Shown: positions 1 through 64,000 of the stretch, piece after piece
Numbering within the stretch: position 1 is the first letter of the stretch
How the letters are laid out: every line of letters starts with the position of its first letter
Assembly (NCBI GenBank): GCA_948465965.1
Contig: CAOJYR010000003.1
Span: 8,660 to 72,659 of the forward strand
Source of the DNA: an uncultured Mycoplasmatota bacterium
GTDB taxonomy: Bacteria > Bacillota_I > Bacilli_A > RF39 > UBA660
Length of the DNA: 64,000 nucleotides
Reading direction: 5' to 3'
The notes under the pieces: model-generated
The model's database searches: none
What the model saw: only the letters and a program-made list of their open reading frames with translations
Told to the model about the DNA's origin: nothing
Program-made: the position numbers and the translations under genes

Positions 1-501
1 CCCGACTAAGACAAAGAGAATAAACAATCCATATAGCCAACCCATTTCTATATCAATATGAAGAGTTCCCACAACCCAAGATGTCTGTCCACCATTTCTC
101 ATATAGATATAGAAAAATCCAATTGCAATTAAAACTTGCATCATTAATTTCTGATAAGTTGTAAGGCCCTCATTACTGCCTCTTCTGATTGATAAAAAAT
201 CATCTAAAAACCCTATACAAGCATAACCTAAAAATACAAGCAGAACTATACCTAAGTTAGATGTATATGCTATTTTATTTGTAATAACCAAAAATAAGGT
301 TGAAATGATTGTAGGGATTATAAAAATTATCCCTCCCATCGTTGGAGTACCTTCTTTTTTACGATGTGCCTCTCCTACAAAAACACTTATTTTTTGACCT
401 ACTTTTAATTTTTTTAGTAAGGGAACCATAATTAGTCCTAATACTGCTGATGCTAAAAAACCAATCATTATTGCAAATATTGCTTTAGTTAATAATAACA
501 T
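1..501 (-). CDS. mraY: Phospho-N-acetylmuramoyl-pentapeptide transferase MraY, N-terminal ~167 aa only; the gene continues beyond the window start
   Basis: The reverse-strand translation begins MLLLTKAIFAIMIGFLASAVLGLIMVPLLKKLKVGQKI, then HRKKEGTPTMGG and GFLDDF. These match the conserved MraY N-terminal motifs LK.GQ, K.GTPTMGG and GFLDD. The ATG at 501-499 has a GGAGTG SD 7 nt upstream. Confidence 0.85.
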   Translation of the reverse strand, partial: MLLLTKAIFAIMIGFLASAVLGLIMVPLLKKLKVGQKISVFVGEAHRKKEGTPTMGGIIFIIPTIISTLFLVITNKIAYTSNLGIVLLVFLGYACIGFLDDFLSIRRGSNEGLTTYQKLMMQVLIAIGFFYIYMRNGGQTSWVVGTLHIDIEMGWLYGLFILFVLVG

Positions 502-587
502 TATGTTCACTCCATTCCTCTTGCAATATTATATCACAAATAATTATATATTATGAGAAAAAGGTTTAAGTTAGACAAAATTTGACA

Positions 588-2324
588 TTAATTAGTTGCT
601 CTTATTTTTTTTACTTTTTGATTATTTTTATCTAGTAGTTTTTTTTGTTGTTCTTTTATTTTATTTAACTCATATTCTTTTTCTTGAAGACTATCTAGTA
701 CTTTATTTAAGTTGCTTAATAAAGCCCCACATTCTGGTAGTATATCAAAATACTCTTCATAATCTTTTTTAAATGTTTTTATTGTTTTCTTTAGTGTGGT
801 TGTTGTAGTGTTTAATAGATTTACTGTTGATTCTATTTTACTTATACTACTCTCTATATCAAGGCTATAATCTTCTACTTTAATTTTCTTATACGTTTTC
901 CTTTCTAACTTGGGTTTTTCTACTTTTTTCATAAGGTATAGAAAGTAGGCAGTCATAGTTGCCATAACTTTGGAACTTCTCGCCCCCTGTAGCATCGAAA
1001 ATAGTGCCATTTTCTTTAAAAGCTTATTGCTTTCTTTATTCATGACTTTTACTTCATAAGTGACTTTTTCTATTTCACTGGTTGAATTTTTCACCTTTTC
1101 CTCTAAATTTCTTAATATGTATTCTTGCTCGTATTGCATTTCTAATAGAGTCTCATTTATATTCTTAAAATTATAATATTTTTCAGTTAAATCTTTTAGT
1201 TTTTCTTCATCAACTGCTAACTGTTCTTTTCTAGTTGTGACTTTTAAAGATAATCTATCTTTTTCAGAGTCCAATTCATTAAGCTTTTCTGCTATTAAAA
1301 TATACAAATCAGAATCCTTTATTTCTTTTACTACTTTTTTATCATTAAATTCAAGTATATATTCATTTACTAAAGATTCAATATATTTTTCATCGTAAGA
1401 GTCAAGATTATCAATTTTAATTTTTTCCTTTAATTCCTCTATTTTTTTGATAATTATATTTAATTTATTTAGTAACTCTTCTGCCTCTTTTTTTCTGTAT
1501 AAATCGTTTACCTCTTCTTGTATCAAGAAATATTCAAACTCTAATTTTTTTAAGTCACTTCTTATATCTTTTAGTTTTCTTTCATATTTATTTAATATCT
1601 CTTTATTTTCTAAACTTTGCAATTGATCAGTATTCTTGTGAGACTCGATATTCTCTATATTTTCTGCTTTTATATCTATACCTGTTCTTTTTACTTTGGG
1701 TACACCTATTTTACTATGTAATTGGTTACTTATTCCTTTATTGTTATCTTGTTTTATTTCTATTTGTTTTTTATTATTTTCTATATTTGTTTGAAAGAGT
1801 GGCTCCTTTTTTATTTCTATATTTGATAGTTTACTATCTATATTCACATTAGTTTTAGGAAGAATATCCTTATTTATTGTATCTTCTTCTAAATCTTGTG
1901 TTATTTTCTTTTTCTTTTCGTCTTCTATTAATCTTACTGGAACCGCTTTATGAATAATAATATTTTCTAAAATATTGGTCTCTTTTTCTTTAAGAGGTTC
2001 TTGCTTTTTTATTTGTAGTACTTGTGTACTCTTTGTTTTATAGTCATCTGTTTTTTTGCTGTTTTTATTTAGATCTTTTTTATCATTTTTAACTGCAGCA
2101 GATATTAAATGAAGCGTTTGCCCAGCTAGGATAATTGGAGTTGCCTTAAAAAAAGTAAAAATTTGTTGTCTTCTTACCTCTTTTTCTAATTTTTGGAGTC
2201 TGATTTTTTTTAATTCATTATTATATTCTTTTAATTTTTTCTTGTTTTCATATGTAATTATTAAGGTCCTTTTTCTATCTTTTCTTCCACCTTTAGCCCC
2301 TATATTCTCATTCATAGCATTCAC
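588..2324 (-). CDS. Hypothetical 578-aa lysine/glutamate-rich coiled-coil protein. It has a basic N-terminus followed by one hydrophobic segment (IFTFFKATPIILAGQTLHLISAAV). An EzrA-like septation regulator was considered but cannot be confirmed.
   Basis: Long ORF whose low-complexity K/E heptad-like repeats predict a coiled coil. It has no recognisable catalytic motifs. It lies next to mraY. Confidence 0.5.
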   Translation of the reverse strand: MNAMNENIGAKGGRKDRKRTLIITYENKKKLKEYNNELKKIRLQKLEKEVRRQQIFTFFKATPIILAGQTLHLISAAVKNDKKDLNKNSKKTDDYKTKSTQVLQIKKQEPLKEKETNILENIIIHKAVPVRLIEDEKKKKITQDLEEDTINKDILPKTNVNIDSKLSNIEIKKEPLFQTNIENNKKQIEIKQDNNKGISNQLHSKIGVPKVKRTGIDIKAENIENIESHKNTDQLQSLENKEILNKYERKLKDIRSDLKKLEFEYFLIQEEVNDLYRKKEAEELLNKLNIIIKKIEELKEKIKIDNLDSYDEKYIESLVNEYILEFNDKKVVKEIKDSDLYILIAEKLNELDSEKDRLSLKVTTRKEQLAVDEEKLKDLTEKYYNFKNINETLLEMQYEQEYILRNLEEKVKNSTSEIEKVTYEVKVMNKESNKLLKKMALFSMLQGARSSKVMATMTAYFLYLMKKVEKPKLERKTYKKIKVEDYSLDIESSISKIESTVNLLNTTTTTLKKTIKTFKKDYEEYFDILPECGALLSNLNKVLDSLQEKEYELNKIKEQQKKLLDKNNQKVKKIRATN

Positions 2325-2396
2325 CGATTATAGTTTATCATACTTTATACTTAAATATATATAAAAAGTGTCTTTTTCTTTTTATTAGACACTTTA

Positions 2397-2798
2397 TTAT
2401 TTTTTTATCATTTGTTTTTCGTTATTATTTTCTATTTTATAAGAGCCACTTATAATATTATCTAACCATACATCTGTTGGATTATTTGAGACACTGTTTA
2501 AAATTTCATAATTTTCAATCGTTGTCTTATTTTTTGAATATATTTTATATATTGGTCTATCTATTACCTTATCTAAATTTAGTTCTTTTAATGATTCAAC
2601 CCCAAAAAAACAAGCTTTATCTTTATTTCTGATACTTCCTTCTTTTAAATCTGGCTTCATTTGAATCCCGCCTTTATTTGGACTTCTATATAAAATATAG
2701 ATATGTTTCTTGTACTCTTTAATAGTTTCACAGTATTCTTTTTCGCTCTTAGTTATTGGTACTAATATTATTGTTGCTATATTGGTTCTTCTTCTCAT
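2397..2798 (-). CDS. Hypothetical protein, 133 aa
   Basis: ORF in the same orientation as its neighbours, immediately downstream of mnmA. No family recognised. Confidence 0.4.
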   Translation of the reverse strand: MRRRTNIATIILVPITKSEKEYCETIKEYKKHIYILYRSPNKGGIQMKPDLKEGSIRNKDKACFFGVESLKELNLDKVIDRPIYKIYSKNKTTIENYEILNSVSNNPTDVWLDNIISGSYKIENNNEKQMIKK

Positions 2799-2810
2799 AA
2801 TCTATCCTTT

Positions 2811-3851
2811 CTATAAATACCATAATTTTTTGTTATTTTTTCTAACCTCTTTAATGATTCCACCGCCCAGGCATTCTTCCTTATTGTATAGGGCACATAC
2901 TTGTCCTGGAGTGACACTTTTTACACCTGTTGGATATTTTATAAGCATCTCTTTATTTTCTAAAAATTCTACTGTTACTTTTACTTCTTGTTGATGATAT
3001 CTAAATTTGGCAGTACAATCTTTTATTTTTTTATCACTCAAATAATTTACTTTCTCTAAAATACAAGCATCAGATAATAAGCTATCATCTTCTCCTATTG
3101 TAATATATAAAATATTTTTCTCTATGTCTTTTCCTACTACAAATGTTCTGTCTTTTGTTCCTCCTATATCTAGACCTCTTCTTTGCCCTATTGTATAGTA
3201 AGATAATCCTTTATGTGTTCCTATTTTTTCTTTTGTTTTTATATCTATTATGTCACCTTCATTTACTCCGAGTTCTGGACTCATATATTCTTTAAAAGTC
3301 TTCGTTATAAAACACACGTCTGTAGAGTCTTTCTTATTGGCATTGTCTAATTTATACTGCTTAGCTATTTTTCTTACTTTTTCCTTCTCGACTTTTTCTA
3401 ACGGGAATAGTATTCTGGGTAACCAATCTTTTTTTATTTCGCAAAGAAAATAGGTTTGGTCTTTATTTAAATCAGCACTTTTATATAATTTATTATTCTT
3501 AACTTTTGCATAATGCCCCGTTGCCATATAATCACAATTTAGTTTAATCATCTGATCATATAGAAATTTTAGTTTGACGTTTTTATTACACATGACACAT
3601 GGATTAGGGGTAATTCCCTTTTTATAATCTTCTATAAATTTATCTACTACTTTTTCTTTAAATTCTTTTTTATAGTCAACTATGTAATGTTTAATACCTA
3701 ATTTTTTGCAGACTGCAATTGCATCAGTTGCAGCAAAATCTTCAGCAAATTTAAATGTTACCCCAATCACTTCATATCCTTGTTCTTTTAAAAGGGCTGC
3801 CGCAACAGATGAATCTACTCCTCCACTCATGCCAACTACTACTTTTTTCAT
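2811..3851 (-). CDS. mnmA: tRNA 2-thiouridine(34) synthase MnmA (TrmU)
   Basis: MKKVVVGMSGGVDSSVAAALLKEQGYEVIGVTF contains the PP-loop SGGxDS motif. The catalytic-Cys region NPCVMCN and a conserved C-terminal domain are present. Start trimmed to the ATG preceded by a GGAGTGGTG SD (ORF track starts 33 nt upstream). Confidence 0.9.
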   Translation of the reverse strand: MKKVVVGMSGGVDSSVAAALLKEQGYEVIGVTFKFAEDFAATDAIAVCKKLGIKHYIVDYKKEFKEKVVDKFIEDYKKGITPNPCVMCNKNVKLKFLYDQMIKLNCDYMATGHYAKVKNNKLYKSADLNKDQTYFLCEIKKDWLPRILFPLEKVEKEKVRKIAKQYKLDNANKKDSTDVCFITKTFKEYMSPELGVNEGDIIDIKTKEKIGTHKGLSYYTIGQRRGLDIGGTKDRTFVVGKDIEKNILYITIGEDDSLLSDACILEKVNYLSDKKIKDCTAKFRYHQQEVKVTVEFLENKEMLIKYPTGVKSVTPGQVCALYNKEECLGGGIIKEVRKNNKKLWYL

Positions 3852-3864
3852 ATCACCACTCCAA

Positions 3865-4719
3865 TTATTCTTTAGAAAATTCACATATTACTTCATAAAT
3901 ATTTAGGATATTTTCTTCTTTTTCAGCATTTTTATAATACTCTTTGATTATTTCTTTCATTATATCATTTTTTTTCGATGAGGTTAACTTTCTCTTATAA
4001 ATTCTATCTATCTTTTTACATACTAAGTGAATACTGTCTATATCATCTATTAACTTTTTAGAGTTTACTTGCATAATTCCTTGCTTTGTTTTTTTATTTG
4101 TAAACTTAAATTTAGTTGTATCTATTTTTCTAAGTATCAAGGGTCTATTATAGTTTTCATAGATCATTATAGAATAGATTAGGTTTGTTAGATTTTTGTT
4201 TTCTAAATCTATCTCTTCCTTATATCTGCTTTTGAACTTAGCATAATTTATGACTATATATTCCTCATTATCTAATACTTTCCTCTTAACCTTTTCTTCA
4301 CTTAGATTTGTCTTATCCTTAAAGAAGTTATACAAGAATAAAATGATAATTGTCCATATCACTATTCTTAATTCACTATTTTTAGGAAAAATATAATCCA
4401 TTCTATTAATAAAATAAGTATTCACTATATAGGAAATTATTATTAAAACGAAATAGAAAGTTATATTCTTTTTATCCTCTTTAAAAAAGTCTTCTGTCAA
4501 AAAATAGGTAGTATAAATCATATCAATAATAAATTCAAAAACTACCACTATAAAAATATTTTTGTTATTTGGATAAAATCCGGCAAGTAAGATTAATAAA
4601 ATAATAGTAAAAATAATTGTATTCATATCATTTAATAAATATTTTCGTTTTAAGTAATTTATACAAATTAAAAGTAAAATACTAAGTAGAAAGTAATATA
4701 TAAGCGTTGATAGAGTCAT
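3865..4719 (-). CDS. Hypothetical polytopic membrane protein (about 5 TM) with a charged cytoplasmic C-terminal domain
   Basis: Hydrophobic segments over the first ~150 aa and a K/E-rich C-terminal tail. No family recognised. Confidence 0.45.
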   Translation of the reverse strand: MTLSTLIYYFLLSILLLICINYLKRKYLLNDMNTIIFTIILLILLAGFYPNNKNIFIVVVFEFIIDMIYTTYFLTEDFFKEDKKNITFYFVLIIISYIVNTYFINRMDYIFPKNSELRIVIWTIIILFLYNFFKDKTNLSEEKVKRKVLDNEEYIVINYAKFKSRYKEEIDLENKNLTNLIYSIMIYENYNRPLILRKIDTTKFKFTNKKTKQGIMQVNSKKLIDDIDSIHLVCKKIDRIYKRKLTSSKKNDIMKEIIKEYYKNAEKEENILNIYEVICEFSKE

Positions 4720-4790
4720 GTAATCTCCTCCTAATTAGTGCTTATTATATACTTTTTCTTAATATTTTACAATAGTTTTGTTCTTATCAT

Positions 4791-6020
4791 TTATTTTTTA
4801 GGCGTTCCCTTTTTCTTAACTAAACTTTTTCCTGTTACTGCTTCTACTACTGGAGAGTTCAATAATTTATCATATTGTTCTAATTCACTTCCAATAAATT
4901 TATCATCTATTACTACATCTTCTCCTAATTCAGGTTCTTTTTCATGACTTAATTCATTCTTTTGTAATTTTTTCATGAAGTTATCCATAACTTCTTTTCC
5001 GTCCGACATTTTAGATGTTTCAGTTATTTTTTGTTTATCTTTTTCTAATTGTAATTTTATAGCGGCGGTATCATTTATTACTTGTTCAAGTTCAAGATCA
5101 AATCTTTCTATATTGTTATTTTCTATTTTCATTTTTAGTTCTGTGTTGTTTGTAAAATCATCAAGAGCATTTTCTCCTAAACTTTTATTTATATTTCTAA
5201 ATGCTTTTGTCTCATCCTTTTGTTTTTTTATTCCATAACTAGCTCCTGTAACACCGCCAATTATTCCTGGAGCAAAAAGCCCTAATAGTCCTCCTGGTAA
5301 TGTTGCCCCTGCCTGTATAGTCATTATAGATGCCATATTATATAGGAAAAAGAGAATCATAAATCCAAAGGCAGTATTAGTTATTACGTGGTCAAATCTT
5401 TCAACTTTACTTCTTACTTTCCAAAAGGTATCTTTTAAAGTTTTTTGAGTTGCTAGAGTGTCAATTTCTTTATGTTTTTCTTCCAGTAATTGTTGGGTAC
5501 CTTTAATATCTTTTTCTATTTCTTCTTTTGTTCTATTATCCTCTTTTTCTGCAATTTTATAGTTGTCAGAAAGAGAGTTTATTAGGGCCTCATCTGCAGT
5601 TATTCTTTCAAGAGTCTTATCAATTATTTTATTGTAGCTTTCCAATTTTTCTTTTTCAATTTTATATTTTGTTTGTTCCTCAAACTTTTCTTTTTCTGTT
5701 TTTGCTTTTGAAAATATTTCTAGTTTCTCTTTTATTTTATCTTTTTTATTTATTAATGTTTCTGCTGTTACTCCAATTGCTGTGGGAACTATCAATGAAA
5801 GTGATGGAATTAATTCTAAGGGAATAACTTTTGAAAGTGTTATTTCCATCATAGAAAATGCAATGGGAACATATGCAAACGTTGATAAAGCAAATGATAG
5901 TGTTATCTTATTACCGAGAGTGTTAACTCTTAAAATATCTATCTTTTTATCTAATTTATCTATTTTTTCTATATTTTTATTTTTTTCATCTATTAATTGC
6001 TGTTTTATGTCTTTTTTCAT
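4791..6020 (-). CDS. Hypothetical coiled-coil membrane protein. It has a central TM hairpin and a glycine-zipper segment (GATLPGGLLGLFAPGIIGGVTGASYGI).
   Basis: 409-aa ORF with long K/E-rich helices flanking two hydrophobic segments and a GxxxG-rich stretch. Confidence 0.45.
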   Translation of the reverse strand: MKKDIKQQLIDEKNKNIEKIDKLDKKIDILRVNTLGNKITLSFALSTFAYVPIAFSMMEITLSKVIPLELIPSLSLIVPTAIGVTAETLINKKDKIKEKLEIFSKAKTEKEKFEEQTKYKIEKEKLESYNKIIDKTLERITADEALINSLSDNYKIAEKEDNRTKEEIEKDIKGTQQLLEEKHKEIDTLATQKTLKDTFWKVRSKVERFDHVITNTAFGFMILFFLYNMASIMTIQAGATLPGGLLGLFAPGIIGGVTGASYGIKKQKDETKAFRNINKSLGENALDDFTNNTELKMKIENNNIERFDLELEQVINDTAAIKLQLEKDKQKITETSKMSDGKEVMDNFMKKLQKNELSHEKEPELGEDVVIDDKFIGSELEQYDKLLNSPVVEAVTGKSLVKKKGTPKK

Positions 6021-6031
6021 AATACCTACCT

Positions 6032-6298
6032 CTACTTTCTTTTATCTATTTTATTTTCCCAAAATTTTCTTATTAGTTTAAGTGATAATGTTGATAGAGT
6101 GAAACCAATAACGGGAACTAAAGAACTTAATAGTACATTATCAAAATTTCTTATAAAGTAGGAATATATAATTACTATGATGTAAGTTAATACCATGATA
6201 CATATTTTTCTTGTCCTGCTTGTTTCCCAAGCTTTATCTGTCTCTACTCTTTTATTTCTTGTCTCTATTGCTTCAATCCTTTTTTCTAAATCTTTCAT
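6032..6298 (-). CDS. Small membrane protein (88 aa, 2 TM), probably co-transcribed with the 4791..6020 gene
   Basis: Charged N-terminus followed by two hydrophobic helices. It lies 11 nt upstream of the next gene. Confidence 0.4.
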   Translation of the reverse strand: MKDLEKRIEAIETRNKRVETDKAWETSRTRKICIMVLTYIIVIIYSYFIRNFDNVLLSSLVPVIGFTLSTLSLKLIRKFWENKIDKRK

Positions 6299-6330
6299 AA
6301 TGCTTCACCTCATACCATTATCTTATCATA

Positions 6331-7158
6331 TTACTTTGATTTTTTATATACTAATATACCTGATGTTGTTTCTTCGAACTGATTAAAGCTATAATTATTT
6401 TCTTTAAAGTACTCTAGTACATGGTCTTCTTTTTTATAGAAGTAGGAAAGTATTTCTCCATTTTCCTTTAAGTCTATTTTTTCTAGAGTCTTTTTATATT
6501 CTAATAAATTTACATAATAGATAATATTTGATAAATACACTAGATCATATTTGTTAGTTAATTTTCCAGAGAGATCTAGAAAATCACTTTGACAAGTATT
6601 TATATTTACTTTATCTACTAAGTCTTTTAATTTATTAAATTCGGTTTCTTCTAAATATTTATTTTCTCCTATTGTATAACTATTTGATATAGGATCATTT
6701 GAAAATAAAGCTGATTCGTATATTTCACACCAATCATAAAAATGAAATAAGCTATCCCAGAATTCTTTTGTATCTTTGGATAAATTTTTACTTATTAAAT
6801 CATACATGTCATCATATTTTTCGTCTGTTGTGATTCTATCAAAGAAAAATTCAATATACTCTTCTCTTGTTAGAGATTTTACCGCTGCTAGTTTCAAAAA
6901 CATAAAGTATTGTGGGAAGCTGCTTATATCAAAAGCATCTATATTTTCGGCACCTTCTAAAATCATATTTAAAATTTGATCAGATGAAGCAATTACACTT
7001 AATATATCCTTCTTATCTTTAAAGTATTTTAAATACTCTCTCATTCTTTCATTTGATTGTTTATAGATAGCTGATGTAGTATGGTGTAGATTCTTTTTGT
7101 AATTTGAACAGGACCTTTCCATTATCTTTTGTGCAATTATAATGTCATCTTTTAACAC
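6331..7158 (-). CDS. DUF3419-family protein, a putative SAM-binding domain related to the BtaA C-terminal domain
   Basis: The stretch ILSVIASSDQILNMILEGAENIDAFDISSFPQYFMFLKLAAVKSLTREEYIEFF resembles the conserved DUF3419 core (vL.ItSaGcNaL..L...V.AvD.np.Q.aLleLKlAa...L..eef..fF). Assigned from memory of the family pattern. Confidence 0.45.
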   Translation of the reverse strand: MLKDDIIIAQKIMERSCSNYKKNLHHTTSAIYKQSNERMREYLKYFKDKKDILSVIASSDQILNMILEGAENIDAFDISSFPQYFMFLKLAAVKSLTREEYIEFFFDRITTDEKYDDMYDLISKNLSKDTKEFWDSLFHFYDWCEIYESALFSNDPISNSYTIGENKYLEETEFNKLKDLVDKVNINTCQSDFLDLSGKLTNKYDLVYLSNIIYYVNLLEYKKTLEKIDLKENGEILSYFYKKEDHVLEYFKENNYSFNQFEETTSGILVYKKSK

Positions 7159-7239
7159 AAAACATCACCCCTTAAAGTGATGTTTATTCTATCATAATAT
7201 TTCTATTTTGAAAAGCTATTAAAATAAATTCTAGGATTT

Positions 7240-9144
7240 TTAATTTAATAGTAATCTTATCGTTCCTTGATCTTCTAATTTTTCTCCTGCTGCAGGAGAT
7301 TGTTCTACAACTTTATCTCCATTTCCAGAGTATTCTATTGTGAAATTTGGCAGTAGTTTTTTGGCTTCTTCTACACTTTTTCCCACTACATTTGGTACTT
7401 TATAAGTTACTTTGTCTGTCCATTCCAAATCTTTTTCCATTTCGCCTTCTTGTTTTTCAATACCTAAAGCATCAATTATATCTAGAAGAATACGTCTTGC
7501 GATGGGTGTTGTTGTATAACTTGATAAAAGGGCTGTGTTTTTTGGATTATCAATAGCTAGGTAGAAAACGGCTTCTGGATCATTTGATGGAACTACTGAC
7601 ATAAACGACATAATGTAGTTTCCTACCATATATTTCCCATCTTTTACTTTTTGGGCTGTTCCTGTTTTTCCTCCTATCCTATATCCTTCAATATATGCAC
7701 TTTTTCCCCCACCTTTTGCAACTACACTTTCTAATGCATGACGCATGATCGCTGATGTTTCACTGCTTATTACTTTTCTAACCTGGGTGGTACTGTACTC
7801 TTTGATAATAGTATTTGTTTCCTTTTCGGCGATATTTTTAACTATATAGGGTTTATTTAAGTACCCTCCATTTACTACAGCAGATACTGCGGTTACTTGT
7901 TGAATTGGGGTGACACTTACTCCTTGTCCAAAGGCTGTAGTTGAAAGTTCAACATTTCCAACCTTATCTAAATTAAAGATGATTCCTTCTCCTTCTCCAT
8001 TTAGATCAATTCCAGTTTTTTCTCCAAATCCAAATTTATCAATGTAGGAGAATAATCTTTCTTTGCCTAAAAGTTGGCCTAATTTTACAAATCCAGGGTT
8101 ACAAGAATTTTGTAATACTTGAAGGAAAGTTTGTTCACCATGACCTCCAGCTTTCCAACATTTTAATATTGATCCATCTACATTAACGCTTCCTGGATCG
8201 TAGAAATGATCTTTTTCTAGGTCCACTACTTTCTCTTCTACAGCTGATGCAGTTGTAATTATTTTAAATGTTGAACCAGGTTCATAAGATGACCAAATGG
8301 GAAGATTACGACTCAATGTTTCTTGTGAGAAATTTTGATAATTATTTGGATCATAGTCGGGGCGAGAGCCCATACCTAAAATCTCTCCAGTTTTTGGATC
8401 CATTACTATTGCAAGAGCCATATCTGGTGAAAACATGTCTACAATATTATCTAGTTCTCTTTCTAGGGACTTTTGAATATTTATGTCAATTGTTAAGGTT
8501 AGATTCATCCCATCTTGTGGCTCTACGTATAAATCAGATAAATTTAGTTTATTTCCTTTCGCATCAGAGAAATATTTTATGGCTCCACTTTTTCCTGTTA
8601 AATATTTATCATATTGAAGTTCTAACCCAGACAATCCTTGATTATCTATACCAACATAACCTAGGCTATGAGATAATATATTTCCATATGGATAATACCT
8701 TTTTGCTTCTTTTACAAGATATACACCATCAAATTCTAGGGCAGCAATTTTTTCAGCTATATCATATGATAATCTTCTTCCTTCAGGATGTACTCTTTCA
8801 ATTGATGTCTTTTTATAGACGTGTATTTTCATCTCTTCAAAAGTGACGCCCAAAATATCTGCTAACTTTTGAGTAACCTCCTTTTTATTTTTAATTTGAT
8901 TTGGTATAAGTACAAGGGATGTTGTCGTTAGGTTATCAGCAAGTACTACACCATTCCTATCTAAAATTAGTCCACGATTTGCCTCTATTGGTAGATCTCT
9001 ACTCCATAAATCAGATGCATACTTATTTAGTTTCTTATAATCAATCATTTGGATATAGAATACTCTTAGAATAATAAATATAAATAGTAATAACATAATT
9101 AAAAATAATAGTTTAATTCGCTCATCAATCTTTTTAAAAAACAT
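7240..9144 (-). CDS. spoVD: Class B penicillin-binding protein with a single C-terminal PASTA domain (SpoVD-like transpeptidase)
   Basis: N-terminal TM anchor and PBP dimerisation domain. Transpeptidase motifs are STFK (SxxK), SCN (SxN) and KTGT. One PASTA domain (VPNVVGKSVEEAKKLL...) at the C-terminus. Confidence 0.8.
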   Translation of the reverse strand: MFFKKIDERIKLLFLIMLLLFIFIILRVFYIQMIDYKKLNKYASDLWSRDLPIEANRGLILDRNGVVLADNLTTTSLVLIPNQIKNKKEVTQKLADILGVTFEEMKIHVYKKTSIERVHPEGRRLSYDIAEKIAALEFDGVYLVKEAKRYYPYGNILSHSLGYVGIDNQGLSGLELQYDKYLTGKSGAIKYFSDAKGNKLNLSDLYVEPQDGMNLTLTIDINIQKSLERELDNIVDMFSPDMALAIVMDPKTGEILGMGSRPDYDPNNYQNFSQETLSRNLPIWSSYEPGSTFKIITTASAVEEKVVDLEKDHFYDPGSVNVDGSILKCWKAGGHGEQTFLQVLQNSCNPGFVKLGQLLGKERLFSYIDKFGFGEKTGIDLNGEGEGIIFNLDKVGNVELSTTAFGQGVSVTPIQQVTAVSAVVNGGYLNKPYIVKNIAEKETNTIIKEYSTTQVRKVISSETSAIMRHALESVVAKGGGKSAYIEGYRIGGKTGTAQKVKDGKYMVGNYIMSFMSVVPSNDPEAVFYLAIDNPKNTALLSSYTTTPIARRILLDIIDALGIEKQEGEMEKDLEWTDKVTYKVPNVVGKSVEEAKKLLPNFTIEYSGNGDKVVEQSPAAGEKLEDQGTIRLLLN

Positions 9145-9239
9145 AATCCACCTCTTATCATTTCTTATGTTTTTATAATAAAAAAAAGAACTTATTCTGT
9201 TCGCAATAAATTCTTAATCCTTATCCTTTTAATTAATTA

Positions 9240-10070
9240 TTACCCAAGCATACTATATAGGCTTATAGCATCTTTTAATATTAGTGCAATAACTATATAG
9301 GCAATTAATATTACTGATAGAAAGCAAGCTGTATGATAATATATCTCATAATCTTTTTCTTCGAAGTTCACCTCTTCATTTACTTCTTTTGTAAAAATCA
9401 AAATTGAATAAATCAATCCAGCTATGCCTGTTAGTGTACCAAGTGGTGAATAGATAAGAGATAGAATAGGGCCTAATAGACTACCACATATAATGGCTGG
9501 AATCATAGATGTTGAAGTTATTCCTACTAATTTCATATAGTTTGCTTTCTTTTTAGCGATTAGATTTCCTATATAATAGATTCCTGCTATGGCAAAAATA
9601 GCTATTATAATAAAGATAAATGTTTTTAATGTTACATCTGTCCATTCAATATATTTTAATCTTGTAAAGTCTATCTCTACTTTATCAGTAAAATAACTTT
9701 TTTGGTATACTGTGTTAATTACTGTTTTTATTAAGTTTAATACCATTATTAATACTGAAGTTATTACTGAAAGTATAATTGCATTTTTTGGTACTTGTAG
9801 TTGCTCATGCTCTTTCTTATATGTTTTTATTGGCTTTAGAATGGTCTCTATCATAAATTTAAAATAGTTTAAATCAGAGTTATTGGTATTATTACTTATT
9901 ACTTGCTCTTGGTTTAGCCCTATGTTACTATTTACTACCTTTCCTGTAGTTATATTAGCATTCATATTGTTGTTCTCTACTGTTGATGGTGTATTCATTA
10001 ATGGATTTCCACATTTAATACAAAAATTAGTATTACTTCCATTTTCTTGTCCACATTTGTTACAAATCAT
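9240..10070 (-). CDS. Zinc-ribbon domain membrane protein (N-terminal CxxC...CxxC followed by a polytopic, Yip1-like membrane domain)
   Basis: MICNKCGQENGSNTNFCIKCGNPL zinc ribbon, then a linker, then four hydrophobic helices. Confidence 0.55.
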   Translation of the reverse strand: MICNKCGQENGSNTNFCIKCGNPLMNTPSTVENNNMNANITTGKVVNSNIGLNQEQVISNNTNNSDLNYFKFMIETILKPIKTYKKEHEQLQVPKNAIILSVITSVLIMVLNLIKTVINTVYQKSYFTDKVEIDFTRLKYIEWTDVTLKTFIFIIIAIFAIAGIYYIGNLIAKKKANYMKLVGITSTSMIPAIICGSLLGPILSLIYSPLGTLTGIAGLIYSILIFTKEVNEEVNFEEKDYEIYYHTACFLSVILIAYIVIALILKDAISLYSMLG

Positions 10071-10150
10071 AACATTTCCTCCTTAATTATATATATAGTA
10101 TAACTAGATAATTTATTTCTTGTCTATGCTTATTTTTTTAAAGTGTAAAA

Positions 10151-11047
10151 TTATTGTAAAGCCTTTGTTGCTAGTTTTCTTATAGCCTCCTTTGTTTTAG
10201 CTGTTGCGATAAATCTGTTGGAGTGACAGAATATTGCTCCTTTTACTCCTGTTACTTTTTCTAGTTCGCATCCAGAAAGACCTGCCCATTTTTCTGGGAG
10301 TAGAAGTCTATCTGTTTTATCATCAAGAGATTTTGAAATCGTTTTTATCGCATATCCACCTCGATTAGAGGGATAGATTGCAAATACTATATTATCTGCT
10401 TTTTCATTCGTTAAGATTGCTTCTTCATAAGGCATATATTCATCTAGCTCTAAAACTACTCCATCAGTTTCTTCTATCAAATTGTTAACAATAGATTTGG
10501 CCTTTATTTTTCCTATAATATTATATAAAGTTTCCATAAATATTTCTTTAGCAAACTCCTCAGCTTTTAAAAATTGACTATTCTCATTTTCTTCAGTAAA
10601 AGAACTTGGATTAAAGATTTTTATCACGTCACTTAAAGTTTTTACTTTATATGGAGCATCAATATCTGGGAATATTCCATTATCAATAGCGTCTAGGCCT
10701 TCAATTAATTCTTTATCCATGGCTTTAAAAACTTCTTCTATATTTTCTACTTTTTCCTTTTGTAGAAAACTTTTTCCGAATTCCTGCCATAAAAGCCCAA
10801 TTGATGAATATTTTATACCATTTTCTCTAAGCTTTGCATCTTCTTGGTGATGATCGTATTTTCCCCTACCAATATCATAAATGATGGCATCCTTATTTAT
10901 ATTTCCATTTATATTTGCAACTCTTATCACCTTTATATCTTTTAAATAGACTTCCAAAAAAGCAGTAGCAAATACTTCGTCAGCATGCATTGTCCCATTA
11001 TGAGTAATACAGGTAGCTTCTTCTACTTTTGTTACTAATTTTATCAT
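10151..11047 (-). CDS. MYG1/UPF0160 family metal-dependent protein hydrolase
   Basis: N-terminal ITHNGTMHADEVFATAFL matches the MYG1 family signature (THxGxFHxDE). Length about 300 aa. Confidence 0.75.
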   Translation of the reverse strand: MIKLVTKVEEATCITHNGTMHADEVFATAFLEVYLKDIKVIRVANINGNINKDAIIYDIGRGKYDHHQEDAKLRENGIKYSSIGLLWQEFGKSFLQKEKVENIEEVFKAMDKELIEGLDAIDNGIFPDIDAPYKVKTLSDVIKIFNPSSFTEENENSQFLKAEEFAKEIFMETLYNIIGKIKAKSIVNNLIEETDGVVLELDEYMPYEEAILTNEKADNIVFAIYPSNRGGYAIKTISKSLDDKTDRLLLPEKWAGLSGCELEKVTGVKGAIFCHSNRFIATAKTKEAIRKLATKALQ

Positions 11048-11171
11048 TTTGTACCTCTTTTCTTTTTTTCATTATACACTATTTTTATTTTTTTGTGTAA
11101 AGTCTTTTATTCTATTCATTTATTTTATTTCTTAAGTGTTATAATAGTATTGTTTATAATGAGGTGATATT

Positions 11172-13763
11172 TTGTATAAGAAAAGTATAGAGGATGTTTT
11201 TAAGGAGCTTAATTCGTCTAAAAATGGATTAAATGACAAACAAGTTACAAGAAGAAAAAAGGAATTTGGTAAAAATAAAATAGAAGATAAAAACCAAAAT
11301 AGTAAATTAAAATTATTTTTAAAACAATTTGATGATATGATGATTAAATTATTATTGGTTGTAGCAATTATTTCTGCTGTTTATTCTTTTTTTTCTGGAG
11401 AACCATTAACTGATACTATTTTAATTATTTTAATTGTTGGGCTTAATGTTTCTATGGGATATATGCAGGAAGTAAAGGCAGAAGCATCTATTAAATCACT
11501 TCAAAAAATTGAAAGAGCCTCTTGCAAAGTTAGAAGAGGTGGTAAGGATTTAATGATTAATGTGGAAAATTTATTACCTGGGGATATCTTATATTTAGAA
11601 GCTGGTAATAAGGTTCCGGCTGATGCTAGAATTATTGAATGTAGTAATTTGTATGCAAATGAGTCCTTACTTACTGGCGAGAGTGAAGCTGTTTTAAAAA
11701 ATAGTAATATAATAGAAGAAGATGTATTAATTAACGATAGATATAATATGGTTTATTCTGGATGCGATATTACTGGAGGGCGTGGTATTGCGATTGTTAC
11801 AGCGATAGGTTTAAATACAGAACTTGGTAGAATTGCTGATGCTTTAACGAAAAAGAAGGATGTTCCTACTCCTCTGCAGAAAAAAATCACAGAAATTAGT
11901 ACTACTCTTACAAAGTTAGTATCCATAGTTATTGTTTTTGTAATTATCTATAATTTATTTATATTAAAGAATAGTTTAATTAGTGTAGTCATGCTTGCAA
12001 TTAGTTTGATGGTATCGGCAGTTCCTGAAGGACTTCCTGCTGTTATTACCATTTCCCTATCTATAGGAGTTAATGCTATGGCTAAAAAAAGAACCATTGT
12101 TAGAACTTTATCCTCTGTTGAGACTCTTGGAAATGTGGAAGTTATCTGCTCTGATAAGACGGGAACAATTACACAAAATAAGATGACTGTTACTAAATTA
12201 TTTAGGAATGATGTGTTATTTAATCAGGATGATTATAAATATGATAAGAGTGATTTATTAATTAAGTCGATGCTATTAGCTAATGATAGTAGTTATATAA
12301 AAAATAAGTTAGTAGGAGACCCTACTGAGGTTGCTCTCATTGAATGTTGCATTAAAAATAAAATTAACTACACCAAAATGTTAGAGGAAAATAGGCGCAT
12401 TGACGATGTTCCTTTTGATTCTACTCGAAAAATGATGAGTGCATCCTACACAAATGGACGTGAGATGATGCTTTATTCAAAGGGAAGTCTGGAGTCTATA
12501 TTAAAATCGAGTAAATATTATTTATGTAATGGTGAAGTTCTTTCATTAACAAAAAAGAAGAAAGAAGAATTTTTTCAGATTGAAAAGGATCTTTCTAGTA
12601 ATGCATTACGAGTTATCGCTTTTGCTTATAAAAAAGGTGCTGACTTAAAGGAAGAGGATTTAGTATTTGTGGGAATGGTTGGAATGATTGATCCTCCAAG
12701 GGAAAGCGTTTATGATGCTATAAAGGTTTGTAAGACGAGTGGGATTGTTCCTATTATGATTACAGGAGATAATTTAACTACAGCAATGGAAATTGCAAAG
12801 CGTGTTGGGTTAACTGCTGATGCTACTAGGGGTATTGAAGGAAAAGATATTGCAAGGCTATCCGATATGGAGCTTGCCGAAGTTGTTTTAGATTATAGTG
12901 TTTATGCTAGAGTTTCTCCTGATGACAAAGTTAGGATTGTTAAGGCATTGCAAAATAATAGTAAGGTTGTTGCAATGACGGGGGATGGTGTTAATGATGC
13001 TCCAGCAATAAAACTTGCTGATATTGGTATAGGTATGGGTAAAGGGGGCACCGAGGTTACTAAAAGTACTGCTGATATTTTATTACTTGATGATAGCTTT
13101 TCTACTATCATAGATGCGAACTATGAAGGAAGACGAATCTTTGATAACATCAGAAATGTTATTATCTACTCTCTTTCTAGTAACTTTGCGGAAATATTTA
13201 TTGTTGTTGCGGGAATGTTTTTATCAGTAAATGCCCTACTTCCTATTCATATTTTGTATATAGATTTAGTTACTGATGCAGCACTCGCCATTTGTCTTGC
13301 TTTTGAAAAGGCTGCTAAGGATATCATGCTACGACCTCCAAGAAAAAGCACAAGCAAGTTCTTTACACCTTGGGTTATTGCTTCCTTAGTATTCTCTGCT
13401 TTCCTTGAAGGTATGGTCGTACTTTTATGTTTCCTTGTCGGAATGAATTATGGTGTTGGAGTTGCACAAACTATGGCATTGCTTTGCTTGATTATTCAGG
13501 AAACACTATATGCTATTAACTGTCGTAATTTAAAAGATCCTATTTATAAACAGGGCTTCTTCTCTAATAAATATTTAAATATTGGGCTTTTTCTAATTAT
13601 CATAGTTCAAGTGTTAACGTTTATTACTCCTGCTAGAGATTTACTTCATATAGAAACGTTAAATTTTGGTCAAGTTGGTTTTGTTTTTATAGTTAATATT
13701 ATTTTATTTGGTCTTGTAGAAATTTCTAAAATTGTTATTAAAAAAGTATTTAAAGATGAATAA
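11172..13763 (+). CDS. P-type (type IIA, SERCA/YloB-like) calcium-transporting ATPase
   Basis: Phosphorylation motif CSDKTGTIT, hinge motifs TGDN and GDGVNDAPA, the PEGLP ion-transduction motif and 10 predicted TM helices. TTG start with a GAGGTGA SD. Confidence 0.9.
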   Translation: MYKKSIEDVFKELNSSKNGLNDKQVTRRKKEFGKNKIEDKNQNSKLKLFLKQFDDMMIKLLLVVAIISAVYSFFSGEPLTDTILIILIVGLNVSMGYMQEVKAEASIKSLQKIERASCKVRRGGKDLMINVENLLPGDILYLEAGNKVPADARIIECSNLYANESLLTGESEAVLKNSNIIEEDVLINDRYNMVYSGCDITGGRGIAIVTAIGLNTELGRIADALTKKKDVPTPLQKKITEISTTLTKLVSIVIVFVIIYNLFILKNSLISVVMLAISLMVSAVPEGLPAVITISLSIGVNAMAKKRTIVRTLSSVETLGNVEVICSDKTGTITQNKMTVTKLFRNDVLFNQDDYKYDKSDLLIKSMLLANDSSYIKNKLVGDPTEVALIECCIKNKINYTKMLEENRRIDDVPFDSTRKMMSASYTNGREMMLYSKGSLESILKSSKYYLCNGEVLSLTKKKKEEFFQIEKDLSSNALRVIAFAYKKGADLKEEDLVFVGMVGMIDPPRESVYDAIKVCKTSGIVPIMITGDNLTTAMEIAKRVGLTADATRGIEGKDIARLSDMELAEVVLDYSVYARVSPDDKVRIVKALQNNSKVVAMTGDGVNDAPAIKLADIGIGMGKGGTEVTKSTADILLLDDSFSTIIDANYEGRRIFDNIRNVIIYSLSSNFAEIFIVVAGMFLSVNALLPIHILYIDLVTDAALAICLAFEKAAKDIMLRPPRKSTSKFFTPWVIASLVFSAFLEGMVVLLCFLVGMNYGVGVAQTMALLCLIIQETLYAINCRNLKDPIYKQGFFSNKYLNIGLFLIIIVQVLTFITPARDLLHIETLNFGQVGFVFIVNIILFGLVEISKIVIKKVFKDE

Positions 13764-13772
13764 TATAAAAAG

Positions 13773-13808
13773 CCATATCATTTTTTCTAGATGATGTGGC
13801 TTTCTTTA
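13773..13808. terminator. Bidirectional rho-independent terminator between the convergent ATPase and rpn genes
   Basis: Inverted repeat AAGCCATATCAT-tttttctag-ATGATGTGGCTT flanked by A-runs and T-runs on both strands. Confidence 0.7.
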
Positions 13809-13816
13809 TTTACTAA

Positions 13817-14761
13817 TTAGTTATAGATATTATGTGCTAATTCTTTAATTTCTTTTACACTTAACTTCGTACATTTTTCTATTACTTCTATATCTATGTT
13901 CTCTTCTAACATAGATAATGCTGTCTGTTTTACACCTTCTTTTACGCCTTCTTTTATACCTATTTTTTTCCCTTCTTCTATTCCATCCTTTAGGCCTTTC
14001 TCCATATATTCGCTTCTTAATGAATTCATTATTTTTCTATTATCTTCTTCTGCACTTATATATTCTCTAAATTTTGGGTTTTTGTTTACTCGTGTTAATT
14101 CATCCATATATGTAGACACCACCTTATCACCTTTTGATAATATTTTTAAATCTTCATCTTTCAAATTTAACATTATCAGGTATTTAAATTCTTCTATTTT
14201 CTTTGTGTCTTTAGTATACCAAAACCTAGTATATTTATCCATATTAAATTCATAAATAATAAGATTTTTGGCATATAAATTCCCATTATCATCTCTTACT
14301 TTAAATATTCTATACAAGTCTTTATATGATAAGTTATAACTGAAGTTTATTTGTACTATATTAAAATTTTCACTATATTTTTCTCCTCTTAAAGTATAAT
14401 GTGAATATGCATCTGCGATAAATGAAAAGTTTCTTGGACGCACATAGTCCTCTTTAGAGGTATTCACTTCTATTCCAATGAGTCCTTGGTCGGTATCAAT
14501 TAAAGCATCAACATGTTTTCTGGCTACATGAATATTATCTACGTTTCTTTCATTATTAAGTATTTCAATACTACTAATTTTTACTTTTAAAATGTTTTCT
14601 AATAATACTTTTAGTAAGTATTTATTTTTTTCGTTTAGAAACACCTCCTTAAAAGCTCTATCATACTTACATGTATAAAACTCTTTCTCTTCTGTTTTTA
14701 TATAAATCCCTCCTTTTTCCAAAAGTAGCAACAATATAACAAAAGAGATTATTGATTGCAA
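13817..14761 (-). CDS. Rpn-family recombination-promoting nuclease, a putative transposase (PD-(D/E)XK, YhgA-like). The true start is probably internal (IKTEEKEFY...).
   Basis: N-terminal KYDRAFKEVFL motif, a central PD-(D/E)xK-like region, and a C-terminal repetitive EGKKIGIKEGVKEGVKQ tail typical of this family. Confidence 0.75.
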   Translation of the reverse strand: MQSIISFVILLLLLEKGGIYIKTEEKEFYTCKYDRAFKEVFLNEKNKYLLKVLLENILKVKISSIEILNNERNVDNIHVARKHVDALIDTDQGLIGIEVNTSKEDYVRPRNFSFIADAYSHYTLRGEKYSENFNIVQINFSYNLSYKDLYRIFKVRDDNGNLYAKNLIIYEFNMDKYTRFWYTKDTKKIEEFKYLIMLNLKDEDLKILSKGDKVVSTYMDELTRVNKNPKFREYISAEEDNRKIMNSLRSEYMEKGLKDGIEEGKKIGIKEGVKEGVKQTALSMLEENIDIEVIEKCTKLSVKEIKELAHNIYN

Positions 14762-14897
14762 ATGATGCTTTTTATGAATTTCTTGTTAATGAATGACGAA
14801 AATATAGATTTTTCTAGTCAATTATTTGATTTTATGCTTATGAGTAGACTAATTGTTCATTTTATATAAATATGCCTTTTTTACAATAAAAAAGAGC

Positions 14898-17738
14898 TTA
14901 TGCGGCTCTTTGTTTTTCGTTTGTTTCTTCCTCTCCATATGTGTTTTCTACATATTCATCTACCATATCTGTTACTGCATTTCCATAACTTGTTTTTCTA
15001 TTTTTACCCATGTTTTTCGCTACATTATATGCAAGGGATGCTGAAGTAGCAGTTCCTAGAATAGTTGTAGATAGATCACTTGGAAGAGAATCTAGGGCTT
15101 TTACCTGTTCTGCAGTAAGTCCTATTAAGCTTTCTCCGGAGTTAATAACACTTGCCATTGAGTTATTCATATTACTAATAGCGTCAGGATGTTTACTAAT
15201 ATACTTCATAGCCCCTAATACACCGCTCAAATCAAATTGTGGATGAGCTTTCGCATAGCTTGATAAGATTGGTATATATTCATTATATATACCAACAAGC
15301 TTAGCTTGTTGCGCATTGGCTAAGTTAACGAATTGGCTTAAGGCATCGGCTTGTGAAATAGAACCGCTTCCATACTTTGTTGTTATATCAGCAATAGAAG
15401 CTTTTGTACTATTATACATTGCTTCATAGGCATTATGACCTGCAGCATCCAATTGATGATATTTATCAGTACCAATGTGCCAGTCTACCAAGTCTAAGTT
15501 CTTCCTTTCAATTACACCAGAGGCGTCTGTTACAGCCTGATTCATTTGGGCTTTTAAACCATTTGTAAAGTTATCATTTTGAGCAACTATGTCACTACCA
15601 GTTTGATGTACTTGATCCATCTGTCTATTGTTTATATTATTTACTCTTGCTGCTTCTTGTTGTTCACTTTGGAGTGTTTCATGTAATTTTCTTTGTGTGG
15701 TTAGAGCATTCACTGTACTGATTGCGGCAGATGCAACTGCTACTGTTGTGAAGACATCTCTTATAAATGGATCATCTCTATAATCTAACATCTCAGCCAA
15801 AGGACTATAATATTTCTTTCCAACTGATCTTGTTCCAAAAACGCTTTCTTTTATTTCTGTGTTTTCACTTAGTAAAGATTCTCCTTTAATGAAGTTTTCT
15901 AATGCTTTTTCATCATTTCCTGTGCGTATGGCTTTATTTTCTTCATCCTCATAGTGTGCTTCCTTAGCAAGTAATTCTTGATCCAAGTCATAATCTTTAG
16001 TAAATCTTTTACCTACGCAAGATAATTTTGTAGCTGCTGCTTTCATATCTTCACTAAAACCATGTAATCCTCCAGATAAATAATTATTTGCTTGTACATA
16101 ATCTTTTCTGATAGATTCTATTTGTTTTGCTTTTCCTTTAAGTAAGGTTTCCTTTTGTTTTAAAAGACTATCTTTTTGTTCTTTTGATAAATTTTCATTT
16201 CTTAGTTTTTCTTCTATGGCTTCTATTTGTGCATAATCTGTAAATACCTTTTTATAATTTTCTTCTAGGTTTGTGTTAATAGCTGTTACTTTTTCCATAA
16301 TAAAGCTATTCATCTTTTCTTCTAATAAAGTATTTAAAATAGTTGGGAATCTTTCTGCTATTACGGTATTCCCTCTATATTCATTATAAAGGGTCATTAA
16401 ATCTTCTTCACTTAAATTATTGATTCTCTCCTTTAAAGTGTTAATTCTCTTTTTGTCTTCTTTTCTGTAAGTTAATTTGTTCTTTAACTTAGATAACAAT
16501 TGAAAAGGCACTTTCATAACTGTTCCAGCTGTATGAACTATGTTATATAAATAGTTACCTGATTGTAATTCAGTTTTAAAATTTTTATGAATATTAATAT
16601 TAGAAGCTTTATACTTTTTGTTATCCTTTTTCTTTACTTCTAAACCTTGTGTTAGGTCATCTATGATTCTTTTTACTCCTCTTTTTGGCTTTGGTGGAGG
16701 ACTTGTTTTTTGTTTTGGTGGTTTAGTATCTTTTTTCTTAGTTGGACCTGGTAGGCCTTTAGTTTCACCTAAGACTGGTCCTGGTAAGCCTAGTGTCTCA
16801 TTTTTTGTTGGCTGTTGTTCATCCATGGTTGGACCACTTATTCCTTTTGTTTCACCTAAGACTGGTCCTGGTAGACCTAATAATTTAGAATTATTATTTA
16901 TATTATTATTTTGATCTGTTGTAATGCTTAAAGGACGAGGTTTTTCTTCTAATAATAAGGGGTGCGAATTTTGTGTTGGATCTTTTATTTCTATGTTTTC
17001 AGCATCCTTTAATCTAGCCTCAAGTTCTTCTTTTCTTTTTTTTAGTTTCTCAAAGATTTTATTTTCTTCTATTTTTTTATCCATGTATTCTTGATTAAAA
17101 GCATTGATTGTTCCTTGATCAACAAGTTTTCTTTCTTCATCAAAAATATTTAAAAAATTATTAATGGATTGTTGAAGTTGTTCATTCACTTTACTTAATT
17201 CATCTTCTAGATCACTAGGTGAATCTAAAACATCACTACTAACCTCTTCATTATTTATATCACTTAAATCAGGTACTTCATTATCATCGATTTCTGGATT
17301 CATTACCTCTTCTTCACTAACAGGTCTATCCTCATTATATTCAGGTTGTTTTTCGTTTTCGGATATTATTTCATTTCTTAATTCATCTTGTGTGTTAGGA
17401 GTTAAATTAGCCATAAAATTTCTAATCTCATCCTCTTTCGAGGAAATCTCTTCAGCTATTTCATCTTTTGCATTTCCATCTTCTTCCTTGTCTAATGTAT
17501 CTCTTAGTCTCCTTAAATCCATAATATCTTTCTTAGCCGCGTCATAGGATGCTATTTGTCTTTGAATACTACTAATTTCATCTTCTATTTGGGAGATAAG
17601 TTCTACTAAACGTTGATAATCTCTTTGAAAACTTTCTCGTGGCATATCATTTTCTGCATTTCGTAGGTTTTTCATTTCTTCTTGAAGATGAATTAATTCA
17701 TTTTGATTTCTTTCTAGTTCTTCTTTTAAGCTATTCAT
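14898..17738 (-). CDS. Large hypothetical protein (946 aa). It has an N-terminal coiled coil, an acidic linker, two collagen-like GLPGPVLGETKG(L/I)(P/S)GPT repeats, a proline/lysine-rich spacer and a C-terminal domain of about 550 aa. No signal peptide.
   Basis: Long ORF in the same orientation as the upstream DUF1292 gene. Gly-X-Y-like repeats are visible in the translation. No family recognised. Confidence 0.6.
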   Translation of the reverse strand: MNSLKEELERNQNELIHLQEEMKNLRNAENDMPRESFQRDYQRLVELISQIEDEISSIQRQIASYDAAKKDIMDLRRLRDTLDKEEDGNAKDEIAEEISSKEDEIRNFMANLTPNTQDELRNEIISENEKQPEYNEDRPVSEEEVMNPEIDDNEVPDLSDINNEEVSSDVLDSPSDLEDELSKVNEQLQQSINNFLNIFDEERKLVDQGTINAFNQEYMDKKIEENKIFEKLKKRKEELEARLKDAENIEIKDPTQNSHPLLLEEKPRPLSITTDQNNNINNNSKLLGLPGPVLGETKGISGPTMDEQQPTKNETLGLPGPVLGETKGLPGPTKKKDTKPPKQKTSPPPKPKRGVKRIIDDLTQGLEVKKKDNKKYKASNINIHKNFKTELQSGNYLYNIVHTAGTVMKVPFQLLSKLKNKLTYRKEDKKRINTLKERINNLSEEDLMTLYNEYRGNTVIAERFPTILNTLLEEKMNSFIMEKVTAINTNLEENYKKVFTDYAQIEAIEEKLRNENLSKEQKDSLLKQKETLLKGKAKQIESIRKDYVQANNYLSGGLHGFSEDMKAAATKLSCVGKRFTKDYDLDQELLAKEAHYEDEENKAIRTGNDEKALENFIKGESLLSENTEIKESVFGTRSVGKKYYSPLAEMLDYRDDPFIRDVFTTVAVASAAISTVNALTTQRKLHETLQSEQQEAARVNNINNRQMDQVHQTGSDIVAQNDNFTNGLKAQMNQAVTDASGVIERKNLDLVDWHIGTDKYHQLDAAGHNAYEAMYNSTKASIADITTKYGSGSISQADALSQFVNLANAQQAKLVGIYNEYIPILSSYAKAHPQFDLSGVLGAMKYISKHPDAISNMNNSMASVINSGESLIGLTAEQVKALDSLPSDLSTTILGTATSASLAYNVAKNMGKNRKTSYGNAVTDMVDEYVENTYGEEETNEKQRAA
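16730..16890 (-). repeat. Intragenic direct DNA repeat encoding the duplicated collagen-like LGLPGPVLGETKG-x-PGPT peptide
   Basis: tttcacctaagactggtcctggta(a/g)(g/a)cct occurs twice about 95 bp apart within the 946-aa ORF. Confidence 0.7.
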
Positions 17739-17747
17739 TATTTCTAC

Positions 17748-18014
17748 CTACCTTTCTATACTTTCTTCTATTTCTTTTAAAACATCTTTAATCATGTCCC
17801 ACTCTTCGTCTGTTTCAACATCTTCTAATGTTCCTGTTCCAAGTATTGGATCAAATGAAGAAATATATATGTTTTTGCGACCATTACTCGCTAATTTATT
17901 ATCTGTATAACCAATATAGGCCTTATTCGTATCTTCACTATCAAAAGTAAATAATACATCGCATTCTAAACGTTCACCATTCTTTTCAATCGTTATTTTT
18001 TCTAACTCTTCCAT
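17748..18014 (-). CDS. DUF1292 (UPF0473/YrzB-like) family protein
   Basis: 88-aa acidic protein MEELEKITIEKNGERLECDVLFTF...EDVETDEEWDMIKDVL, matching the characteristic DUF1292 pattern. Confidence 0.65.
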   Translation of the reverse strand: MEELEKITIEKNGERLECDVLFTFDSEDTNKAYIGYTDNKLASNGRKNIYISSFDPILGTGTLEDVETDEEWDMIKDVLKEIEESIER

Positions 18015-18032
18015 AGAGCACCTCCACTTATC

Positions 18033-18548
18033 TTACCTTTTTATATTTATATTTAAATAATTCGTTCCTTTTTCTTCTTTTGTTGCCTTCTTTTTTATTA
18101 TAACAGTATAAATTGTTTCTTGTTTTTTATTTTTTTTCATACTAAGATTTTTAAGTTCTTTACTGTTATTTAAGAGTTCTTTTGTATCCTTATCTTTGTA
18201 TAATTTTATTACTACTCCTTCTTCATTTGCCACATCAAAATTAATACTATAACTCAACTTTTTTTCATTAATCTCTTTATTATGATAATTTGTTAATTTC
18301 ATCTTATATTCCTTTATAGCATTTTCTTTTAAATTAGATATGTCTATAGAAATACTTATATCATCATCAATTGTTTTTTCGGTTACAGGTATTGTAATAT
18401 CTACATCTTTATTTTTGGCCTCATTCTTTTTGGTTAAGGCAACAATAGATAATGTTATAACTAAAAGTAATAATATTACAAATGTAAACAACAATATTAT
18501 ATCAGATTTTGTTCGTTTTTTTATTCTTCTTTTAGTTTTTTTATTCAT
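18033..18548 (-). CDS. Hypothetical membrane-anchored extracellular protein (N-terminal signal anchor), 171 aa
   Basis: KKRTKSD followed by a hydrophobic helix, then a hydrophilic domain. Confidence 0.45.
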   Translation of the reverse strand: MNKKTKRRIKKRTKSDIILLFTFVILLLLVITLSIVALTKKNEAKNKDVDITIPVTEKTIDDDISISIDISNLKENAIKEYKMKLTNYHNKEINEKKLSYSINFDVANEEGVVIKLYKDKDTKELLNNSKELKNLSMKKNKKQETIYTVIIKKKATKEEKGTNYLNINIKR

Positions 18549-18577
18549 TATTTACACTCCTCTTCTCTTTAAATTTA

Positions 18578-19921
18578 TTATCCATTCGTAAGAGTTGAAA
18601 TTATATTTGTTAATTTATTATTTAAATTTTCTTGTTGCTCTGTAGTAATACTACTTTTTAAAATTGAATCAGAGACATTTTCCTCTATTTTTATATTAGT
18701 AATTATCGAAGATGTAATAGAAATGTTGAAGTCTAACAAACTGGTATTGTTGGTGGTAGCTACTATGCTTATTTTTGTATCATTATTGTAAGACTTTTCT
18801 TTCTTTATATTTGTGTTTTTAGATGATATAGATAAGTCTATTGCCATATTATCTATATTTAAGTTCATAGATATTTTTTTGCTATTTTTAGTATTATTCA
18901 AAGTTAGTGTTCCTATTTTTTTATTCTTACTATCTAAAGCATTTATCGTTGTTTGCTCTTTTTCTGTTGTAAGTTCTAAGGTTGACTCTAATTTATTGTT
19001 ATTATAAATCATAATCAAACCTTTTTTATCATTCTTTTCATATACTAATTTATTGGTATTTCTATTATCTAAAAAAATCAATTCATACTTTTTAGGTGTA
19101 TATACAATGGAATCTGTATATATATTTATCTCTAGTTTTTGACCTTTTTCAAGAATTGTATTATTTTTTATTTTTAAGTTTTTAAAATCTTTATTATAAC
19201 CAGTTAATATTTCAGTTGCTTTTTTATCTTTTTTTAAATCCTTTAAAATGCTATTGATAAGTTTATTCATGCTTTCATTATCTAATTTAAGGCCTATCTT
19301 AGTTAAATTGTTTTCTTTTGTTTTTGTGAAGTAATCGTCTGTTAAATTTTCCTTTAGAGACTCACTAACTCGATTTACTATATATAATAGGTTTTCTTGT
19401 TGTGTTGTTTCACTGTTTAGTGTTTCGAAGTAATTGTTATTACCATTATTAATATAGGAAGGGGTTATTCCATTCACATAATAGTATTCTGTATTATTTT
19501 CTATTAAATATTTACCAGTTATTAATTCTATATTATTTAAATTGCTATTATAGTTTAGTAATAATTTTTTATTTGTTTTGTCTTGTGTTAGTGTAATATT
19601 ACTATTTGTATTGTTTAAATTAGTTAATAATTGATAAAATGGCAAATAGGCAGGATCTTGTGTTGCTAAGGACTTTAAATAATCACTTTCTAAGTTAAAT
19701 TTAATATTGCTTGTCATGGTATAACTATCTTGTAATAATTTATTTTCATTATTCAATAGTCTATTCATGCTTTTGTTTAAATTATCTATGGATATTGCCA
19801 TTATTCTTTTCGGATTTCCTAAATAATTCAGCACTCCTCCTATCAGTATAAAAATTAATCCTATAATAAATACACCGATAGCTAATACTCTTTTATTTTT
19901 TACAACACCCATACTACTCAC
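18578..19921 (-). CDS. Hypothetical membrane-anchored, Asn-rich extracellular protein, 447 aa
   Basis: N-terminal TM segment (LAIGVFIIGLIFILIGGVLNYL). The remainder is N/T/S-rich. Confidence 0.45.
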   Translation of the reverse strand: MSSMGVVKNKRVLAIGVFIIGLIFILIGGVLNYLGNPKRIMAISIDNLNKSMNRLLNNENKLLQDSYTMTSNIKFNLESDYLKSLATQDPAYLPFYQLLTNLNNTNSNITLTQDKTNKKLLLNYNSNLNNIELITGKYLIENNTEYYYVNGITPSYINNGNNNYFETLNSETTQQENLLYIVNRVSESLKENLTDDYFTKTKENNLTKIGLKLDNESMNKLINSILKDLKKDKKATEILTGYNKDFKNLKIKNNTILEKGQKLEINIYTDSIVYTPKKYELIFLDNRNTNKLVYEKNDKKGLIMIYNNNKLESTLELTTEKEQTTINALDSKNKKIGTLTLNNTKNSKKISMNLNIDNMAIDLSISSKNTNIKKEKSYNNDTKISIVATTNNTSLLDFNISITSSIITNIKIEENVSDSILKSSITTEQQENLNNKLTNIISTLTNG

Positions 19922-19976
19922 TCCTATATTATATATAATTATAGCAAATAAAAAGATAAAATTCCATATCTTTTAT

Positions 19977-20480
19977 CTAATTCGTACTAGAAGTTAATAT
20001 ACTTATCTGATAAGAAATGTTTTTAGGAAGTGGCATTATAACAGAGGTAGTTGTAACTGTAATAGTCAAAGTTAATTTTTCTCCTGGTTTTAGGATTTCT
20101 TCTTTTATATCATTATGCTTTATAGAGACTAGTGAAAGTGCTACACTATCAATATTTTCTACTATGTTATCTATTTTAGCGTCTAAATTCCCATTGTTTT
20201 TGATTGTAACCTTGTATGTTAGGGAGTCATTTACACTATTTAATTTAAAATTAAAATCTATTGTTTTATTGTTGTTTTCTATATTATAAGTGGCAGTAGG
20301 AGATGTTTTTCCCCCTTTTATTTTTGTACCTTCCTCTACTTTGGTAATGGACACATCATAATTTGCTTTAGATATATTATTTATAGTTATTGATAGATAA
20401 ATAAAACCAATTACTAAAAACACTATGGTTATAGATAATATTGTAATTATTAGATTTTTTGTTCTTAATTTCTTTTTCAT
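19977..20480 (-). CDS. Hypothetical membrane-anchored protein with a beta-rich (Ig-like/DUF11-like) extracellular domain. Start trimmed to MKKKLRTKN.
   Basis: The internal ATG at 20480 is preceded by an AAGAAGGAAAG SD and overlaps the upstream stop (taacATG). The T/V/K-rich beta pattern is characteristic. Confidence 0.45.
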   Translation of the reverse strand: MKKKLRTKNLIITILSITIVFLVIGFIYLSITINNISKANYDVSITKVEEGTKIKGGKTSPTATYNIENNNKTIDFNFKLNSVNDSLTYKVTIKNNGNLDAKIDNIVENIDSVALSLVSIKHNDIKEEILKPGEKLTLTITVTTTSVIMPLPKNISYQISILTSSTN

Positions 20481-20481
20481 G

Positions 20482-21381
20482 TTAACACTTTCCTTCTTTA
20501 TAATTTTCTTTTGAACCTTTATAGCAGTAATCAAAGGTTTCATTATTTCTTGTAAATTTTATATAGGCAAATACCTTATTCTCTTTTATATAATACCAAC
20601 TTTCTTCATTCGGATAATACTCACTATTACCACTAGACACTAATTGAATAGGAACACTTGCATCGGTTGTAGTCTCATTTGTAATATTATTCGTTATAGC
20701 ATAATTTTGTAATGCTTCATAAACATTATCTGCATACTTTTTTACCTCATTTGAAGTTAAGTTGTTTTCCACACTTATTTTTGTTTTTTTATTACTTATT
20801 ATATTTAGAGAGTAATTGTTTAACTCTGATAATATTTTCTCTTCATTTGTACTGTTTATATTTAACTCATTTGCCTTTTGTAAAAGAGTAGATGTTTCCT
20901 CTTTTATTTCACAATTTATAGCGTAGGCTACAAAATACTTATTTATCTCTTCTTTTATGTTAGAATAGGTCTCTAATGAGCCATAGTTTGTTAAGACTAA
21001 AGTAGTATTATTTATCATTTGTTCTTTATAAAGTTTTTGAATCATTAAGTCAATTGCTTTCGAAATGGATTTTTTTTCGATGTTTTCATTATGGATAAGA
21101 GTTGCGTTTGAATTAAAATATAAGATATTAGAAACTTTGTTATTTTTATCTATTATAAAAGAAAAATTGCAACCAGTCTCATTGGATGTACTGGGTTCAT
21201 TTTGTAAAAAGTCAAATTCAATCATTGTTTGATAATTATTATAATCTATATTTGTATTTAAAAGTTTTAAGTCCTCTTTAAGGTTTGGCCAGTAATTGAT
21301 AAAGGAAATAGCGAGAACTGCTATTACTATAAGTAGTGTGCCTATTCCTTTTATCCAACTGGAGAACTTCATTTCTTGCAT
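20482..21381 (-). CDS. Hypothetical membrane-anchored extracellular protein, 299 aa
   Basis: N-terminal TM segment (IKGIGTLLIVIAVLAISFI). Co-oriented with and immediately downstream of ftsI. Confidence 0.45.
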   Translation of the reverse strand: MQEMKFSSWIKGIGTLLIVIAVLAISFINYWPNLKEDLKLLNTNIDYNNYQTMIEFDFLQNEPSTSNETGCNFSFIIDKNNKVSNILYFNSNATLIHNENIEKKSISKAIDLMIQKLYKEQMINNTTLVLTNYGSLETYSNIKEEINKYFVAYAINCEIKEETSTLLQKANELNINSTNEEKILSELNNYSLNIISNKKTKISVENNLTSNEVKKYADNVYEALQNYAITNNITNETTTDASVPIQLVSSGNSEYYPNEESWYYIKENKVFAYIKFTRNNETFDYCYKGSKENYKEGKC

Positions 21382-21391
21382 TTTTTCACCT

Positions 21392-23554
21392 CTAACTAGT
21401 AAACTTAGGATTTAGGGTAAGTGTTATTTCCATTCCTTCTGTTATTTCAGTGCTTTCACTAACACTTTGACTTGTTACATAACCTACTCCATCTAAATTC
21501 ACCTTTAACCCTAATAATTCTAAGATGTTTTTAGCTACTTTAGATGAAAGTCCTACTGTATTTGGCACAGTATGTGTATTTTCGTTCGTGATTAAATAAA
21601 CTGTATCTTTATTAGTAATTATTTGTTTAGCTTCAGGATATTGTTTAACGATTTTATCCCCTGAACCAATAATATTATAATTTATTCCATTATTTGTTAA
21701 TATGTTTTTAGCAGTGTCTAATTTTTTATTTACCAAACTTGGCAACTTGTAGTCTGTTATTTCTATAGAATTATTATCTCCTTCATCATTTCCATAGTAT
21801 TTTGAAATGTTATTTACTATTTCTTTTACTGCATTGGATATTGGTTTTTGACTTCCTCCTGCTGGTTTTTTTACTGATGCGTAAATAATTATTTGTGGAT
21901 CACTCTTAGGATATATTCCAGAAAACGATGAAATGATATCCTCTTTACCAGATAGGTATCCCTTGCCATTAGAACTCGCTATTTGGGCTGTTCCGGTTTT
22001 ACCTATAAGTTCACCACTATCTATTCTATAACCACTACCAGTATTCCCAATTCCATTGACGCAGTCATCCATTAATTGAATCATTTTTTGAACAGTAGTG
22101 GTTGATGCAACACGTTCTATTTCTGTTTTTTTATTGTTTAGTATTACTTCCTTCGTATCAGGATCTACTATTTTTTCTACTATGTATGGCTCTAGTAACA
22201 TCCCATCATTGGTAAGAGCTGACATTGCTTTGACATTTTGAATTGGAGTTGTTGTAATACCTTGACCAAATCCAGCATTATAAATTTCTGTTTCATATTT
22301 AAAGTCAAGAGTTCCTGCCTCTTCATTAGGTAATGTTATACCTGTCTTTCTACCAAAGCCTAATTTTTTAAAATATTTTCTTAACATAATGCTACTCATA
22401 TGACGATTAATTAAATTGATTACTCCAACATTACTACTCATTGCGTAACCTTTATCATAACTAATAGTACCCCAACCAGTACGATCCCAGTCTCCTATTT
22501 CAGTACCATCTGTTGTAGTATATACTCCAGAGCGATAGGTCTCACTTCCATCATAAACACCATTTTCCATGGCAGCCATATAGGTAAATGTTTTCATTGT
22601 TGATCCTGGCTCATAGGGTGATGAAACTGTATAATCTAAGTAATTGGTAATATCTCTAATATTTGGATCAAATGATGGTGAAGTTGATGTTGCAAGAACT
22701 GCTCCTGTTTTTGCATCCATAATTGTTATATTGAACCATTCAAAACCATATTCTTGTTTGGCCTTATTTAGTGCTTGTTCTACAAAGAATTCTATATTAC
22801 TATCAATTGTTAAATAAATATCTTTTCCTTGTGATGCTTCTTTTCTTACTTCAGGGCTATCCGCTATTTTATATCCTTTTAGATCCTTTTGATAGGTAAC
22901 GTAACCATTCTCACCCTTTAAAATTTTATCATAGTATTTTTCAATTCCCATCTCACCTGTTGTAGTTTCTGTGTTATTTACTTCATCTACTTTAGTTTTG
23001 GCATAACCTATGGTATATGATGCAAAATTTCCTTTTGGGTAATATCTTTTATAACTCTCTATAAAATCTAGTCCCGGCAAATTTAAATCCATTATTTTAT
23101 TTTTTGTTAGTTCATTTAATCCCTTACCTTTTGCACCAAACTCTGTTTGATATACATTTTCTTTTGAAAGGTATCCTAGTACTTCTTCTTCAGTCATTTC
23201 TAAAATTGGTGCAAGTGCTTTAGCTGTTTCTTCCTTGTTTACAACATGTTGTGGTTTGTTTTTGTTTGTTGTTCTTTTAGAATCTAGATAAGCAATTAAT
23301 TTGTATGAAGCAACATTTTGTGCTAAAACATCTCCTGTTTTTGAATAAATACTACCGCGTTCAGCTGGAAGTATTTCAGTTTTGGTTGTTCTTTTATTCG
23401 CTAATTCCTTTAAATTCACTCCATCTACTTCCGTTGATAAGGCAAGTTGTAGAACTCTTAATATAATTAAGACAAACAAAAGAAGAGAAATAAGTATGAT
23501 TAGTTTGGAATACTTTATATTATTTCTCTTCTTCTTTTTCTTCAATTCAACCAC
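21392..23554 (-). CDS. ftsI: Class B penicillin-binding protein with two C-terminal PASTA domains (FtsI/PBP2B-type septal transpeptidase)
   Basis: TM anchor, then a transpeptidase domain with STMK, SSN and KTGTA motifs, then two PASTA domains. It directly follows ftsL in the mraZ-rsmH-ftsL operon. Confidence 0.85.
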   Translation of the reverse strand: MVELKKKKKRNNIKYSKLIILISLLLFVLIILRVLQLALSTEVDGVNLKELANKRTTKTEILPAERGSIYSKTGDVLAQNVASYKLIAYLDSKRTTNKNKPQHVVNKEETAKALAPILEMTEEEVLGYLSKENVYQTEFGAKGKGLNELTKNKIMDLNLPGLDFIESYKRYYPKGNFASYTIGYAKTKVDEVNNTETTTGEMGIEKYYDKILKGENGYVTYQKDLKGYKIADSPEVRKEASQGKDIYLTIDSNIEFFVEQALNKAKQEYGFEWFNITIMDAKTGAVLATSTSPSFDPNIRDITNYLDYTVSSPYEPGSTMKTFTYMAAMENGVYDGSETYRSGVYTTTDGTEIGDWDRTGWGTISYDKGYAMSSNVGVINLINRHMSSIMLRKYFKKLGFGRKTGITLPNEEAGTLDFKYETEIYNAGFGQGITTTPIQNVKAMSALTNDGMLLEPYIVEKIVDPDTKEVILNNKKTEIERVASTTTVQKMIQLMDDCVNGIGNTGSGYRIDSGELIGKTGTAQIASSNGKGYLSGKEDIISSFSGIYPKSDPQIIIYASVKKPAGGSQKPISNAVKEIVNNISKYYGNDEGDNNSIEITDYKLPSLVNKKLDTAKNILTNNGINYNIIGSGDKIVKQYPEAKQIITNKDTVYLITNENTHTVPNTVGLSSKVAKNILELLGLKVNLDGVGYVTSQSVSESTEITEGMEITLTLNPKFTS

Positions 23555-23557
23555 GTC

Positions 23558-23857
23558 CTATTTATTCTCAGTTACTGTTTTGATATTATTATTATTATAA
23601 CTCAAACCTTCAGCTTCTGCAACTTCTTGAATTTTAGTGAGAGAAGCCAATTCATTAATGGTCATTGCTAGACTTTCATTTGTTTTTTGTTGTTCTTCTA
23701 TTTTTTGTTTTTCTTTTTCTACCTCATAGTTTATATTAGCAAGCGTAGCTTTAGAAAACACGATCGATACTGGAGATATAACTAGTAAAAAAAGTGCAAG
23801 TGTATATATTAATCTTTCAAATTTAGACATTTTTAATCTTTTTTTTACTTTTCTCAT
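23558..23857 (-). CDS. ftsL: Cell division protein FtsL
   Basis: Small bitopic protein with a basic N-terminus, a TM helix and an extracellular coiled coil. Conserved position between rsmH and ftsI. Confidence 0.7.
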   Translation of the reverse strand: MRKVKKRLKMSKFERLIYTLALFLLVISPVSIVFSKATLANINYEVEKEKQKIEEQQKTNESLAMTINELASLTKIQEVAEAEGLSYNNNNIKTVTENK

Positions 23858-23872
23858 CGTATCTATCTCCTT

Positions 23873-24802
23873 TTATTTTACTTTTTCTATTACTCTAAGT
23901 TTTGCACTTCTTGCGCGAGGATTAGTTTCCAGTTCTTCTTTGCTTGGAGTAATTGCTTTATTAATAACCAATTTAAAATCTGGTAAGTACTCACTCGGAA
24001 TATTAGGCATCCCTTGTATCTTGGGATCTATCCTACATTTTTCTTTAAAATATTTTTTAACAAGTCTATCTTCTAAAGAATGAAAGGTAATGACTGCTAC
24101 TCTTCCACCTACTTTTATTAATGATAGAGCTTGTTCTAAGGCTGGTTCAATAACATCTAGTTCGTGATTCACTTCAATTCTTATCGCCTGAAATATTTGA
24201 CGAGCTGGATGTTTATCCTTTCTAAATTTCATTGGTACAGCACTTTTTATAATTTCAACTAATTCTAAAGTAGATTCTATTTCTTTGTTTTCTCTATACT
24301 CAACAATTTTTTTGGCAATATTTCTTGAAAATTTATCCTCTCCATATTTATAAAAAATATTAGAAAGCTCTTCTTTAGAATAGTTATTGACAATTTCATA
24401 AGCAGATATAGGATTATTTTGATTCATGCGCATATCAAGACGTGCATCCTCATGATAAGAAAATCCTCTTTTTGCATCATCTAATTGAGGAGAAGATACT
24501 CCTAAATCAAAAAGAATTCCATCTACTTCTTCTATATTTTCTTCTTGTAATTTTTCTTTTAAATGAACAAAATTACTGTTGATGATAGTAAAGTTAGTAC
24601 CGATATTTTTTAGCCTATCGGTACTATGCCGAATTGCTTCACTATCTTGGTCAAAGGCGAATAAATGCCCCTTTTTTATTCTAGACAAGATGTAACTACT
24701 GTGTCCTCCATAGCCTAAGGTACAATCTACAATGATACTATCTTCTTTTAAATTTAAAGCCTTGATAGATTCTTCTTTTAACACACTAATATGTTTTTCC
24801 AT
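23873..24802 (-). CDS. rsmH: 16S rRNA (cytosine1402-N4)-methyltransferase RsmH (MraW)
   Basis: Conserved RsmH motifs: VDCTLGYGGHS, a DQD acidic triad (LFAFDQDSEAI) and FDLGVSSPQLD. Overlaps the mraZ stop by 1 nt. Confidence 0.9.
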   Translation of the reverse strand: MEKHISVLKEESIKALNLKEDSIIVDCTLGYGGHSSYILSRIKKGHLFAFDQDSEAIRHSTDRLKNIGTNFTIINSNFVHLKEKLQEENIEEVDGILFDLGVSSPQLDDAKRGFSYHEDARLDMRMNQNNPISAYEIVNNYSKEELSNIFYKYGEDKFSRNIAKKIVEYRENKEIESTLELVEIIKSAVPMKFRKDKHPARQIFQAIRIEVNHELDVIEPALEQALSLIKVGGRVAVITFHSLEDRLVKKYFKEKCRIDPKIQGMPNIPSEYLPDFKLVINKAITPSKEELETNPRARSAKLRVIEKVK

Positions 24803-25239
24803 TATAAATTCACACTTTCATTAAATAAATTTTCGGCTATATCTGACATGTTGTCTTTAGCAGAATTGAAGAAATCATCCCATGATTCTTTGGACCATAT
24901 TTCTAACCGGTCTCCTGTGCCAATAATAACACACTCTTTTTTTATATCAGCATAGGAAATTAAAGGGGAGGTAATATTAATACGACCCTGTTTATCAAAT
25001 TCTGCTACAGTAGCTCCTGATAGGAAGAAACGTGTAAAAGTACGTGCATCCCTTTTAGTAAATGGTAGGGTTTCTAGTTTATTCACAATATGTTCCCAAT
25101 TGTCTTTAGGATAGACAAAAAGACAGTTTTCAATACCACGAGTTATAACAAACTCATCTCCTAAATCATTACGAAATTTAGAAGGTATTATCAGTCTATT
25201 CTTATCATCAATTGAATGATGATATTCTCCCATGAACAT
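24802..25239 (-). CDS. mraZ: Transcriptional regulator MraZ. Start trimmed to MFMGEYHH.
   Basis: The conserved MFMGEY N-terminus and a second MraZ half-domain are present. The ORF-track start lies 33 nt upstream, inside the operator region. Confidence 0.85.
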
Positions 25240-25243
25240 AGAT

Positions 25244-25278
25244 ATCCCCCACTTTTCACCACCAGTTACCACTGATTA
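25244..25278 (-). promoter_or_regulatory. MraZ operator. Three direct GTGG(T/G)G repeats at 10-bp phasing lie just upstream of the mraZ start.
   Basis: The minus strand reads caGTGGTaactgGTGGTGaaaaGTGGGGgatatct-ATG. This matches the known MraZ box architecture of GTGGG-type repeats with 10-nt spacing. Confidence 0.65.
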
Positions 25279-25546
25279 ACTATATAATACCTAATTCAAG
25301 GTTAAAAGTAAATATAGAAAAGAAAAAAAATTGAAATTTTACATATCTTTACAAAAAAATAAGCCAAATCATCTTGACTTATTTTAAATTATATTTTTTG
25401 TTAAATTTTTCTATTTGAGATAATCTTTTTATTTTGATGTTTGTATCTTTGTTTTCATTAATTTGTGTTCTTGATACTTTCTTTTTAGATTTTTATTTTT
25501 CATATTATCCCCTCAATGGCACACATTATTGCACATAATTGGTTTT

Positions 25547-25575
25547 TTAGCAAAAAAAGGCTCTTTTGAGCCATT
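25547..25575 (-). terminator. Rho-independent terminator of thrS
   Basis: Minus strand reads GGCTCAAAAGAGCC followed by TTTTTTTGC. Confidence 0.7.
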
Positions 25576-27337
25576 ATTTTCTTCTACTTTTGTTTTTTAT
25601 TTCTTCTGTAATCAATTTAACAAATTCATCTACTTTTAGAGTTGTTGTTTCCTTTTGACCATGAAGGCGATAACTTACTGTATTCTCTTCTTTTTCTTTA
25701 TCGCCAAGAATCAAAGTATATGGCACTTTAGAAGTTTGCGCCTCACGAAGACGATAGCCTAACTTTTCATTACGATCATCTAATTCTGCCCTTATTCCAA
25801 CTTCTTTTAATTTATTTGTTACCTCTTTGGCATAGTCGCCTTGAAATTCAGGATTAACTGGAATCGTTTTTACTTGTATTGGCGATAGCCAGGTTGGAAG
25901 TGCACCTTTTGTTTCTTCTATAATAAAGGCTGTAAATCTGTCGAATGTTCCAAATATCGCTCTATGTAGGACAACAGGTATTTGTTTTTCTCCTTTGTTG
26001 TCAATATATGATAAATCAAATTTTCTTGGTAATAGGAAATCTAGTTGACATGTTGAAAGTGTTACTTCTGGTCCCACAGCTGGTTTTACTTCAACGTCTA
26101 GTTTTGGCCCATAGAATGCAGCCTCCCCTTCAGCTTCGAAATAATCTACTCCTAAATCATTTAATACCCCTCTTAATTTATTTTCAGCATTATCCCACAT
26201 TTCATCATCATCAAAATATTTTTCTTTATCTTCTTTATCACGTAGAGATAATCTAAATTTATAATCTTTAATACCAAAATCTTTATAAACATCTAAAATT
26301 AGACTTACTACACGTTTAAATTCTTCACCGATTTGCTCTGGAGTTACAAATAAATGGGCATCATTTTGGCACATACAACGTACTCTTTCTAATCCTTTAA
26401 CCGCTCCACTTGCTTCATATCTAAAGTCTGTTGCGAACTCTCCTATTCTTATTGGTAAATCGCGATAAGAATGCATTTTGTTTTTATATACTAACATATG
26501 ATGAGGACAATTCATTGGACGAAGAACAAATTCTTCTTCATCAACTTTCATCATTGGGAACATATTTTCTTTATAGTGATCCCAATGACCTGATGTTTTG
26601 TATAAATCCACTGTTCCAACACATGGAGTGTAGACATGAGAATAACCTAATTTTTGTTCCTTTTCATAAATATAATTTTCTAATTGTTTTCGGATAAGAG
26701 CACCATTTGGAAGCCATAAAGGCATACCTGAACCAACTAACTCATGGTTCATAAATAATTCTTGTTCGCGCCCTATTTTTCTATGATCACGCATTTTTGC
26801 CTCTTCTATTAATCTTAGATGCTCTTTAAGTTCTTCTTCTGTTTCATAGCAAACTCCATAGATACGTTGAAGCATTTTATTCTTAGCGTCACCTTTCCAA
26901 TAAGCACCACTTACTTTTAATAATTTAAAGTGTTTTAATTTTTTTACCGTGTCTAGATGTGGCCCACGACAAAGGTCAGTAAAATCTCCTTGACTATAGC
27001 AACTAATAATAGTTTCTTCTTCATTCATTCTAGAGATTAAATCTATTTTATATGGATCATCTTTAAATTTTTCTAAAGCTTGTTCTTTGGAGATTTCTTC
27101 TCTTACAATTCTTTTGCCATCTTTGGCTATTTTTTTCATTTCTTTTTCAATTTTCGGTAAGTCTTCTTCTGTTAAGGATGTATCTCCCAAATCTATATCA
27201 TAATAAAATCCTTCTTCTATTACTGGCCCTACCCAAAATAATGCATTTGGATACAGGTGTTTTACTGCTTGTGCTAGTAAGTGAGCACAAGAGTGGTTCA
27301 TTATACTTAATTGTTCATTTTCTTTAATATTTATCAT
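25574..27337 (-). CDS. thrS: Threonine--tRNA ligase, 587 aa. It lacks the N-terminal TGS domain and begins at the N2/editing domain.
   Basis: HSCAHLLAQAV opens the editing domain. Class II aaRS motifs and the anticodon-binding domain are present. AAGGAGGAAG SD upstream. Confidence 0.9.
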   Translation of the reverse strand: MINIKENEQLSIMNHSCAHLLAQAVKHLYPNALFWVGPVIEEGFYYDIDLGDTSLTEEDLPKIEKEMKKIAKDGKRIVREEISKEQALEKFKDDPYKIDLISRMNEEETIISCYSQGDFTDLCRGPHLDTVKKLKHFKLLKVSGAYWKGDAKNKMLQRIYGVCYETEEELKEHLRLIEEAKMRDHRKIGREQELFMNHELVGSGMPLWLPNGALIRKQLENYIYEKEQKLGYSHVYTPCVGTVDLYKTSGHWDHYKENMFPMMKVDEEEFVLRPMNCPHHMLVYKNKMHSYRDLPIRIGEFATDFRYEASGAVKGLERVRCMCQNDAHLFVTPEQIGEEFKRVVSLILDVYKDFGIKDYKFRLSLRDKEDKEKYFDDDEMWDNAENKLRGVLNDLGVDYFEAEGEAAFYGPKLDVEVKPAVGPEVTLSTCQLDFLLPRKFDLSYIDNKGEKQIPVVLHRAIFGTFDRFTAFIIEETKGALPTWLSPIQVKTIPVNPEFQGDYAKEVTNKLKEVGIRAELDDRNEKLGYRLREAQTSKVPYTLILGDKEKEENTVSYRLHGQKETTTLKVDEFVKLITEEIKNKSRRK

Positions 27338-27573
27338 TTTCTTCTTCCTCCTTGATTTTCTTGTTTTACCTCTTCGGCAATTACATTTTTTAATTCATTC
27401 CTTATTTGTAAGATTTCCTTTTTTATTAACTCCAATTCTTCTTTACTTTTTGTAGTAGCTTGTTTTAGATAAAGATTATGTAATTTATCTCTTAATTCTT
27501 TTTTAGTCATCTTTTTCCTCCTGGTTCCATTTAGATAACTTATAAATTTTTGTTTTTTCTTCACCAATGTCAC
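27334..27573 (-). CDS. Putative small basic coiled-coil protein (79 aa, or 58 aa from the internal Met). Its stop overlaps the thrS ATG (ATGA).
   Basis: The only evidence is the ORF and its translational coupling to thrS. It overlaps the upstream ORF by 71 nt. It may not be expressed. Confidence 0.25.
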   Translation of the reverse strand: MTLVKKKQKFISYLNGTRRKKMTKKELRDKLHNLYLKQATTKSKEELELIKKEILQIRNELKNVIAEEVKQENQGGRRK

Positions 27574-28072
27574 TACTGAACTTTACTTGCTCTGTTGGAA
27601 AAGGAATCACTTTTTTTACCTTTTCTTCAAAGATAAAGGAATCGTCTCCTTCTTTTTTATATAAATCAAAATCTCTTTCCTCTGTAATATCCAAATAGTC
27701 TTCTAGAAATTCGCAATATTTTTTTCGCGATTTCGACTGTATCGTTTGATTATTTATATTTAGTAAAATAGTAATGGCTTCTATTGATGATACTGTTTCT
27801 AAATATTTCTTTACTATGTCTGGTAGATTTTCATAATTTATAACTGGAAAACAAATAGAAAACTTATTAGCAATAGCTATTTCAAACAGTTCTTTAAGTG
27901 TTTGATTTTCTTCTTGTATCCATTTATACAACAAAAACGTAATGTTTTTATTATTCAGACGCTTTTTCATTTCATTTATAGCAAGATTATAGTTTATGAG
28001 GTTTTCACTTCTTAATAATGCTAATAAATATTGATCATTCATATTCTGTACTTTTATAGGTCTAATTTTCAT
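27503..28072 (-). CDS. Hypothetical protein (189 aa), the first gene after the T-box leader
   Basis: ATG with a TAGGAGAAAAAT SD placed directly after the T-box terminator. No family recognised. Confidence 0.45.
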   Translation of the reverse strand: MKIRPIKVQNMNDQYLLALLRSENLINYNLAINEMKKRLNNKNITFLLYKWIQEENQTLKELFEIAIANKFSICFPVINYENLPDIVKKYLETVSSIEAITILLNINNQTIQSKSRKKYCEFLEDYLDITEERDFDLYKKEGDDSFIFEEKVKKVIPFPTEQVKFSSDIGEEKTKIYKLSKWNQEEKDD

Positions 28073-28077
28073 ATTTT

Positions 28078-28335
28078 TCTCCTAACAAAAACTCCTAACT
28101 TACCATTCTATTTATATAATAGGTAAATTAGGAGTGCATATACACGGTACCATCCATAGTTTTTCTTAATTTATATAACGACATTAGCCGGAATTACTTT
28201 TCATAATTCTACTCGAAAGGTAGTAATAAATTAAGCTTTCATTCGTTTTCACCAACCACGAACTCTCTTTATCAAGTTATTAATTTATCTTGTCCTTTGT
28301 CAATGTATTTCAACAAATTAATCATAACATTAAAT
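28078..28335 (-). promoter_or_regulatory. T-box riboswitch leader, probably Thr-specific
   Basis: Minus-strand features, in order:
- promoter TTGACA-N17-ATAACT
- Stem I beginning AGAGAG
- ACUACC in the putative specifier region
- T-box sequence UAUGGAUGGUACCGUG (consensus GGGUGGNACCGCG)
- terminator CUCCUAAUUUACC...GGUAAGUUAGGAG followed by UUUUUGUU. Confidence 0.6.
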
Positions 28336-28368
28336 TTATTTTTTTTCAACTAGTATTATTTAAAATAT

Positions 28369-29091
28369 TTATTCATTTTTGTGTTGTATATCATATATTA
28401 ATTGTTTTATTTTTTCTTTATTACTGTTAGTTATTTCTGTATTTGTTTTATTCTCTATATCTATATAATAAGTTTGTTTTTCCTGTAGTTCTTTGTAGGC
28501 AGCATACCTTTTGTCAAATTCTTTCTTTGCTTTTTCATAATTTATTACGTCAAGTTTTAATCTAAGGTAAATATCACATACAATCTTTGTGTAAATTTCT
28601 TTGTGTTCTTTTATAAGAAGTAAATCTTTCATCATTTCTTCGAATTGGTAAGGCAGATGAAGTTCTCTTGTATTTTTTTGCGAGATGATTTCTTTTGGAA
28701 TTTCAACATCTGCTACTATGTCATAATATTCTCCATTCCTTTTGATACAATATATTTTTGTGTATCCATAATTTATAATTTTTCTTTCTTTATCATATCC
28801 AAAGTTATCTTTTTTTAAATTATTATCTGGTTTATACTCTATAGTTTCAAATTTATAAGCATTGTATGCTACTTGTTTTATGGGGCAAAAAGCATCACGT
28901 TCTTTTGGGACTAATTTTTTTGTTTTAACTAAAGCTGTATAGCTTTGAGGTGAATTACTATTATTGTGATTTAAAGAATGATACTCTTCACAAGTTAATT
29001 CTTTATTTTCATAAAGGCTAATTATAGTTTTATATGGTTCTCTTTCTATTAAAGATAATTCATAATATATTTCTTCATTATTATTTTCCAT
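28369..29091 (-). CDS. Hypothetical protein, 240 aa
   Basis: ORF co-oriented with its neighbours. No family recognised. Confidence 0.4.
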   Translation of the reverse strand: MENNNEEIYYELSLIEREPYKTIISLYENKELTCEEYHSLNHNNSNSPQSYTALVKTKKLVPKERDAFCPIKQVAYNAYKFETIEYKPDNNLKKDNFGYDKERKIINYGYTKIYCIKRNGEYYDIVADVEIPKEIISQKNTRELHLPYQFEEMMKDLLLIKEHKEIYTKIVCDIYLRLKLDVINYEKAKKEFDKRYAAYKELQEKQTYYIDIENKTNTEITNSNKEKIKQLIYDIQHKNE

Positions 29092-29113
29092 ATTTTTATC
29101 CCCTTTTATTTAC

Positions 29114-29908
29114 TTAACGACTCGTCCAAGATGATGGAACACTCATAACTGATTGTAGGCCATAGAATCCTTGATTTAGTCGTCTAATTCCATAATTGAA
29201 GAATCTACCTAAATCAGCACAATTGGAATCATTTTTATCAAATATGGCACAATCTACTACTGCTAGATGTAAGTGTGTTCCTGTTGCAATGCCTGTTCTT
29301 CCCATATAACCTAAATAATCATTTATGGTTACTTCTTTTCCAATATATAAATCTGGAGCATAACTTGATAGGTGAACATACTGCGATGTGTAGTTTGTTC
29401 CATTAATATTATGATTTACTGTTACTATTTTAGCTCCAGCTGAATCAGTATATATTCCTGATATTTTTCCATTGGCAATTGGATAAATTGCTTCGCTTGT
29501 ACCTCTAGGACTCGTTATATCTAGAGCGTAATGGGAGTAAGTTAAACCATTACTTATAGTACCCATTTCACATGGTAAGTACCAAATCCTTCTGTTTTCT
29601 ATATTTTCTGCTATAGAATCATTTTTGCTTGGAAGTAATATCTCTTTCGGTGCTTCTACAGATGTCATTTTTTGATAATTATTTATTACCTGGATAATGG
29701 GGTTTGCTTTTTCTACTTCTTTTTTTGTTGTTATATTTGCTGTAGCCATATCTTTAATATTAATATTTTCATAGGTGATTGTATAATTATTATTTTCTTG
29801 CTTCTCATACACACTATACATATTTATCCCACAAGAAATTAATATCAATGCTACTGATATTGTAATTAAACTCTTTCCTTTTAAAATATATAGATCTACC
29901 TGAGACAT
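29114..29908 (-). CDS. Membrane-anchored M23 (LytM-type) peptidoglycan endopeptidase
   Basis: N-terminal TM anchor. The C-terminal M23 domain has an intact HxH motif (GYMGRTGIATGTHLHLAV) and an upstream HxxxD-like segment. Confidence 0.7.
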   Translation of the reverse strand: MSQVDLYILKGKSLITISVALILISCGINMYSVYEKQENNNYTITYENINIKDMATANITTKKEVEKANPIIQVINNYQKMTSVEAPKEILLPSKNDSIAENIENRRIWYLPCEMGTISNGLTYSHYALDITSPRGTSEAIYPIANGKISGIYTDSAGAKIVTVNHNINGTNYTSQYVHLSSYAPDLYIGKEVTINDYLGYMGRTGIATGTHLHLAVVDCAIFDKNDSNCADLGRFFNYGIRRLNQGFYGLQSVMSVPSSWTSR

Positions 29909-29933
29909 AAAAACCCCCTTGAAACAGGGGTTA
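29908..29933 (-). terminator. Rho-independent terminator of dnaI, directly abutting the M23 peptidase start codon
   Basis: Minus strand reads AACCCCTGTTTCAAGGGGG-TTTTT-ATG. Confidence 0.65.
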
Positions 29934-29995
29934 TAATAACATATTCTTTTCTTTTTGTCAAAATTTCACTTTTCCTTTTATATACCTAATTTCTA

Positions 29996-30922
29996 TTAAT
30001 TTCTTCTATTTTTACTTACTAATTCCATTGTTTCTGTTAACTGTCTTATTCTTTCTATAATTCTTCTTGCCTTTACTTTATCAACACCTAATGTGGTTTG
30101 AGATAGAGAATGCTCTAGTTCTTCTAAAGTTAAATTTGAGGTAAAAAATGTAGGTAGATGTGACTCCATTCTATATTGCAAAATTGGACCTAGTATTTCA
30201 TCACGTGACCAATTACTACAATTTTCCGCTCCAATATCATCTAATAATAACAATGGTACTTTTTTTATGTAGTTAAACTTTTCGGTATAATCAGTCTGAA
30301 ATGATGCTTTTAGGTTTCTTAAAAACTCTGGATAATATATAAGGGCACATTTCACATTTTTTTTAGCCATCTCATTAAATAGTGAAGCTATTAAATATGT
30401 TTTTCCAGAGCCAAATGAACCTGTTAGATATATTCCTTTTGGTTTTTCTTCCTCATTATAATGATCTATGAATTCTTTAAAATATTTTATAATTGGAATA
30501 CGCATCTTATCATCTTTGTACATATTTTTAAATGATGCTTCTTTAATATCTTTAGGCATATCAAATAACTCAATATTTTCTTTATAACTGTTTGTTTTTA
30601 GTTCTTTTTGTTTTTTAGAGCAAGCAATATATGAAAATGTTATTAGGTTATTATCTTTCTCTGGGGTATATTTATATCCAAAGACTTTATTTTTACATGT
30701 AGAAAGACTTCTACACTTACTACAATTTTGCCATTCTATAAAACTATCTTCTAAGTTTGATGTATATTTCATCAGGATTTCCTCTTCCATATTTAGATCG
30801 TCTAAATAGCTTTTAAATTCTTTATTACTACAGGCATCTTGATAGTCATGAACAAGAGCAGTTCTATCTACTTTTTCAACTACATTATTTATATTTTTCA
30901 TTTTCATCACCCTACTCTTCAC
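29996..30922 (-). CDS. dnaI: Primosomal protein DnaI (replicative helicase loader)
   Basis: N-terminal zinc-binding Cys cluster (CSKCRSLSTCKN), Walker A GSFGSGKTYL and Walker B LLLDDIG. Size and architecture match DnaI. Confidence 0.8.
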   Translation of the reverse strand: MKSRVMKMKNINNVVEKVDRTALVHDYQDACSNKEFKSYLDDLNMEEEILMKYTSNLEDSFIEWQNCSKCRSLSTCKNKVFGYKYTPEKDNNLITFSYIACSKKQKELKTNSYKENIELFDMPKDIKEASFKNMYKDDKMRIPIIKYFKEFIDHYNEEEKPKGIYLTGSFGSGKTYLIASLFNEMAKKNVKCALIYYPEFLRNLKASFQTDYTEKFNYIKKVPLLLLDDIGAENCSNWSRDEILGPILQYRMESHLPTFFTSNLTLEELEHSLSQTTLGVDKVKARRIIERIRQLTETMELVSKNRRN

Positions 30923-30987
30923 ACAACAATCATTTCTCTCTTATTCTATCTAACTTCTTGAAAAAAGTCTACATCAAAATACTATTT

Positions 30988-33078
30988 TTATGACTTTTTA
31001 TCGGTAGTAATTTTATAATTATTTAAATTTATAGTAACTGTTCCTGTATTTATAGTTAGATAATAATTTATTGATAATCTGTTGAGCCTTTCTATAATTT
31101 CTTTTCTTGGGTGGTTAAATTTATTATCTTTTCCAGCTGATATTAAAGCAATCTTAGGATTTATTTTTCTTAAGAATTCCTCACCACTACTCGTTATTGA
31201 ACCATGATGTCCTATTTTTAGTATGTCTATTTCTTCTAACTCATATTTATCCATAATACTTTGCTCACTTTTAACACTTGCATCTGCCATGAATAGCATT
31301 TTTAAATCAGCATAAGTTACATAGTATATTGAACTACTATCATTTTCATCACCTAAATCAGTATTTATTTGTAAAAAGTTAAATCTACCCACTTGAAAGG
31401 TGGTATTTTCCTTTGCGATAGAAATATCTTTTGCTTGTTTTATAATTTGTTTTTCTAAATTATTTATACCTCCTTCATTAATATATACTTTTTCTATTTG
31501 GAAATTTTCTAGCAAAGTTATAGCTTCTTTTGCGTGATCTGCATCACCATGTGTTAAAAGAAGATAATCAACCTTTTTAATCCCTAAGCTTTTCAAAAGT
31601 GGTATAGTTGTAGTTTTTACTATTGATGATATATCCTTTGTTTGTTGCCAAGTTTCTTTTTTGAAGGTCATTTTACCACCTGTATCAATTATTGCTGTTT
31701 CATTGTTTGAATGAAGTAAAAAGGAGTCCCCCTGTCCTACATCTATCATTTTTATATAATTTCTGTTATCAATCAAGGGAAATAAATAATGACCAAGTAA
31801 TAGTACCAGTAATGGTACTATATAACTTTTCTTTTTTATTTTTATTCCCTTAAGAAATATAATAATGAGAATGTAGTAGATAAAATATAGACGTATATTC
31901 TCTTTAGGGAAAATAAATTTTAAGGTATTTACTTTATCTAAAAGAATGGAGCTATATTCCAACACTGAAGTGAAGAAATTATAGATTGGTTCCAATATTG
32001 GAATAATATATGTCATTAAAGATAAGGGAAAGATGACAACACTAATAAAGGGAACATAAAACAAGTTATAGATAATACTTAGTATATTTAATTGATAAAA
32101 ATTAAATAAGGTTATAGGTATACTAGTTATGAAGGACAACGTTGAAGTTGTGAACAGCTTCATTAGATAATGTTTATAATTATTTATAAACTCTCCCATC
32201 ATTAATAAAGTGAGACTAATGGTGAAAGAATACCAACACGCTACATCATAAATATAGAATGGGTTTAATAAAAGGGCTAGGTCTAATGTTATAAGAAAGA
32301 TATTTGTATTTTTTATATATAAATAATATATTTTATTTATGGCAAATAATAAAAAGAATAATACTCCTCTTAAGATAGAGGCTGATAGTCCTGTTAACAA
32401 CAAGTATAGTATTAAAACTATGCTTGTTATAAAATAACTTTTTTCTTCTTTTATCTTTAATTTCTTTAGTATTTTTAATAGAATGTTTCCAAGTAGGTTT
32501 ATATGCATTCCACTTATTGCGAATAAATGGCTAATTCCATTATTTTGATATGTAGAGATTATTGTGGTAGTTAGATATGATTTATCTCCTAAGATAAAGG
32601 TATATAAATATGGATTGTTATTTAGTCTATTTATAATTTTTTGTTTTATAAGGTAATAAATATTTTTGTTGGAAGATATTTTTTTAATATTAGCAATAGA
32701 TACTTGATAATAGATCTTTTTTCTTTCTAAATATTTTTTATAATTAAAAATATTTTTAGTCCCAGGAGGGTCTATCTTAGAGAAAACTCCTGTTATTTCT
32801 ACTTTGTCTCCTAGAAAAAAGGTTTCTTTATATTCCTTTAATTCCTCTTCTTTCTTAAAATAATATGTTGCGAGAAATTTTTCTTTTCCACGTAGAGTTA
32901 ATTCAAGCTTATTTCCATCTATGTATTGGTTTTGTATAGTAGCTTCTGTCCTTGTAGTAGAATCAGTATATTTACTTGGTAGATTTAAATTGATTCTTAT
33001 TAGTGATAAAAGTAAAATAAACAAGAATACCATTACATATAATTTATCACAAAGTAAGGCGGTCCTTAATCTTATCAA
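30988..33078 (-). CDS. comEC: DNA internalisation competence protein ComEC/Rec2
   Basis: Polytopic competence domain followed by a C-terminal metallo-beta-lactamase domain (LLLTHGDADH...GHHGS). It follows comEA. Confidence 0.85.
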   Translation of the reverse strand: MIRLRTALLCDKLYVMVFLFILLLSLIRINLNLPSKYTDSTTRTEATIQNQYIDGNKLELTLRGKEKFLATYYFKKEEELKEYKETFFLGDKVEITGVFSKIDPPGTKNIFNYKKYLERKKIYYQVSIANIKKISSNKNIYYLIKQKIINRLNNNPYLYTFILGDKSYLTTTIISTYQNNGISHLFAISGMHINLLGNILLKILKKLKIKEEKSYFITSIVLILYLLLTGLSASILRGVLFFLLFAINKIYYLYIKNTNIFLITLDLALLLNPFYIYDVACWYSFTISLTLLMMGEFINNYKHYLMKLFTTSTLSFITSIPITLFNFYQLNILSIIYNLFYVPFISVVIFPLSLMTYIIPILEPIYNFFTSVLEYSSILLDKVNTLKFIFPKENIRLYFIYYILIIIFLKGIKIKKKSYIVPLLVLLLGHYLFPLIDNRNYIKMIDVGQGDSFLLHSNNETAIIDTGGKMTFKKETWQQTKDISSIVKTTTIPLLKSLGIKKVDYLLLTHGDADHAKEAITLLENFQIEKVYINEGGINNLEKQIIKQAKDISIAKENTTFQVGRFNFLQINTDLGDENDSSSIYYVTYADLKMLFMADASVKSEQSIMDKYELEEIDILKIGHHGSITSSGEEFLRKINPKIALISAGKDNKFNHPRKEIIERLNRLSINYYLTINTGTVTINLNNYKITTDKKS

Positions 33079-33745
33079 AAATGGAATCTCCTATCCCTTT
33101 CACATTTTTTAACTCATCAATCGTTTTAAAACCGCCATTGGAATTACGATAAGAAATTATATCATTAGCTTTAGCTTCTCCTACTCCACTTAGCGTCATT
33201 AACTCTTCAACTGTAGCATTATTTAGTGATATTTTGGAAGTAGAAGAAGTATTTTTATCACTATTATCGCTATCAATACAAGCATCATTCGTTAAGGAAT
33301 TACTATCAGGCTTTTTACATTGTTCATTAAGATATATCTCCAGCTCTTTTGTTTCTTTAAATTTTCTAATCTCATAATTACTATAAATTATTATAACCAT
33401 CTCATCAGTTATCTTTTTACTTAAATTAATAACTGTCGTATTGGCATTCTCAGTTAGTCCCCCAGCCTGATTAATCACATCTATTATACGAGAATCCTTT
33501 TTTAGTGTATATATTCCTGGATTATTTATTTCTCCTTTAATGTCAACTATATATTCTTCTTTTTCTTTGGATTCACTTTTTTGCTTTGGTTCTTCTTTTT
33601 TAGAAAGCAGCATCTCTTTTTTATCAGTCTTTGTGTTTTTATTCTTAGAAAATGTTATAATCACAAAGGATGAAATACTGCTTATCAATAATAAAATAGT
33701 TATACAAATTATGATTTGTTTTCTATAACGATATCTAAAAGTAAT
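33047..33745 (-). CDS. comEA: Competence protein ComEA (SLBB domain plus tandem helix-hairpin-helix DNA-binding domain). The start is probably a non-canonical AUU codon 57 nt upstream of the ORF-track TTG.
   Basis: C-terminal LSGVGEAKANDIISYRNSNGGFKTIDELKNVKGIGDSIFDKIK is the HhH domain. A perfect AGGAGGTG SD lies 7 nt before an in-frame ATT. The extension gives the expected signal anchor (RYRYRKQ followed by a TM helix). There is no SD before the annotated TTG. Confidence 0.75.
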   Translation of the reverse strand: MTFRYRYRKQIIICITILLLISSISSFVIITFSKNKNTKTDKKEMLLSKKEEPKQKSESKEKEEYIVDIKGEINNPGIYTLKKDSRIIDVINQAGGLTENANTTVINLSKKITDEMVIIIYSNYEIRKFKETKELEIYLNEQCKKPDSNSLTNDACIDSDNSDKNTSSTSKISLNNATVEELMTLSGVGEAKANDIISYRNSNGGFKTIDELKNVKGIGDSIFDKIKDRLTL

Positions 33746-33790
33746 GATTACACCTCCTCATTTAAATTATTATAAAAAAAAAGAAAACTT

Positions 33791-34891
33791 CTAGACTTTT
33801 CTTGTTGTTTTTATTAATTTTTTTGGTTTTTCCTGATCTTCTATATTATTTATATATTCTTCTACTTTTTGCATTAGTATTTCTTCAATCTCTAAGATAT
33901 CATTCACACCTTCAATTCTAGTAGCTGCACTTTCTGGGCTTCCTCCACCATTCATATTACTCATGATTTTTCCAACGTCAATATCACTTCTACTTCTAGC
34001 ACTAATTGATACTACATTTTCATTTACATATCCAACTACGAATGCCGCATCTATTTCAAATTTTAACATTTTATCAGATGCTTTGGCTATGTCAACCTTT
34101 TTGTAAATCGTGTCTGGCGATTTTCTATTTAAAGTAAAGGTGACGTTATACTCGTTAAGTAATGAATAGGCAATCGTCTTAAAAATAGTATTACCTTCTG
34201 GATAAATAAGTAAAGATATCCTTCCTTCATCATCAAACTTCCTTAAAAATAGATCATTAACATATTTGGTATCTGCTCCCATACGAATTAGTTTTTTACT
34301 GATATCATGTGTTGTATCAGTTGCATTTCTTACATATCTTCCACTATCTAGAATAATCCCAGCAAGTAAGTAATTAGCTATTTCCTTATTATACTTTGTT
34401 TTTGCAGCATTTAACACTAAAGCAATCATTTCACTGGCACTGGATACTTTAGTATTAATGTATTTTTTCTCTGTTTGTATAGTATTGTCATCTTCATTAT
34501 GATGATCTATTATAATAATATCTTTGAACGAATCAAGATAGTCTTTTACTGATATTCGATTTACTTTATTTACATCAGTAGTAATCAAAATGGAATTTTT
34601 ATCTTTTAATTTCTTAAATTCTTCTAAATTAATGATATTGTGTACTTCTTTATTATCATCAATTATTTTTTTTACACCTGGCTCTAATTCAATATCTGCA
34701 TCATTTACAATTATGTAGGATTCTTTTTCTAAGAACTTACATAATGTTGATATGCCTAGGGCAGAACCTATCGCATCATAGTCTGGTACGTCATGACTTA
34801 CTATAAATACTTTTGCAGAATCATTAATTGCAGTTTCTAACATCTCTTTAATCTCTTTTATATCTTTGAGCTTTATACCTATTTCACCCAT
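33791..34891 (-). CDS. nrnA: DHH-family phosphoesterase (NrnA-like bifunctional oligoribonuclease/pAp phosphatase)
   Basis: Motif DHH (IIIDHHN) with a DHHA1-like C-terminus (GGGSPESAA). Start trimmed to the ATG with an AGAGGAGA SD (MGEIGIK...). Confidence 0.75.
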   Translation of the reverse strand: MGEIGIKLKDIKEIKEMLETAINDSAKVFIVSHDVPDYDAIGSALGISTLCKFLEKESYIIVNDADIELEPGVKKIIDDNKEVHNIINLEEFKKLKDKNSILITTDVNKVNRISVKDYLDSFKDIIIIDHHNEDDNTIQTEKKYINTKVSSASEMIALVLNAAKTKYNKEIANYLLAGIILDSGRYVRNATDTTHDISKKLIRMGADTKYVNDLFLRKFDDEGRISLLIYPEGNTIFKTIAYSLLNEYNVTFTLNRKSPDTIYKKVDIAKASDKMLKFEIDAAFVVGYVNENVVSISARSRSDIDVGKIMSNMNGGGSPESAATRIEGVNDILEIEEILMQKVEEYINNIEDQEKPKKLIKTTRKV

Positions 34892-35011
34892 ACTAACGTC
34901 TCCTCTTTTAATGAGCATTATTCTACTACAGGAAATTCTAAAAGTCAATTTTTTCTAATATTAAAAGCTACACCCCTGATGTAGCTTAATTTGTATTTTA
35001 TTACTTCGTTA

Positions 35012-36385
35012 TTATTCCACTATGTAAGGACTTGTTGCTGTTCCATCACCTGATGTGTATTTAGTCCCTGCTTTTAAAGATAACATGGGCCGCACCCCAT
35101 ACTGAAACGATGAAACCGGTGAAGATGATAATTTCCCGTTATTTGTAACTATGTAGTTGTTTAAGGAACTCGAAATCTGAAATGGTGTATTTGTCCAAAA
35201 ATTACTTCCTGTTGTTAAGTATGATGAGGAATCACCATTAACACCATTTCCAGCAAGTGTCGCTTCATCTGCAGTAATTAATCCTACTGGATATGTTAAT
35301 AAACCATTTCCATTTTCTGTACTGACAGTAAATTTATCTGTATTATTTACATACTCAAGATTTGGTGAATATGTAGTATTATTTCTATTATATCCGTTAA
35401 ACTTAAGGCTTGCGGTACCCATATTCATAGAATTAGGGGTATCTTTATCAAAACCACCATATGAAAATATAGATCTATCATTATACCATATGGCATCTTC
35501 CAATTGATCTGTATAATTATTAAGAAATTCGAGATACCACTCGTCAAGGAATTTTTTTATTGTTGATGATGTATCTTGTGTGTATGTGTCTCCCTTTACC
35601 ATATTTTGTAACGTAAGTAATGGTTGACCATTTTCAAGTGGTATCTCATAAGAGTATAATGTTCCTCCTGCATTTAGTACATATATCATATAATAGACTG
35701 GATTACAATTATCACTAGTGGAATGACAAGTATAGTGATACTTACTACCAATAGTTGCATAGTCGGTAGCCCATCCATTCGTTGAAGTAAAAGTATCTGA
35801 CAGCGTATAACCTCCGGCCCCCGTATAAGATGCTGAATTACCATATATTACGCCAATACTTTCACTATTAGCTATTGGTCTACTAGTAATAGAATTGGCC
35901 TTACCATAATACATATAACCATTTTGAGTAATTATTGGTCCTGGAGCGTTATATAAACTCTTTCCTGCTTGACTAGCTTCACCTGTATTATTACAACTTC
36001 CATCCGCTGCAGGTGTTCCATTATAAATTAGTTTTACTCCACCAGTTTCGGTAGTCCTTACTATCTTCCAACAAAAATTTGCAAACTTAACATTATTGTT
36101 AGTAACCTCTCCTCTATAATAATAAACTGGATTAGTGTTATCTTTGGTGCTATCCATTTCGTATATTCCGGCTGTTATACTAGGTGAGGAAAAGTCAATA
36201 CCAGTATCTAAAGTTGAATTTCTTGCCATTAGATTATAAATTGTTTTATCTTTTTTTACTGTAACCTTACCATTGAAAGCTAAAGAGGAACTTAGGTATG
36301 CATACCCTAATCCTAAACTAATAAATAGGACAAACATTATAATTACATAGATTTTCTTTTTATTTAATATATTTATTCTATTCAT
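35012..36385 (-). CDS. Secreted protein C (457 aa) with a SipW-cognate-type signal peptide (…LGLGYA|YLSSSL). The mature domain is unrelated to proteins A and B.
   Basis: Its N-terminus shares the KK-hydrophobic-G-Y-A/S-(A/Y)-L-S pattern of the two neighbouring paralogues. This resembles the TasA/CalY signal peptides (GGGTWA|AFND, GGGTFA|YFSD). It lies in the same operon orientation as the SipW-like gene. Confidence 0.55.
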   Translation of the reverse strand: MNRINILNKKKIYVIIMFVLFISLGLGYAYLSSSLAFNGKVTVKKDKTIYNLMARNSTLDTGIDFSSPSITAGIYEMDSTKDNTNPVYYYRGEVTNNNVKFANFCWKIVRTTETGGVKLIYNGTPAADGSCNNTGEASQAGKSLYNAPGPIITQNGYMYYGKANSITSRPIANSESIGVIYGNSASYTGAGGYTLSDTFTSTNGWATDYATIGSKYHYTCHSTSDNCNPVYYMIYVLNAGGTLYSYEIPLENGQPLLTLQNMVKGDTYTQDTSSTIKKFLDEWYLEFLNNYTDQLEDAIWYNDRSIFSYGGFDKDTPNSMNMGTASLKFNGYNRNNTTYSPNLEYVNNTDKFTVSTENGNGLLTYPVGLITADEATLAGNGVNGDSSSYLTTGSNFWTNTPFQISSSLNNYIVTNNGKLSSSPVSSFQYGVRPMLSLKAGTKYTSGDGTATSPYIVE

Positions 36386-36405
36386 AACTATTCCTTTCTA
36401 TATAA

Positions 36406-37656
36406 TTAATAATTCATCATAGTCTTTGGCACTTCTATTACTGGGCGAACTCCATTTCCGCCCCAAGTACTTCCAGCGGTTAAGATGCTATTGGGACGCG
36501 TTACTATATAAACATAAGAGCTATTACCTTGATAATTTTCTAGCCAATATCCAATAAGTGCACCCTCGGCTGGGATATTCTCTAATAGATATTTACAATC
36601 ATCCAAAGTTACGTTTCCATAATCATCGGTTCCTTTACATACTTTTTTCACCTCTTGTAGAGTTATGAGTCTTGCGGCATAACCTTCATAACTAAAGTTA
36701 TTTACTTTCACTTCTCCATTTTCATTTATTATATCCCTTGTTGTATTTGATAAGCTTATATTGGTCCATTGCGTTGTCGTTGGCAGTTGTTTCATTGCAG
36801 TTTCTGGTCCTCGTAATGATCCTACTGTATTATATGGAAAGTGATCTGTATTATTTGGCATTCCTGATGATACATTGCTGTAATAGATTAATGTTGCATA
36901 ATTATTATTCGTATTTAAATCAGTAATATAATAGAATCTTTCTGTAGCAGAATCATATATACCATCCCCATTCACATCACAGTCAAAGGCGTCGCCACCC
37001 GCTAATGTTCCTATGTTACCTAAAGATCCATATGTATTATCTCCAGAGACGTGTAGCGATGTTGCCCTTTTGCATACAGTGTGTGCTACTGCTAAAGCAC
37101 TATCGTCAGCTTGAACATATATTAAGTTTAGTTGTAACTCTAGATATTGATCTTCTCCTGGTAAATCAGCGGCAGTAATATCGTCTTTATATTTTACTTT
37201 TACCTTTACCGTATCTTTTGTTGTAGCCTTTAATAAATCTTTTTCTTTAATAAGGGTACCATCTGCATATGTTACAGTATAATCAAGAAATCTTGATTGG
37301 TCTTCTGTTAATCCTGTATTAACCAAGCTTCCTATCATAGCATCTATACTTCCTGCATTAACAACATCTATTGTAAACTCGTAAAAATCCCCTGGATTTT
37401 CTAGTGCAACTTCAAAATTTACTAAGGTGGAATTGTTTTCTATAGTAGAAGTGGCTGCAACGCTTCCCTCTGTTGGAATTAAATTTTCAAAGTGAACATC
37501 CCAAGTGGATTTCGTAATTGTAGTTGTTCCAGAAATACTTAATGTACTGTTTAGGTATGAATAACCAACACCTATTAAGATTGATAGAACGAATATAAAA
37601 CTAAGATATATATTTTGCTTACTATATCTAATTAAATTTTTTCTTCTTATTCTCAT
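36406..37656 (-). CDS. Secreted protein B (416 aa). It has a TasA/camelysin-like N-terminal domain paralogous to protein A plus a C-terminal extension, with a SipW-cognate signal peptide (…IGVGYS|YLNSTL).
   Basis: After the predicted cleavage site it aligns with protein A over about 170 aa, for example TKSTWDVHFENL and LENPGDFYEFTIDVVNAG. This echoes TasA LKPGDKLTKDFQFENNG. Confidence 0.55.
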   Translation of the reverse strand: MRIRRKNLIRYSKQNIYLSFIFVLSILIGVGYSYLNSTLSISGTTTITKSTWDVHFENLIPTEGSVAATSTIENNSTLVNFEVALENPGDFYEFTIDVVNAGSIDAMIGSLVNTGLTEDQSRFLDYTVTYADGTLIKEKDLLKATTKDTVKVKVKYKDDITAADLPGEDQYLELQLNLIYVQADDSALAVAHTVCKRATSLHVSGDNTYGSLGNIGTLAGGDAFDCDVNGDGIYDSATERFYYITDLNTNNNYATLIYYSNVSSGMPNNTDHFPYNTVGSLRGPETAMKQLPTTTQWTNISLSNTTRDIINENGEVKVNNFSYEGYAARLITLQEVKKVCKGTDDYGNVTLDDCKYLLENIPAEGALIGYWLENYQGNSSYVYIVTRPNSILTAGSTWGGNGVRPVIEVPKTMMNY

Positions 37657-37673
37657 TATTACAACTCCTCTTT

Positions 37674-38363
37674 TTATATAATTTCATCAAATTCTTCTTG
37701 TTCTTCTTTTGGTACAGATTCTATTATAGGGCTATTTATATTTTTTATCTCTTCATCTATAGTATTAGTAGAATTGTTTTCTTCTATGATTTCTTGCTCT
37801 ATGGGGGTATTTACTTTTAAATATTTTTCATCTATAACATTTAGAGAGGTATTTGTTTCTAACAACTTTGCACTTCTTGCATTATCAATGAGATTTTCTA
37901 TATTCTCCTTTCTTCCTTTAATAAATGCTTCAATGGGTAATTCCTCTTCTTTATTTAACTTTAATATATATACACATGCATCTTGATTATCTAATAATAT
38001 AAAAATACAATTATCTTCACTTGTTTTATAATATATAGGTTTCCTTATTTCTACTGAAGCATCAATCATATCTTCTATGTTTGTTATTAACATAATATTT
38101 TTATCTTCAATATTAGGTGTAGTGCTAGTTTCTACTAAAATAGCATCATATTTTTTTAGTATTTGCTTCAATTCATGATTGTATTGAGATTCCTCATCAG
38201 TCTTTTTCAAAATGCTTGATAACAGTATGATAAATAATATAACAGTTAATGTTATAAATATTATTGCATATCCCGTTAAATTATTTATCAGTAAATAATA
38301 CGATAACCCTAGCGAGGCTAAAATCATTATTAAATTCATTATAATTTTTGTTGTTTTCTTCAT
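37674..38363 (-). CDS. Hypothetical membrane protein (2 TM plus a cytoplasmic or extracellular domain), in the same operon as the SipW-like peptidase
   Basis: Two N-terminal hydrophobic helices followed by an acidic C-terminal domain. It occupies the position TapA holds in tapA-sipW-tasA-type operons, but is not recognisably similar to TapA. Confidence 0.4.
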   Translation of the reverse strand: MKKTTKIIMNLIMILASLGLSYYLLINNLTGYAIIFITLTVILFIILLSSILKKTDEESQYNHELKQILKKYDAILVETSTTPNIEDKNIMLITNIEDMIDASVEIRKPIYYKTSEDNCIFILLDNQDACVYILKLNKEEELPIEAFIKGRKENIENLIDNARSAKLLETNTSLNVIDEKYLKVNTPIEQEIIEENNSTNTIDEEIKNINSPIIESVPKEEQEEFDEII

Positions 38364-38379
38364 ACCTTTTTACTCCTTT

Positions 38380-39543
38380 TTATTTTATTTTTTCTGAAAA
38401 GTAGATACTTGGATATGCTATATATGGAATTTTAAATTTTACAATTCCTTTTATATCCTCTAGTTTTATATCAACATTATCCCTAGTGTTGTTAGCATCT
38501 CCTTTGGTTCTATAATATACATTGCTTCCCTTTTTTTCAATTTCTACTAATCTATGTACTATATTTTTCCCATTATTATTATAGACTATAACAATTCCTT
38601 CTTTTAAATCCTTTTTACTTTTTATTTTTTCAACGATTACAGCATCACCTTTATTTATTTTTGGAGTCATAGATTCTGAACCTATTCCTATTATATAATG
38701 AGGAAAATAACCTGAAACTAGGCAAACTAATAATAATATAAAGGCTATGACTGGGATATCTGTTACTTTAAAGATATTTTTTTGAAATTCATATTCTACT
38801 CCATTATTGTGTTCATTAATAATTCTAGAGGCGTATATATAAATGATAAATGGTAGACAAATCCCAATCATCGAATTTAAATATTCTCCTAAATTTGGAA
38901 CGATTGGCATTACAAATACATATAGATCCATTACAAGTCTATATATTAGTGCAGGTTTATAACCAGTGTGCAAAGTTAGGTAGCTTAACACACAGTTTTT
39001 TACTATTATGGGCAAAACAATAGAGGCTGATATTTTAAACACTTCAGCTAAATCATTAAAATTTATTGTTTTAATACTTGTTGATAGTTCCAATAGTATA
39101 ATTGCTATAGTAATTAATATGATAATTTTTTTACTGTTTTTATTTGATTTTATTGTGATATATCTAAACAGTTCTGTTGCAATTATTATTATAATGGGCG
39201 CAAATATATTATTTATAATCGAATACAGAGTTAATGAATATGAATTTTTTAGATAACCTACAATTAATCCAATACCATAAGAAACAGAAAAGAATAGCAA
39301 GATTTGTGTTAGTGTGATTATATTCACTTTCTTTTTTGTAGGTGTTATTTTGTCTTTTTGAAATCCTAGTAAATGGATACCTATAAAAACAAAAATCATT
39401 AATACAGCTGCATTAATAAACTCTATATATTTTAGGAAATTTTCTACTATAAATAATCTATATATTATAATATAGATTACTAATGCCATTATCAAGATAT
39501 AATTCTTTATCTTTTTAGAATTAGTCATAATATCCACTCCCAT
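38380..39543 (-). CDS. sipW: Archaeal/ER-type signal peptidase I (SipW-like catalytic domain) fused to an 8-TM N-terminal membrane domain of about 290 aa
   Basis: The C-terminal ~95 aa carry the motifs IGSESMTPKINKGDAVIV (SMxP catalytic Ser), IVHRLV (His) and TKGDANN (GDN). The preceding ~290 aa are 8 hydrophobic helices not found in canonical SipW (about 190 aa). Confidence 0.65.
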   Translation of the reverse strand: MGVDIMTNSKKIKNYILIMALVIYIIIYRLFIVENFLKYIEFINAAVLMIFVFIGIHLLGFQKDKITPTKKKVNIITLTQILLFFSVSYGIGLIVGYLKNSYSLTLYSIINNIFAPIIIIIATELFRYITIKSNKNSKKIIILITIAIILLELSTSIKTINFNDLAEVFKISASIVLPIIVKNCVLSYLTLHTGYKPALIYRLVMDLYVFVMPIVPNLGEYLNSMIGICLPFIIYIYASRIINEHNNGVEYEFQKNIFKVTDIPVIAFILLLVCLVSGYFPHYIIGIGSESMTPKINKGDAVIVEKIKSKKDLKEGIVIVYNNNGKNIVHRLVEIEKKGSNVYYRTKGDANNTRDNVDIKLEDIKGIVKFKIPYIAYPSIYFSEKIK

Positions 39544-39630
39544 TTGATTGTTATTGTTCTTATATATACTAAAAAAATTTAGTATATATAAGAAAAAAAC
39601 AAGATACTGTTCATATGATTAGTAGCTGTT

Positions 39631-40173
39631 TTATCCCTGAATAAAGTTCATAGCAAATGTTAATTCAACATTTTGAGGTTCTGTTGGCAGTTGATCTGCT
39701 GCTACATTTTTGTTATATTCAACCCTTACTTTTAATGTTTTCTTAGCGCCTGATGCTAATGCATCGTTTGCTTGAACTGGTGTACCATCACTATATGTTG
39801 CTGTATAATTCGTATAAACCTTCTGATCAGTTGATAGTCCTGCTAGTGTTGGAGTAGTAGCTATTTTAGCAGGAATAGTTCCACCATTTTTAACATCTAC
39901 TGTAAATTCATAGAAATCACCAGGTTTTTCTAATGTAACGGTATAATTGATGTTTGTTTTTTGCCCATCTACTGCAGCTTCTGTTGTTGCTTCTACACTA
40001 CCAGTAGTTACTTGAAGGTTCTCAAAATGTACATCCCAACTCGATTTTCCAATTGTTGTATTACCAGTAATATTTAATGTAGCTGATAAAGCAGCATATC
40101 CAATGCTTATTCCTACAACTAACAATAATATTGCTATGATTACATAATTCTTTTTTTCTTTTTTATTATCCAT
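39631..40173 (-). CDS. Secreted protein A (180 aa), a TasA/camelysin-like putative fibre subunit with a SipW-cognate signal peptide (…ISIGYA|ALSATLNITG)
   Basis: Start trimmed to MDNKKEKKNYVII with an AAAGGAGA SD. The mature domain (SSWDVHFENL...LEKPGDFYEFTVDVKNGG) is paralogous to protein B. Confidence 0.55.
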   Translation of the reverse strand: MDNKKEKKNYVIIAILLLVVGISIGYAALSATLNITGNTTIGKSSWDVHFENLQVTTGSVEATTEAAVDGQKTNINYTVTLEKPGDFYEFTVDVKNGGTIPAKIATTPTLAGLSTDQKVYTNYTATYSDGTPVQANDALASGAKKTLKVRVEYNKNVAADQLPTEPQNVELTFAMNFIQG

Positions 40174-40305
40174 CTTATTCTCCTTTCTATTATGAATATA
40201 TAATATCATTTCCATTATATCTAGTCAACTGATAAGTTAAATTGTTTATGGCTATTATACATAGATTTTACTTTTTTTTAATTATAAATAGTGAACAATT
40301 TATAA

Positions 40306-41886
40306 TTAAAATCTATATTTTTTTGCTATTTTCTCAGCTGTTTTTATTCCATCTATTGCAGCTGTAGTAATTCCTCCTGCATATCCTGCTCCTTCACCAC
40401 AGGGGTAAATCCCTCTAATATTAGAAATGCCCAGATCATCTCTTTCTATTTTAAGGGGTGATGATGTTCTGCTTTCTACTCCTAAAAGAATAGCATCACC
40501 TCTATCATAACCACTTATTTTCTTTCCAAAGACTGGTATAGCTTCTTTTAAAGATTCTGTTATATAGTCTGGAAGAATTTCGTTTAGATTTGAAAATTTA
40601 TAATTCCCTTTGGTTAATGGTAGTACTTGCTCTAATGTAGTAGTTAATATATTATCTTTAAAATCTTTATATAGTTGAATTGGTATATTTCCATTTCCTT
40701 TTTGATAGGCTAATTTCTCTAATTGCCTTTGATATTCTATACCTGATAGAGGGTGAGTCCCAAAGTCTTTTGGTGTTACTGTTACAACTAAAGCACTATT
40801 TGCATTTTTTGAGTCTCTTTTATAATTACTCATTCCATTAATCGCAAGATGCCCCTCTTCTGATGAAGCATTAACGATATAACCACCAGGACACATACAA
40901 AAGGAGTATACACCTCTTCCTTTTTTTGTTGTATATGTTAACTTGTAACTAGCGGGTTCTAAATTTTTATATTTTTTACCATATTGAGAAATATTAATCA
41001 TCTCTTGTGGATGTTCTATTCTTACACCTACTGCAAATGGTTTTGCTTTCATAGAAAGATTTTTATTATAAAGCATTTCAAATGTATCTCTAGCACTATG
41101 ACCAATTGCTAAAATTAAGATTTCACAAGGAATCATTTCTTCATTATTTATTTGTATTTTCTGTAGTTTATTATTTTCTATTTCAATATTCGTTAGGCAA
41201 GTATTAAATTTAAATTCTCCGCCCCAGGATATTATTTTATTACGAATATTTATGATTACCTTTCTTAACAGGTCTGTTCCAATATGGGGATTATTCACAT
41301 ATAGTATCTCTTCTGGTGCTCCAGCTTCTACAAATATTTCAAATACTCTTTTTCCCCTAAAGAATTTATCCTTAGTCAATGTATTTAGTTTCCCATCAGA
41401 GAACGTTCCTGCACCACCTTCACCAAATTGCACATTGGAATTTTTATTTAAAGTACCACTTTTCCAAAATTTTTCAATCGTTTTTACCCTTTCCTCTATC
41501 CTTTCGCCTCGTTCAATAATTAATGGTTTATAGCCATGTTCAGCTAGTAAGTAAGCACAAAATAAACCAGCTGGTCCACTTCCAACTATAATTGGTCTAG
41601 TTTTTAGACTATTCGTTCCACTTGACGGAAAAGTATATACTTCTTTAGGTGTTTTAAAAACGTCATTTGACTTTATTCTCTTTAGAATCTTTTCTTCATT
41701 ATTAACAGACACATCAACTTCATAAACATAAATTATATTTTCCTTTTTTCTAGCATCTAATGATCTTTTTATTATTTTTATCTTTTTTATAGATTCTTTA
41801 TTGACTCTTAAAATTTTAGCTATTTTAGATATCAAATCTTTATTGGTACTTTCAACTTTTAATTTTATTTGTCTTATCCTAATCAT
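40306..41886 (-). CDS. FAD-dependent protein (COG2509-type NAD(FAD)-utilising dehydrogenase)
   Basis: Rossmann motif PIIVGSGPAGLFCAYLLAEHG at about residue 100. The 526-aa length and C-terminal domain are typical of the family. Confidence 0.65.
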   Translation of the reverse strand: MIRIRQIKLKVESTNKDLISKIAKILRVNKESIKKIKIIKRSLDARKKENIIYVYEVDVSVNNEEKILKRIKSNDVFKTPKEVYTFPSSGTNSLKTRPIIVGSGPAGLFCAYLLAEHGYKPLIIERGERIEERVKTIEKFWKSGTLNKNSNVQFGEGGAGTFSDGKLNTLTKDKFFRGKRVFEIFVEAGAPEEILYVNNPHIGTDLLRKVIINIRNKIISWGGEFKFNTCLTNIEIENNKLQKIQINNEEMIPCEILILAIGHSARDTFEMLYNKNLSMKAKPFAVGVRIEHPQEMINISQYGKKYKNLEPASYKLTYTTKKGRGVYSFCMCPGGYIVNASSEEGHLAINGMSNYKRDSKNANSALVVTVTPKDFGTHPLSGIEYQRQLEKLAYQKGNGNIPIQLYKDFKDNILTTTLEQVLPLTKGNYKFSNLNEILPDYITESLKEAIPVFGKKISGYDRGDAILLGVESRTSSPLKIERDDLGISNIRGIYPCGEGAGYAGGITTAAIDGIKTAEKIAKKYRF

Positions 41887-43117
41887 GATTATTCTCCCTT
41901 ATAGCAAGTCCTGCAAGTATTCCTGTAGTCCAAGCAAAAGTTAAGTTATAGCCTCCACAATCTCCTACTACATCTAGTAGTTCTCCTGTTATATATAAAT
42001 CTTTTATTTTTTTTGACTCCATTGTCTTTACATTAATTTCGGTTAGTGGTATACCTCCACTACATACTTGGGCTTCATTAAAGGAATTGGTACCCATTAT
42101 CATTACTTCGAAAGCTATTAGATTATTTACTAAGGTTTGTTTTTTAGCAGGTGATAAATCATACCAATAACTACTATTATTTATTTTTGACTCTTTTAAT
42201 ATTATATTTACCAATTTGTAGTTTAGCATTGCTTCTAACATTTCAGAAATAGTTCTATTTTTAACGAAGTCCATTTTACTATCCATCCACAATATATAAT
42301 CTTCTACCTTTGTAAAATCTAGGAATGGTAAAAAGTTGATTTTTATTACTTCTTTTTTATTTTTATCTAGACCTCTTGCAATGATACCTGATAAGTTAAA
42401 GGTACAAATACCACTAATTCCATAATTGGTAAGTTGAATTTCTCCTTGTTCTTCTTTTTTTAATTTATTATTTTCATATAAAGAGAGTTTGACATCAGTT
42501 CTAATTCCTGACCAATCTTTTAGATAGTTGCCTGTTGTTTTTAGTTGTACAAGTGCTGGTAATGGTTTTATAATACTGTGACCTAATTGATTTAAGAATT
42601 TATATCCCATTCCATCTGAACCAGTTTTAGGACAGGCAAATGATCCAGTTGCAACTACTACTACATCAGCAGTTATCTTATTCTTTTTTGATGCTATTAT
42701 AAATTTATCTTCTTTTTTCGTAATTGATTCTACTAAAAAATCATTTTTCATTGTAATCTTTTTTCGTTTTGCTTCTAATAATAACATATTTTTTATAGTT
42801 ATTGCTTGATTTGAAAATGGATAATAATAACCGTTTTTTATTTTAGGTACAATTCCTAGGGAATCAAAAAAATTTAATACTTGTTTATTTGTCTCTTTAT
42901 TTATTATTTTTTCTATTAAATCTTCATTTTCGCTATGATAATGATTTATATTTTGCTTGCTGTTGTAATAATTACATTTTCCATTACCTGTTATAAGTAT
43001 TTTTTTACCACAGTCTTTATTTCTTTCTAAAATTATGACTTCATTTTCTTTGTTTTTAGCAAAGATTGCTGTAGTAAGCCCTGATGCTCCACCACCAATA
43101 ATTACTACTTTTTTCAT
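41879..43117 (-). CDS. HI0933/BaiN-family NAD(P)/FAD-dependent flavoprotein
   Basis: MKKVVIIGGGASGLTTAIFA is the dinucleotide-binding motif. Overall HI0933-like architecture. Start trimmed from the ORF track by 60 nt. Confidence 0.7.
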   Translation of the reverse strand: MKKVVIIGGGASGLTTAIFAKNKENEVIILERNKDCGKKILITGNGKCNYYNSKQNINHYHSENEDLIEKIINKETNKQVLNFFDSLGIVPKIKNGYYYPFSNQAITIKNMLLLEAKRKKITMKNDFLVESITKKEDKFIIASKKNKITADVVVVATGSFACPKTGSDGMGYKFLNQLGHSIIKPLPALVQLKTTGNYLKDWSGIRTDVKLSLYENNKLKKEEQGEIQLTNYGISGICTFNLSGIIARGLDKNKKEVIKINFLPFLDFTKVEDYILWMDSKMDFVKNRTISEMLEAMLNYKLVNIILKESKINNSSYWYDLSPAKKQTLVNNLIAFEVMIMGTNSFNEAQVCSGGIPLTEINVKTMESKKIKDLYITGELLDVVGDCGGYNLTFAWTTGILAGLAIRENNHD

Positions 43118-43256
43118 ATCATCACCTTCTTTTATTGCTATATAAATTATATCATATTTTGTTACATAGAAAAACACTTAGAAATCTAAGCGTAATTTTT
43201 ATTAATATGTTTTGGAGTTAATTATTTTGAAGGGGTTCTCTTTTTTATGTTGGCTT

Positions 43257-44402
43257 TTATTTTCTTTTTGTTTGTGAATCTTTTCTTATCCCATTTTCTA
43301 CACTTACTCTTTGTACCAAAGTTAAAGCGGCAATTAAACAGATCGTAAAACTTCCTCCATAACTCATAAATGGTAATGGTACTCCTGTCATTGGCATCAT
43401 TCCGAAAAGTCCCATTAGATTGACTGCTATATGTAAGAATATATATACTGCTACTCCATAGCAAATAGTTGCTCCCCTATTTGTAGAGCTATTTTTTCCA
43501 ATCATTAAAATTCGATATAACAAGAACATATAAAGTAAGATAATTCCTATAGCTAATATTACCCCTAACTCTTCCACGATTATAGCAAAGATAAAATCTG
43601 TATATGGTTCTGGAAGATATAAATATTTTTGGGTCGAATTTCCAAGTCCTACACCAGTTAAGCCTCCATTATTAATAGCTATATAACCATTACATACCTG
43701 ATTTCCGGTTGATAATAATTTACTACATGGATTAGTAAAATCAAAACGTTCTAATTGTCTTTCTAAGAGTAGGCCTTTTCCTGAACTCATTAAAACAATT
43801 GAAGCAAAACCGATTAGCCCTACTATTCCGAAAATTGTTTTTGATTTTATTTCCTTGTTTATTGGTGATGCTAGAAACACCACACCAACGATTACAGTAT
43901 AAATTATTGTTGTTCCAAGGTCTGGTTGTAAAAATATTAAAAGAGCAACACTACCACATACTGCTAGAGGAAATAGGCTCTTCACGTATGTATTTAACTT
44001 TTTTATATTTACTTCATAATATCTCGCTAACCATACTATTGTTATCACTTTGGCAAACTCACTTGGCTGAATGCTTATAGGTCCTAAGTCATACCAAGAA
44101 ATAGCCTGATTTTTTGATTGCCCTATTATTAAAAGACATAATAAACTGACAATAATGATTAATAATAGTCCCCAAGAAAACATCCCATATGCTTTTGTTG
44201 TGAATTTAATCATTATTAATGAAAATACAAACCCTATCACTAAGAATATGGCTTGCTTGATAAAATAATTATAAGGGCTCACTGCATGTGACATATAAGC
44301 TGTTACATTAGAAGCAGAAAACACCATAATTAGTCCAATTATAAAGAGTAATATAGATACTAATAGTAAAGGTTTATCAATATATTTAATAATTTTTTTC
44401 AA
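43257..44402 (-). CDS. ftsW: SEDS-family peptidoglycan glycosyltransferase (FtsW/RodA/SpoVE)
   Basis: 10-TM protein with the conserved SEDS C-terminal region (GTTIIYTVIVG..., PLPFMSYGGS). Confidence 0.85.
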   Translation of the reverse strand: MKKIIKYIDKPLLLVSILLFIIGLIMVFSASNVTAYMSHAVSPYNYFIKQAIFLVIGFVFSLIMIKFTTKAYGMFSWGLLLIIIVSLLCLLIIGQSKNQAISWYDLGPISIQPSEFAKVITIVWLARYYEVNIKKLNTYVKSLFPLAVCGSVALLIFLQPDLGTTIIYTVIVGVVFLASPINKEIKSKTIFGIVGLIGFASIVLMSSGKGLLLERQLERFDFTNPCSKLLSTGNQVCNGYIAINNGGLTGVGLGNSTQKYLYLPEPYTDFIFAIIVEELGVILAIGIILLYMFLLYRILMIGKNSSTNRGATICYGVAVYIFLHIAVNLMGLFGMMPMTGVPLPFMSYGGSFTICLIAALTLVQRVSVENGIRKDSQTKRK

Positions 44403-44540
44403 CTATATCACTCCATTCTATTATATAATATAGCATAAATTTCAATATTTTTGTAGATGTTGTTTTCTATAGATAAATTTTATTAACAATTTTTGTAAAT
44501 TTACATATTCTATAGTAGATTAAGTAAAGGAGGCAATGTT

Positions 44541-44705
44541 ATGTATTATTATGGTGGAGGATCTAGCTGTTGCGGAAATCAATCATATCAAATGCCATAT
44601 TATACTACTACTTGCTGTAGTAGTAATAATAACTCTAATTATGCAATTATATTAGTATTATTTATTCTATTAGTTATCATCATTGGATGCCGCTGGGGTG
44701 TTTAA
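44541..44705 (+). CDS. yjcZ: YjcZ-family small sporulation protein (54 aa, Cys/Gly/Tyr-rich N-terminus plus C-terminal TM helix). Not in the ORF track.
   Basis: Translation is MYYYGGGSSCCGNQSYQMPYYTTTCCSSNNNSNYAIILVLFILLVIIIGCRWGV. It has a strong AAGGAGG SD 7 nt upstream and a terminator hairpin downstream. The …A(L/I)I(V/L)VLFILL(I/V)I(V/I)G tail is the YjcZ family signature. Confidence 0.7.
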   Translation: MYYYGGGSSCCGNQSYQMPYYTTTCCSSNNNSNYAIILVLFILLVIIIGCRWGV

Positions 44706-44713
44706 TTTCATTT

Positions 44714-44745
44714 AACGTATAGATTTTTCTATACGTTTTTCTTTG
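44714..44745 (+). terminator. Rho-independent terminator of the yjcZ-like gene
   Basis: AACGTATAGA-tttttc-TATACGTT followed by a T-run. Confidence 0.65.
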
Positions 44746-44747
44746 AC

Positions 44748-44776
44748 TGAAAACTATTTCTATGTTATAGTATGCA
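44748..44776 (+). promoter_or_regulatory. Sigma-A-type promoter of def (TTGACT-N17-TATAGT)
   Basis: Near-consensus hexamers with 17-nt spacing about 100 nt upstream of def. Confidence 0.5.
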
Positions 44777-44879
44777 TTGTTTATGAGATGATTTTTATTT
44801 TTTCTTATGTTATATAAATATATTATTACTTTTCATTTCTTTATTTTTTTGATAAAATATACTTGCTAGAGGTGGTAGA

Positions 44880-45428
44880 ATGTTAAAAACAAAAGATATA
44901 TTAGATGAAAAAGACAAGCGTTTAAGGACTATTAGTAAGGAAGTAGAATTTCCTTTAACTAAAGAAGATAAAGAGTTAATTCATACTATGATTAATTACT
45001 TACATGATTCTCAAATTGATGAGTTGGCAGAAAAATATGATTTGAGACCAGGAATGGGACTTTCAGCCATTCAATTAGGTGTTGCGAAAAGATACTTTGT
45101 TGTTGTTAATGAAATTGATGAGGGCGAATTTGAAACTTATGTGTTAATTAACCCTAAAATGATCAGTAGTTCTGTTGAAAAGATTTATGTAGAAATGGGC
45201 GAAGGTTGCTTAAGTGTTAATCGTCCAGTTGATGGTATTGTTCCAAGATATGCTAGATGTACAATGGAGGCATATGACATGGAGGGCAGAAAGATTCATG
45301 TTAGAGCGCGTGAAGAGTTAGCTATTTGCTTTCAACATGAACTTGATCATTTAAATGGAATCTTATTTACAGATCATATAGATAAAAAGGATCCTTTTAA
45401 AGATAAAGACCAGATGAGGCCCATCTAG
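44880..45428 (+). CDS. def: Peptide deformylase
   Basis: The conserved motifs GxGxAAxQ (GMGLSAIQLG), EGCLS and QHExDH (HELDHLNG) are all present. Confidence 0.9.
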   Translation: MLKTKDILDEKDKRLRTISKEVEFPLTKEDKELIHTMINYLHDSQIDELAEKYDLRPGMGLSAIQLGVAKRYFVVVNEIDEGEFETYVLINPKMISSSVEKIYVEMGEGCLSVNRPVDGIVPRYARCTMEAYDMEGRKIHVRAREELAICFQHELDHLNGILFTDHIDKKDPFKDKDQMRPI

Positions 45429-45446
45429 TCTTTTTAATTTATTAAT
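45399..45446. repeat. Copy 1 of a ~48-60 bp direct repeat, covering the def 3' end plus its terminator hairpin AGACCAGATG-AGGCC-CATCTAGTCT
   Basis: It reappears at 48602..48649 with one mismatch. The flanking similarity decays over about 12 more bp upstream. Confidence 0.8.
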
Positions 45447-45454
45447 TTTACAAT

Positions 45455-46930
45455 TTACTCTTTAATCTTTTTTTCTTTTTTATTATAGATAAAATAACTT
45501 ATTATTGAAACTATTACTACTATCAATATCATAGCAATAATTATTATAACCGAATTAGTTTCAGGATTTTTTATAATATTGTTTATAATTCCATCGTTAT
45601 TTGAATCATCATTCGTAATATGGTATTTAGTAACTGAATATTTCATATTTTCGTCATAAAATTGGGTTTGAAATGTAGCTTGACAGGTTCGATATAATTT
45701 TACTGGAGTATTTAAAGCAATTGCTATTACTTTATCATTTTCTTTGTAAAAGATTGCACGTCTTTGAACATTTTCAAATCCATTAATATTTCCTACAGTG
45801 TAAAATATATCTAAATTATTCTTTTTACTATCAGTCATATTTTCTGTATACTTATGAATTGATGAATTATAAATCATAGTTTCGTTAGTAGAATCTAGTG
45901 TATATAAGTAAACTTCATTATCAATATAATCTAGGTCTGAGGCTAGTGTATTTATATTCTTTTCAACTTTACCATCTTTGTTAATAAAAATTGTACTACT
46001 TCCTGATGCAATATATCCATTATTAACCTCAATAATTTTGTTTATACTCTCATAATTTGTACTGCCATTTTTTGAATATCCACTATATTTAACGTAATAA
46101 TCATAGCTAATTTTTGTTTTACTTGAATCTATATATTTAAAATCCTTATCAAATTTTACAACACTTAATGCATAATCATATTTATCTTCCGATGCGTATC
46201 CGTTATTTTGTGTATCACTATATTTATAGACAACCAAGCAAATAATATTATCATCTTTTGTTTTGTTGATTGCTATGATTCTTGCTTCATGATAAAAGGG
46301 ATGTGTACAAGCACTTATATTTGTATTTAAAACGTTTGTCAACAAATCATTCCCATTTAGATAGCTAACAAAATTACCTTTTTTATCTATTTTAGCAATG
46401 ATTTTTTGATTGACATAACCAATGTCAACCCCACTGTTATTGTAGTTGGATTGGGCATATACTCGCTGTTTGCTATATGGAAATAGTATACCATCAGATA
46501 ATTCTATAATATTTTCTGTATAAGCTGTAGTTACATTAGAATTACTTGAATCTTTTAGATAATCCTTTTGCCATACTATATTTCCATTAAAGTCATATTT
46601 TGTAACATTTGAAGGATATGAATGCCATATTAATAACCCATCGTCTAATGCTTGTATCCTTGTTCCAGTTATTTTGTCCTTTTGCCATACTATATTTCCA
46701 TTAAAATCATATTTTGTAATGCTTGATGCTATATCTGCATTAGAACCCTCTACTTGCATTACGACAAAACCATCTTTTTGCTTTATTATTTGTGTGTCTG
46801 TAGAATCATAAATATTTAGTTCTTTACTCCACTCCTTTTCTGCCTTTGCTTCTACTTTTATGGTAGATATTATCAAAAACGCTGATGCTATTAATACTAT
46901 AATTGCTAATCCTCTTATTTTCTTATTCAT
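45455..46930 (-). CDS. Class B sortase substrate. It has a signal peptide, PQQ-like beta-propeller repeats (KYDFNGNIVWQKD twice) and a C-terminal NPETN sorting signal followed by a TM helix and a KKEKK tail.
   Basis: C-terminus reads …IIKNPETNSVIIIIAMILIVVIVSIISYFIYNKKEKKIKE. An N-terminal signal peptide is present. It is a paralogue of the 49667..51133 gene. Confidence 0.65.
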   Translation of the reverse strand: MNKKIRGLAIIVLIASAFLIISTIKVEAKAEKEWSKELNIYDSTDTQIIKQKDGFVVMQVEGSNADIASSITKYDFNGNIVWQKDKITGTRIQALDDGLLIWHSYPSNVTKYDFNGNIVWQKDYLKDSSNSNVTTAYTENIIELSDGILFPYSKQRVYAQSNYNNSGVDIGYVNQKIIAKIDKKGNFVSYLNGNDLLTNVLNTNISACTHPFYHEARIIAINKTKDDNIICLVVYKYSDTQNNGYASEDKYDYALSVVKFDKDFKYIDSSKTKISYDYYVKYSGYSKNGSTNYESINKIIEVNNGYIASGSSTIFINKDGKVEKNINTLASDLDYIDNEVYLYTLDSTNETMIYNSSIHKYTENMTDSKKNNLDIFYTVGNINGFENVQRRAIFYKENDKVIAIALNTPVKLYRTCQATFQTQFYDENMKYSVTKYHITNDDSNNDGIINNIIKNPETNSVIIIIAMILIVVIVSIISYFIYNKKEKKIKE

Positions 46931-46959
46931 AACCTACTCCTTATTGTATATTTATTGTA

Positions 46960-46989
46960 ATTATACCCCCCCCCCCACGTTTTTGTCAA
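46960..46989 (-). promoter_or_regulatory. Promoter of the surface-protein gene. It is consensus TTGACA-18nt-TATAAT with an 11-nt poly-G tract (poly-C on the plus strand, 46966..46976) filling the spacer. A putative phase-variation switch.
   Basis: The minus strand reads TTGACAAAAACGTGGGGGGGGGGGTATAAT, then 26 nt, then AAGGAG, then ATG. The plus-strand copy of the hexamer (TTGTCA) may also serve as the -35 of the divergent GT gene. Confidence 0.6.
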
Positions 46990-47044
46990 TTCTTTATTTT
47001 TTTCTTTTTATATGATATATTTTGATTAATTTAAGAGGTGAATT

Positions 47045-48574
47045 ATGAAATTAATTAAATTTAAAAATGCATTAACTTATACATTTTATATAACATTTGC
47101 AATAACCTTTACTTATTTATTTGTTTGCACTTTTATATATAAGGTTTCTTATAGTTATAGTTTAAATATGTTTATTTGCTTTATTATTGGAATATTTATA
47201 TTATTATTGTGGTATTTTATTTATAAAGTTATTAATAAATTTTATGACAGACTATCTAGTAAACAACAATTTTTGTTGTTGTTGTTTACTTTTATATTTT
47301 TCTGCTTTCTTATACTAACAATTTTGATTTGGCTGAAGCTAACACCAGATTGGGATTATCGTATAATATATGAACAGGCAAAAAGCTATGCTCTTTATGG
47401 GGATAGAACACACACTACCACTTCTCCTTCTTATTTTCAATACTATAATAATAACATTGGTTTATTTTTAATATTAGCGGGAGTTTTTAAGGTATGTTCT
47501 TTTATAGGAATTAAAGACTTTCTTACAGTGGCGACCATATTAAATGCTCTATTGGTTGGTTTTAGTATCTTTCTTTTATACCTTTGTATTAAGAAATTAT
47601 CAAATAAAAAAAGTGCTTTTTTTTCATTAATAGTAAGCTTATTTTTTATTCCTTTATTTACTTACATTCCTATGTTTTATACTGATACATTTTCATTACC
47701 TTTTGTTATGCTACTATTTTATTTATATTTATCTATTGATAGCAAAAAATTATTATCTAAAAAAAATATTATATTGTTTGCTTCTATTTTATTTGTAGCC
47801 TTTTTAGGAAGTAAAATAAAGATGACTGTTCTTGTTGTTTTTATTGCTTGTTTTATTCATTTTATGTTTACTAGCAAACTTAAATATACATTACTTTTGT
47901 TATTAATTATTACTGCTTTTTTTTCATTTTCATCCGTTCTTTGGGAAAAACTAGTATATGAAAATAAAAGCTTTTCATTTATTCAAAATGAGTATGGGCA
48001 CGTTCCATCGTCTCACTTTTTAATGATGGGTGTGCAAAGAAAGGATGACGATTTGGCTGGAATAAACTGTTTAGGGTGCTATAATCATGATGATTTTAAT
48101 CAAACTTTATTTTATAAGAATAGCAAAGAAGGCGCTAAGGCTGATATTAAGGAATATATTACTAGAGTAAGAGAGTATGGATTTAGCGGATATTTTATTT
48201 ATTTAAGTAAAAAGGCAGTTAATGCTTGGGGAGAAGGAAGTTATTTTAGTAATGTTGTTTATAAATTAAACCTTGCTGAAAATAATATAGCTAAAAAACT
48301 TATTATAGGAGAAGATAATAAAATTATTTTATATTTTCAACAAGGCGTTAGTGAAGCCATGTTGCTTATATTTGGTTGCTATAGTTTTATTATGTTTTTT
48401 AAAAGAAAAAAAATGGACACATCTACAATTATTCTAATCTCTATTTATGGGATGTTTGTTTTACTCTTATTTTGGGAAAATCGATCTCGATATTTATATA
48501 ATTACATACCTATATTTATTACCTTAATAACTTTATTTTACTATAATATAAATAAATTTAAATTAAAAAAATAA
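47045..48574 (+). CDS. Putative GT-C superfamily membrane glycosyltransferase (PMT_2/ArnT-like), copy A
   Basis: About 12 TM helices. The first extracytoplasmic loop carries PDWDYRIIYEQA, an acidic DxD/E motif typical of GT-C enzymes. 509 aa. AAGAGGTG SD. About 75% identical to the 51256..52788 gene. Confidence 0.45.
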   Translation: MKLIKFKNALTYTFYITFAITFTYLFVCTFIYKVSYSYSLNMFICFIIGIFILLLWYFIYKVINKFYDRLSSKQQFLLLLFTFIFFCFLILTILIWLKLTPDWDYRIIYEQAKSYALYGDRTHTTTSPSYFQYYNNNIGLFLILAGVFKVCSFIGIKDFLTVATILNALLVGFSIFLLYLCIKKLSNKKSAFFSLIVSLFFIPLFTYIPMFYTDTFSLPFVMLLFYLYLSIDSKKLLSKKNIILFASILFVAFLGSKIKMTVLVVFIACFIHFMFTSKLKYTLLLLLIITAFFSFSSVLWEKLVYENKSFSFIQNEYGHVPSSHFLMMGVQRKDDDLAGINCLGCYNHDDFNQTLFYKNSKEGAKADIKEYITRVREYGFSGYFIYLSKKAVNAWGEGSYFSNVVYKLNLAENNIAKKLIIGEDNKIILYFQQGVSEAMLLIFGCYSFIMFFKRKKMDTSTIILISIYGMFVLLLFWENRSRYLYNYIPIFITLITLFYYNINKFKLKK

Positions 48575-48601
48575 AGGAATAAGATTGATAAAGGAAAGTT
48601 C

Positions 48602-48649
48602 AAAGATAAAGACCAGATGATGCCCATCTAGTCTTTTTAATTTATTAAT
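48602..48649. repeat. Copy 2 of the def-3'-end/terminator repeat. It acts as a bidirectional terminator between GT copy A and the sortase gene.
   Basis: aaagataaagaccagatgaTgcccatctagtctttttaatttattaat. It retains a degenerate def C-terminal reading frame (KDKDQMMPI*). Confidence 0.8.
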
Positions 48650-49629
48650 GCTGCGTGAACAACTAACCGACCTGTATTATTATCATTACAAGTTGATAGT
48701 GTTAATATATTAGTAGTATTTGAGATATCATAATTAAAGTCATATATTGTTCTGTTTTTTAAAGTCTTTATAAATTCTTTATAGTAATACTCTGAAGTAA
48801 ATTCATTTGCTAAATAATATGTTTCTGTTTGAACTTCATATATGGAAAAAATATTCCAATTATAAATTTTACTGCTTGTCTTTAAGTTGATTAAATGACT
48901 ACTATTTTCTTGCCATTCTTTTGTAAATAAATTGGAAATTGTTCCAAACATTGTTTTGTTTAATAGATGATGTCCATAAATAATACTATTTTTCTTTAAG
49001 TTTTCTAAATCATTTCTATAATCACCAAAAATGCTACCATTTTTATTATATGTTTTATTAAAAGAATGGTTTAAATAATACTCATTGTCAGTAGATTGAA
49101 CTATTGGGTAATTTATATTTGTTTTATCTACTCTAATCCACCCTACTATATCACTGTTTTCCTTTTTTAAATCCAATATATTTATTTCTTCAATAGGCAT
49201 ATTTTGATATTTTTCATATCCTTTTTGCTTTTCATTGTTGTTATATAAATCTTGGTCTTTGCTTTCTTTTTCTGTATTTTCTGTACTATTCTTATCCTTT
49301 TCTTCTGCTGTACCAACATTACTTTCAGGCGCTAATTTAGTTACCCTAAGTGGGGATGTGGGAATCACAAAGTTAATTATACATACAATTGTCACAACTG
49401 CTACTGCTACTATTAAGGTTATTTCTGTCTTGTTTTTTAGTGTTTCTATTACCTTATCTAGCTTAGAAAATTTTCTCTTTCCAAAAAGAAATGGGATAAA
49501 TATAATAATATTATATACTATATCCCAGCATAGATTAATGAAATAAGTAAATAAACTAGTAACAAAGGTTACATGTAAGTCAATTAAAAAGATTAATATT
49601 TTCTTTAAAGTATTTAACATTTTCATCAT
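48637..49629 (-). CDS. srtB: Class B sortase (SrtB) with an extended N-terminal membrane region
   Basis: Catalytic TLSTC motif (ILTLSTCNDNNTGRLVVHAALI), an upstream His (IYGHHL) and a conserved Arg in RLVVHA. About 330 aa. Confidence 0.7.
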   Translation of the reverse strand: MMKMLNTLKKILIFLIDLHVTFVTSLFTYFINLCWDIVYNIIIFIPFLFGKRKFSKLDKVIETLKNKTEITLIVAVAVVTIVCIINFVIPTSPLRVTKLAPESNVGTAEEKDKNSTENTEKESKDQDLYNNNEKQKGYEKYQNMPIEEINILDLKKENSDIVGWIRVDKTNINYPIVQSTDNEYYLNHSFNKTYNKNGSIFGDYRNDLENLKKNSIIYGHHLLNKTMFGTISNLFTKEWQENSSHLINLKTSSKIYNWNIFSIYEVQTETYYLANEFTSEYYYKEFIKTLKNRTIYDFNYDISNTTNILTLSTCNDNNTGRLVVHAALIN

Positions 49630-49666
49630 ACTATCTTTCCTTTATAGAATTAAACTTCTTGTAATT

Positions 49667-51133
49667 TTACTTTTCTTTTTTATGCTTTTTATTATAAAAA
49701 TAATAACTAAGTGCTGATACTCCAACTATTATTACTACAAACACAATAATCATTATAATAGAATCTGTTTCAGGATTTTTGATTATGTTTTCTATTATCC
49801 CATTATTACTTTCTTCTTCGTCTGTAATACGATACTTTGTAACTGAATATTTCATATCTTTATCATAGAATTGAGTTTGCAAAACAGAACTAGATCCACG
49901 TACTAATTTTACAGGTGTATTTAAAACAATCACATATACGTCTTCACCAGATTTATAAAATATTGCCCTTCTATATAATGATCCAAATCCTTTGGTATCT
50001 GCTGCTATATAAAATGTATCTAATTTATTACTCCTTTGTAGCTGCATATTTGATGTATATTTATGAATTGCAGAATTATAAACTAGTGTCTCATTTGTAG
50101 GCTCTATTGCATATAAATATATATTGTCATCAAGATAATGCATATCTGTTGATACCGTATTTATGCTTTTTTGCATTTTTCCTTCTTTATCTATATATAC
50201 TGTGGAGGCGCCCGAGGCTACATATCCGTCATTGATTTCTATAATATTATTGAATCCACCACTACTGTTATAGCTACTATATAATGCAAAATGAGCTTCG
50301 TCGATATCTTTCATTACTGTTTGTTGGTATTTCATATTCTTATCATACTTCACTATACCTAATGCATACTTGTAGTCATATGCAGGGTTTCCAAAAGATA
50401 ACCAACTATTACCTACATTATCGCTATAGGCAAATAATGTCAAAAATATTATGTCACCATCTTTTGATATGTTATACCCTGCAATTTTTGCATATCTGGT
50501 ATATGTACTTAAATTATCTGTCTTTGGCATAAATTTAAAAAACTGTGAATAATCAATTGTGTAAGAGGAGATAGAGCCATTTTTATATATTTTTAATGCG
50601 GCCATACTATGTGGATTTCCATTTCCATTATTTCCATTTCTATACATTATAGAGGATTGCTCCCACTTTATTATATATCCATCATCAACTTCTACGATAT
50701 TATCTGCAGTTACTCTTACTTCCTGTTTTCCATTCAATCCGCCATCAAAATCAGTTTCTTTGATCCATACAGCATTGCCATCTTTATCATATTTTGCAAT
50801 TCTAAATTTTCCTATATTGCCATTTCTCCATACAAGGAACCCATCTGATACTCCCTGTATCCTATTACCAAAGTTATTTTCTTTTTCCCATATTTTATTT
50901 CCATTAAAATCATACTTTGTAATGCGATTCTTTAAGTCTCTTACTGATCCTTCTATTTGGAATATTATAATACCATCCTCTACTTTAACTATTTCAGTTT
51001 CAGTAGAATCATAAATATCTAACTCCTTATTCCAAACCTTTTCTGCCTTTGCTTCTACCTTAATCGTTGGAATTAATAAAATTGCTAGAATTATTAATAG
51101 TATTAATTTTTTTGTTATTGCTTTATTCTTCAT
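49667..51133 (-). CDS. Class B sortase substrate, paralogue B. It has a signal peptide, PQQ-like beta-propeller repeats and a C-terminal NPETD sorting signal with a TM helix and a KKHKKEK tail. Probably co-transcribed with srtB.
   Basis: C-terminus reads …IIKNPETDSIIMIIVFVVIIVGVSALSYYFYNKKHKKEK. Its N-terminal 40 aa and C-terminal ~90 aa are nearly identical to the 45455..46930 protein, while the central region is diverged. Confidence 0.65.
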   Translation of the reverse strand: MKNKAITKKLILLIILAILLIPTIKVEAKAEKVWNKELDIYDSTETEIVKVEDGIIIFQIEGSVRDLKNRITKYDFNGNKIWEKENNFGNRIQGVSDGFLVWRNGNIGKFRIAKYDKDGNAVWIKETDFDGGLNGKQEVRVTADNIVEVDDGYIIKWEQSSIMYRNGNNGNGNPHSMAALKIYKNGSISSYTIDYSQFFKFMPKTDNLSTYTRYAKIAGYNISKDGDIIFLTLFAYSDNVGNSWLSFGNPAYDYKYALGIVKYDKNMKYQQTVMKDIDEAHFALYSSYNSSGGFNNIIEINDGYVASGASTVYIDKEGKMQKSINTVSTDMHYLDDNIYLYAIEPTNETLVYNSAIHKYTSNMQLQRSNKLDTFYIAADTKGFGSLYRRAIFYKSGEDVYVIVLNTPVKLVRGSSSVLQTQFYDKDMKYSVTKYRITDEEESNNGIIENIIKNPETDSIIMIIVFVVIIVGVSALSYYFYNKKHKKEK

Positions 51134-51255
51134 AATAAATGCTCCTTATCGTCTATTATATATCTACATTATCCTCTTTTAAAATCAATTTGTCAATTCT
51201 TTAATTTTATTTTTTTTTGTGATATATTGTGATTAGCATTTGGGAGTGATGTAAT

Positions 51256-52788
51256 TTGAGATTAGAGAAACTTAAAGGTATATTGATCTATATATTTTAC
51301 ATAGTATTTGCTATTACTTTTAGTTATATATTTGTAACTACATTTATATATAATGTTTCTTATAATTATAGTGTAAATAAGTTTACTTGTTTTATAGTTG
51401 GAATTTTTATATTTATAGTATGGTATTTTATTTATAAAGTTATTAATCAGTATTATGATAAATTATCTCCTAAGCAGGAATTTCTCTTATTATTATCTAC
51501 TTTTATTATCATTTCTTTAATTATATTAATGATTTTAACCACACTAAAATTAACTCCTAATTGGGATTATCATATAATATATGAGCAAGCAAAGAGTTAT
51601 GTTCTATATGGTGATAGGTATCATACGACAACATCCCCTTCCTACTTTCAATATTATAATAACAATATTGGTTTATTTTTGATATTGGTAATAATTTTTA
51701 AATTTTGTCACTTTATTGGTATTTCAGATTTTATCACTGTTATGACCATTATAAATGCCATCTTGGTAGGTATTAGTATATTACTTCTCTATCTTTGTGT
51801 TAGAAAATTACTCGATAAAAAGAAGGCATTTTTTTCATTAGTTATAAGCTTATTTTTTGTTCCATTATTTACATATATTCCTATGTTTTATACTGATACA
51901 TTTTCGTTGCCATTTGTGATGTTAGTACTTTATTTATACTTATGTATTGATAAAGACAAAATTTTTTCTAAAAGGAATATTGTATTATTCATCTTTCTTC
52001 TAATAATAGCCTTTTTAGGTAGTAGGATAAAGATGACCATTTTGGTTATTTTTATCGCCTGCATTATTCACTTTATTTTTACTAATAAAATTAAGTATAT
52101 ATTTTGCCTATTATTAATAACCTGTTTGTTTTTTTCTATCTCTTCATTCTTCTGGAAAACCTTAATATATGAAAATAAGGAATTTGATTTTATACAAAAT
52201 GATTATGGTAATGTACCTCTTACTCATTATTTAATGATGGGTGTTCAAAGAAAAGATGATGACTTATTAGATGTTAACTGCTTAGGTTGCTATAACCGCA
52301 ATGATTTTGCTTTAACGTTTTCTTATTATAATAGTAAAGAAGCATTTAATTATGATATGCAGGAATATTTGAGAAGAGTAAAAGAATATGGTATACTAGG
52401 TTACTTTAACTATCTTTCAAGAAAGGCAGTTAATGCCTGGGGTGAAGGAAGTTATTTTAGTGATTTCGTGTATCGTTATAACTACAATTCAACTTATAAT
52501 AATAGGTTTAGAAAACTAGTTATTGGTGACTCTAATAAAACTTTATTATATTTTGAACAAGGCGTTAGTGAAGCTACGTTACTTATATTTGGTTGTTATG
52601 GTTTTATTTTATTAGTTAGAAGAAAGAAAATAGATAAATCTACAATTATACCAATTTCCATATATGGAATGTTTATTGTACTTTTATTCTGGGAAAATCG
52701 ATCTAGATACTTATATAACTACATACCTATTTTTATTATATTAATCACATTATTTTATCATAATATTATTGAAAAAAAGTCAGTATGA
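51256..52788 (+). CDS. Putative GT-C superfamily membrane glycosyltransferase (PMT_2/ArnT-like), copy B, with a TTG start
   Basis: Same motif set as copy A (TPNWDYHIIYEQA). GGGAGTG SD before the TTG. Confidence 0.45.
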   Translation: MRLEKLKGILIYIFYIVFAITFSYIFVTTFIYNVSYNYSVNKFTCFIVGIFIFIVWYFIYKVINQYYDKLSPKQEFLLLLSTFIIISLIILMILTTLKLTPNWDYHIIYEQAKSYVLYGDRYHTTTSPSYFQYYNNNIGLFLILVIIFKFCHFIGISDFITVMTIINAILVGISILLLYLCVRKLLDKKKAFFSLVISLFFVPLFTYIPMFYTDTFSLPFVMLVLYLYLCIDKDKIFSKRNIVLFIFLLIIAFLGSRIKMTILVIFIACIIHFIFTNKIKYIFCLLLITCLFFSISSFFWKTLIYENKEFDFIQNDYGNVPLTHYLMMGVQRKDDDLLDVNCLGCYNRNDFALTFSYYNSKEAFNYDMQEYLRRVKEYGILGYFNYLSRKAVNAWGEGSYFSDFVYRYNYNSTYNNRFRKLVIGDSNKTLLYFEQGVSEATLLIFGCYGFILLVRRKKIDKSTIIPISIYGMFIVLLFWENRSRYLYNYIPIFIILITLFYHNIIEKKSV

Positions 52789-52808
52789 TAATCATGCTGA
52801 CTTTTTAT
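52771..52808. terminator. Bidirectional terminator between GT copy B and smc
   Basis: Near-perfect palindrome GTCAGTATGAT/ATCATGCTGAC flanked by A- and T-runs. Confidence 0.65.
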
Positions 52809-55759
52809 ACAATTTCTTTTCTTTCATCAAGTTTTACACTAACAAGTTTTGATACACCCGATTCTTGCATTGTAATACCATATAGAGTGTTTGCATATTC
52901 CATCGTTTTTTTCTTATGTGTAATGATTAAAAATTGCGTTTTATTTTTATAATGATCTAAATATTTTCCAAACTGGGAAACATTTGCTTCATCTAGGGCA
53001 GCTTCCACTTCATCAAATAGGCAGAATGGTACCGCTCTTACATTAAGAATTGCGAATAATAAACTGATTGCTGTTAGGGTTTTTTCTCCACCCGATAATA
53101 GTGATATTGTTGTTAATTTTTTACCTGGAGGGGATGCTACGATCTCAACTCCTGTTGTCAGTAAGTTGTCTGGATCGGTTAGTTTTAAATCAGAATTACC
53201 TCCACCAAATAACTCCTTAAAAACTGCTTTGAATTCTTTTTGGACTTTCTCAAATGTTATTTTAAATTCCTCTTTCATAACATCATCCATCTCATTCATA
53301 ATTTCTAATAGTGTATCTTCTGCTTTTAGAAGGTCTTCTCTTTGATTCGTTAGAAAGACATATCTTGCATTTACCTTTTCATATTCCTCAATAGCGGCTA
53401 AGTTTACCATACCAATTCGCTTGATATTTGCTCTATAGGTATTTACTTTTATTCTAGCTTCATCTGGATCAATATCTAATTTGTAATCTCTTTTGGCTTT
53501 CTCAAAAGTTAGCTCATATTCTTCACCCAAAGTATTTAGCATAGTATCAATCTTAACATCTAATCTATTTATTACTATTTCTTTTTCACGCGATGTTTTC
53601 TCTAAATTACGTAAAGTAGAGTTTTGTAATTTTGAAGAAGCTGTGCGTTTTTCTATTTTTTCTTTTAAGGCATTAATTTCTTCACTTAAATTAGAAATTT
53701 TATTAATAATAGATTCCTTTAAAGTATTTTTTTCATGATACAACTTAATTAGTTCTTGTTCTTTTTTATCTAATGAGTTGCTATTTATAGCCTCTAGACT
53801 CTCGTAATCTCTAGTTAGCTTATCGAGTCTTTCTTTTTGGTGCTTTAGCTCAGTATTTTTATTATCATACTTTTCTTTTAATGTAACCTTCCTTTTAGAA
53901 ATTAGAAACTCTTCTTCTTCTAATTTAGTAATTTCTACTCTAACGTCTGCTAGCTCATTATCAATTTCTAATTGTTCTTGTTTTAAAAGTTCTATTTTCT
54001 CTGTTATATGTTTTAAATCTTGTTTTAGGCTAATAATACTTTTTGTGTGATACGTTGATCCTCCGGACATTGAACCACCGACGTTAATCACATCACCATC
54101 TAATGTTACAATTTTATAACGACCTTTGATTAAGTGACTTAGCCTTGTTGCGCTATCAATATCAGGTGACACTACTACTGTTCCTAATTGATTTTCTATA
54201 ATATGTTTATATTTTTGATCATATGTTACTAAATCACTTAATACTCCTATAAAGTCACTACTCGATTTCATTATACTTAAAGTATTTGCGTCTACATATC
54301 TTTGTTTAATTATAGAAAGAGGAAAGAAAGTAGCTCTACCTAGATGGTTATCTTTTAAATAATTAATTGCTTTTTTGGCAGATAATTCATCTGTTGTAAT
54401 GATAAAGTTTTTATTCGATGCTATAGCAATATTTAATGCCTTCATAAATCTATCCTCGGTAGATAAAATATTACCAATCGTATTATGAATTCCTGTTAGG
54501 TTTGTTGACTTTAAAATGTTTCTAACGCTATTCGGTAAATCTCCTCCTGCTTCTATGTCTCTTTGTAAAGATTCCATTTTATGTTTTAGAGAGATAAGCT
54601 CTTTTTCATGTGAGGAGTAATCATTGTTTAACATATTCTTTTTGACTTTTAATTTATCAATTTTTTCTTCAACTTCTGTAGAATTTTTATCTTCCCTTTT
54701 AGCATTATCAACAATCACTTCTAACTCTTCTTTTAAAAGTTTTATACTTCCATCAAGTAATGATTTTTCCTCTAAACTCTTTCTTATTTCCTCTTTTAAT
54801 TCCTGTTCTTCTTTTGTTGTTTTACTTCGTTCTTCTAATAAGTTTCTTTCACCATTTATTCTTTCTACTTCAGCAGTGATATCTAATAACTTCTTATTTA
54901 ATTCTGCTTTTTCTTTTTCTTTCTTTTCTAAACTGTTATTGTCGTTTATCTCTTCTGCATCATTTTTAGAAGTTTCTGCTCCAATATTTAAAATCTCTTT
55001 ATCTAGTTTTTCTTTTTCTTTCGTTGCAGTTTCCAATTCGATATTAGCATTTTCAATATCATATGCTAACAAAGCAACTTCATAGGTATCTAAGCCTCTT
55101 TTGTTTTCTAAATAAACTTTTGCCTTTTCACTTTGCTCTTTTAGTGGCCCTACTTGAAGCTCTAACTCAGAAATAATATCATTTACGCGATCTATATTAT
55201 TATGTGTTCTATCCAGTTTTCTTAAAGCTTCTCCTTTTCTTTTTTTGTATTTCAATATTCCGGCTGCTTCTTCAAATATTACTCGCCTATCACTTGCTGA
55301 GTCACTAAGAATCTTTTCAACTTCTCCTTGGGAAATAATATTAAAGGATTCTTTCCCCATTCCAGAATCAATTAAAAGATTAGTTAAGTCTTTTAAACGA
55401 CATTTTTCGCCATTTAGGTAGTATTCATTTTCACCACTTCTATATACTCGTCTTTTAATAGAGATTTCTGTATAAGGAACATTTAAAAAGTGATCACTAT
55501 TATCAAATACTAATTCTACTGATGCGACATTTAAAGGATTTCTACTCTTACTTCCGGAAAATATTACATCACTCATAGAACCTTCTCCACGAAGGGATTT
55601 TACGGATTGTTCTCCCAATACCCATCTAACGGCATCAACAACATTGCTTTTACCTGAACCATTTGGTCCGACTATACAAGTCGTTTTATCGTCTAATTTG
55701 ATATTTAATTTATCCGCAAAAGATTTAAAACCACTTGCCTCAATTTCTTTTAAGTACAT
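52805..55759 (-). CDS. smc: Chromosome segregation protein SMC (984 aa, shorter coiled-coil arms than usual)
   Basis: N-terminal Walker A GPNGSGKSN, hinge GRATFFPLSIIK, C-terminal signature LSGGEKTLTAISLLFA and Walker B LFDEVEAALD. Start trimmed to MYLKEIEASGFKSF with a GGTGAAGAG SD. Confidence 0.85.
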   Translation of the reverse strand: MYLKEIEASGFKSFADKLNIKLDDKTTCIVGPNGSGKSNVVDAVRWVLGEQSVKSLRGEGSMSDVIFSGSKSRNPLNVASVELVFDNSDHFLNVPYTEISIKRRVYRSGENEYYLNGEKCRLKDLTNLLIDSGMGKESFNIISQGEVEKILSDSASDRRVIFEEAAGILKYKKRKGEALRKLDRTHNNIDRVNDIISELELQVGPLKEQSEKAKVYLENKRGLDTYEVALLAYDIENANIELETATKEKEKLDKEILNIGAETSKNDAEEINDNNSLEKKEKEKAELNKKLLDITAEVERINGERNLLEERSKTTKEEQELKEEIRKSLEEKSLLDGSIKLLKEELEVIVDNAKREDKNSTEVEEKIDKLKVKKNMLNNDYSSHEKELISLKHKMESLQRDIEAGGDLPNSVRNILKSTNLTGIHNTIGNILSTEDRFMKALNIAIASNKNFIITTDELSAKKAINYLKDNHLGRATFFPLSIIKQRYVDANTLSIMKSSSDFIGVLSDLVTYDQKYKHIIENQLGTVVVSPDIDSATRLSHLIKGRYKIVTLDGDVINVGGSMSGGSTYHTKSIISLKQDLKHITEKIELLKQEQLEIDNELADVRVEITKLEEEEFLISKRKVTLKEKYDNKNTELKHQKERLDKLTRDYESLEAINSNSLDKKEQELIKLYHEKNTLKESIINKISNLSEEINALKEKIEKRTASSKLQNSTLRNLEKTSREKEIVINRLDVKIDTMLNTLGEEYELTFEKAKRDYKLDIDPDEARIKVNTYRANIKRIGMVNLAAIEEYEKVNARYVFLTNQREDLLKAEDTLLEIMNEMDDVMKEEFKITFEKVQKEFKAVFKELFGGGNSDLKLTDPDNLLTTGVEIVASPPGKKLTTISLLSGGEKTLTAISLLFAILNVRAVPFCLFDEVEAALDEANVSQFGKYLDHYKNKTQFLIITHKKKTMEYANTLYGITMQESGVSKLVSVKLDERKEIV

Positions 55760-55917
55760 ACTCTTCACCATGTTAATTATACTATAAAATTCTTTTTCAA
55801 ACAACACTATCTTTTGATAGAAAAAGAAAAAAAGATATAAAATCCTCTACTATGTTATTGGTACCCTATTTTTTCTAAAATTATAGATATATAATTATAT
55901 ACTAGAATATAATCATT

Positions 55918-56784
55918 CTATTTATCAAGTCTTTCACTAAGTAGTTCGTCTAAGGTTTTAAAAGTATATCCACGGGACTTTATATAATCTATTACGGTAG
56001 GTAATTCTATTTCTGTAGAACTATTTACTGGTATGGAAATAATTGATGCATTTTCTAGTTTGTTCTTAATGTCTTTATAAAGATAATTACCAGCTTTTAT
56101 TGTCGGGACTATAGTATGTAGTTTTAATTTAGAGCATAGCTCTATTACCTCCTTACTATCATAATCCGCATAACAATATTTACTACTCTTTCCAGTTATA
56201 TTATTTAAATAATTTATAGCACTAGAAAAGTATACTTCTTGATAGGTACTATTATAGCTTAAAATTTCAAGTTCCGCATTTTCTAAATTCTTAACTGTTT
56301 CTAAATTGTTTTCTAACCATAATCCATCTAAGAACATAGTTGATGGTATGCTTTTTTCTAATAAAATATTATTTATGTTGGTTATATTTGCATTATTTTC
56401 CACTTTAAAAACTAGTGCCACCGATTTTTTTTCTTCATTACCACTTACAATAAATTTATCATAGGTATCTTCTATGGAAATAGTTGGTTTTGTTTCTTTA
56501 AATACTGTTAGGCTTTCATTATATGCCCCATACTTTTTCATTTTTTTATAACTTTCTTTGTAGTCTATATCTGTTCCACTTATTCCTGGTATGATTGTTT
56601 TATCTGAAATTTTAGCATCAACTGCTTTTTGTTCATATCTTGTACTCGATTCTTTAATTTGTTTCATTATTGGATCTGTTTGCCTTATTATATCAATTGA
56701 TTTATCTGTATAGTAAAAACTAAATAATAATAAAAGAGTTACCCCTACAATCTGAGAAATATTTTTTTTAGTCACTAAAATCAC
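55918..56784 (-). CDS. ylxY: YlxY/PdaB-like polysaccharide-deacetylase-family sporulation protein (degenerate catalytic motifs)
   Basis: N-terminal TM anchor. Its position immediately downstream of pnp matches the Bacillus rpsO-pnpA-ylxY arrangement. The size is about 290 aa. The call rests partly on synteny. Confidence 0.45.
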   Translation of the reverse strand: MILVTKKNISQIVGVTLLLLFSFYYTDKSIDIIRQTDPIMKQIKESSTRYEQKAVDAKISDKTIIPGISGTDIDYKESYKKMKKYGAYNESLTVFKETKPTISIEDTYDKFIVSGNEEKKSVALVFKVENNANITNINNILLEKSIPSTMFLDGLWLENNLETVKNLENAELEILSYNSTYQEVYFSSAINYLNNITGKSSKYCYADYDSKEVIELCSKLKLHTIVPTIKAGNYLYKDIKNKLENASIISIPVNSSTEIELPTVIDYIKSRGYTFKTLDELLSERLDK

Positions 56785-56828
56785 CTATCAAAGTATATGA
56801 AAAAGAAGCTCATTATTGAACTTCTTTT

Positions 56829-59018
56829 CTATATGTTGGTTTTATTTTTTATTTCTTTTTCTATCTTTTTACTTTTTTTAGGCTTAGGTAGAGCATCTTT
56901 TCTTGAAAAGTTTTGTCTTCCTTTTTTATCGGCACCAAGGGATTTTACAATTATTTCGTCTCCAACTTTTACGATGTCTTCTACTTTTTCTACTCTCTCA
57001 TGTGCAAGTTGTGAGATATGTACTAACCCTTCACATCCTGGCCATAATTCTACGAAGCAACCAAAATCTTCTACTTTAACTACTTTTGCATCATAAATTT
57101 TTCCAACTTCAACTTCTTTTACTACATCTTCAATCATCTTACGTGTCTTATTAATAATTTCCTGGTCAGTATGGTATATAATTACTCGTCCATCATCTTC
57201 TAAGTCAACTTTTACTGCGTTTATATTTGTAACCTCAGTAACATTTGAAGCATCACAAATGATTTTTGTAATCATCTCTCCTCCTCTACCAATTACATCT
57301 TTGATCTTAGCAGGATCAATTGTGAACGTTTCCATCTTTGGTGCATATTTAGATACTTCTTTGCGAGGTTCTTTGATTTGTTTTTTGATTACATCAAGTA
57401 TTTGTATACGCGCTTTTTTCGCTTGCGCTAGAGCCTCTTTTAAAATTTCTTCTGTAATTCCTTTTATCTTAATATCCATTTGAAGTGCGGTAATACCATC
57501 ACGCGTTCCTGCGACTTTAAAGTCCATATCACCTAAGTGATCTTCCATACCTTGAATATCTGTTAAAATTGTATAATCATCTTCATGCGTAATTAATCCC
57601 ATAGCAATTCCTGCAACAGGGGCTTTAATTGGAACACCAGCTGCCATTAAAGACATACAGCCTGCACAAATGGAAGCTTGAGAAGATGATCCATTTGACT
57701 CTAAAATTTCAGATACTACACGAATTGTATATGGAAATTCTTCTTCACTAGGAATTACTTGAAGTAGCGCTTTTTCTCCTAGAGCACCATGACCTATTTC
57801 ACGACGACCTGGAGCACCATATCTTCCAGTTTCTCCTACTGAGAATTGTGGAAAGTTATAATGTAACATGAATCTTTTTTGATCTTCAAGTCCCAATCCA
57901 TCTAATATTTGATGTTCTCCTAGAGCGCCTAGTGTTGTTACTGATAGACTTTGTGTTTCTCCACGAGTAAATAGTGCAGATCCATGTGTTCTTGGAAGCA
58001 AGTCAATATCGGTTGAAAGTTTACGTATTTCATCCATCTTACGACCATCAGCTCTTTTTTTCTCCTTAACAACAATACTTCTAAATAATTCATATTCAAT
58101 ATCTGATAATACCATATTTACTTTTGCCAGTAATTCTTTTAATTCTAAATCTTTTAGTACATTTTCATTTTCTTCTGTATATAAATTAATCACTTCTTCT
58201 TTTACAGCATCGATGGCAGCATATTTTTTTAATTTATCTTTAATTCTTAAAGCCTTATCCATTTTCTTTGATGCAAGTGATGTAATTCTTTTTCGCATCT
58301 CATCATCAACTGTTAGTGTTTCATATTCCATTTTCTCTTCACCAATTTCTTTGATGATTTTTTCTTGGAATTTAATTAACTCTTTTACTGCTTTATGTCC
58401 AAACATTAATGCTTCTAACATAATATCTTCTGATACTTCTTTTGCACTTGACTCTACCATATTAATAGCATCACGTGTTCTGGCTACTGTTAAGTCAAGT
58501 TCAGAATTTTCCATCTCTTCTGGAGTTGGGTTAATAATAAATTTTCCATTTACACGTCCTACTTTAACTCCAGCAATTGGACCATTAAATGGTATCTTAG
58601 AAATTGATGTTGCTAGGGATGATGCAAACATAGCGGTAAGTTCAGGAGAACAATCCTGATCTACTGAAAGTACTGTAGATATAATTTGCACCTCATTTTT
58701 AAATCCCTCTGGGAATAATGGTCTCATTGGGCGATCTATCATTCTAGCTGCTAAGGTTGCCGCTTCACTAGGACGCCCTTCTCTTTTTATAAATCCTCCT
58801 GGAATTTTTCCAACAGAATATAATTTTTCTTGATAATTTACTGTTAATGGGAAAAAGTCAGATAGTAAGTTCACATTTTTTGATACAACTGCTGCGGTTA
58901 AGACAACCGTGTCATTATATCTTACTAAAACAGCTCCATCCGCTTGTTTCGCTAGCTCTCCTACTTCTACTATAAGTTTTCTTCCATGAAATTTTAATTC
59001 AAATTTTTTCTTTTTCAT
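56829..59018 (-). CDS. pnp: Polyribonucleotide nucleotidyltransferase (PNPase)
   Basis: Two RNase PH domains followed by KH and S1 domains (…GRQNFSRKD tail). 729 aa. [30 protein letters not shown] is the typical N-terminus. Confidence 0.95.
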
Positions 59019-59040
59019 CCTTTACCTCTTTTCTTTATCT

Positions 59041-59643
59041 TCATATAGTTCTATAAGTATCTTGTATGTTATACTTTGATTGGTATATTTCTAATACTTT
59101 CTTTTTTGTTAACTCAGTTTTTCCTACATTAAATACTTTATTAAAAGTTTTTAAGTGCGGATCATGGCCAAATTTCTCATCTGAAATATAAAAGTTTCCT
59201 ATTTCTATACCAAAACCATCATTATACTTCTCATTAGTATATAAGTCAGTATATGTTAAGAATTTATCTCTTTCCACTAATCTATTGAAAAAAACTGGCT
59301 CTGCTGTAAATTCAGTATTAACCCCAAAATTTAATAAATTGGTTCCAAAGTAGCTTCTATTTAGTATGTTAGTTACTTGATAAACATCCCCTACAAATAT
59401 ATTGCTTAAAGGGATCATCCTATTTTCTTCTTCTTGAAACCTCTTTTTTATTTCTCTTCTTGAAGAATACCCTGTTAATTCTAACAATTTATTATAACTT
59501 ATACGTGGAGATTCTAAAATTTCAAAATCATAGTAACTTTGTCTAGTTTCTAAATCAATATATGAATGGTTTGTATTTTGATATAAAAGGCATCTTTTTA
59601 TATTTTTATAGTGATATCCAATAAAAACTTTGTTCCTATCCAT
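59041..59643 (-). CDS. Hypothetical protein (200 aa) inserted between rpsO and pnp
   Basis: ORF co-oriented with its neighbours. It starts 13 nt after the rpsO terminator and ends 23 nt before pnp. No family recognised. Confidence 0.45.
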   Translation of the reverse strand: MDRNKVFIGYHYKNIKRCLLYQNTNHSYIDLETRQSYYDFEILESPRISYNKLLELTGYSSRREIKKRFQEEENRMIPLSNIFVGDVYQVTNILNRSYFGTNLLNFGVNTEFTAEPVFFNRLVERDKFLTYTDLYTNEKYNDGFGIEIGNFYISDEKFGHDPHLKTFNKVFNVGKTELTKKKVLEIYQSKYNIQDTYRTI

Positions 59644-59656
59644 TTAAACCACCTCT

Positions 59657-59690
59657 TAAAAATAAAAATAGACACTGAAAAAGATGTGTC
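59657..59690 (-). terminator. Rho-independent terminator downstream of rpsO
   Basis: Minus strand reads TAGACACATCTTTTTCAGTGTCTA followed by TTTTTATTTTT. Confidence 0.7.
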
Positions 59691-59959
59691 TACTTTCTTA
59701 ATCCTAATTTTCGAATTACTTCACGATAACTTTGAATATCTTTTTTCTTTAAGTATTCTAACATACTTCTACGTTGTCCTACTTTCTTTAAAAGACCTCT
59801 ACGTGAATGATAATCGTGAATGTGTACTTTTAAATGTTCAGTTAAATCATTAATTTCTTTTGTAAGAATAGCGATTTGTACTTCTGCTGAACCAGTATCT
59901 TTTTCACTTTTAGCAAATTCTTTAATGATACTTGCTTTTACTTCTTTTGTTAATGCCAC
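59690..59959 (-). CDS. rpsO: 30S ribosomal protein S15, GTG start
   Basis: [14 protein letters not shown]…[23 protein letters not shown] is canonical S15. An AAAGGAAG SD lies 7 nt before an in-frame GTG (ORF track starts 18 nt upstream). Confidence 0.9.
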
Positions 59960-60246
59960 ATTAACACTTCCTTTCATTATATATTCACCAATACTAAGTA
60001 AAAAGTCGGAAATTCTTTCAACCTGGAATTGGTAAGCACATTTAATATACTAAAAATTTACGTGTTTGTAAAGTTTTTATTAAATAATTCTTAATTTTAA
60101 TCATCATTTTATCAATTTTCTTTCAAGAAATACAATTTACTAGTAATGCGTTCTAAGTTCATATATAATTATCTTTTCATTATTGATTCCCACTTCCTTA
60201 TTAAATAATGAAAACTCTACAATTGTATTCTCTAGATTGTGTTCTA

Positions 60247-60708
60247 CTATATACTTATAAATAAAATTAAAGTGTGGGATTTTTTTAGAATTTTATTATC
60301 AAATATATTTGTTTTTATATTAAAAGTTGGATTTTTTATTGCATCTCTTACAGAGTCATTAGAATTAGTTGATAAGATTGCATATATTTCATTATTACTT
60401 AAAATTTCAATTTCACCAACTAACAATTGATTTTCTGCATAATTCGCTGAACTGACATTTATTGTAAATAAATTATATTCTTGTATCTCCTGTAGCACAC
60501 CATCGTGTCTAACTTTAAGCTTAAATATGCCGCCCGGTTTGGTTTTATCTCTTATAGCATAATATTCAGCAGGATTATTTTGTATAAATTCTTTTACTTT
60601 AGTTACTTCTTTAGTCCTAAATAATTGTTCAGGAAATTTATTTAGTCCTAGTTTATTAATCTCTTCTATACTCTCTATTTTATTCTTTACTATCATATAT
60701 AACCTCAA
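60247..60708 (-). CDS. Hypothetical protein (153 aa). It occupies the position where ribF normally lies between truB and rpsO.
   Basis: ORF 3 nt downstream of the truB-fusion stop. No riboflavin kinase or FAD synthetase motifs. Confidence 0.4.
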   Translation of the reverse strand: MRLYMIVKNKIESIEEINKLGLNKFPEQLFRTKEVTKVKEFIQNNPAEYYAIRDKTKPGGIFKLKVRHDGVLQEIQEYNLFTINVSSANYAENQLLVGEIEILSNNEIYAILSTNSNDSVRDAIKNPTFNIKTNIFDNKILKKSHTLILFISI

Positions 60709-60711
60709 ATA

Positions 60712-62106
60712 TCACTTGAAATTTTTCCATGTTTTTAATATATTACCATCTACTTGATAAATTCCTAATAAGTCGTTTTGATACTTAAAAATCACTTTAT
60801 CTTCTACATTAAAAGTGTTTTCTATCCTTACTCCATTTTTTACCTTGTGGGCTAGGCCTTCATTTAATTCAACTACTGGATAATCAAGAGACTCTTCTAT
60901 ACTAAGTAGACTATAATTATTATTTTTTATATCATTAAGAGTATAAGCATCGTTCAGTGAAAACTTGCCTTGCTTTGTTCTCGTTAGTTTAGTCATAGTC
61001 GCAAATGTATTTAGACTTTCTCCTATATCATTAATTAAACTTCTTATATAACAACCTTTAGATACTGTGGATTTAAACATGAATTCGTTTCTATCTGTAC
61101 TTAGAAGTTCTATTTCTTTAATGGTTACTTCTTTTTTTGGAAGTTCTACCTTTTCACCTTTCCTTGCGTATTCATATAACTTCTTTCCATTCACTTTTAC
61201 AGCTGAATAAATTGGTACTTCTTGAAGGTAAGTTTTTTTATAACTTTTTATAATTTCTTCTATATTTAAATTATCATATACTGGTTTGTTATCTATTACT
61301 TTTCCGGTTATATCTAGTGTATCTGTTTTAATACCTAAAAGTACTCCTGCAATATACTCTTTGTATGATGCGGTTAATAGTTCTGCTATTTTAGTAGCTT
61401 CTCCTATTGTTATAACAAGCACTCCTTCTGCTAGAGGATCAAGTGTTCCTGTATGTCCCACTTTTTTTATACCAAAGATATGACTGATTTCATTTACTAC
61501 ATCGCGGGAAGTCATATTTTTCTTCTTGTTTACGACTAATACTTTACTAAATTTATTTAAATATTCTTCTAGTGTCCATCCCTCTTTTTCTATGATTTTC
61601 GCTGGTATTTCTCCTACATATCTTATATGCCATGGCTCATATGGGTAACCTGTAATTTCTTCTTTTCCTTTGGGGTATCTTAAAATAAAGCCAAATTCTG
61701 ATAAATTTTTATGAATTTCTTTAAAAATCTTATCTTCCTTGATTAAATCTTTGTTATCGATTAAAAATTCACCATTTTTCTTTATACTAATGTCAATTGC
61801 AAGCCCTGTATGATGTTCACTTATCCCAACTGGTGCCACTACTTTATCTGCATAGTTTTTGCCATATTTTATAACAAAACTATCATATATTTCTTGTTGT
61901 TCTTCTAGGGTGCGATAACTAGAGTCAATTCCAATCTCTATATTTTTTGAAATTAAGTATTTTTTTAGGTCTAAATAGGCATTATAGGTCTTCTTTTCAA
62001 TTAATACTTTCTCATCGTCAATATCTAAAGTTTCTATTAATTCTACATACTTAAAGTAATTATTTTTGATTTTATGTTCTTTATTTACTAGTGTTAAATA
62101 GTTCAT
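60712..62106 (-). CDS. truB: Fusion protein with an N-terminal M15-family VanY-like D-Ala-D-Ala carboxypeptidase domain (no signal peptide) and a C-terminal tRNA pseudouridine(55) synthase TruB
   Basis: Residues 1-185 carry M15 motifs (SEHHTGLAIDI, EPWHIRYVG). Residues about 188-464 carry TruB motifs (VLVVNKKKNMTSRDVV and the catalytic-Asp motif GHTGTLDP). The frame is continuous with no internal stop, SD or ATG at the junction. Confidence 0.7.
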   Translation of the reverse strand: MNYLTLVNKEHKIKNNYFKYVELIETLDIDDEKVLIEKKTYNAYLDLKKYLISKNIEIGIDSSYRTLEEQQEIYDSFVIKYGKNYADKVVAPVGISEHHTGLAIDISIKKNGEFLIDNKDLIKEDKIFKEIHKNLSEFGFILRYPKGKEEITGYPYEPWHIRYVGEIPAKIIEKEGWTLEEYLNKFSKVLVVNKKKNMTSRDVVNEISHIFGIKKVGHTGTLDPLAEGVLVITIGEATKIAELLTASYKEYIAGVLLGIKTDTLDITGKVIDNKPVYDNLNIEEIIKSYKKTYLQEVPIYSAVKVNGKKLYEYARKGEKVELPKKEVTIKEIELLSTDRNEFMFKSTVSKGCYIRSLINDIGESLNTFATMTKLTRTKQGKFSLNDAYTLNDIKNNNYSLLSIEESLDYPVVELNEGLAHKVKNGVRIENTFNVEDKVIFKYQNDLLGIYQVDGNILKTWKNFK

Positions 62107-62199
62107 GTTATCACCTGCTTAAATTATAACAAAAATAAAAGATAAAAACTATTCTTTATCCTTTACTTTACATCTTTCTAACTAAATCTTATTAAAATA

Positions 62200-63021
62200 T
62201 TATCTATTAGTTGCTATTATTTTTTGTGCTACCTGCTCCTTCATATAGCATTGTCCATCAAAATTTGGATGAACATCTTTAGGGGCTACAAAGTTTTTAT
62301 TTCCTATGGCCTCTACATAGTAAACATTGTCATATGTATTACAAAAGTCTCTTACTTTTTTATTCGCAATGTTATAGACCGGTGTTAGAATATCACGCAT
62401 GATTTGATTTTTAAACATTGGATACACTCCAAACATATAAATTTTGATAGTTGGGTTTAAAGAGATTAAGTAGTCTATCATATTTTTAATATCAGACATT
62501 GTCTTTTCTAAATTATCAAATGAATGAAATAGCAATTCTGGTAAGATTTGTTTTATATCTTCTGTACGCATTTTTGAATACTGATGAAAATTCATTTGGC
62601 CACAACTATATATAAATATTGGATTTTTTGCATCTACTAAGTGAGATGTTATTTTCAAGTCTGGATTTGTTGGATTATCGTAGTAATCGCTTAAAAATTT
62701 TTCGTGGAGAGGAAATGGAAAGATATTTTTCTTAGCAACTGCTTTTTTTGATTGAGCTAAATTTAAATCATAGTACTCTTTTTTTGTATAGTCTTTATCT
62801 ATAAGTTTTCTTAACTCCCATGTTTTATTAAAACCAATAGAATGCATATTCACATAATTTACATTGATATTATTTACTTTTAAGTCATCTGCTAGCATAT
62901 CAATATAACTTTTTTGGATCTTGTTATCAGGTGTATGTGGAACACCAAAACAATCTAGTGCCCCTATCATATATAACTCATTATCATAGTATTTTTTATA
63001 TAATTTATCAAAATCTTCCAC
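62200..63021 (-). CDS. Putative SGNH/GDSL-like hydrolase family protein (atypical block I)
   Basis: C-terminal DVHPNFDGQ resembles the SGNH block V DxxHP motif. The N-terminal GALDCFG occupies the GDS(L) position but lacks the Ser. Confidence 0.35.
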   Translation of the reverse strand: MEDFDKLYKKYYDNELYMIGALDCFGVPHTPDNKIQKSYIDMLADDLKVNNINVNYVNMHSIGFNKTWELRKLIDKDYTKKEYYDLNLAQSKKAVAKKNIFPFPLHEKFLSDYYDNPTNPDLKITSHLVDAKNPIFIYSCGQMNFHQYSKMRTEDIKQILPELLFHSFDNLEKTMSDIKNMIDYLISLNPTIKIYMFGVYPMFKNQIMRDILTPVYNIANKKVRDFCNTYDNVYYVEAIGNKNFVAPKDVHPNFDGQCYMKEQVAQKIIATNR

Positions 63022-63042
63022 TTGATTATCCCTACTTCTTCT

Positions 63043-63990
63043 TTATTCCTTTTGAGTTTTTAGGTCATTTTTTATTAATGTTTTATTTTTCTCAACATTA
63101 ATATTCTGATAAATGGATTTAAAATAAGATTCATAGTTGACACCCTCAAATGGATTGTAATCAGCGTCATTTGCCTCACACCATTCTTTTATGTCTTTCT
63201 CATTAGCCATTTCAACGATTTCCATATATTCATTATAAAATGAATGCACACAATCTTTAACACCAATTAAATAAGATGTTTTTTCTCTTTTCTCATTTTC
63301 AAATTCAAATGTTTCTACATAATCATATTTCTCGCTCTTTTTACCAGTTACATAATTATACAAATATGTGTCAGGTTCTCCTACTTTCCTATCTTTTCCT
63401 TCAAAATAATCTTCAATTACAACTATATTTCCAATTAATGTTTTAAAAGATCCATTAAAGCGACATAGTTCTAATCCATTTTTATCTAGCAACGATATAG
63501 TTGGACCTAGTGTTTCCCCATCCGAAGATTTTCGTAAAGTCATACCAACGAAATTATCATATTGTTTATCAGATTCAACTTTTTTCCAACTACCTAATAA
63601 TACTCCGCCTGTTGTCAAATAGCTATAATCACTTAATGCACTTATTTCATCAAAATTATCTGATAGTCTATTTCCACTTTCATCTGTCAAATACACTTTA
63701 GTATCTGTTTTTTCAAACAAAGATTTATAAAGATGAGGTTCATCTGATAATAATATTCCTCTTTTTTCATTATTAGATAATGATTCTATACTATATATTT
63801 CGGGTGATTCTCCATCCAAATAAATGGTTGTTATCTCTTCACTAGCTTCATTATTTGAATTATTATTAGACCCTGAATTTGAGCAACCACTCATTGAAAA
63901 TGTCATACTGACACCTAATGTTAATGCCAAGGCCTTTTTTCTTAATTCTTTTAATTTCTTTATATTTCTTTCTGTGTTATCTTTTTTCAT
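63043..63990 (-). CDS. Putative lipoprotein (lipobox MSGC, Ser/Asn-rich linker)
   Basis: N-terminus reads MKKDNTERNIKKLKELRKKALALTLGVSMTFSMSGCSNSGSNNNSNN. Confidence 0.6.
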   Translation of the reverse strand: MKKDNTERNIKKLKELRKKALALTLGVSMTFSMSGCSNSGSNNNSNNEASEEITTIYLDGESPEIYSIESLSNNEKRGILLSDEPHLYKSLFEKTDTKVYLTDESGNRLSDNFDEISALSDYSYLTTGGVLLGSWKKVESDKQYDNFVGMTLRKSSDGETLGPTISLLDKNGLELCRFNGSFKTLIGNIVVIEDYFEGKDRKVGEPDTYLYNYVTGKKSEKYDYVETFEFENEKREKTSYLIGVKDCVHSFYNEYMEIVEMANEKDIKEWCEANDADYNPFEGVNYESYFKSIYQNINVEKNKTLIKNDLKTQKE

Positions 63991-64000
63991 AACGATCCCC

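Follow-up and report, generated by a model that had tools for sequence, protein, structure and literature searches.

A near-identical direct repeat carrying the def 3' end brackets a diverged surface protein-glycosyltransferase unit in an uncultured gut Bacilli lineage: probable duplication of a def/srtB junction

The locus described here lies in a window of 64 kb (by window we mean the whole stretch of DNA that was analysed), in which SP1, GT1, srtB, SP2 and GT2 are the only ORFs between def and smc. SP1 and GT1 are referred to as module 1, SP2 and GT2 as module 2, and the two copies of a direct repeat as T and T'. The genes and features are the following:

44880..45428, plus strand: def, peptide deformylase (Pfam Pep_deformylase, E=2.5e-40), whose last 10 codons and stop lie within T
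45396..45446: repeat copy 1 (T), with the def tail, a bidirectional hairpin (45405-45433), a T-rich tract and an srtB-like relic
45455..46930, minus strand: SP1, 491-aa surface protein with signal peptide, C-terminal NPETNS sorting motif and TM anchor; putative SrtB substrate
46960..46989, minus strand: SP1 promoter, TTGACA-18 nt-TATAAT
47045..48574, plus strand: GT1, 509-aa polytopic GT-C-like glycosyltransferase (PMT_2, E=1.8e-4, below cutoff)
48575..48598: 24-nt spacer from the GT1 stop to T', with the novel junction J2 at its right end
48599..48649: repeat copy 2 (T'), with a non-coding def-tail remnant, a hairpin (48608-48636) and the real srtB 3' end (stop 48637-48639)
48637..49629, minus strand: srtB, class B sortase (Pfam Sortase match), whose stop and last 3 codons lie within T'
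49667..51133, minus strand: SP2, SP1 paralogue with NPETDS motif, in an operon with srtB
51256..52788, plus strand: GT2, GT1 paralogue (glycosyltransferase)
52773..52807: a further bidirectional hairpin between GT2 and smc (stem 52779-52788 / 52792-52801; read directly)

The srtB product scored 165.5 against the SrtB equivalog model TIGR03064 (cutoff 153.75). Predicted sorting signals, each with a hydrophobic segment and a basic tail, end both surface proteins (SP1, ...KNPETNSVIIIIAMILIVVIVSIISYFIYNKKEKKIKE; SP2, ...KNPETDSIIMII...KKHKKEK), and SP1 has no match in Pfam or NCBIfam. GT1 matches TIGR03766 over its full length at a sub-threshold score, and PF27792 is precomputed for this protein. 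As had been proposed in the initial annotation, module 1 carries a poly-G promoter: a run of 11 C at 46966-46976 (poly-G on the coding strand) lies in the spacer of the SP1 promoter, whereas the module 2 promoter is TTGACA-17-GATAAT without a homopolymer.

Direct reading of the repeat (AAAGATAAAGACCAGATGAGGCCCATCTAGTCTTTTTAATTTATTAAT) showed that 47 of 48 bases match between 45399-45446 and 48602-48649, G45419 versus T48622 being the sole mismatch; the near-identical direct repeat with a single mismatch, first noticed by the initial annotation, is thus confirmed. The repeat search extended it to 51 nt (45396-45446 and 48599-48649; 49/51 identical, 96%) with a spacing of 3203, and the match breaks off sharply at its ends. 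Exactly two copies were found when the window was searched with 3 mismatches allowed, and none is expected by chance (100 shuffles). The repeat contains the last 10 def codons, a hairpin that overlaps the stop codon, A/T-rich tracts on either side, and the last 3 srtB codons with their stop. Coverage of the last def codons and of a terminator hairpin had also been proposed and holds, with the correction that the hairpin overlaps the def stop and is not located 3' of it. Copy 1 encodes the def end ...FKDKDQMRPI*, and copy 2 keeps the degenerate frame that had been described, reading ...FKDKDQMMPI*. The right flank of T carries a relic of 10-13 nt corresponding to the last 3 srtB codons and stop (TTAATTTATTAAT; compared with the srtB tails of L024 and L086-88). 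A decaying similarity over about 12 bp upstream of the repeat, likewise claimed, did not exceed chance beyond TT[T/C] (p ~0.3 for an anchored alignment compared with 4000 random 40-mers from the window; p ~0.07 for a diagonal test). The 24-nt spacer upstream of T' has no counterpart 3' of GT2 and no significant similarity to def.

The source is evidently a metagenome-assembled genome, and many assembly k-mers are longer than 48 bp; the second copy could in principle be an artefact by which contigs of two strains were joined via a short shared repeat. We regard this as hardly credible. The contig L081 from another ENA assembly (sample ERZ14864794, 1731 bp, 99.8% identical with 3 SNPs) runs continuously through the GT1 3' end, T', srtB and the SP2 3' end, and therefore the second junction is not an assembly artefact. 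Moreover, T' differs from T by a substitution in the loop and has a unique left flank.

The hairpin (AAAGACCAGATG/CATCTAGTCTTT) is found at 45405-45433 and 48608-48636 and folds on both strands, more strongly on the minus strand, where the stem has 12 bp as compared to 10-11 bp with one mismatch on the plus strand. The folding energies of 74-nt segments are -19.5/-16.4 kcal/mol (minus strand) and -13.4/-11.7 kcal/mol (plus strand), and a U-rich tract follows the stem on both strands (TTTTTAATTTATT, plus; TTTATCTTT, minus). A simple terminator scanner picked up no more than a part of copy 1, on the minus strand. Conservation of the hairpin, together with compensatory changes, extends to 29 related loci: in 31 sequences 97.8% of the stem cells are paired, versus 30-51% when the partner is slid, and in two pairs both bases have changed (A-U instead of G-C in 8 sequences); part of this stem is also coding. 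The core evolves slowly between species, 38 nt being identical in L022, L024, L029 and L062. From the folding, we infer that T' may act as a putative bidirectional terminator for GT1 and srtB. The hairpin between GT2 and smc likewise overlaps a stop codon, that of GT2, and its sequence is unrelated to T.

The gene order ftsW (minus), def (plus), smc (minus) is conserved in 80 related species, and across them the gap between def and smc is a hotspot for cargo. The analysis was extended, as the initial annotation had suggested, to the question of whether def is followed directly by srtB in relatives. This is the case in four independent related lineages (L024, L086, L087 and L088/89), in which def and a convergent srtB lie 6-15 bp apart, and the def/srtB junction of these relatives (..TATTAATGCTGCGTG..) is orthologous to the junction between copy 2 and srtB in the window. 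SP1-GT1 therefore occupies a derived position within a formerly single def/srtB terminator junction, which supports the proposal that copy 1 is the derived unit. As for the claim that module 1 was recently mobilised, what would suggest it is sequence identity. Both window copies share CCC (Pro) with L086-88, a shared derived state, as most relatives have GCC. Among the 80 species representatives, srtB was found in the def-smc gap of L024 only, the other cargo being unrelated; no SP or GT homologue was found in this gap, and none of the 80 species has a second def tail.

The opposite polarity was also considered, in which the ancestor was def-T-SP1-GT1-smc and a segment [def tail/T'-srtB-SP2-GT2] came in from a conspecific donor, module 2 being the newcomer. 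A structure of the type repeat-insert-repeat is formally symmetric, T' has TTC as in L024 and L062 while T has TTT, and the complete cassette of other species, GT|SP-SrtB, corresponds to module 2 plus srtB. We nevertheless judge this polarity improbable, since def followed by an SP-GT unit was seen in no relative and def-srtB in four, and SP1 would have had no cognate sortase nearby. Nor does this polarity predict the three srtB-type codons and stop that already stand in copy 1 beside SP1. A flank resembling that of T (TTTTTTAATTATTAAC) is present in L007, whose neighbour is smc, and this weakens the argument that the explanation favoured below draws from the srtB relic.

The initial annotation had left the choice between insertion and duplication of the module. 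A duplication of module 2 in situ at the time when the repeat arose does not stand, because the modules are too diverged. GT1 and GT2 are 70% identical and SP1 and SP2 44% identical at the amino acid level, dS is about 1.2 for both gene pairs, and these values rule out a duplication in situ as young as the repeat. Identical four-fold sites number 35/84 and 23/56 (about 41%). The promoter intergenic regions of the two modules are 60% identical and their coding regions 61-74% identical at the nucleotide level, versus 98% for the repeat; the probability of at least 47/48 identical bases, given 75% identity, is 1.7e-5. A recent in-situ tandem duplication of the module was accordingly rejected, the modules being far less alike than the repeats that flank them. 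With 1-2 differences in 48-51 nt as compared to a dS of about 1.2, the repeat is, judged from sequence, far younger than the module paralogy. The 51-bp unit is a complete putative terminator (A-tract, stem-loop and T-tract), so that selection or gene conversion could make it look younger than it is.

This last point leads to an older scenario, in which [def tail/T-srtB-SP-GT] was duplicated in tandem in situ long ago, the first srtB was later lost, and the copies of T were kept alike by gene conversion and/or purifying selection. Such a history yields precisely the observed order of genes and also accounts for the srtB relic on the right of T, and the stretch of identity coincides exactly with the full putative bidirectional terminator, whose hairpin core is very slow to change between species. 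GT2 (70%) is also the closest known relative of GT1, the nearest database relative of GT1 apart from itself being 56% identical, and the two are mutually closest. A weak in-frame remnant upstream of T' (KIDKGKF.. versus HIDKKDPF.., p ~0.07) points the same way. At a dS of about 1.2, however, the unconstrained sites of the non-coding copy (loop, wobble positions and the 16-nt T-rich flank) should differ, yet the flank, which varies between species, is identical here at 16/16 positions. The scenario needs three steps, namely duplication, precise loss of srtB and recurrent conversion over no more than 51 bp of homology, and the 44 nt from the end of the GT1/GT2 homology (about 48555) to T' are without a counterpart after GT2. 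We consider it rather unlikely.

The unit and its surroundings were also inspected for mobility genes. Neither an integrase or transposase nor terminal inverted repeats were found in or beside SP1-GT1. A transposon target-site duplication (2-15 bp, with TIRs and a transposase) was rejected, as the repeat has 48-51 bp, there are no TIRs and the unit encodes SP1 and GT1 only. An integrase-mediated island with attL/attR was set aside as well, no tyrosine or serine recombinase being present among the def-smc ORFs, and so were integron or Xer-type sites, given the lack of a recombinase, the wrong repeat length and the lack of dispersed copies. For a dispersed repetitive terminator or REP-like element many copies at unrelated loci would be expected, and these were not seen in the 64-kb window, in 1.38 Mb of related sequence or in JGI data: in the 1.38 Mb the repeat core is present a single time at each of 18 related loci, the present locus being the only one with two, and a JGI metagenome scan for the hairpin core with CCC gave 0 matches. 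In the sequence searched, the repeat is thus not the genome-wide terminator element that the initial annotation had named as an objection to its own reading.

A related possibility is that a small cassette, cis-mobilisable but without an integrase, targets the def 3' end and has the 51 bp as its att-like site (attL/attR). The direct repeats are formed by the 3' terminus of def, a conserved housekeeping gene, the site includes an imperfect palindrome, and the cargo hotspot between def and smc would fit. We take this to be very improbable, in view of the missing integrase or recombinase in or near the unit and among the island ORFs, the absence of a second def tail in all 80 related species with cargo after def (0/80; recurrent use of an att site with flanking repeats is likewise not seen in these loci), and the occurrence of the core once per locus elsewhere. 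GT1, moreover, has no phage match and only three plasmid matches, all distant (<=27% identity). At the holA/mgsA locus (L082 and L083), which has the homologous GT|SP-SrtB cassette, and in L024, no flanking gene tail was found to be duplicated.

Taken together, we favour, with moderate confidence, the explanation that the 51-bp repeat is a duplicated def/srtB junction and that the diverged SP1-GT1 unit was added by recombination. In the ancestor, def (plus) and srtB (minus) would have converged on one bidirectional intrinsic terminator, with the stop codon of def inside its hairpin and that of srtB inside its T-rich flank. The 3.15-kb unit, consisting of SP1 and the divergently transcribed GT1, now lies inside this junction, with junction sequence on both sides, and would have arrived already diverged, as a paralogue or allele and not as a fresh copy of module 2. 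It was probably joined when two DNA molecules with different versions of the def-proximal island underwent illegitimate or unequal recombination, presumably with no transposase or integrase involved; possible routes are homology-anchored integration of transformed DNA or Campbell-type integration via the conserved terminator. ComEA and ComEC are encoded within the window, which makes DNA uptake conceivable. The extra terminator copy may have been retained because it provides each new convergent pair (def/SP1 and GT1/srtB) with its own stop signal, preventing antisense read-through, and copy 2, non-coding since then, would have gained the Arg-to-Met change. The two novel junctions (45446|45447 and 48598|48599) speak against this explanation insofar as both need explaining and a single unequal crossover yields one. 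It also counts against this explanation that no empty-site allele or donor locus was found; only one species carries the structure, and both its samples are occupied. Homologue searches with GT1 and SrtB found no close relative of the species in the collection beyond its own two samples, and exact-protein look-ups of def, SP1 and SP2 returned nothing on record.

A bolder version, which we regard as quite improbable, is that the stop-overlapping def terminator, nearly invariant over about 38 nt in many species of the clade, would be a recombinase-independent landing pad at the def 3' end, where small DNAs, circular or linear, that bear a single copy of it (SP-GT-T units) would integrate and excise by RecA-type recombination on about 50 bp. 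If this were true, a housekeeping terminator would be the portable address of phase-variable surface-protein cassettes, which would explain the cargo hotspot between def and smc.

Under the favoured explanation, the repeat would record a step, both dated and polarised, by which a surface-protein island was assembled: a sortase-less and probably phase-variable SP-GT unit was added beside a srtB-SP-GT cassette that was already there, in a hotspot flanked by two core genes. It would also suggest a design principle, in that duplicating the shared terminator upon insertion between convergent genes insulates all four transcription units. Given the two direct repeats, module 1 is predicted to be deleted or excised by recombination, which would add a second on/off layer above the homopolymer promoter. 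The case is a clean example rather than a new principle; it leaves the understanding of recombination and termination unchanged and may represent a fairly ordinary genome history.

The structure can be compared to several known systems. Like islands that carry a duplicated 3' end of the target gene (attL/attR, including integrase-less cis-mobilisable elements), it has a direct repeat of about 50 bp bracketing an accessory unit, the repeat being the 3' end of a conserved gene with the intact gene on the left; unlike them, the SP1-GT1 unit has no integrase and only 3.15 kb, and in none of the 80 related species has the def site been used again with repeats. Homology-anchored illegitimate integration (PMC3240628) and transformation-driven unequal crossing-over leading to repeat-bounded duplications (PMC3784515) are documented, and the likeness lies in a foreign or diverged segment added beside a conserved anchor, in novel junctions without long homology, in a product bounded by a short repeat, and in the presence of ComEA and ComEC in the window. 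The documented events usually result in deletions, or in tandem duplications that are very large and have repeats of IS size at their borders, unlike the 51-bp junction duplication, and the mechanism here is read from the end product only.

As in bidirectional intrinsic (Rho-independent) terminators, the hairpin is a G+C-containing stem-loop preceded by an A-rich and followed by a T-rich tract, placed between convergent ORFs and conserved with compensatory changes in relatives. It is unusual in that the stem includes the stop and last codons of def, and the def C-terminus and the putative terminator therefore co-evolve; in addition, a C/A mismatch in the def-strand stem becomes G-U on the opposite strand. 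Finally, compared to sortase B cassettes with an NPxTx substrate and a GT-C-type glycosyltransferase, module 1 lacks its own sortase, the SP family is without a Pfam or NCBIfam model, and the GT matches TIGR03766 below threshold only. The features in common are an srtB above the TIGR03064 cutoff, surface proteins in which NPETNS or NPETDS precedes a terminal TM segment and basic tail, and the occurrence of the same GT|SP-SrtB cassette in another lineage.

The SP1-GT1 unit (module 1, 3.15 kb), which encodes a surface protein and a GT-C-like glycosyltransferase, lies between two near-identical copies of a short direct repeat, one at the def 3' end (copy 1) and one at the srtB 3' end (copy 2). 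The paralogous unit SP2-GT2 (module 2) is located beyond srtB. The genes of the region are:

43257-44402, minus strand, ftsW
44880-45428, plus strand, def
45455-46930, minus strand, SP1 (491 aa, without family match)
47045-48574, plus strand, GT1 (weak PMT_2; TIGR03766 full-length, sub-threshold)
48637-49629, minus strand, srtB (TIGR03064 above cutoff)
49667-51133, minus strand, SP2
51256-52788, plus strand, GT2
52805-55807, minus strand, smc

In agreement with the initial annotation, a direct read of positions 45399-45446 and 48602-48649 (AAAGATAAAGACCAGATGAGGCCCATCTAGTCTTTTTAATTTATTAAT, 48 nt) reveals a single mismatch, G45419 versus T48622. The repeat search adds three bases, which brings the match to 51 nt and two mismatches (spacing 3203 bp), and the copies at 45399 and 48602 were the only two found in the 64 kb at up to three mismatches (none in 100 shuffles). 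The right end is sharp, since past ...TTATTAAT copy 1 continues with TTTACAATTT and copy 2 with GCTGCGTGAA, and the left end is likewise sharp. The decaying similarity previously described upstream was not borne out, as the likeness of the 30-40 nt preceding the two copies did not exceed that of random pairs of window segments (p ~0.3 in the anchored alignment, p ~0.07 in the diagonal test); a possible in-frame remnant there, KIDKGKF versus HIDKKDPF, is mildly suggestive. An assembly artefact is extremely improbable, because an independent ENA metagenome contig (L081; 99.8% identical, 3 SNPs) covers the GT1 3' end, copy 2 and srtB without a break and reaches into SP2, and the structure is thus not a chimera.

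The repeat comprises the final ten codons of def with their stop, a hairpin (AAAGACCAGATG-5 nt-CATCTAGTCTTT) with the def stop codon within its 3' arm, and a T-rich flank, which in copy 2 includes the three terminal srtB codons and their stop. Copy 1 bears TTAATTTATTAAT, corresponding to srtB-type last three codons and stop, orphaned beside SP1. The G-to-T change in copy 2 converts a conserved Arg codon into Met, as would be expected for a copy that no longer codes. The def-strand stem contains one C/A mismatch, which on the opposite strand is a G-U pair, giving a perfect 12-bp stem, and a U-rich tract follows the stem on both strands. The same stop-overlapping hairpin is also found at the def end of 29 related loci; when these were aligned with the two window copies (31 sequences), 97.8% of positions were paired (only 30-51% in a slid-partner control) and two pairs showed compensatory changes. 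This conservation indicates an ancestral terminator shared by def and whichever gene converges on it. Judged by its structure, the repeat element behaves like a putative bidirectional intrinsic terminator, and retention of the second copy would provide one each for def/SP1 and GT1/srtB.

The Def stop and last codons are embedded in the terminator stem (45405-45433, and def tails of the related loci L001-L080). The hairpins differ among species groups alongside the Def C-termini (..DQMR[A/P]I*, ..EYRAI*, ..SMRAI*), so that protein tail and terminator co-evolve. The bidirectional hairpin between GT2 and smc (52779-52801, element 52773-52807; GTCAGTATGA-TAA-TCATGCTGAC) is unrelated to that of def; it includes the GT2 stop codon, the smc stop lies within its T-tract, and it has the same "stop codon inside terminator" design.

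Module 1 (~45447-48555) aligns with module 2 end to end, at an identity far below that of the repeat: 61-74% at the nucleotide level in coding regions and 60% in the promoter intergenic region, with amino acid identities of 70% for GT1/GT2 and 44% for SP1/SP2, dS of ~1.2 for both gene pairs, ~41% of four-fold sites identical and a longest common exact run of 29 nt. The probability of at least 47 of 48 matches at 75% identity is 1.7e-5. The closest database relative of GT1, self excluded, is 56% identical, and in the L083 lineage the GT shows 56-59% identity to both GT1 and GT2. GT1 and GT2 are therefore either paralogues specific to this lineage or alleles of great age, not a recent copy pair. 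The repeat, at ~2-4% divergence, is therefore much younger than the module split, or else has been homogenised. Simultaneous in-situ copying, one possible sense of the earlier "or duplicated", is excluded by these values. An old tandem duplication of [repeat-srtB-SP-GT], followed by srtB loss and then gene conversion or selection on 51 bp, would yield the observed gene order, but it requires more steps and leaves unexplained the 16/16 identity in a flank that is variable between species; we regard it as rather unlikely.

Both surface proteins have signal peptides and a C-terminal NPETNS/NPETDS motif, after which come a hydrophobic segment and a basic tail, the layout expected of putative sortase B substrates. 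GT1 and GT2 are assigned to Pfam family PF27792 in precomputed annotation and align over their full length, below threshold, with TIGR03766 ("XrtG-associated glycosyltransferase"), a family tied to protein-sorting systems; their pairing with a predicted sortase B substrate suggests glycosylation of the anchored protein. SP1 is preceded on the minus strand (46960-46989) by a perfect sigma-70-type promoter, TTGACA-18-TATAAT, whose spacer consists mostly of an 11-nt homopolymer (C-run 46966-46976) abutting the -10 box, whereas the homologous SP2 promoter (51196..51168, TTGACA-17-GATAAT) has none; the homopolymer noted earlier in module 1 is thus confirmed, and suggests possible phase variation via spacer length. 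The long ORFs of the window (1-64000) lie nearly all on the minus strand, except def, GT1, GT2 and ORF 11172-13763, and both GT genes are therefore transcribed against the prevailing direction.

A def-based scan with one genome per species yielded 80 loci from uncultured gut Bacilli ("Ca. Faecimonas" and relatives), with Def at most 90% identical to that of the window. The order ftsW-/def+/smc-/pda- is kept in 80/80 loci, and the def-smc gap, between 5 bp and 4.5 kb long, contains unrelated cargo, which makes it a hotspot in this clade. The cargo includes a Pfam-less ~490-aa family in 1-3 tandem copies (e.g. L010, L053, L013, L064), a DD-carboxypeptidase (L035) and further unrelated genes. A second copy of the own def tail was found in 0/80 related species. 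Across 1.38 Mb of related DNA, searched with up to four mismatches, 18 loci have a single repeat core each and the window alone has two, and JGI metagenomes contained no exact match to the core; on this coverage the repeat is not a dispersed terminator element.

A convergent srtB comes immediately after def, at a distance of 6-15 bp, in four independent lineages: L024 (SrtB 46% identical to that of the window) and, located through SrtB homologues, L086 (58%), L087 (57%) and L088/89 (55%). Their def/srtB junctions line up with the copy 2/srtB junction of the window (L088: ...GTCTTTTTTTATTGAGTTTGTATTAATGCTGCGTGGAC), and a derived CCC (Pro) codon is common to L086-88 and both window copies. Thus def, to the left of copy 1, and srtB, to the right of copy 2, are ancestral neighbours, and the position of SP1-GT1 between them is derived. 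The initial annotation was therefore largely right in reading the repeat as an insertion footprint, and module 1 is the derived unit as regards position. The orphaned srtB-type codons of copy 1 fit duplication of a pre-existing def/srtB junction, with the caveat that L007, where the neighbour is smc, has a similar T-flank. The reverse polarity, with the srtB-side block as the incoming piece, is considered improbable.

A homologous cassette, GT / SP (446 aa)-SrtB-second SP, is located between holA and mgsA, a chromosomal site other than def-smc, in another lineage (L082:6863-12421, L083:6852-12421, L084 and L085). Its second SP is in two ORFs of 65 and 389 aa, a split that could represent a frameshift, pseudogene or switch. 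An additional 2-kb insertion (ABC_tran fragments) adjoins the cassette in L082, and a UPF0236-family transposase (L086:234-1658) directly adjoins an SP-SrtB-def cluster.

The best-supported reading, deduced from the end product, is that illegitimate or unequal recombination placed an SP-GT unit, by then already diverged, within the def/srtB terminator junction. This could have proceeded by homology-anchored illegitimate integration of transformed DNA, by Campbell-type integration via the conserved terminator, or by unequal exchange between two strains with divergent island alleles and subsequent loss of one srtB; recombination processes of this sort are documented elsewhere (PMC3240628, PMC3784515). 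ComEC (Competence and Lactamase_B domains) and ComEA (SLBB and HHH_3 domains) are encoded at 30988-33688, and the lineage may therefore be capable of DNA uptake. No transposase, integrase or terminal inverted repeats were found in or beside the SP1-GT1 unit, and relatives of GT1 were absent from phages and only distant in plasmids.

In form, the repeat is similar to the attL/attR of islands that occupy the 3' ends of genes, but it lacks their defining features, having neither a recombinase nor recurrent site use, and an att-type cassette without integrase is very doubtful. Readings of the repeat as a transposon TSD, a REP-like element or a recent tandem duplication were also rejected. The repeat and the SP1-GT1 unit are not a new kind of system; they are a new, clean example of a known event type, junction/terminator duplication at insertion in a core-gene hotspot.

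Follow-up and report, generated by a model that had tools for sequence, protein, structure and literature searches.

The window, by which we mean the whole 64-kb stretch of DNA analysed here, carries two paralogous surface-protein genes and a class B sortase gene, at a locus between def and smc in a core chromosomal region whose genes lie almost all on the minus strand. The genes at this locus, together with the promoter of the second surface-protein gene, are listed below.

45455..46930, minus strand: the controlled gene, encoding a 491-aa secreted protein predicted to be a beta-propeller, with a C-terminal NPETN signal, hydrophobic segment and basic tail (translation, structure model)
47045..48574, plus strand: divergent gene for a multi-pass membrane protein, GT-C/PMT_2 glycosyltransferase-like (PMT_2 E = 1.8e-4, below the gathering score; TIGR03766 similarity far below cut-off)
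48637..49629, minus strand: class B sortase (165.5 bits on TIGR03064, whose cut-off is 153.75; Pfam Sortase domain)
49667..51133, minus strand: paralogous surface protein of 488 aa with an NPETD signal, 44-46% identical (translation, homology search)
51168..51196, minus strand: promoter of the paralogue, TTGACA-N17-GATAAT, without a homopolymer (promoter scan; AAAGAATTGACAAA is common to this and the tract promoter)
51256..52788, plus strand: second GT-C/PMT_2-like gene, divergent from the paralogue (PMT_2 32.8 bits against a cut-off of 26.1)

The 491-aa protein opens with a typical signal peptide (MNKKIRGLAIIVLIASAFLIISTIKVEA) and closes with NPETN, about 23 hydrophobic residues and then NKKEKKIKE. 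This combination of signal peptide, NPxTx motif, hydrophobic segment and basic tail, along with the proximity of the sortase gene at 48637-49629, makes the protein a predicted substrate of a class B sortase that is presumably anchored to the cell wall, and the sortase encoded at the locus is presumed to be the enzyme that anchors both the NPETN and the NPETD substrates. No curated family in Pfam or NCBIfam matches the protein. An AlphaFold model calculated from a six-member family alignment is all-beta (pLDDT 70, pTM 0.70), and the top 50 Foldseek matches in the PDB are mostly propellers or propeller-containing structures (3no2, PQQ-dependent dehydrogenases, NHL, WD40, BtuG and neuraminidase), with E values reaching down to 6e-8 and TM-scores that are modest (0.3-0.57); the model thus predicts a beta-propeller fold. 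An earlier note on this DNA, prepared from the letters and their translations, had called the product an NPETN-anchored beta-propeller protein, a description that agrees with the sorting motif, transmembrane segment and basic tail as well as with the propellers that the model matches. The divergent GT-C-like protein is a possible modifier of the surface protein, and its gene (47045-48574) contains four 8-nt A/T runs.

The promoter of the paralogue was also seen, at 51196..51168 within the stretch that the same note had given for it, as TTGACA-N17-GATAAT without a homopolymer, or in its fuller form AAAGAATTGACA-N17-GATAAT. Just upstream of its -35 hexamer lies a T9 run at 51210-51218 (A9 on the minus strand), which is the longest T run of the window and is equalled in length by an A9 at 33774-33782.

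Several other features of the window deserve a brief record. Across positions 1-64000, 44 of the 52 open reading frames (ORFs) of at least 120 aa are on the minus strand, and T runs of at least 6 outnumber A runs of at least 6 by 256 to 45. A 464-aa ORF on the minus strand at 60712-62106 joins a VanY D-Ala-D-Ala carboxypeptidase (residues 35-165) to a complete TruB pseudouridine synthase (209-398), which points to an unusual fusion or else to a pair of genes run together by a mechanical ORF caller. The SMC ORF (52805-55807, minus strand) is 1000 aa long with a GTG start and is matched by TIGR02168 (1181 positions) in three stretches, meaning either that the protein is shortened or that its start was miscalled. 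No Rfam family of structured RNA was found at gathering thresholds in the 64-kb window.

A G tract between consensus hexamers

Upstream of the 491-aa protein gene, the minus strand from 46989 to 46960 reads TTGACA-AAAACGT-G11-TATAAT, exactly as the earlier note had it, with two perfect hexamers and a spacer of 18 nt that was read directly from the sequence (on the plus strand, ATTATA at 46960-46965, C11 at 46966-46976, ACGTTTT at 46977-46983 and TGTCAA at 46984-46989). The elements of the region are as follows, all on the minus strand.

46990..47012, minus strand: A-rich stretch AAAAAGAAAAAAATAAAGAA, a putative UP-like element; not conserved in relatives
46984..46989, minus strand: -35 hexamer TTGACA, 6/6 consensus, identical in all promoters with an uninterrupted tract and in the one with an interrupted tract
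46977..46983, minus strand: non-repeat part of the spacer, AAAACGT, unchanged in 6 of 8 related promoters, with AAAAC(G) and AAAACGC in the others
46966..46976, minus strand: homopolymeric G11 (C11 on the plus strand), the proposed hypermutable element and sole G/C run of at least 6 in 64 kb
46960..46965, minus strand: -10 hexamer TATAAT, 6/6 consensus, 18 nt from the -35; in relatives TATACT, at the same place right after the tract
46937..46942, minus strand: AAGGAG ribosome-binding site, separated from the ATG by 6 nt

The promoter scan ranked this site first, as the only 12/12 consensus match between 44.5 and 52.9 kb, and TTGACA-N16-18-TATAAT occurs just once across the whole 64-kb window. 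The match of the hexamers by itself is not significant, because 0.21 occurrences are expected by chance in 64 kb and at least one is found in 19% of shuffles. The tract is another matter: in a window of 28.3% GC it is the only G/C run of at least 6, no other exceeding 5, and from the composition of the window about 1e-4 runs of at least 11 would be expected, so that the rarity that the note had ascribed to such a run in low-GC DNA is borne out and the G11 tract is highly non-random. It is uninterrupted and exceeds the length of about 8 nt or more at which slippage is expected, and it sits between a recognisable -35 and -10 that are, as far as sequence can tell, correctly placed upstream of the surface-protein gene, with 29 nt from the end of TATAAT to the ATG at 46930 and the ribosome-binding site in between. 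The start codon of the divergent GT-C gene (47045) is 69 nt from the tract, and the intergenic region measures 114 nt in all.

We also considered that the tract acts mainly on the GT-C gene, or on both genes, either through overlapping -35 hexamers or as sequence upstream of the GT-C promoter. The plus strand does read TTGTCA at 46983-46988, overlapping the minus-strand -35 (46989..46984) by 5 nt, and this hexamer pairs at 17 nt with TTTTAT (9 of 12 positions matching); moreover, both surface-protein genes of the window are divergent to a GT-C gene. The co-regulation through TTGTCA that had been suggested for the two genes nevertheless turned out to be weak, for the second position of its best partner, TTTTAT, is not the A that is invariant in a -10, and the tract falls outside the plus-strand spacer. 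A better candidate, TTTATT-17-TGaTATATT (extended -10 at 47013-47021), does without TTGTCA; the tract lies upstream of either plus-strand -35, and slippage therefore cannot change the plus-strand spacers; the promoter scan lists no plus-strand promoter in the intergenic region; and four of the related loci described below (L003, L004, L005 and L013) have the tract promoter and no divergent GT-C gene. We consider a role centred on the GT-C gene very unlikely. If both promoters are real, their back-to-back overlapping -35 hexamers could give rise to promoter interference.

Three other architectures were considered and set aside. For an invertible-promoter switch, only weak AT-rich inverted matches (70-88% complementarity) were found, none bracketing the promoter, and this is not such a switch because no inverted repeats flank it; nor was a recombinase gene seen among the neighbouring ORFs (44.9-55.8 kb). 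A long-spacer promoter of the MerR type is at odds with a spacer in which ACGT is the only dyad. If one run of 11-14 G folded into an intramolecular G-quadruplex, this would be a weak two-tetrad structure at most and would leave the promoter context unexplained.

The same promoter in related lineages

Homologues of the surface protein that are about 30% identical to those of the window were found in the MAG GCA_964319585.1 and in the ENA assemblies ERZ28573807 and ERZ27271110, and directly upstream of their genes stands the same promoter, TTGACAAAAAC(GT)-Gn-TATACT, with n = 12, 14, 13, 13, 13 and 13. Where an assembly is built from short reads, such counts are error-prone by +/-1.

Window: TTGACAAAAACGT-G11-TATAAT, spacer 18 nt
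L003:18: ...CGT-G12-TATACT, spacer 19 nt
L003:1593: G14, spacer 21 nt
L004:5916: G13, spacer 20 nt
L012:5934: G13, spacer 20 nt
L013:17: G13, spacer 20 nt
L005:5936: AAAAC-G13-TATACT, spacer 18 nt

A comparison of tract lengths among relatives was one of the checks that the note had proposed, and the outcome is that the tract is not invariant: it ranges from G11 to G14 at seven loci in four assemblies, within conserved promoter flanks. Beyond the promoter, identity to the window over the 40 nt on each side in the relatives drops to 20-53%, roughly the background level of AT-rich DNA. Across relatives, then, both hexamers and the spacer outside the repeat are conserved while the number of G's varies, and conserved flanks around a variable tract are, in sequence terms, the signature of a simple-sequence contingency promoter of the porA, fetA, tp0126 and vlp class. 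Contingency loci of Neisseria are recognised by the same pattern, fetA being an example (PMC5320596). These observations also bear on the notion that the resemblance to a promoter arose by chance and that transcription of the gene starts at some other site. The chance figures given above for a 12/12 match would allow this, but the hexamers are kept at the same gene-relative position across lineages whose flanks have fallen to background, the -35 context recurs in the paralogue, there with a 17-nt spacer, and no better candidate was seen on the minus strand of the 114-nt intergenic region; we regard coincidence as highly improbable.

Not every member of the family carries an uninterrupted tract. 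Upstream of position 2924 in L012 (2840-2875) the tract is interrupted, reading TTGACAAAAACGC-GGGGAGGGGGG-TACACT; its spacer is 18 nt long, and it has the look of a switch that has been locked or has decayed. This paralogue is separated from the next one by a DDE-transposase-associated gene. Upstream of position 9250 in the same contig is TTTACA-N17-TAAAAT, with no tract and a 17-nt spacer as in the window paralogue. Since the tract-less paralogues have 17 nt and the interrupted one 18 nt, a spacing of 17-18 nt looks like the functional, working frame of this promoter family. Other G runs of at least 7 were absent from the roughly 48 kb of six related loci (L002-L005, L012 and L013). The statement in the note that the tract is specific to this copy holds within the window, where the paralogue lacks it, and fails beyond it, since among relatives the tract is an ancestral, family-wide feature of the promoter.

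A third lineage, represented by a Logan contig (SRR29322153, L014), begins at positions 1-12 with GGGGGTATACT, in which TATACT comes directly after a G run. About 145 nt further downstream are two family genes in tandem, with NPETS signals, and then a gene for sortase B. It seems that assembly stopped within the poly-G tract of a promoter, and this break is the sole indirect hint that tract length may differ among the cells of one population. This contig and another related one (L008) end inside G runs, and poly-G artefacts, such as those of two-colour Illumina chemistry, are in general common at the ends of reads and contigs, which is the case to be made for G11 being an error of sequencing or assembly. 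However, the tract in the window is internal with unique sequence on both sides, and an artefact is excluded because four independent assemblies, with seven loci between them, have it at the corresponding place in the promoter, where only the count is uncertain by +/-1; the residual chance that we allow for it is minimal. Exact-protein look-ups with the surface protein, its paralogue, the GT-C protein and the deformylase returned no independent assembly of the same strain, and a search of genome contigs with the surface protein as query gave a single irrelevant locus. The sortase look-up returned one contig (L002; ENA ERZ14864794, NODE_51330; 1.7 kb, 2.9x coverage) that is 99.8% identical to window positions 48362-50092 and ends before the tract, placing the same species in that sample.

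The alternative to which we give the most weight is that the G tract is a fixed cis-element, either the site of a family-specific regulator or a tuner of promoter melting, and that its length differences are slow neutral drift. Conservation of AAAACGT is no less strict than that of the hexamers, something that a spacer-length model does not require, and G13 accounts for four of the seven tracts while none is at the nominal 17-nt optimum. Against these points, the lengths vary even among the paralogues of one MAG (spacers of 18, 19, 20 and 21 nt); runs of 11-14 G are, as a matter of general knowledge and to our knowledge in every bacterium examined, intrinsically unstable (compare PMC7864442 and PMC5320596); no regulator gene is consistently linked across the related loci; and the G's are not needed for promoter function, because the tract-less paralogues have ordinary 17-nt AT-rich spacers. 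We judge a fixed element to be unlikely and keep it under consideration because no tract stands at 17 nt, four are G13 and AAAACGT is as conserved as the hexamers.

Strings resembling this spacer also occur outside the family. The exact string TTGACAAAAACG(G/T)G8+ is present in six JGI metagenome contigs (L006-L011) representing five distinct loci with GC contents of 29-58%, all unrelated to the beta-propeller family, several of which show a -10-like hexamer behind the tract and, further downstream, a gene for a small protein that is secreted or in the membrane; by a rough and uncalibrated estimate, fewer than one such match would be expected by chance. A motif scan of viral contigs gave no matches. 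Two of these loci, L008 (4454-4481) and L011 (4873-4896), come from different samples and share an identical 200-nt upstream sequence, and after TTGACAAAAAC the first has G17 or more and the second G13, a between-sample difference in length in another organism, with the proviso that the G17 stands at a contig end and may be an artefact.

A family with exchangeable gene bodies

The 491-aa protein belongs to a small group. An index of 5.8 billion proteins yielded ten relatives, and an exhaustive profile search of 1.84 billion representatives yielded 28 cluster representatives at E <= 1e-30. At the C-terminus of all eleven family sequences that were retrieved is a sorting signal of the form NP(Q/E)T(N/S), the signals of the relatives being NPQTN, NPETD or NPETS, and sortase genes linked to family members are also found in L003 and L014. 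Identity among the paralogues of the sister lineage is very unevenly distributed along the protein.

First ~120 residues: 80-90% identity
Central ~350 residues: 16-40% identity
Sorting signal: 83% identity

Three loci were also compared: L013 and L004 are 97.6% identical over 6.2 kb of flanking sequence and have different gene bodies at that site, and the closest counterpart named for the L013 gene, at 93% identity, sits at a different locus of another assembly (L003), with the boundaries of exchange at the promoter and 5' end on one side and the sorting-signal region on the other. On this sequence evidence, whole gene bodies are swapped like cassettes between loci in the sister lineage, and conservation of the promoter within that lineage could partly reflect gene conversion among paralogues and not selection. 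One MAG alone contains at least 6 paralogues, with spacers of 17, 18, 18, 19, 20 and 21 nt. A predicted surface-exposed product with conserved ends and a hypervariable core is the kind that is usually under phase variation.

Now considering the promoter and the proteins together, a broader reading suggests itself, which we advance tentatively and as possible rather than probable: TTGACAAAAACGT-Gn-TATA(A/C)T would be a dedicated, family-wide switch cassette heading each sortase-B-anchored beta-propeller gene in an uncultured, spore-forming, Clostridia-like clade, and this, combined with the hypervariable cores and the exchange of gene bodies, would constitute a Gram-positive system of antigenic or receptor variation comparable to Mycoplasma vlp or Neisseria opa, in which AAAACGT would point to an additional sequence-specific factor.

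How the switch would work

For the element in the window itself, we think it probable from sequence and comparison that it is a sigma-A (sigma-70-type) promoter with a hypermutable poly-G in its spacer, acting as a slippage-driven phase-variation switch. The slipped-strand reading of the spacer that the earlier note had put forward as an inference is strengthened by the comparison, in which the promoter core is kept, the tract lengths differ and the tract-less paralogues have 17 nt. During replication, the G run would gain or lose single G's by slipped-strand mispairing, and each change would shift the distance between the -35 and the -10 by 1 bp and alter the contact of RNA polymerase with the two hexamers. 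A tract of G10 would give the optimal 17-nt spacer and full expression (ON), the assembled G11 with its 18 nt would give reduced expression, and G12 or longer, with spacers of at least 19 nt, would be essentially OFF. The outcome would be heritable, reversible and stochastic variation in the amount of surface protein among the cells of a clone, and in the wider family, where each paralogue would have its own copy of the switch, combinatorial variation of the surface. This account takes it that the promoter is active here, that the tract changes length within a population and that expression tracks spacer length, and we infer all three, the last with some indirect support from the 17-nt spacers of the tract-less paralogues.

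Two features of the data do not fall into place so readily. The nominal 17-nt optimum is reached by none of the seven uninterrupted tracts, whose spacers run from 18 to 21 nt and of which four of seven are G13, so that the populations sampled may have most copies OFF, or else the true optimum departs from the textbook figure; the helical geometry of poly(dG)-poly(dC) is unusual. Furthermore, a model based purely on spacer length does not account for AAAACGT being so strictly conserved.

Significance

The class of mechanism is already known, and its occurrence in Clostridia was not found in the literature searched: no simple-sequence promoter switch turned up there for this group, and the clostridial switches that did are DNA inversions. 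If confirmed, the switch would mean that sortase-anchored wall proteins of low-GC Gram-positives can come under simple-sequence contingency control, and it would delimit a small family of variable surface proteins with a beta-propeller fold, not characterised before, whose role is probably in interaction with a host, a phage or particles. There is a lesson for metagenomics as well, in that a switch of this kind breaks assemblies, with contigs stopping at or in the tract, and in that a consensus tract length masks heterogeneity in the population that could be read from existing read sets.

Comparison with known systems

Phase variation by slippage in a promoter spacer is textbook knowledge for Neisseria, Haemophilus, Treponema and Mycoplasma. 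Direct precedents by experiment exist for this geometry. Poly-G lies between the -35 and the -10 of Treponema pallidum tp0126, with an optimum of 17 nt (PMC7864442), and likewise in the promoter spacer of Neisseria meningitidis porA, with the same optimum (PMC7864442), while the gonococcal fetA spacer holds poly-C that ranges from C10 to C14 among strains (PMC5320596). Like the window, porA and fetA have a G/C tract (there about 9-14 nt) in the spacer of a promoter of sigma-70 type that drives a surface protein; its length differs among strains, and expression is maximal at a 17-nt spacer (PMC7864442, PMC5320596, and van der Ende 1995 as cited there). They differ in being single genes for Gram-negative outer-membrane proteins whose switching is experimentally proven, whereas the element described here is a candidate recognised by its sequence and belongs to a low-GC Gram-positive, Clostridia-like host, in which it forms the promoter of a multigene family of predicted sortase-B-anchored proteins.

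In T. pallidum, tp0126 together with tprE/G/J/L resembles the window family in having poly-G promoters for paralogous surface proteins, and the poly-G lengths there vary within and among isolates (PMC7864442), where in the window family the variation is among loci and assemblies. This organism is, by contrast, a spirochaete, and most of its tpr tracts lie upstream of the start site and not strictly in the spacer; its tracts are also shorter, with 7-12 G. Clostridioides difficile also has heritable ON/OFF control of surface and cell-envelope genes, at cwpV, flgB, cmrRST and pdcB (PMC9286219, PMC5386303, PMC4737114). Its switches are segments between inverted repeats that are flipped by recombinases, whereas the window promoter is without such repeats and slippage is proposed.

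Finally, the vlp genes of Mycoplasma hyorhinis are a multigene surface family with a conserved promoter and 5' region, a homopolymer in each spacer, independent switching and variable bodies. They share with the window family the spacer homopolymer carried by each gene, the variable gene bodies and the prospect of combinatorial mosaics, although their tract is poly-A, their products are lipoproteins and their size variation comes from coding repeats, whereas the window family has poly-G, predicted sortase substrates and diversity that lies in the propeller core and is generated by cassette exchange. By analogy, then, the family looks like a set of variable surface proteins with an individual switch for each gene, and its logic seems closest to that of Mycoplasma vlp.
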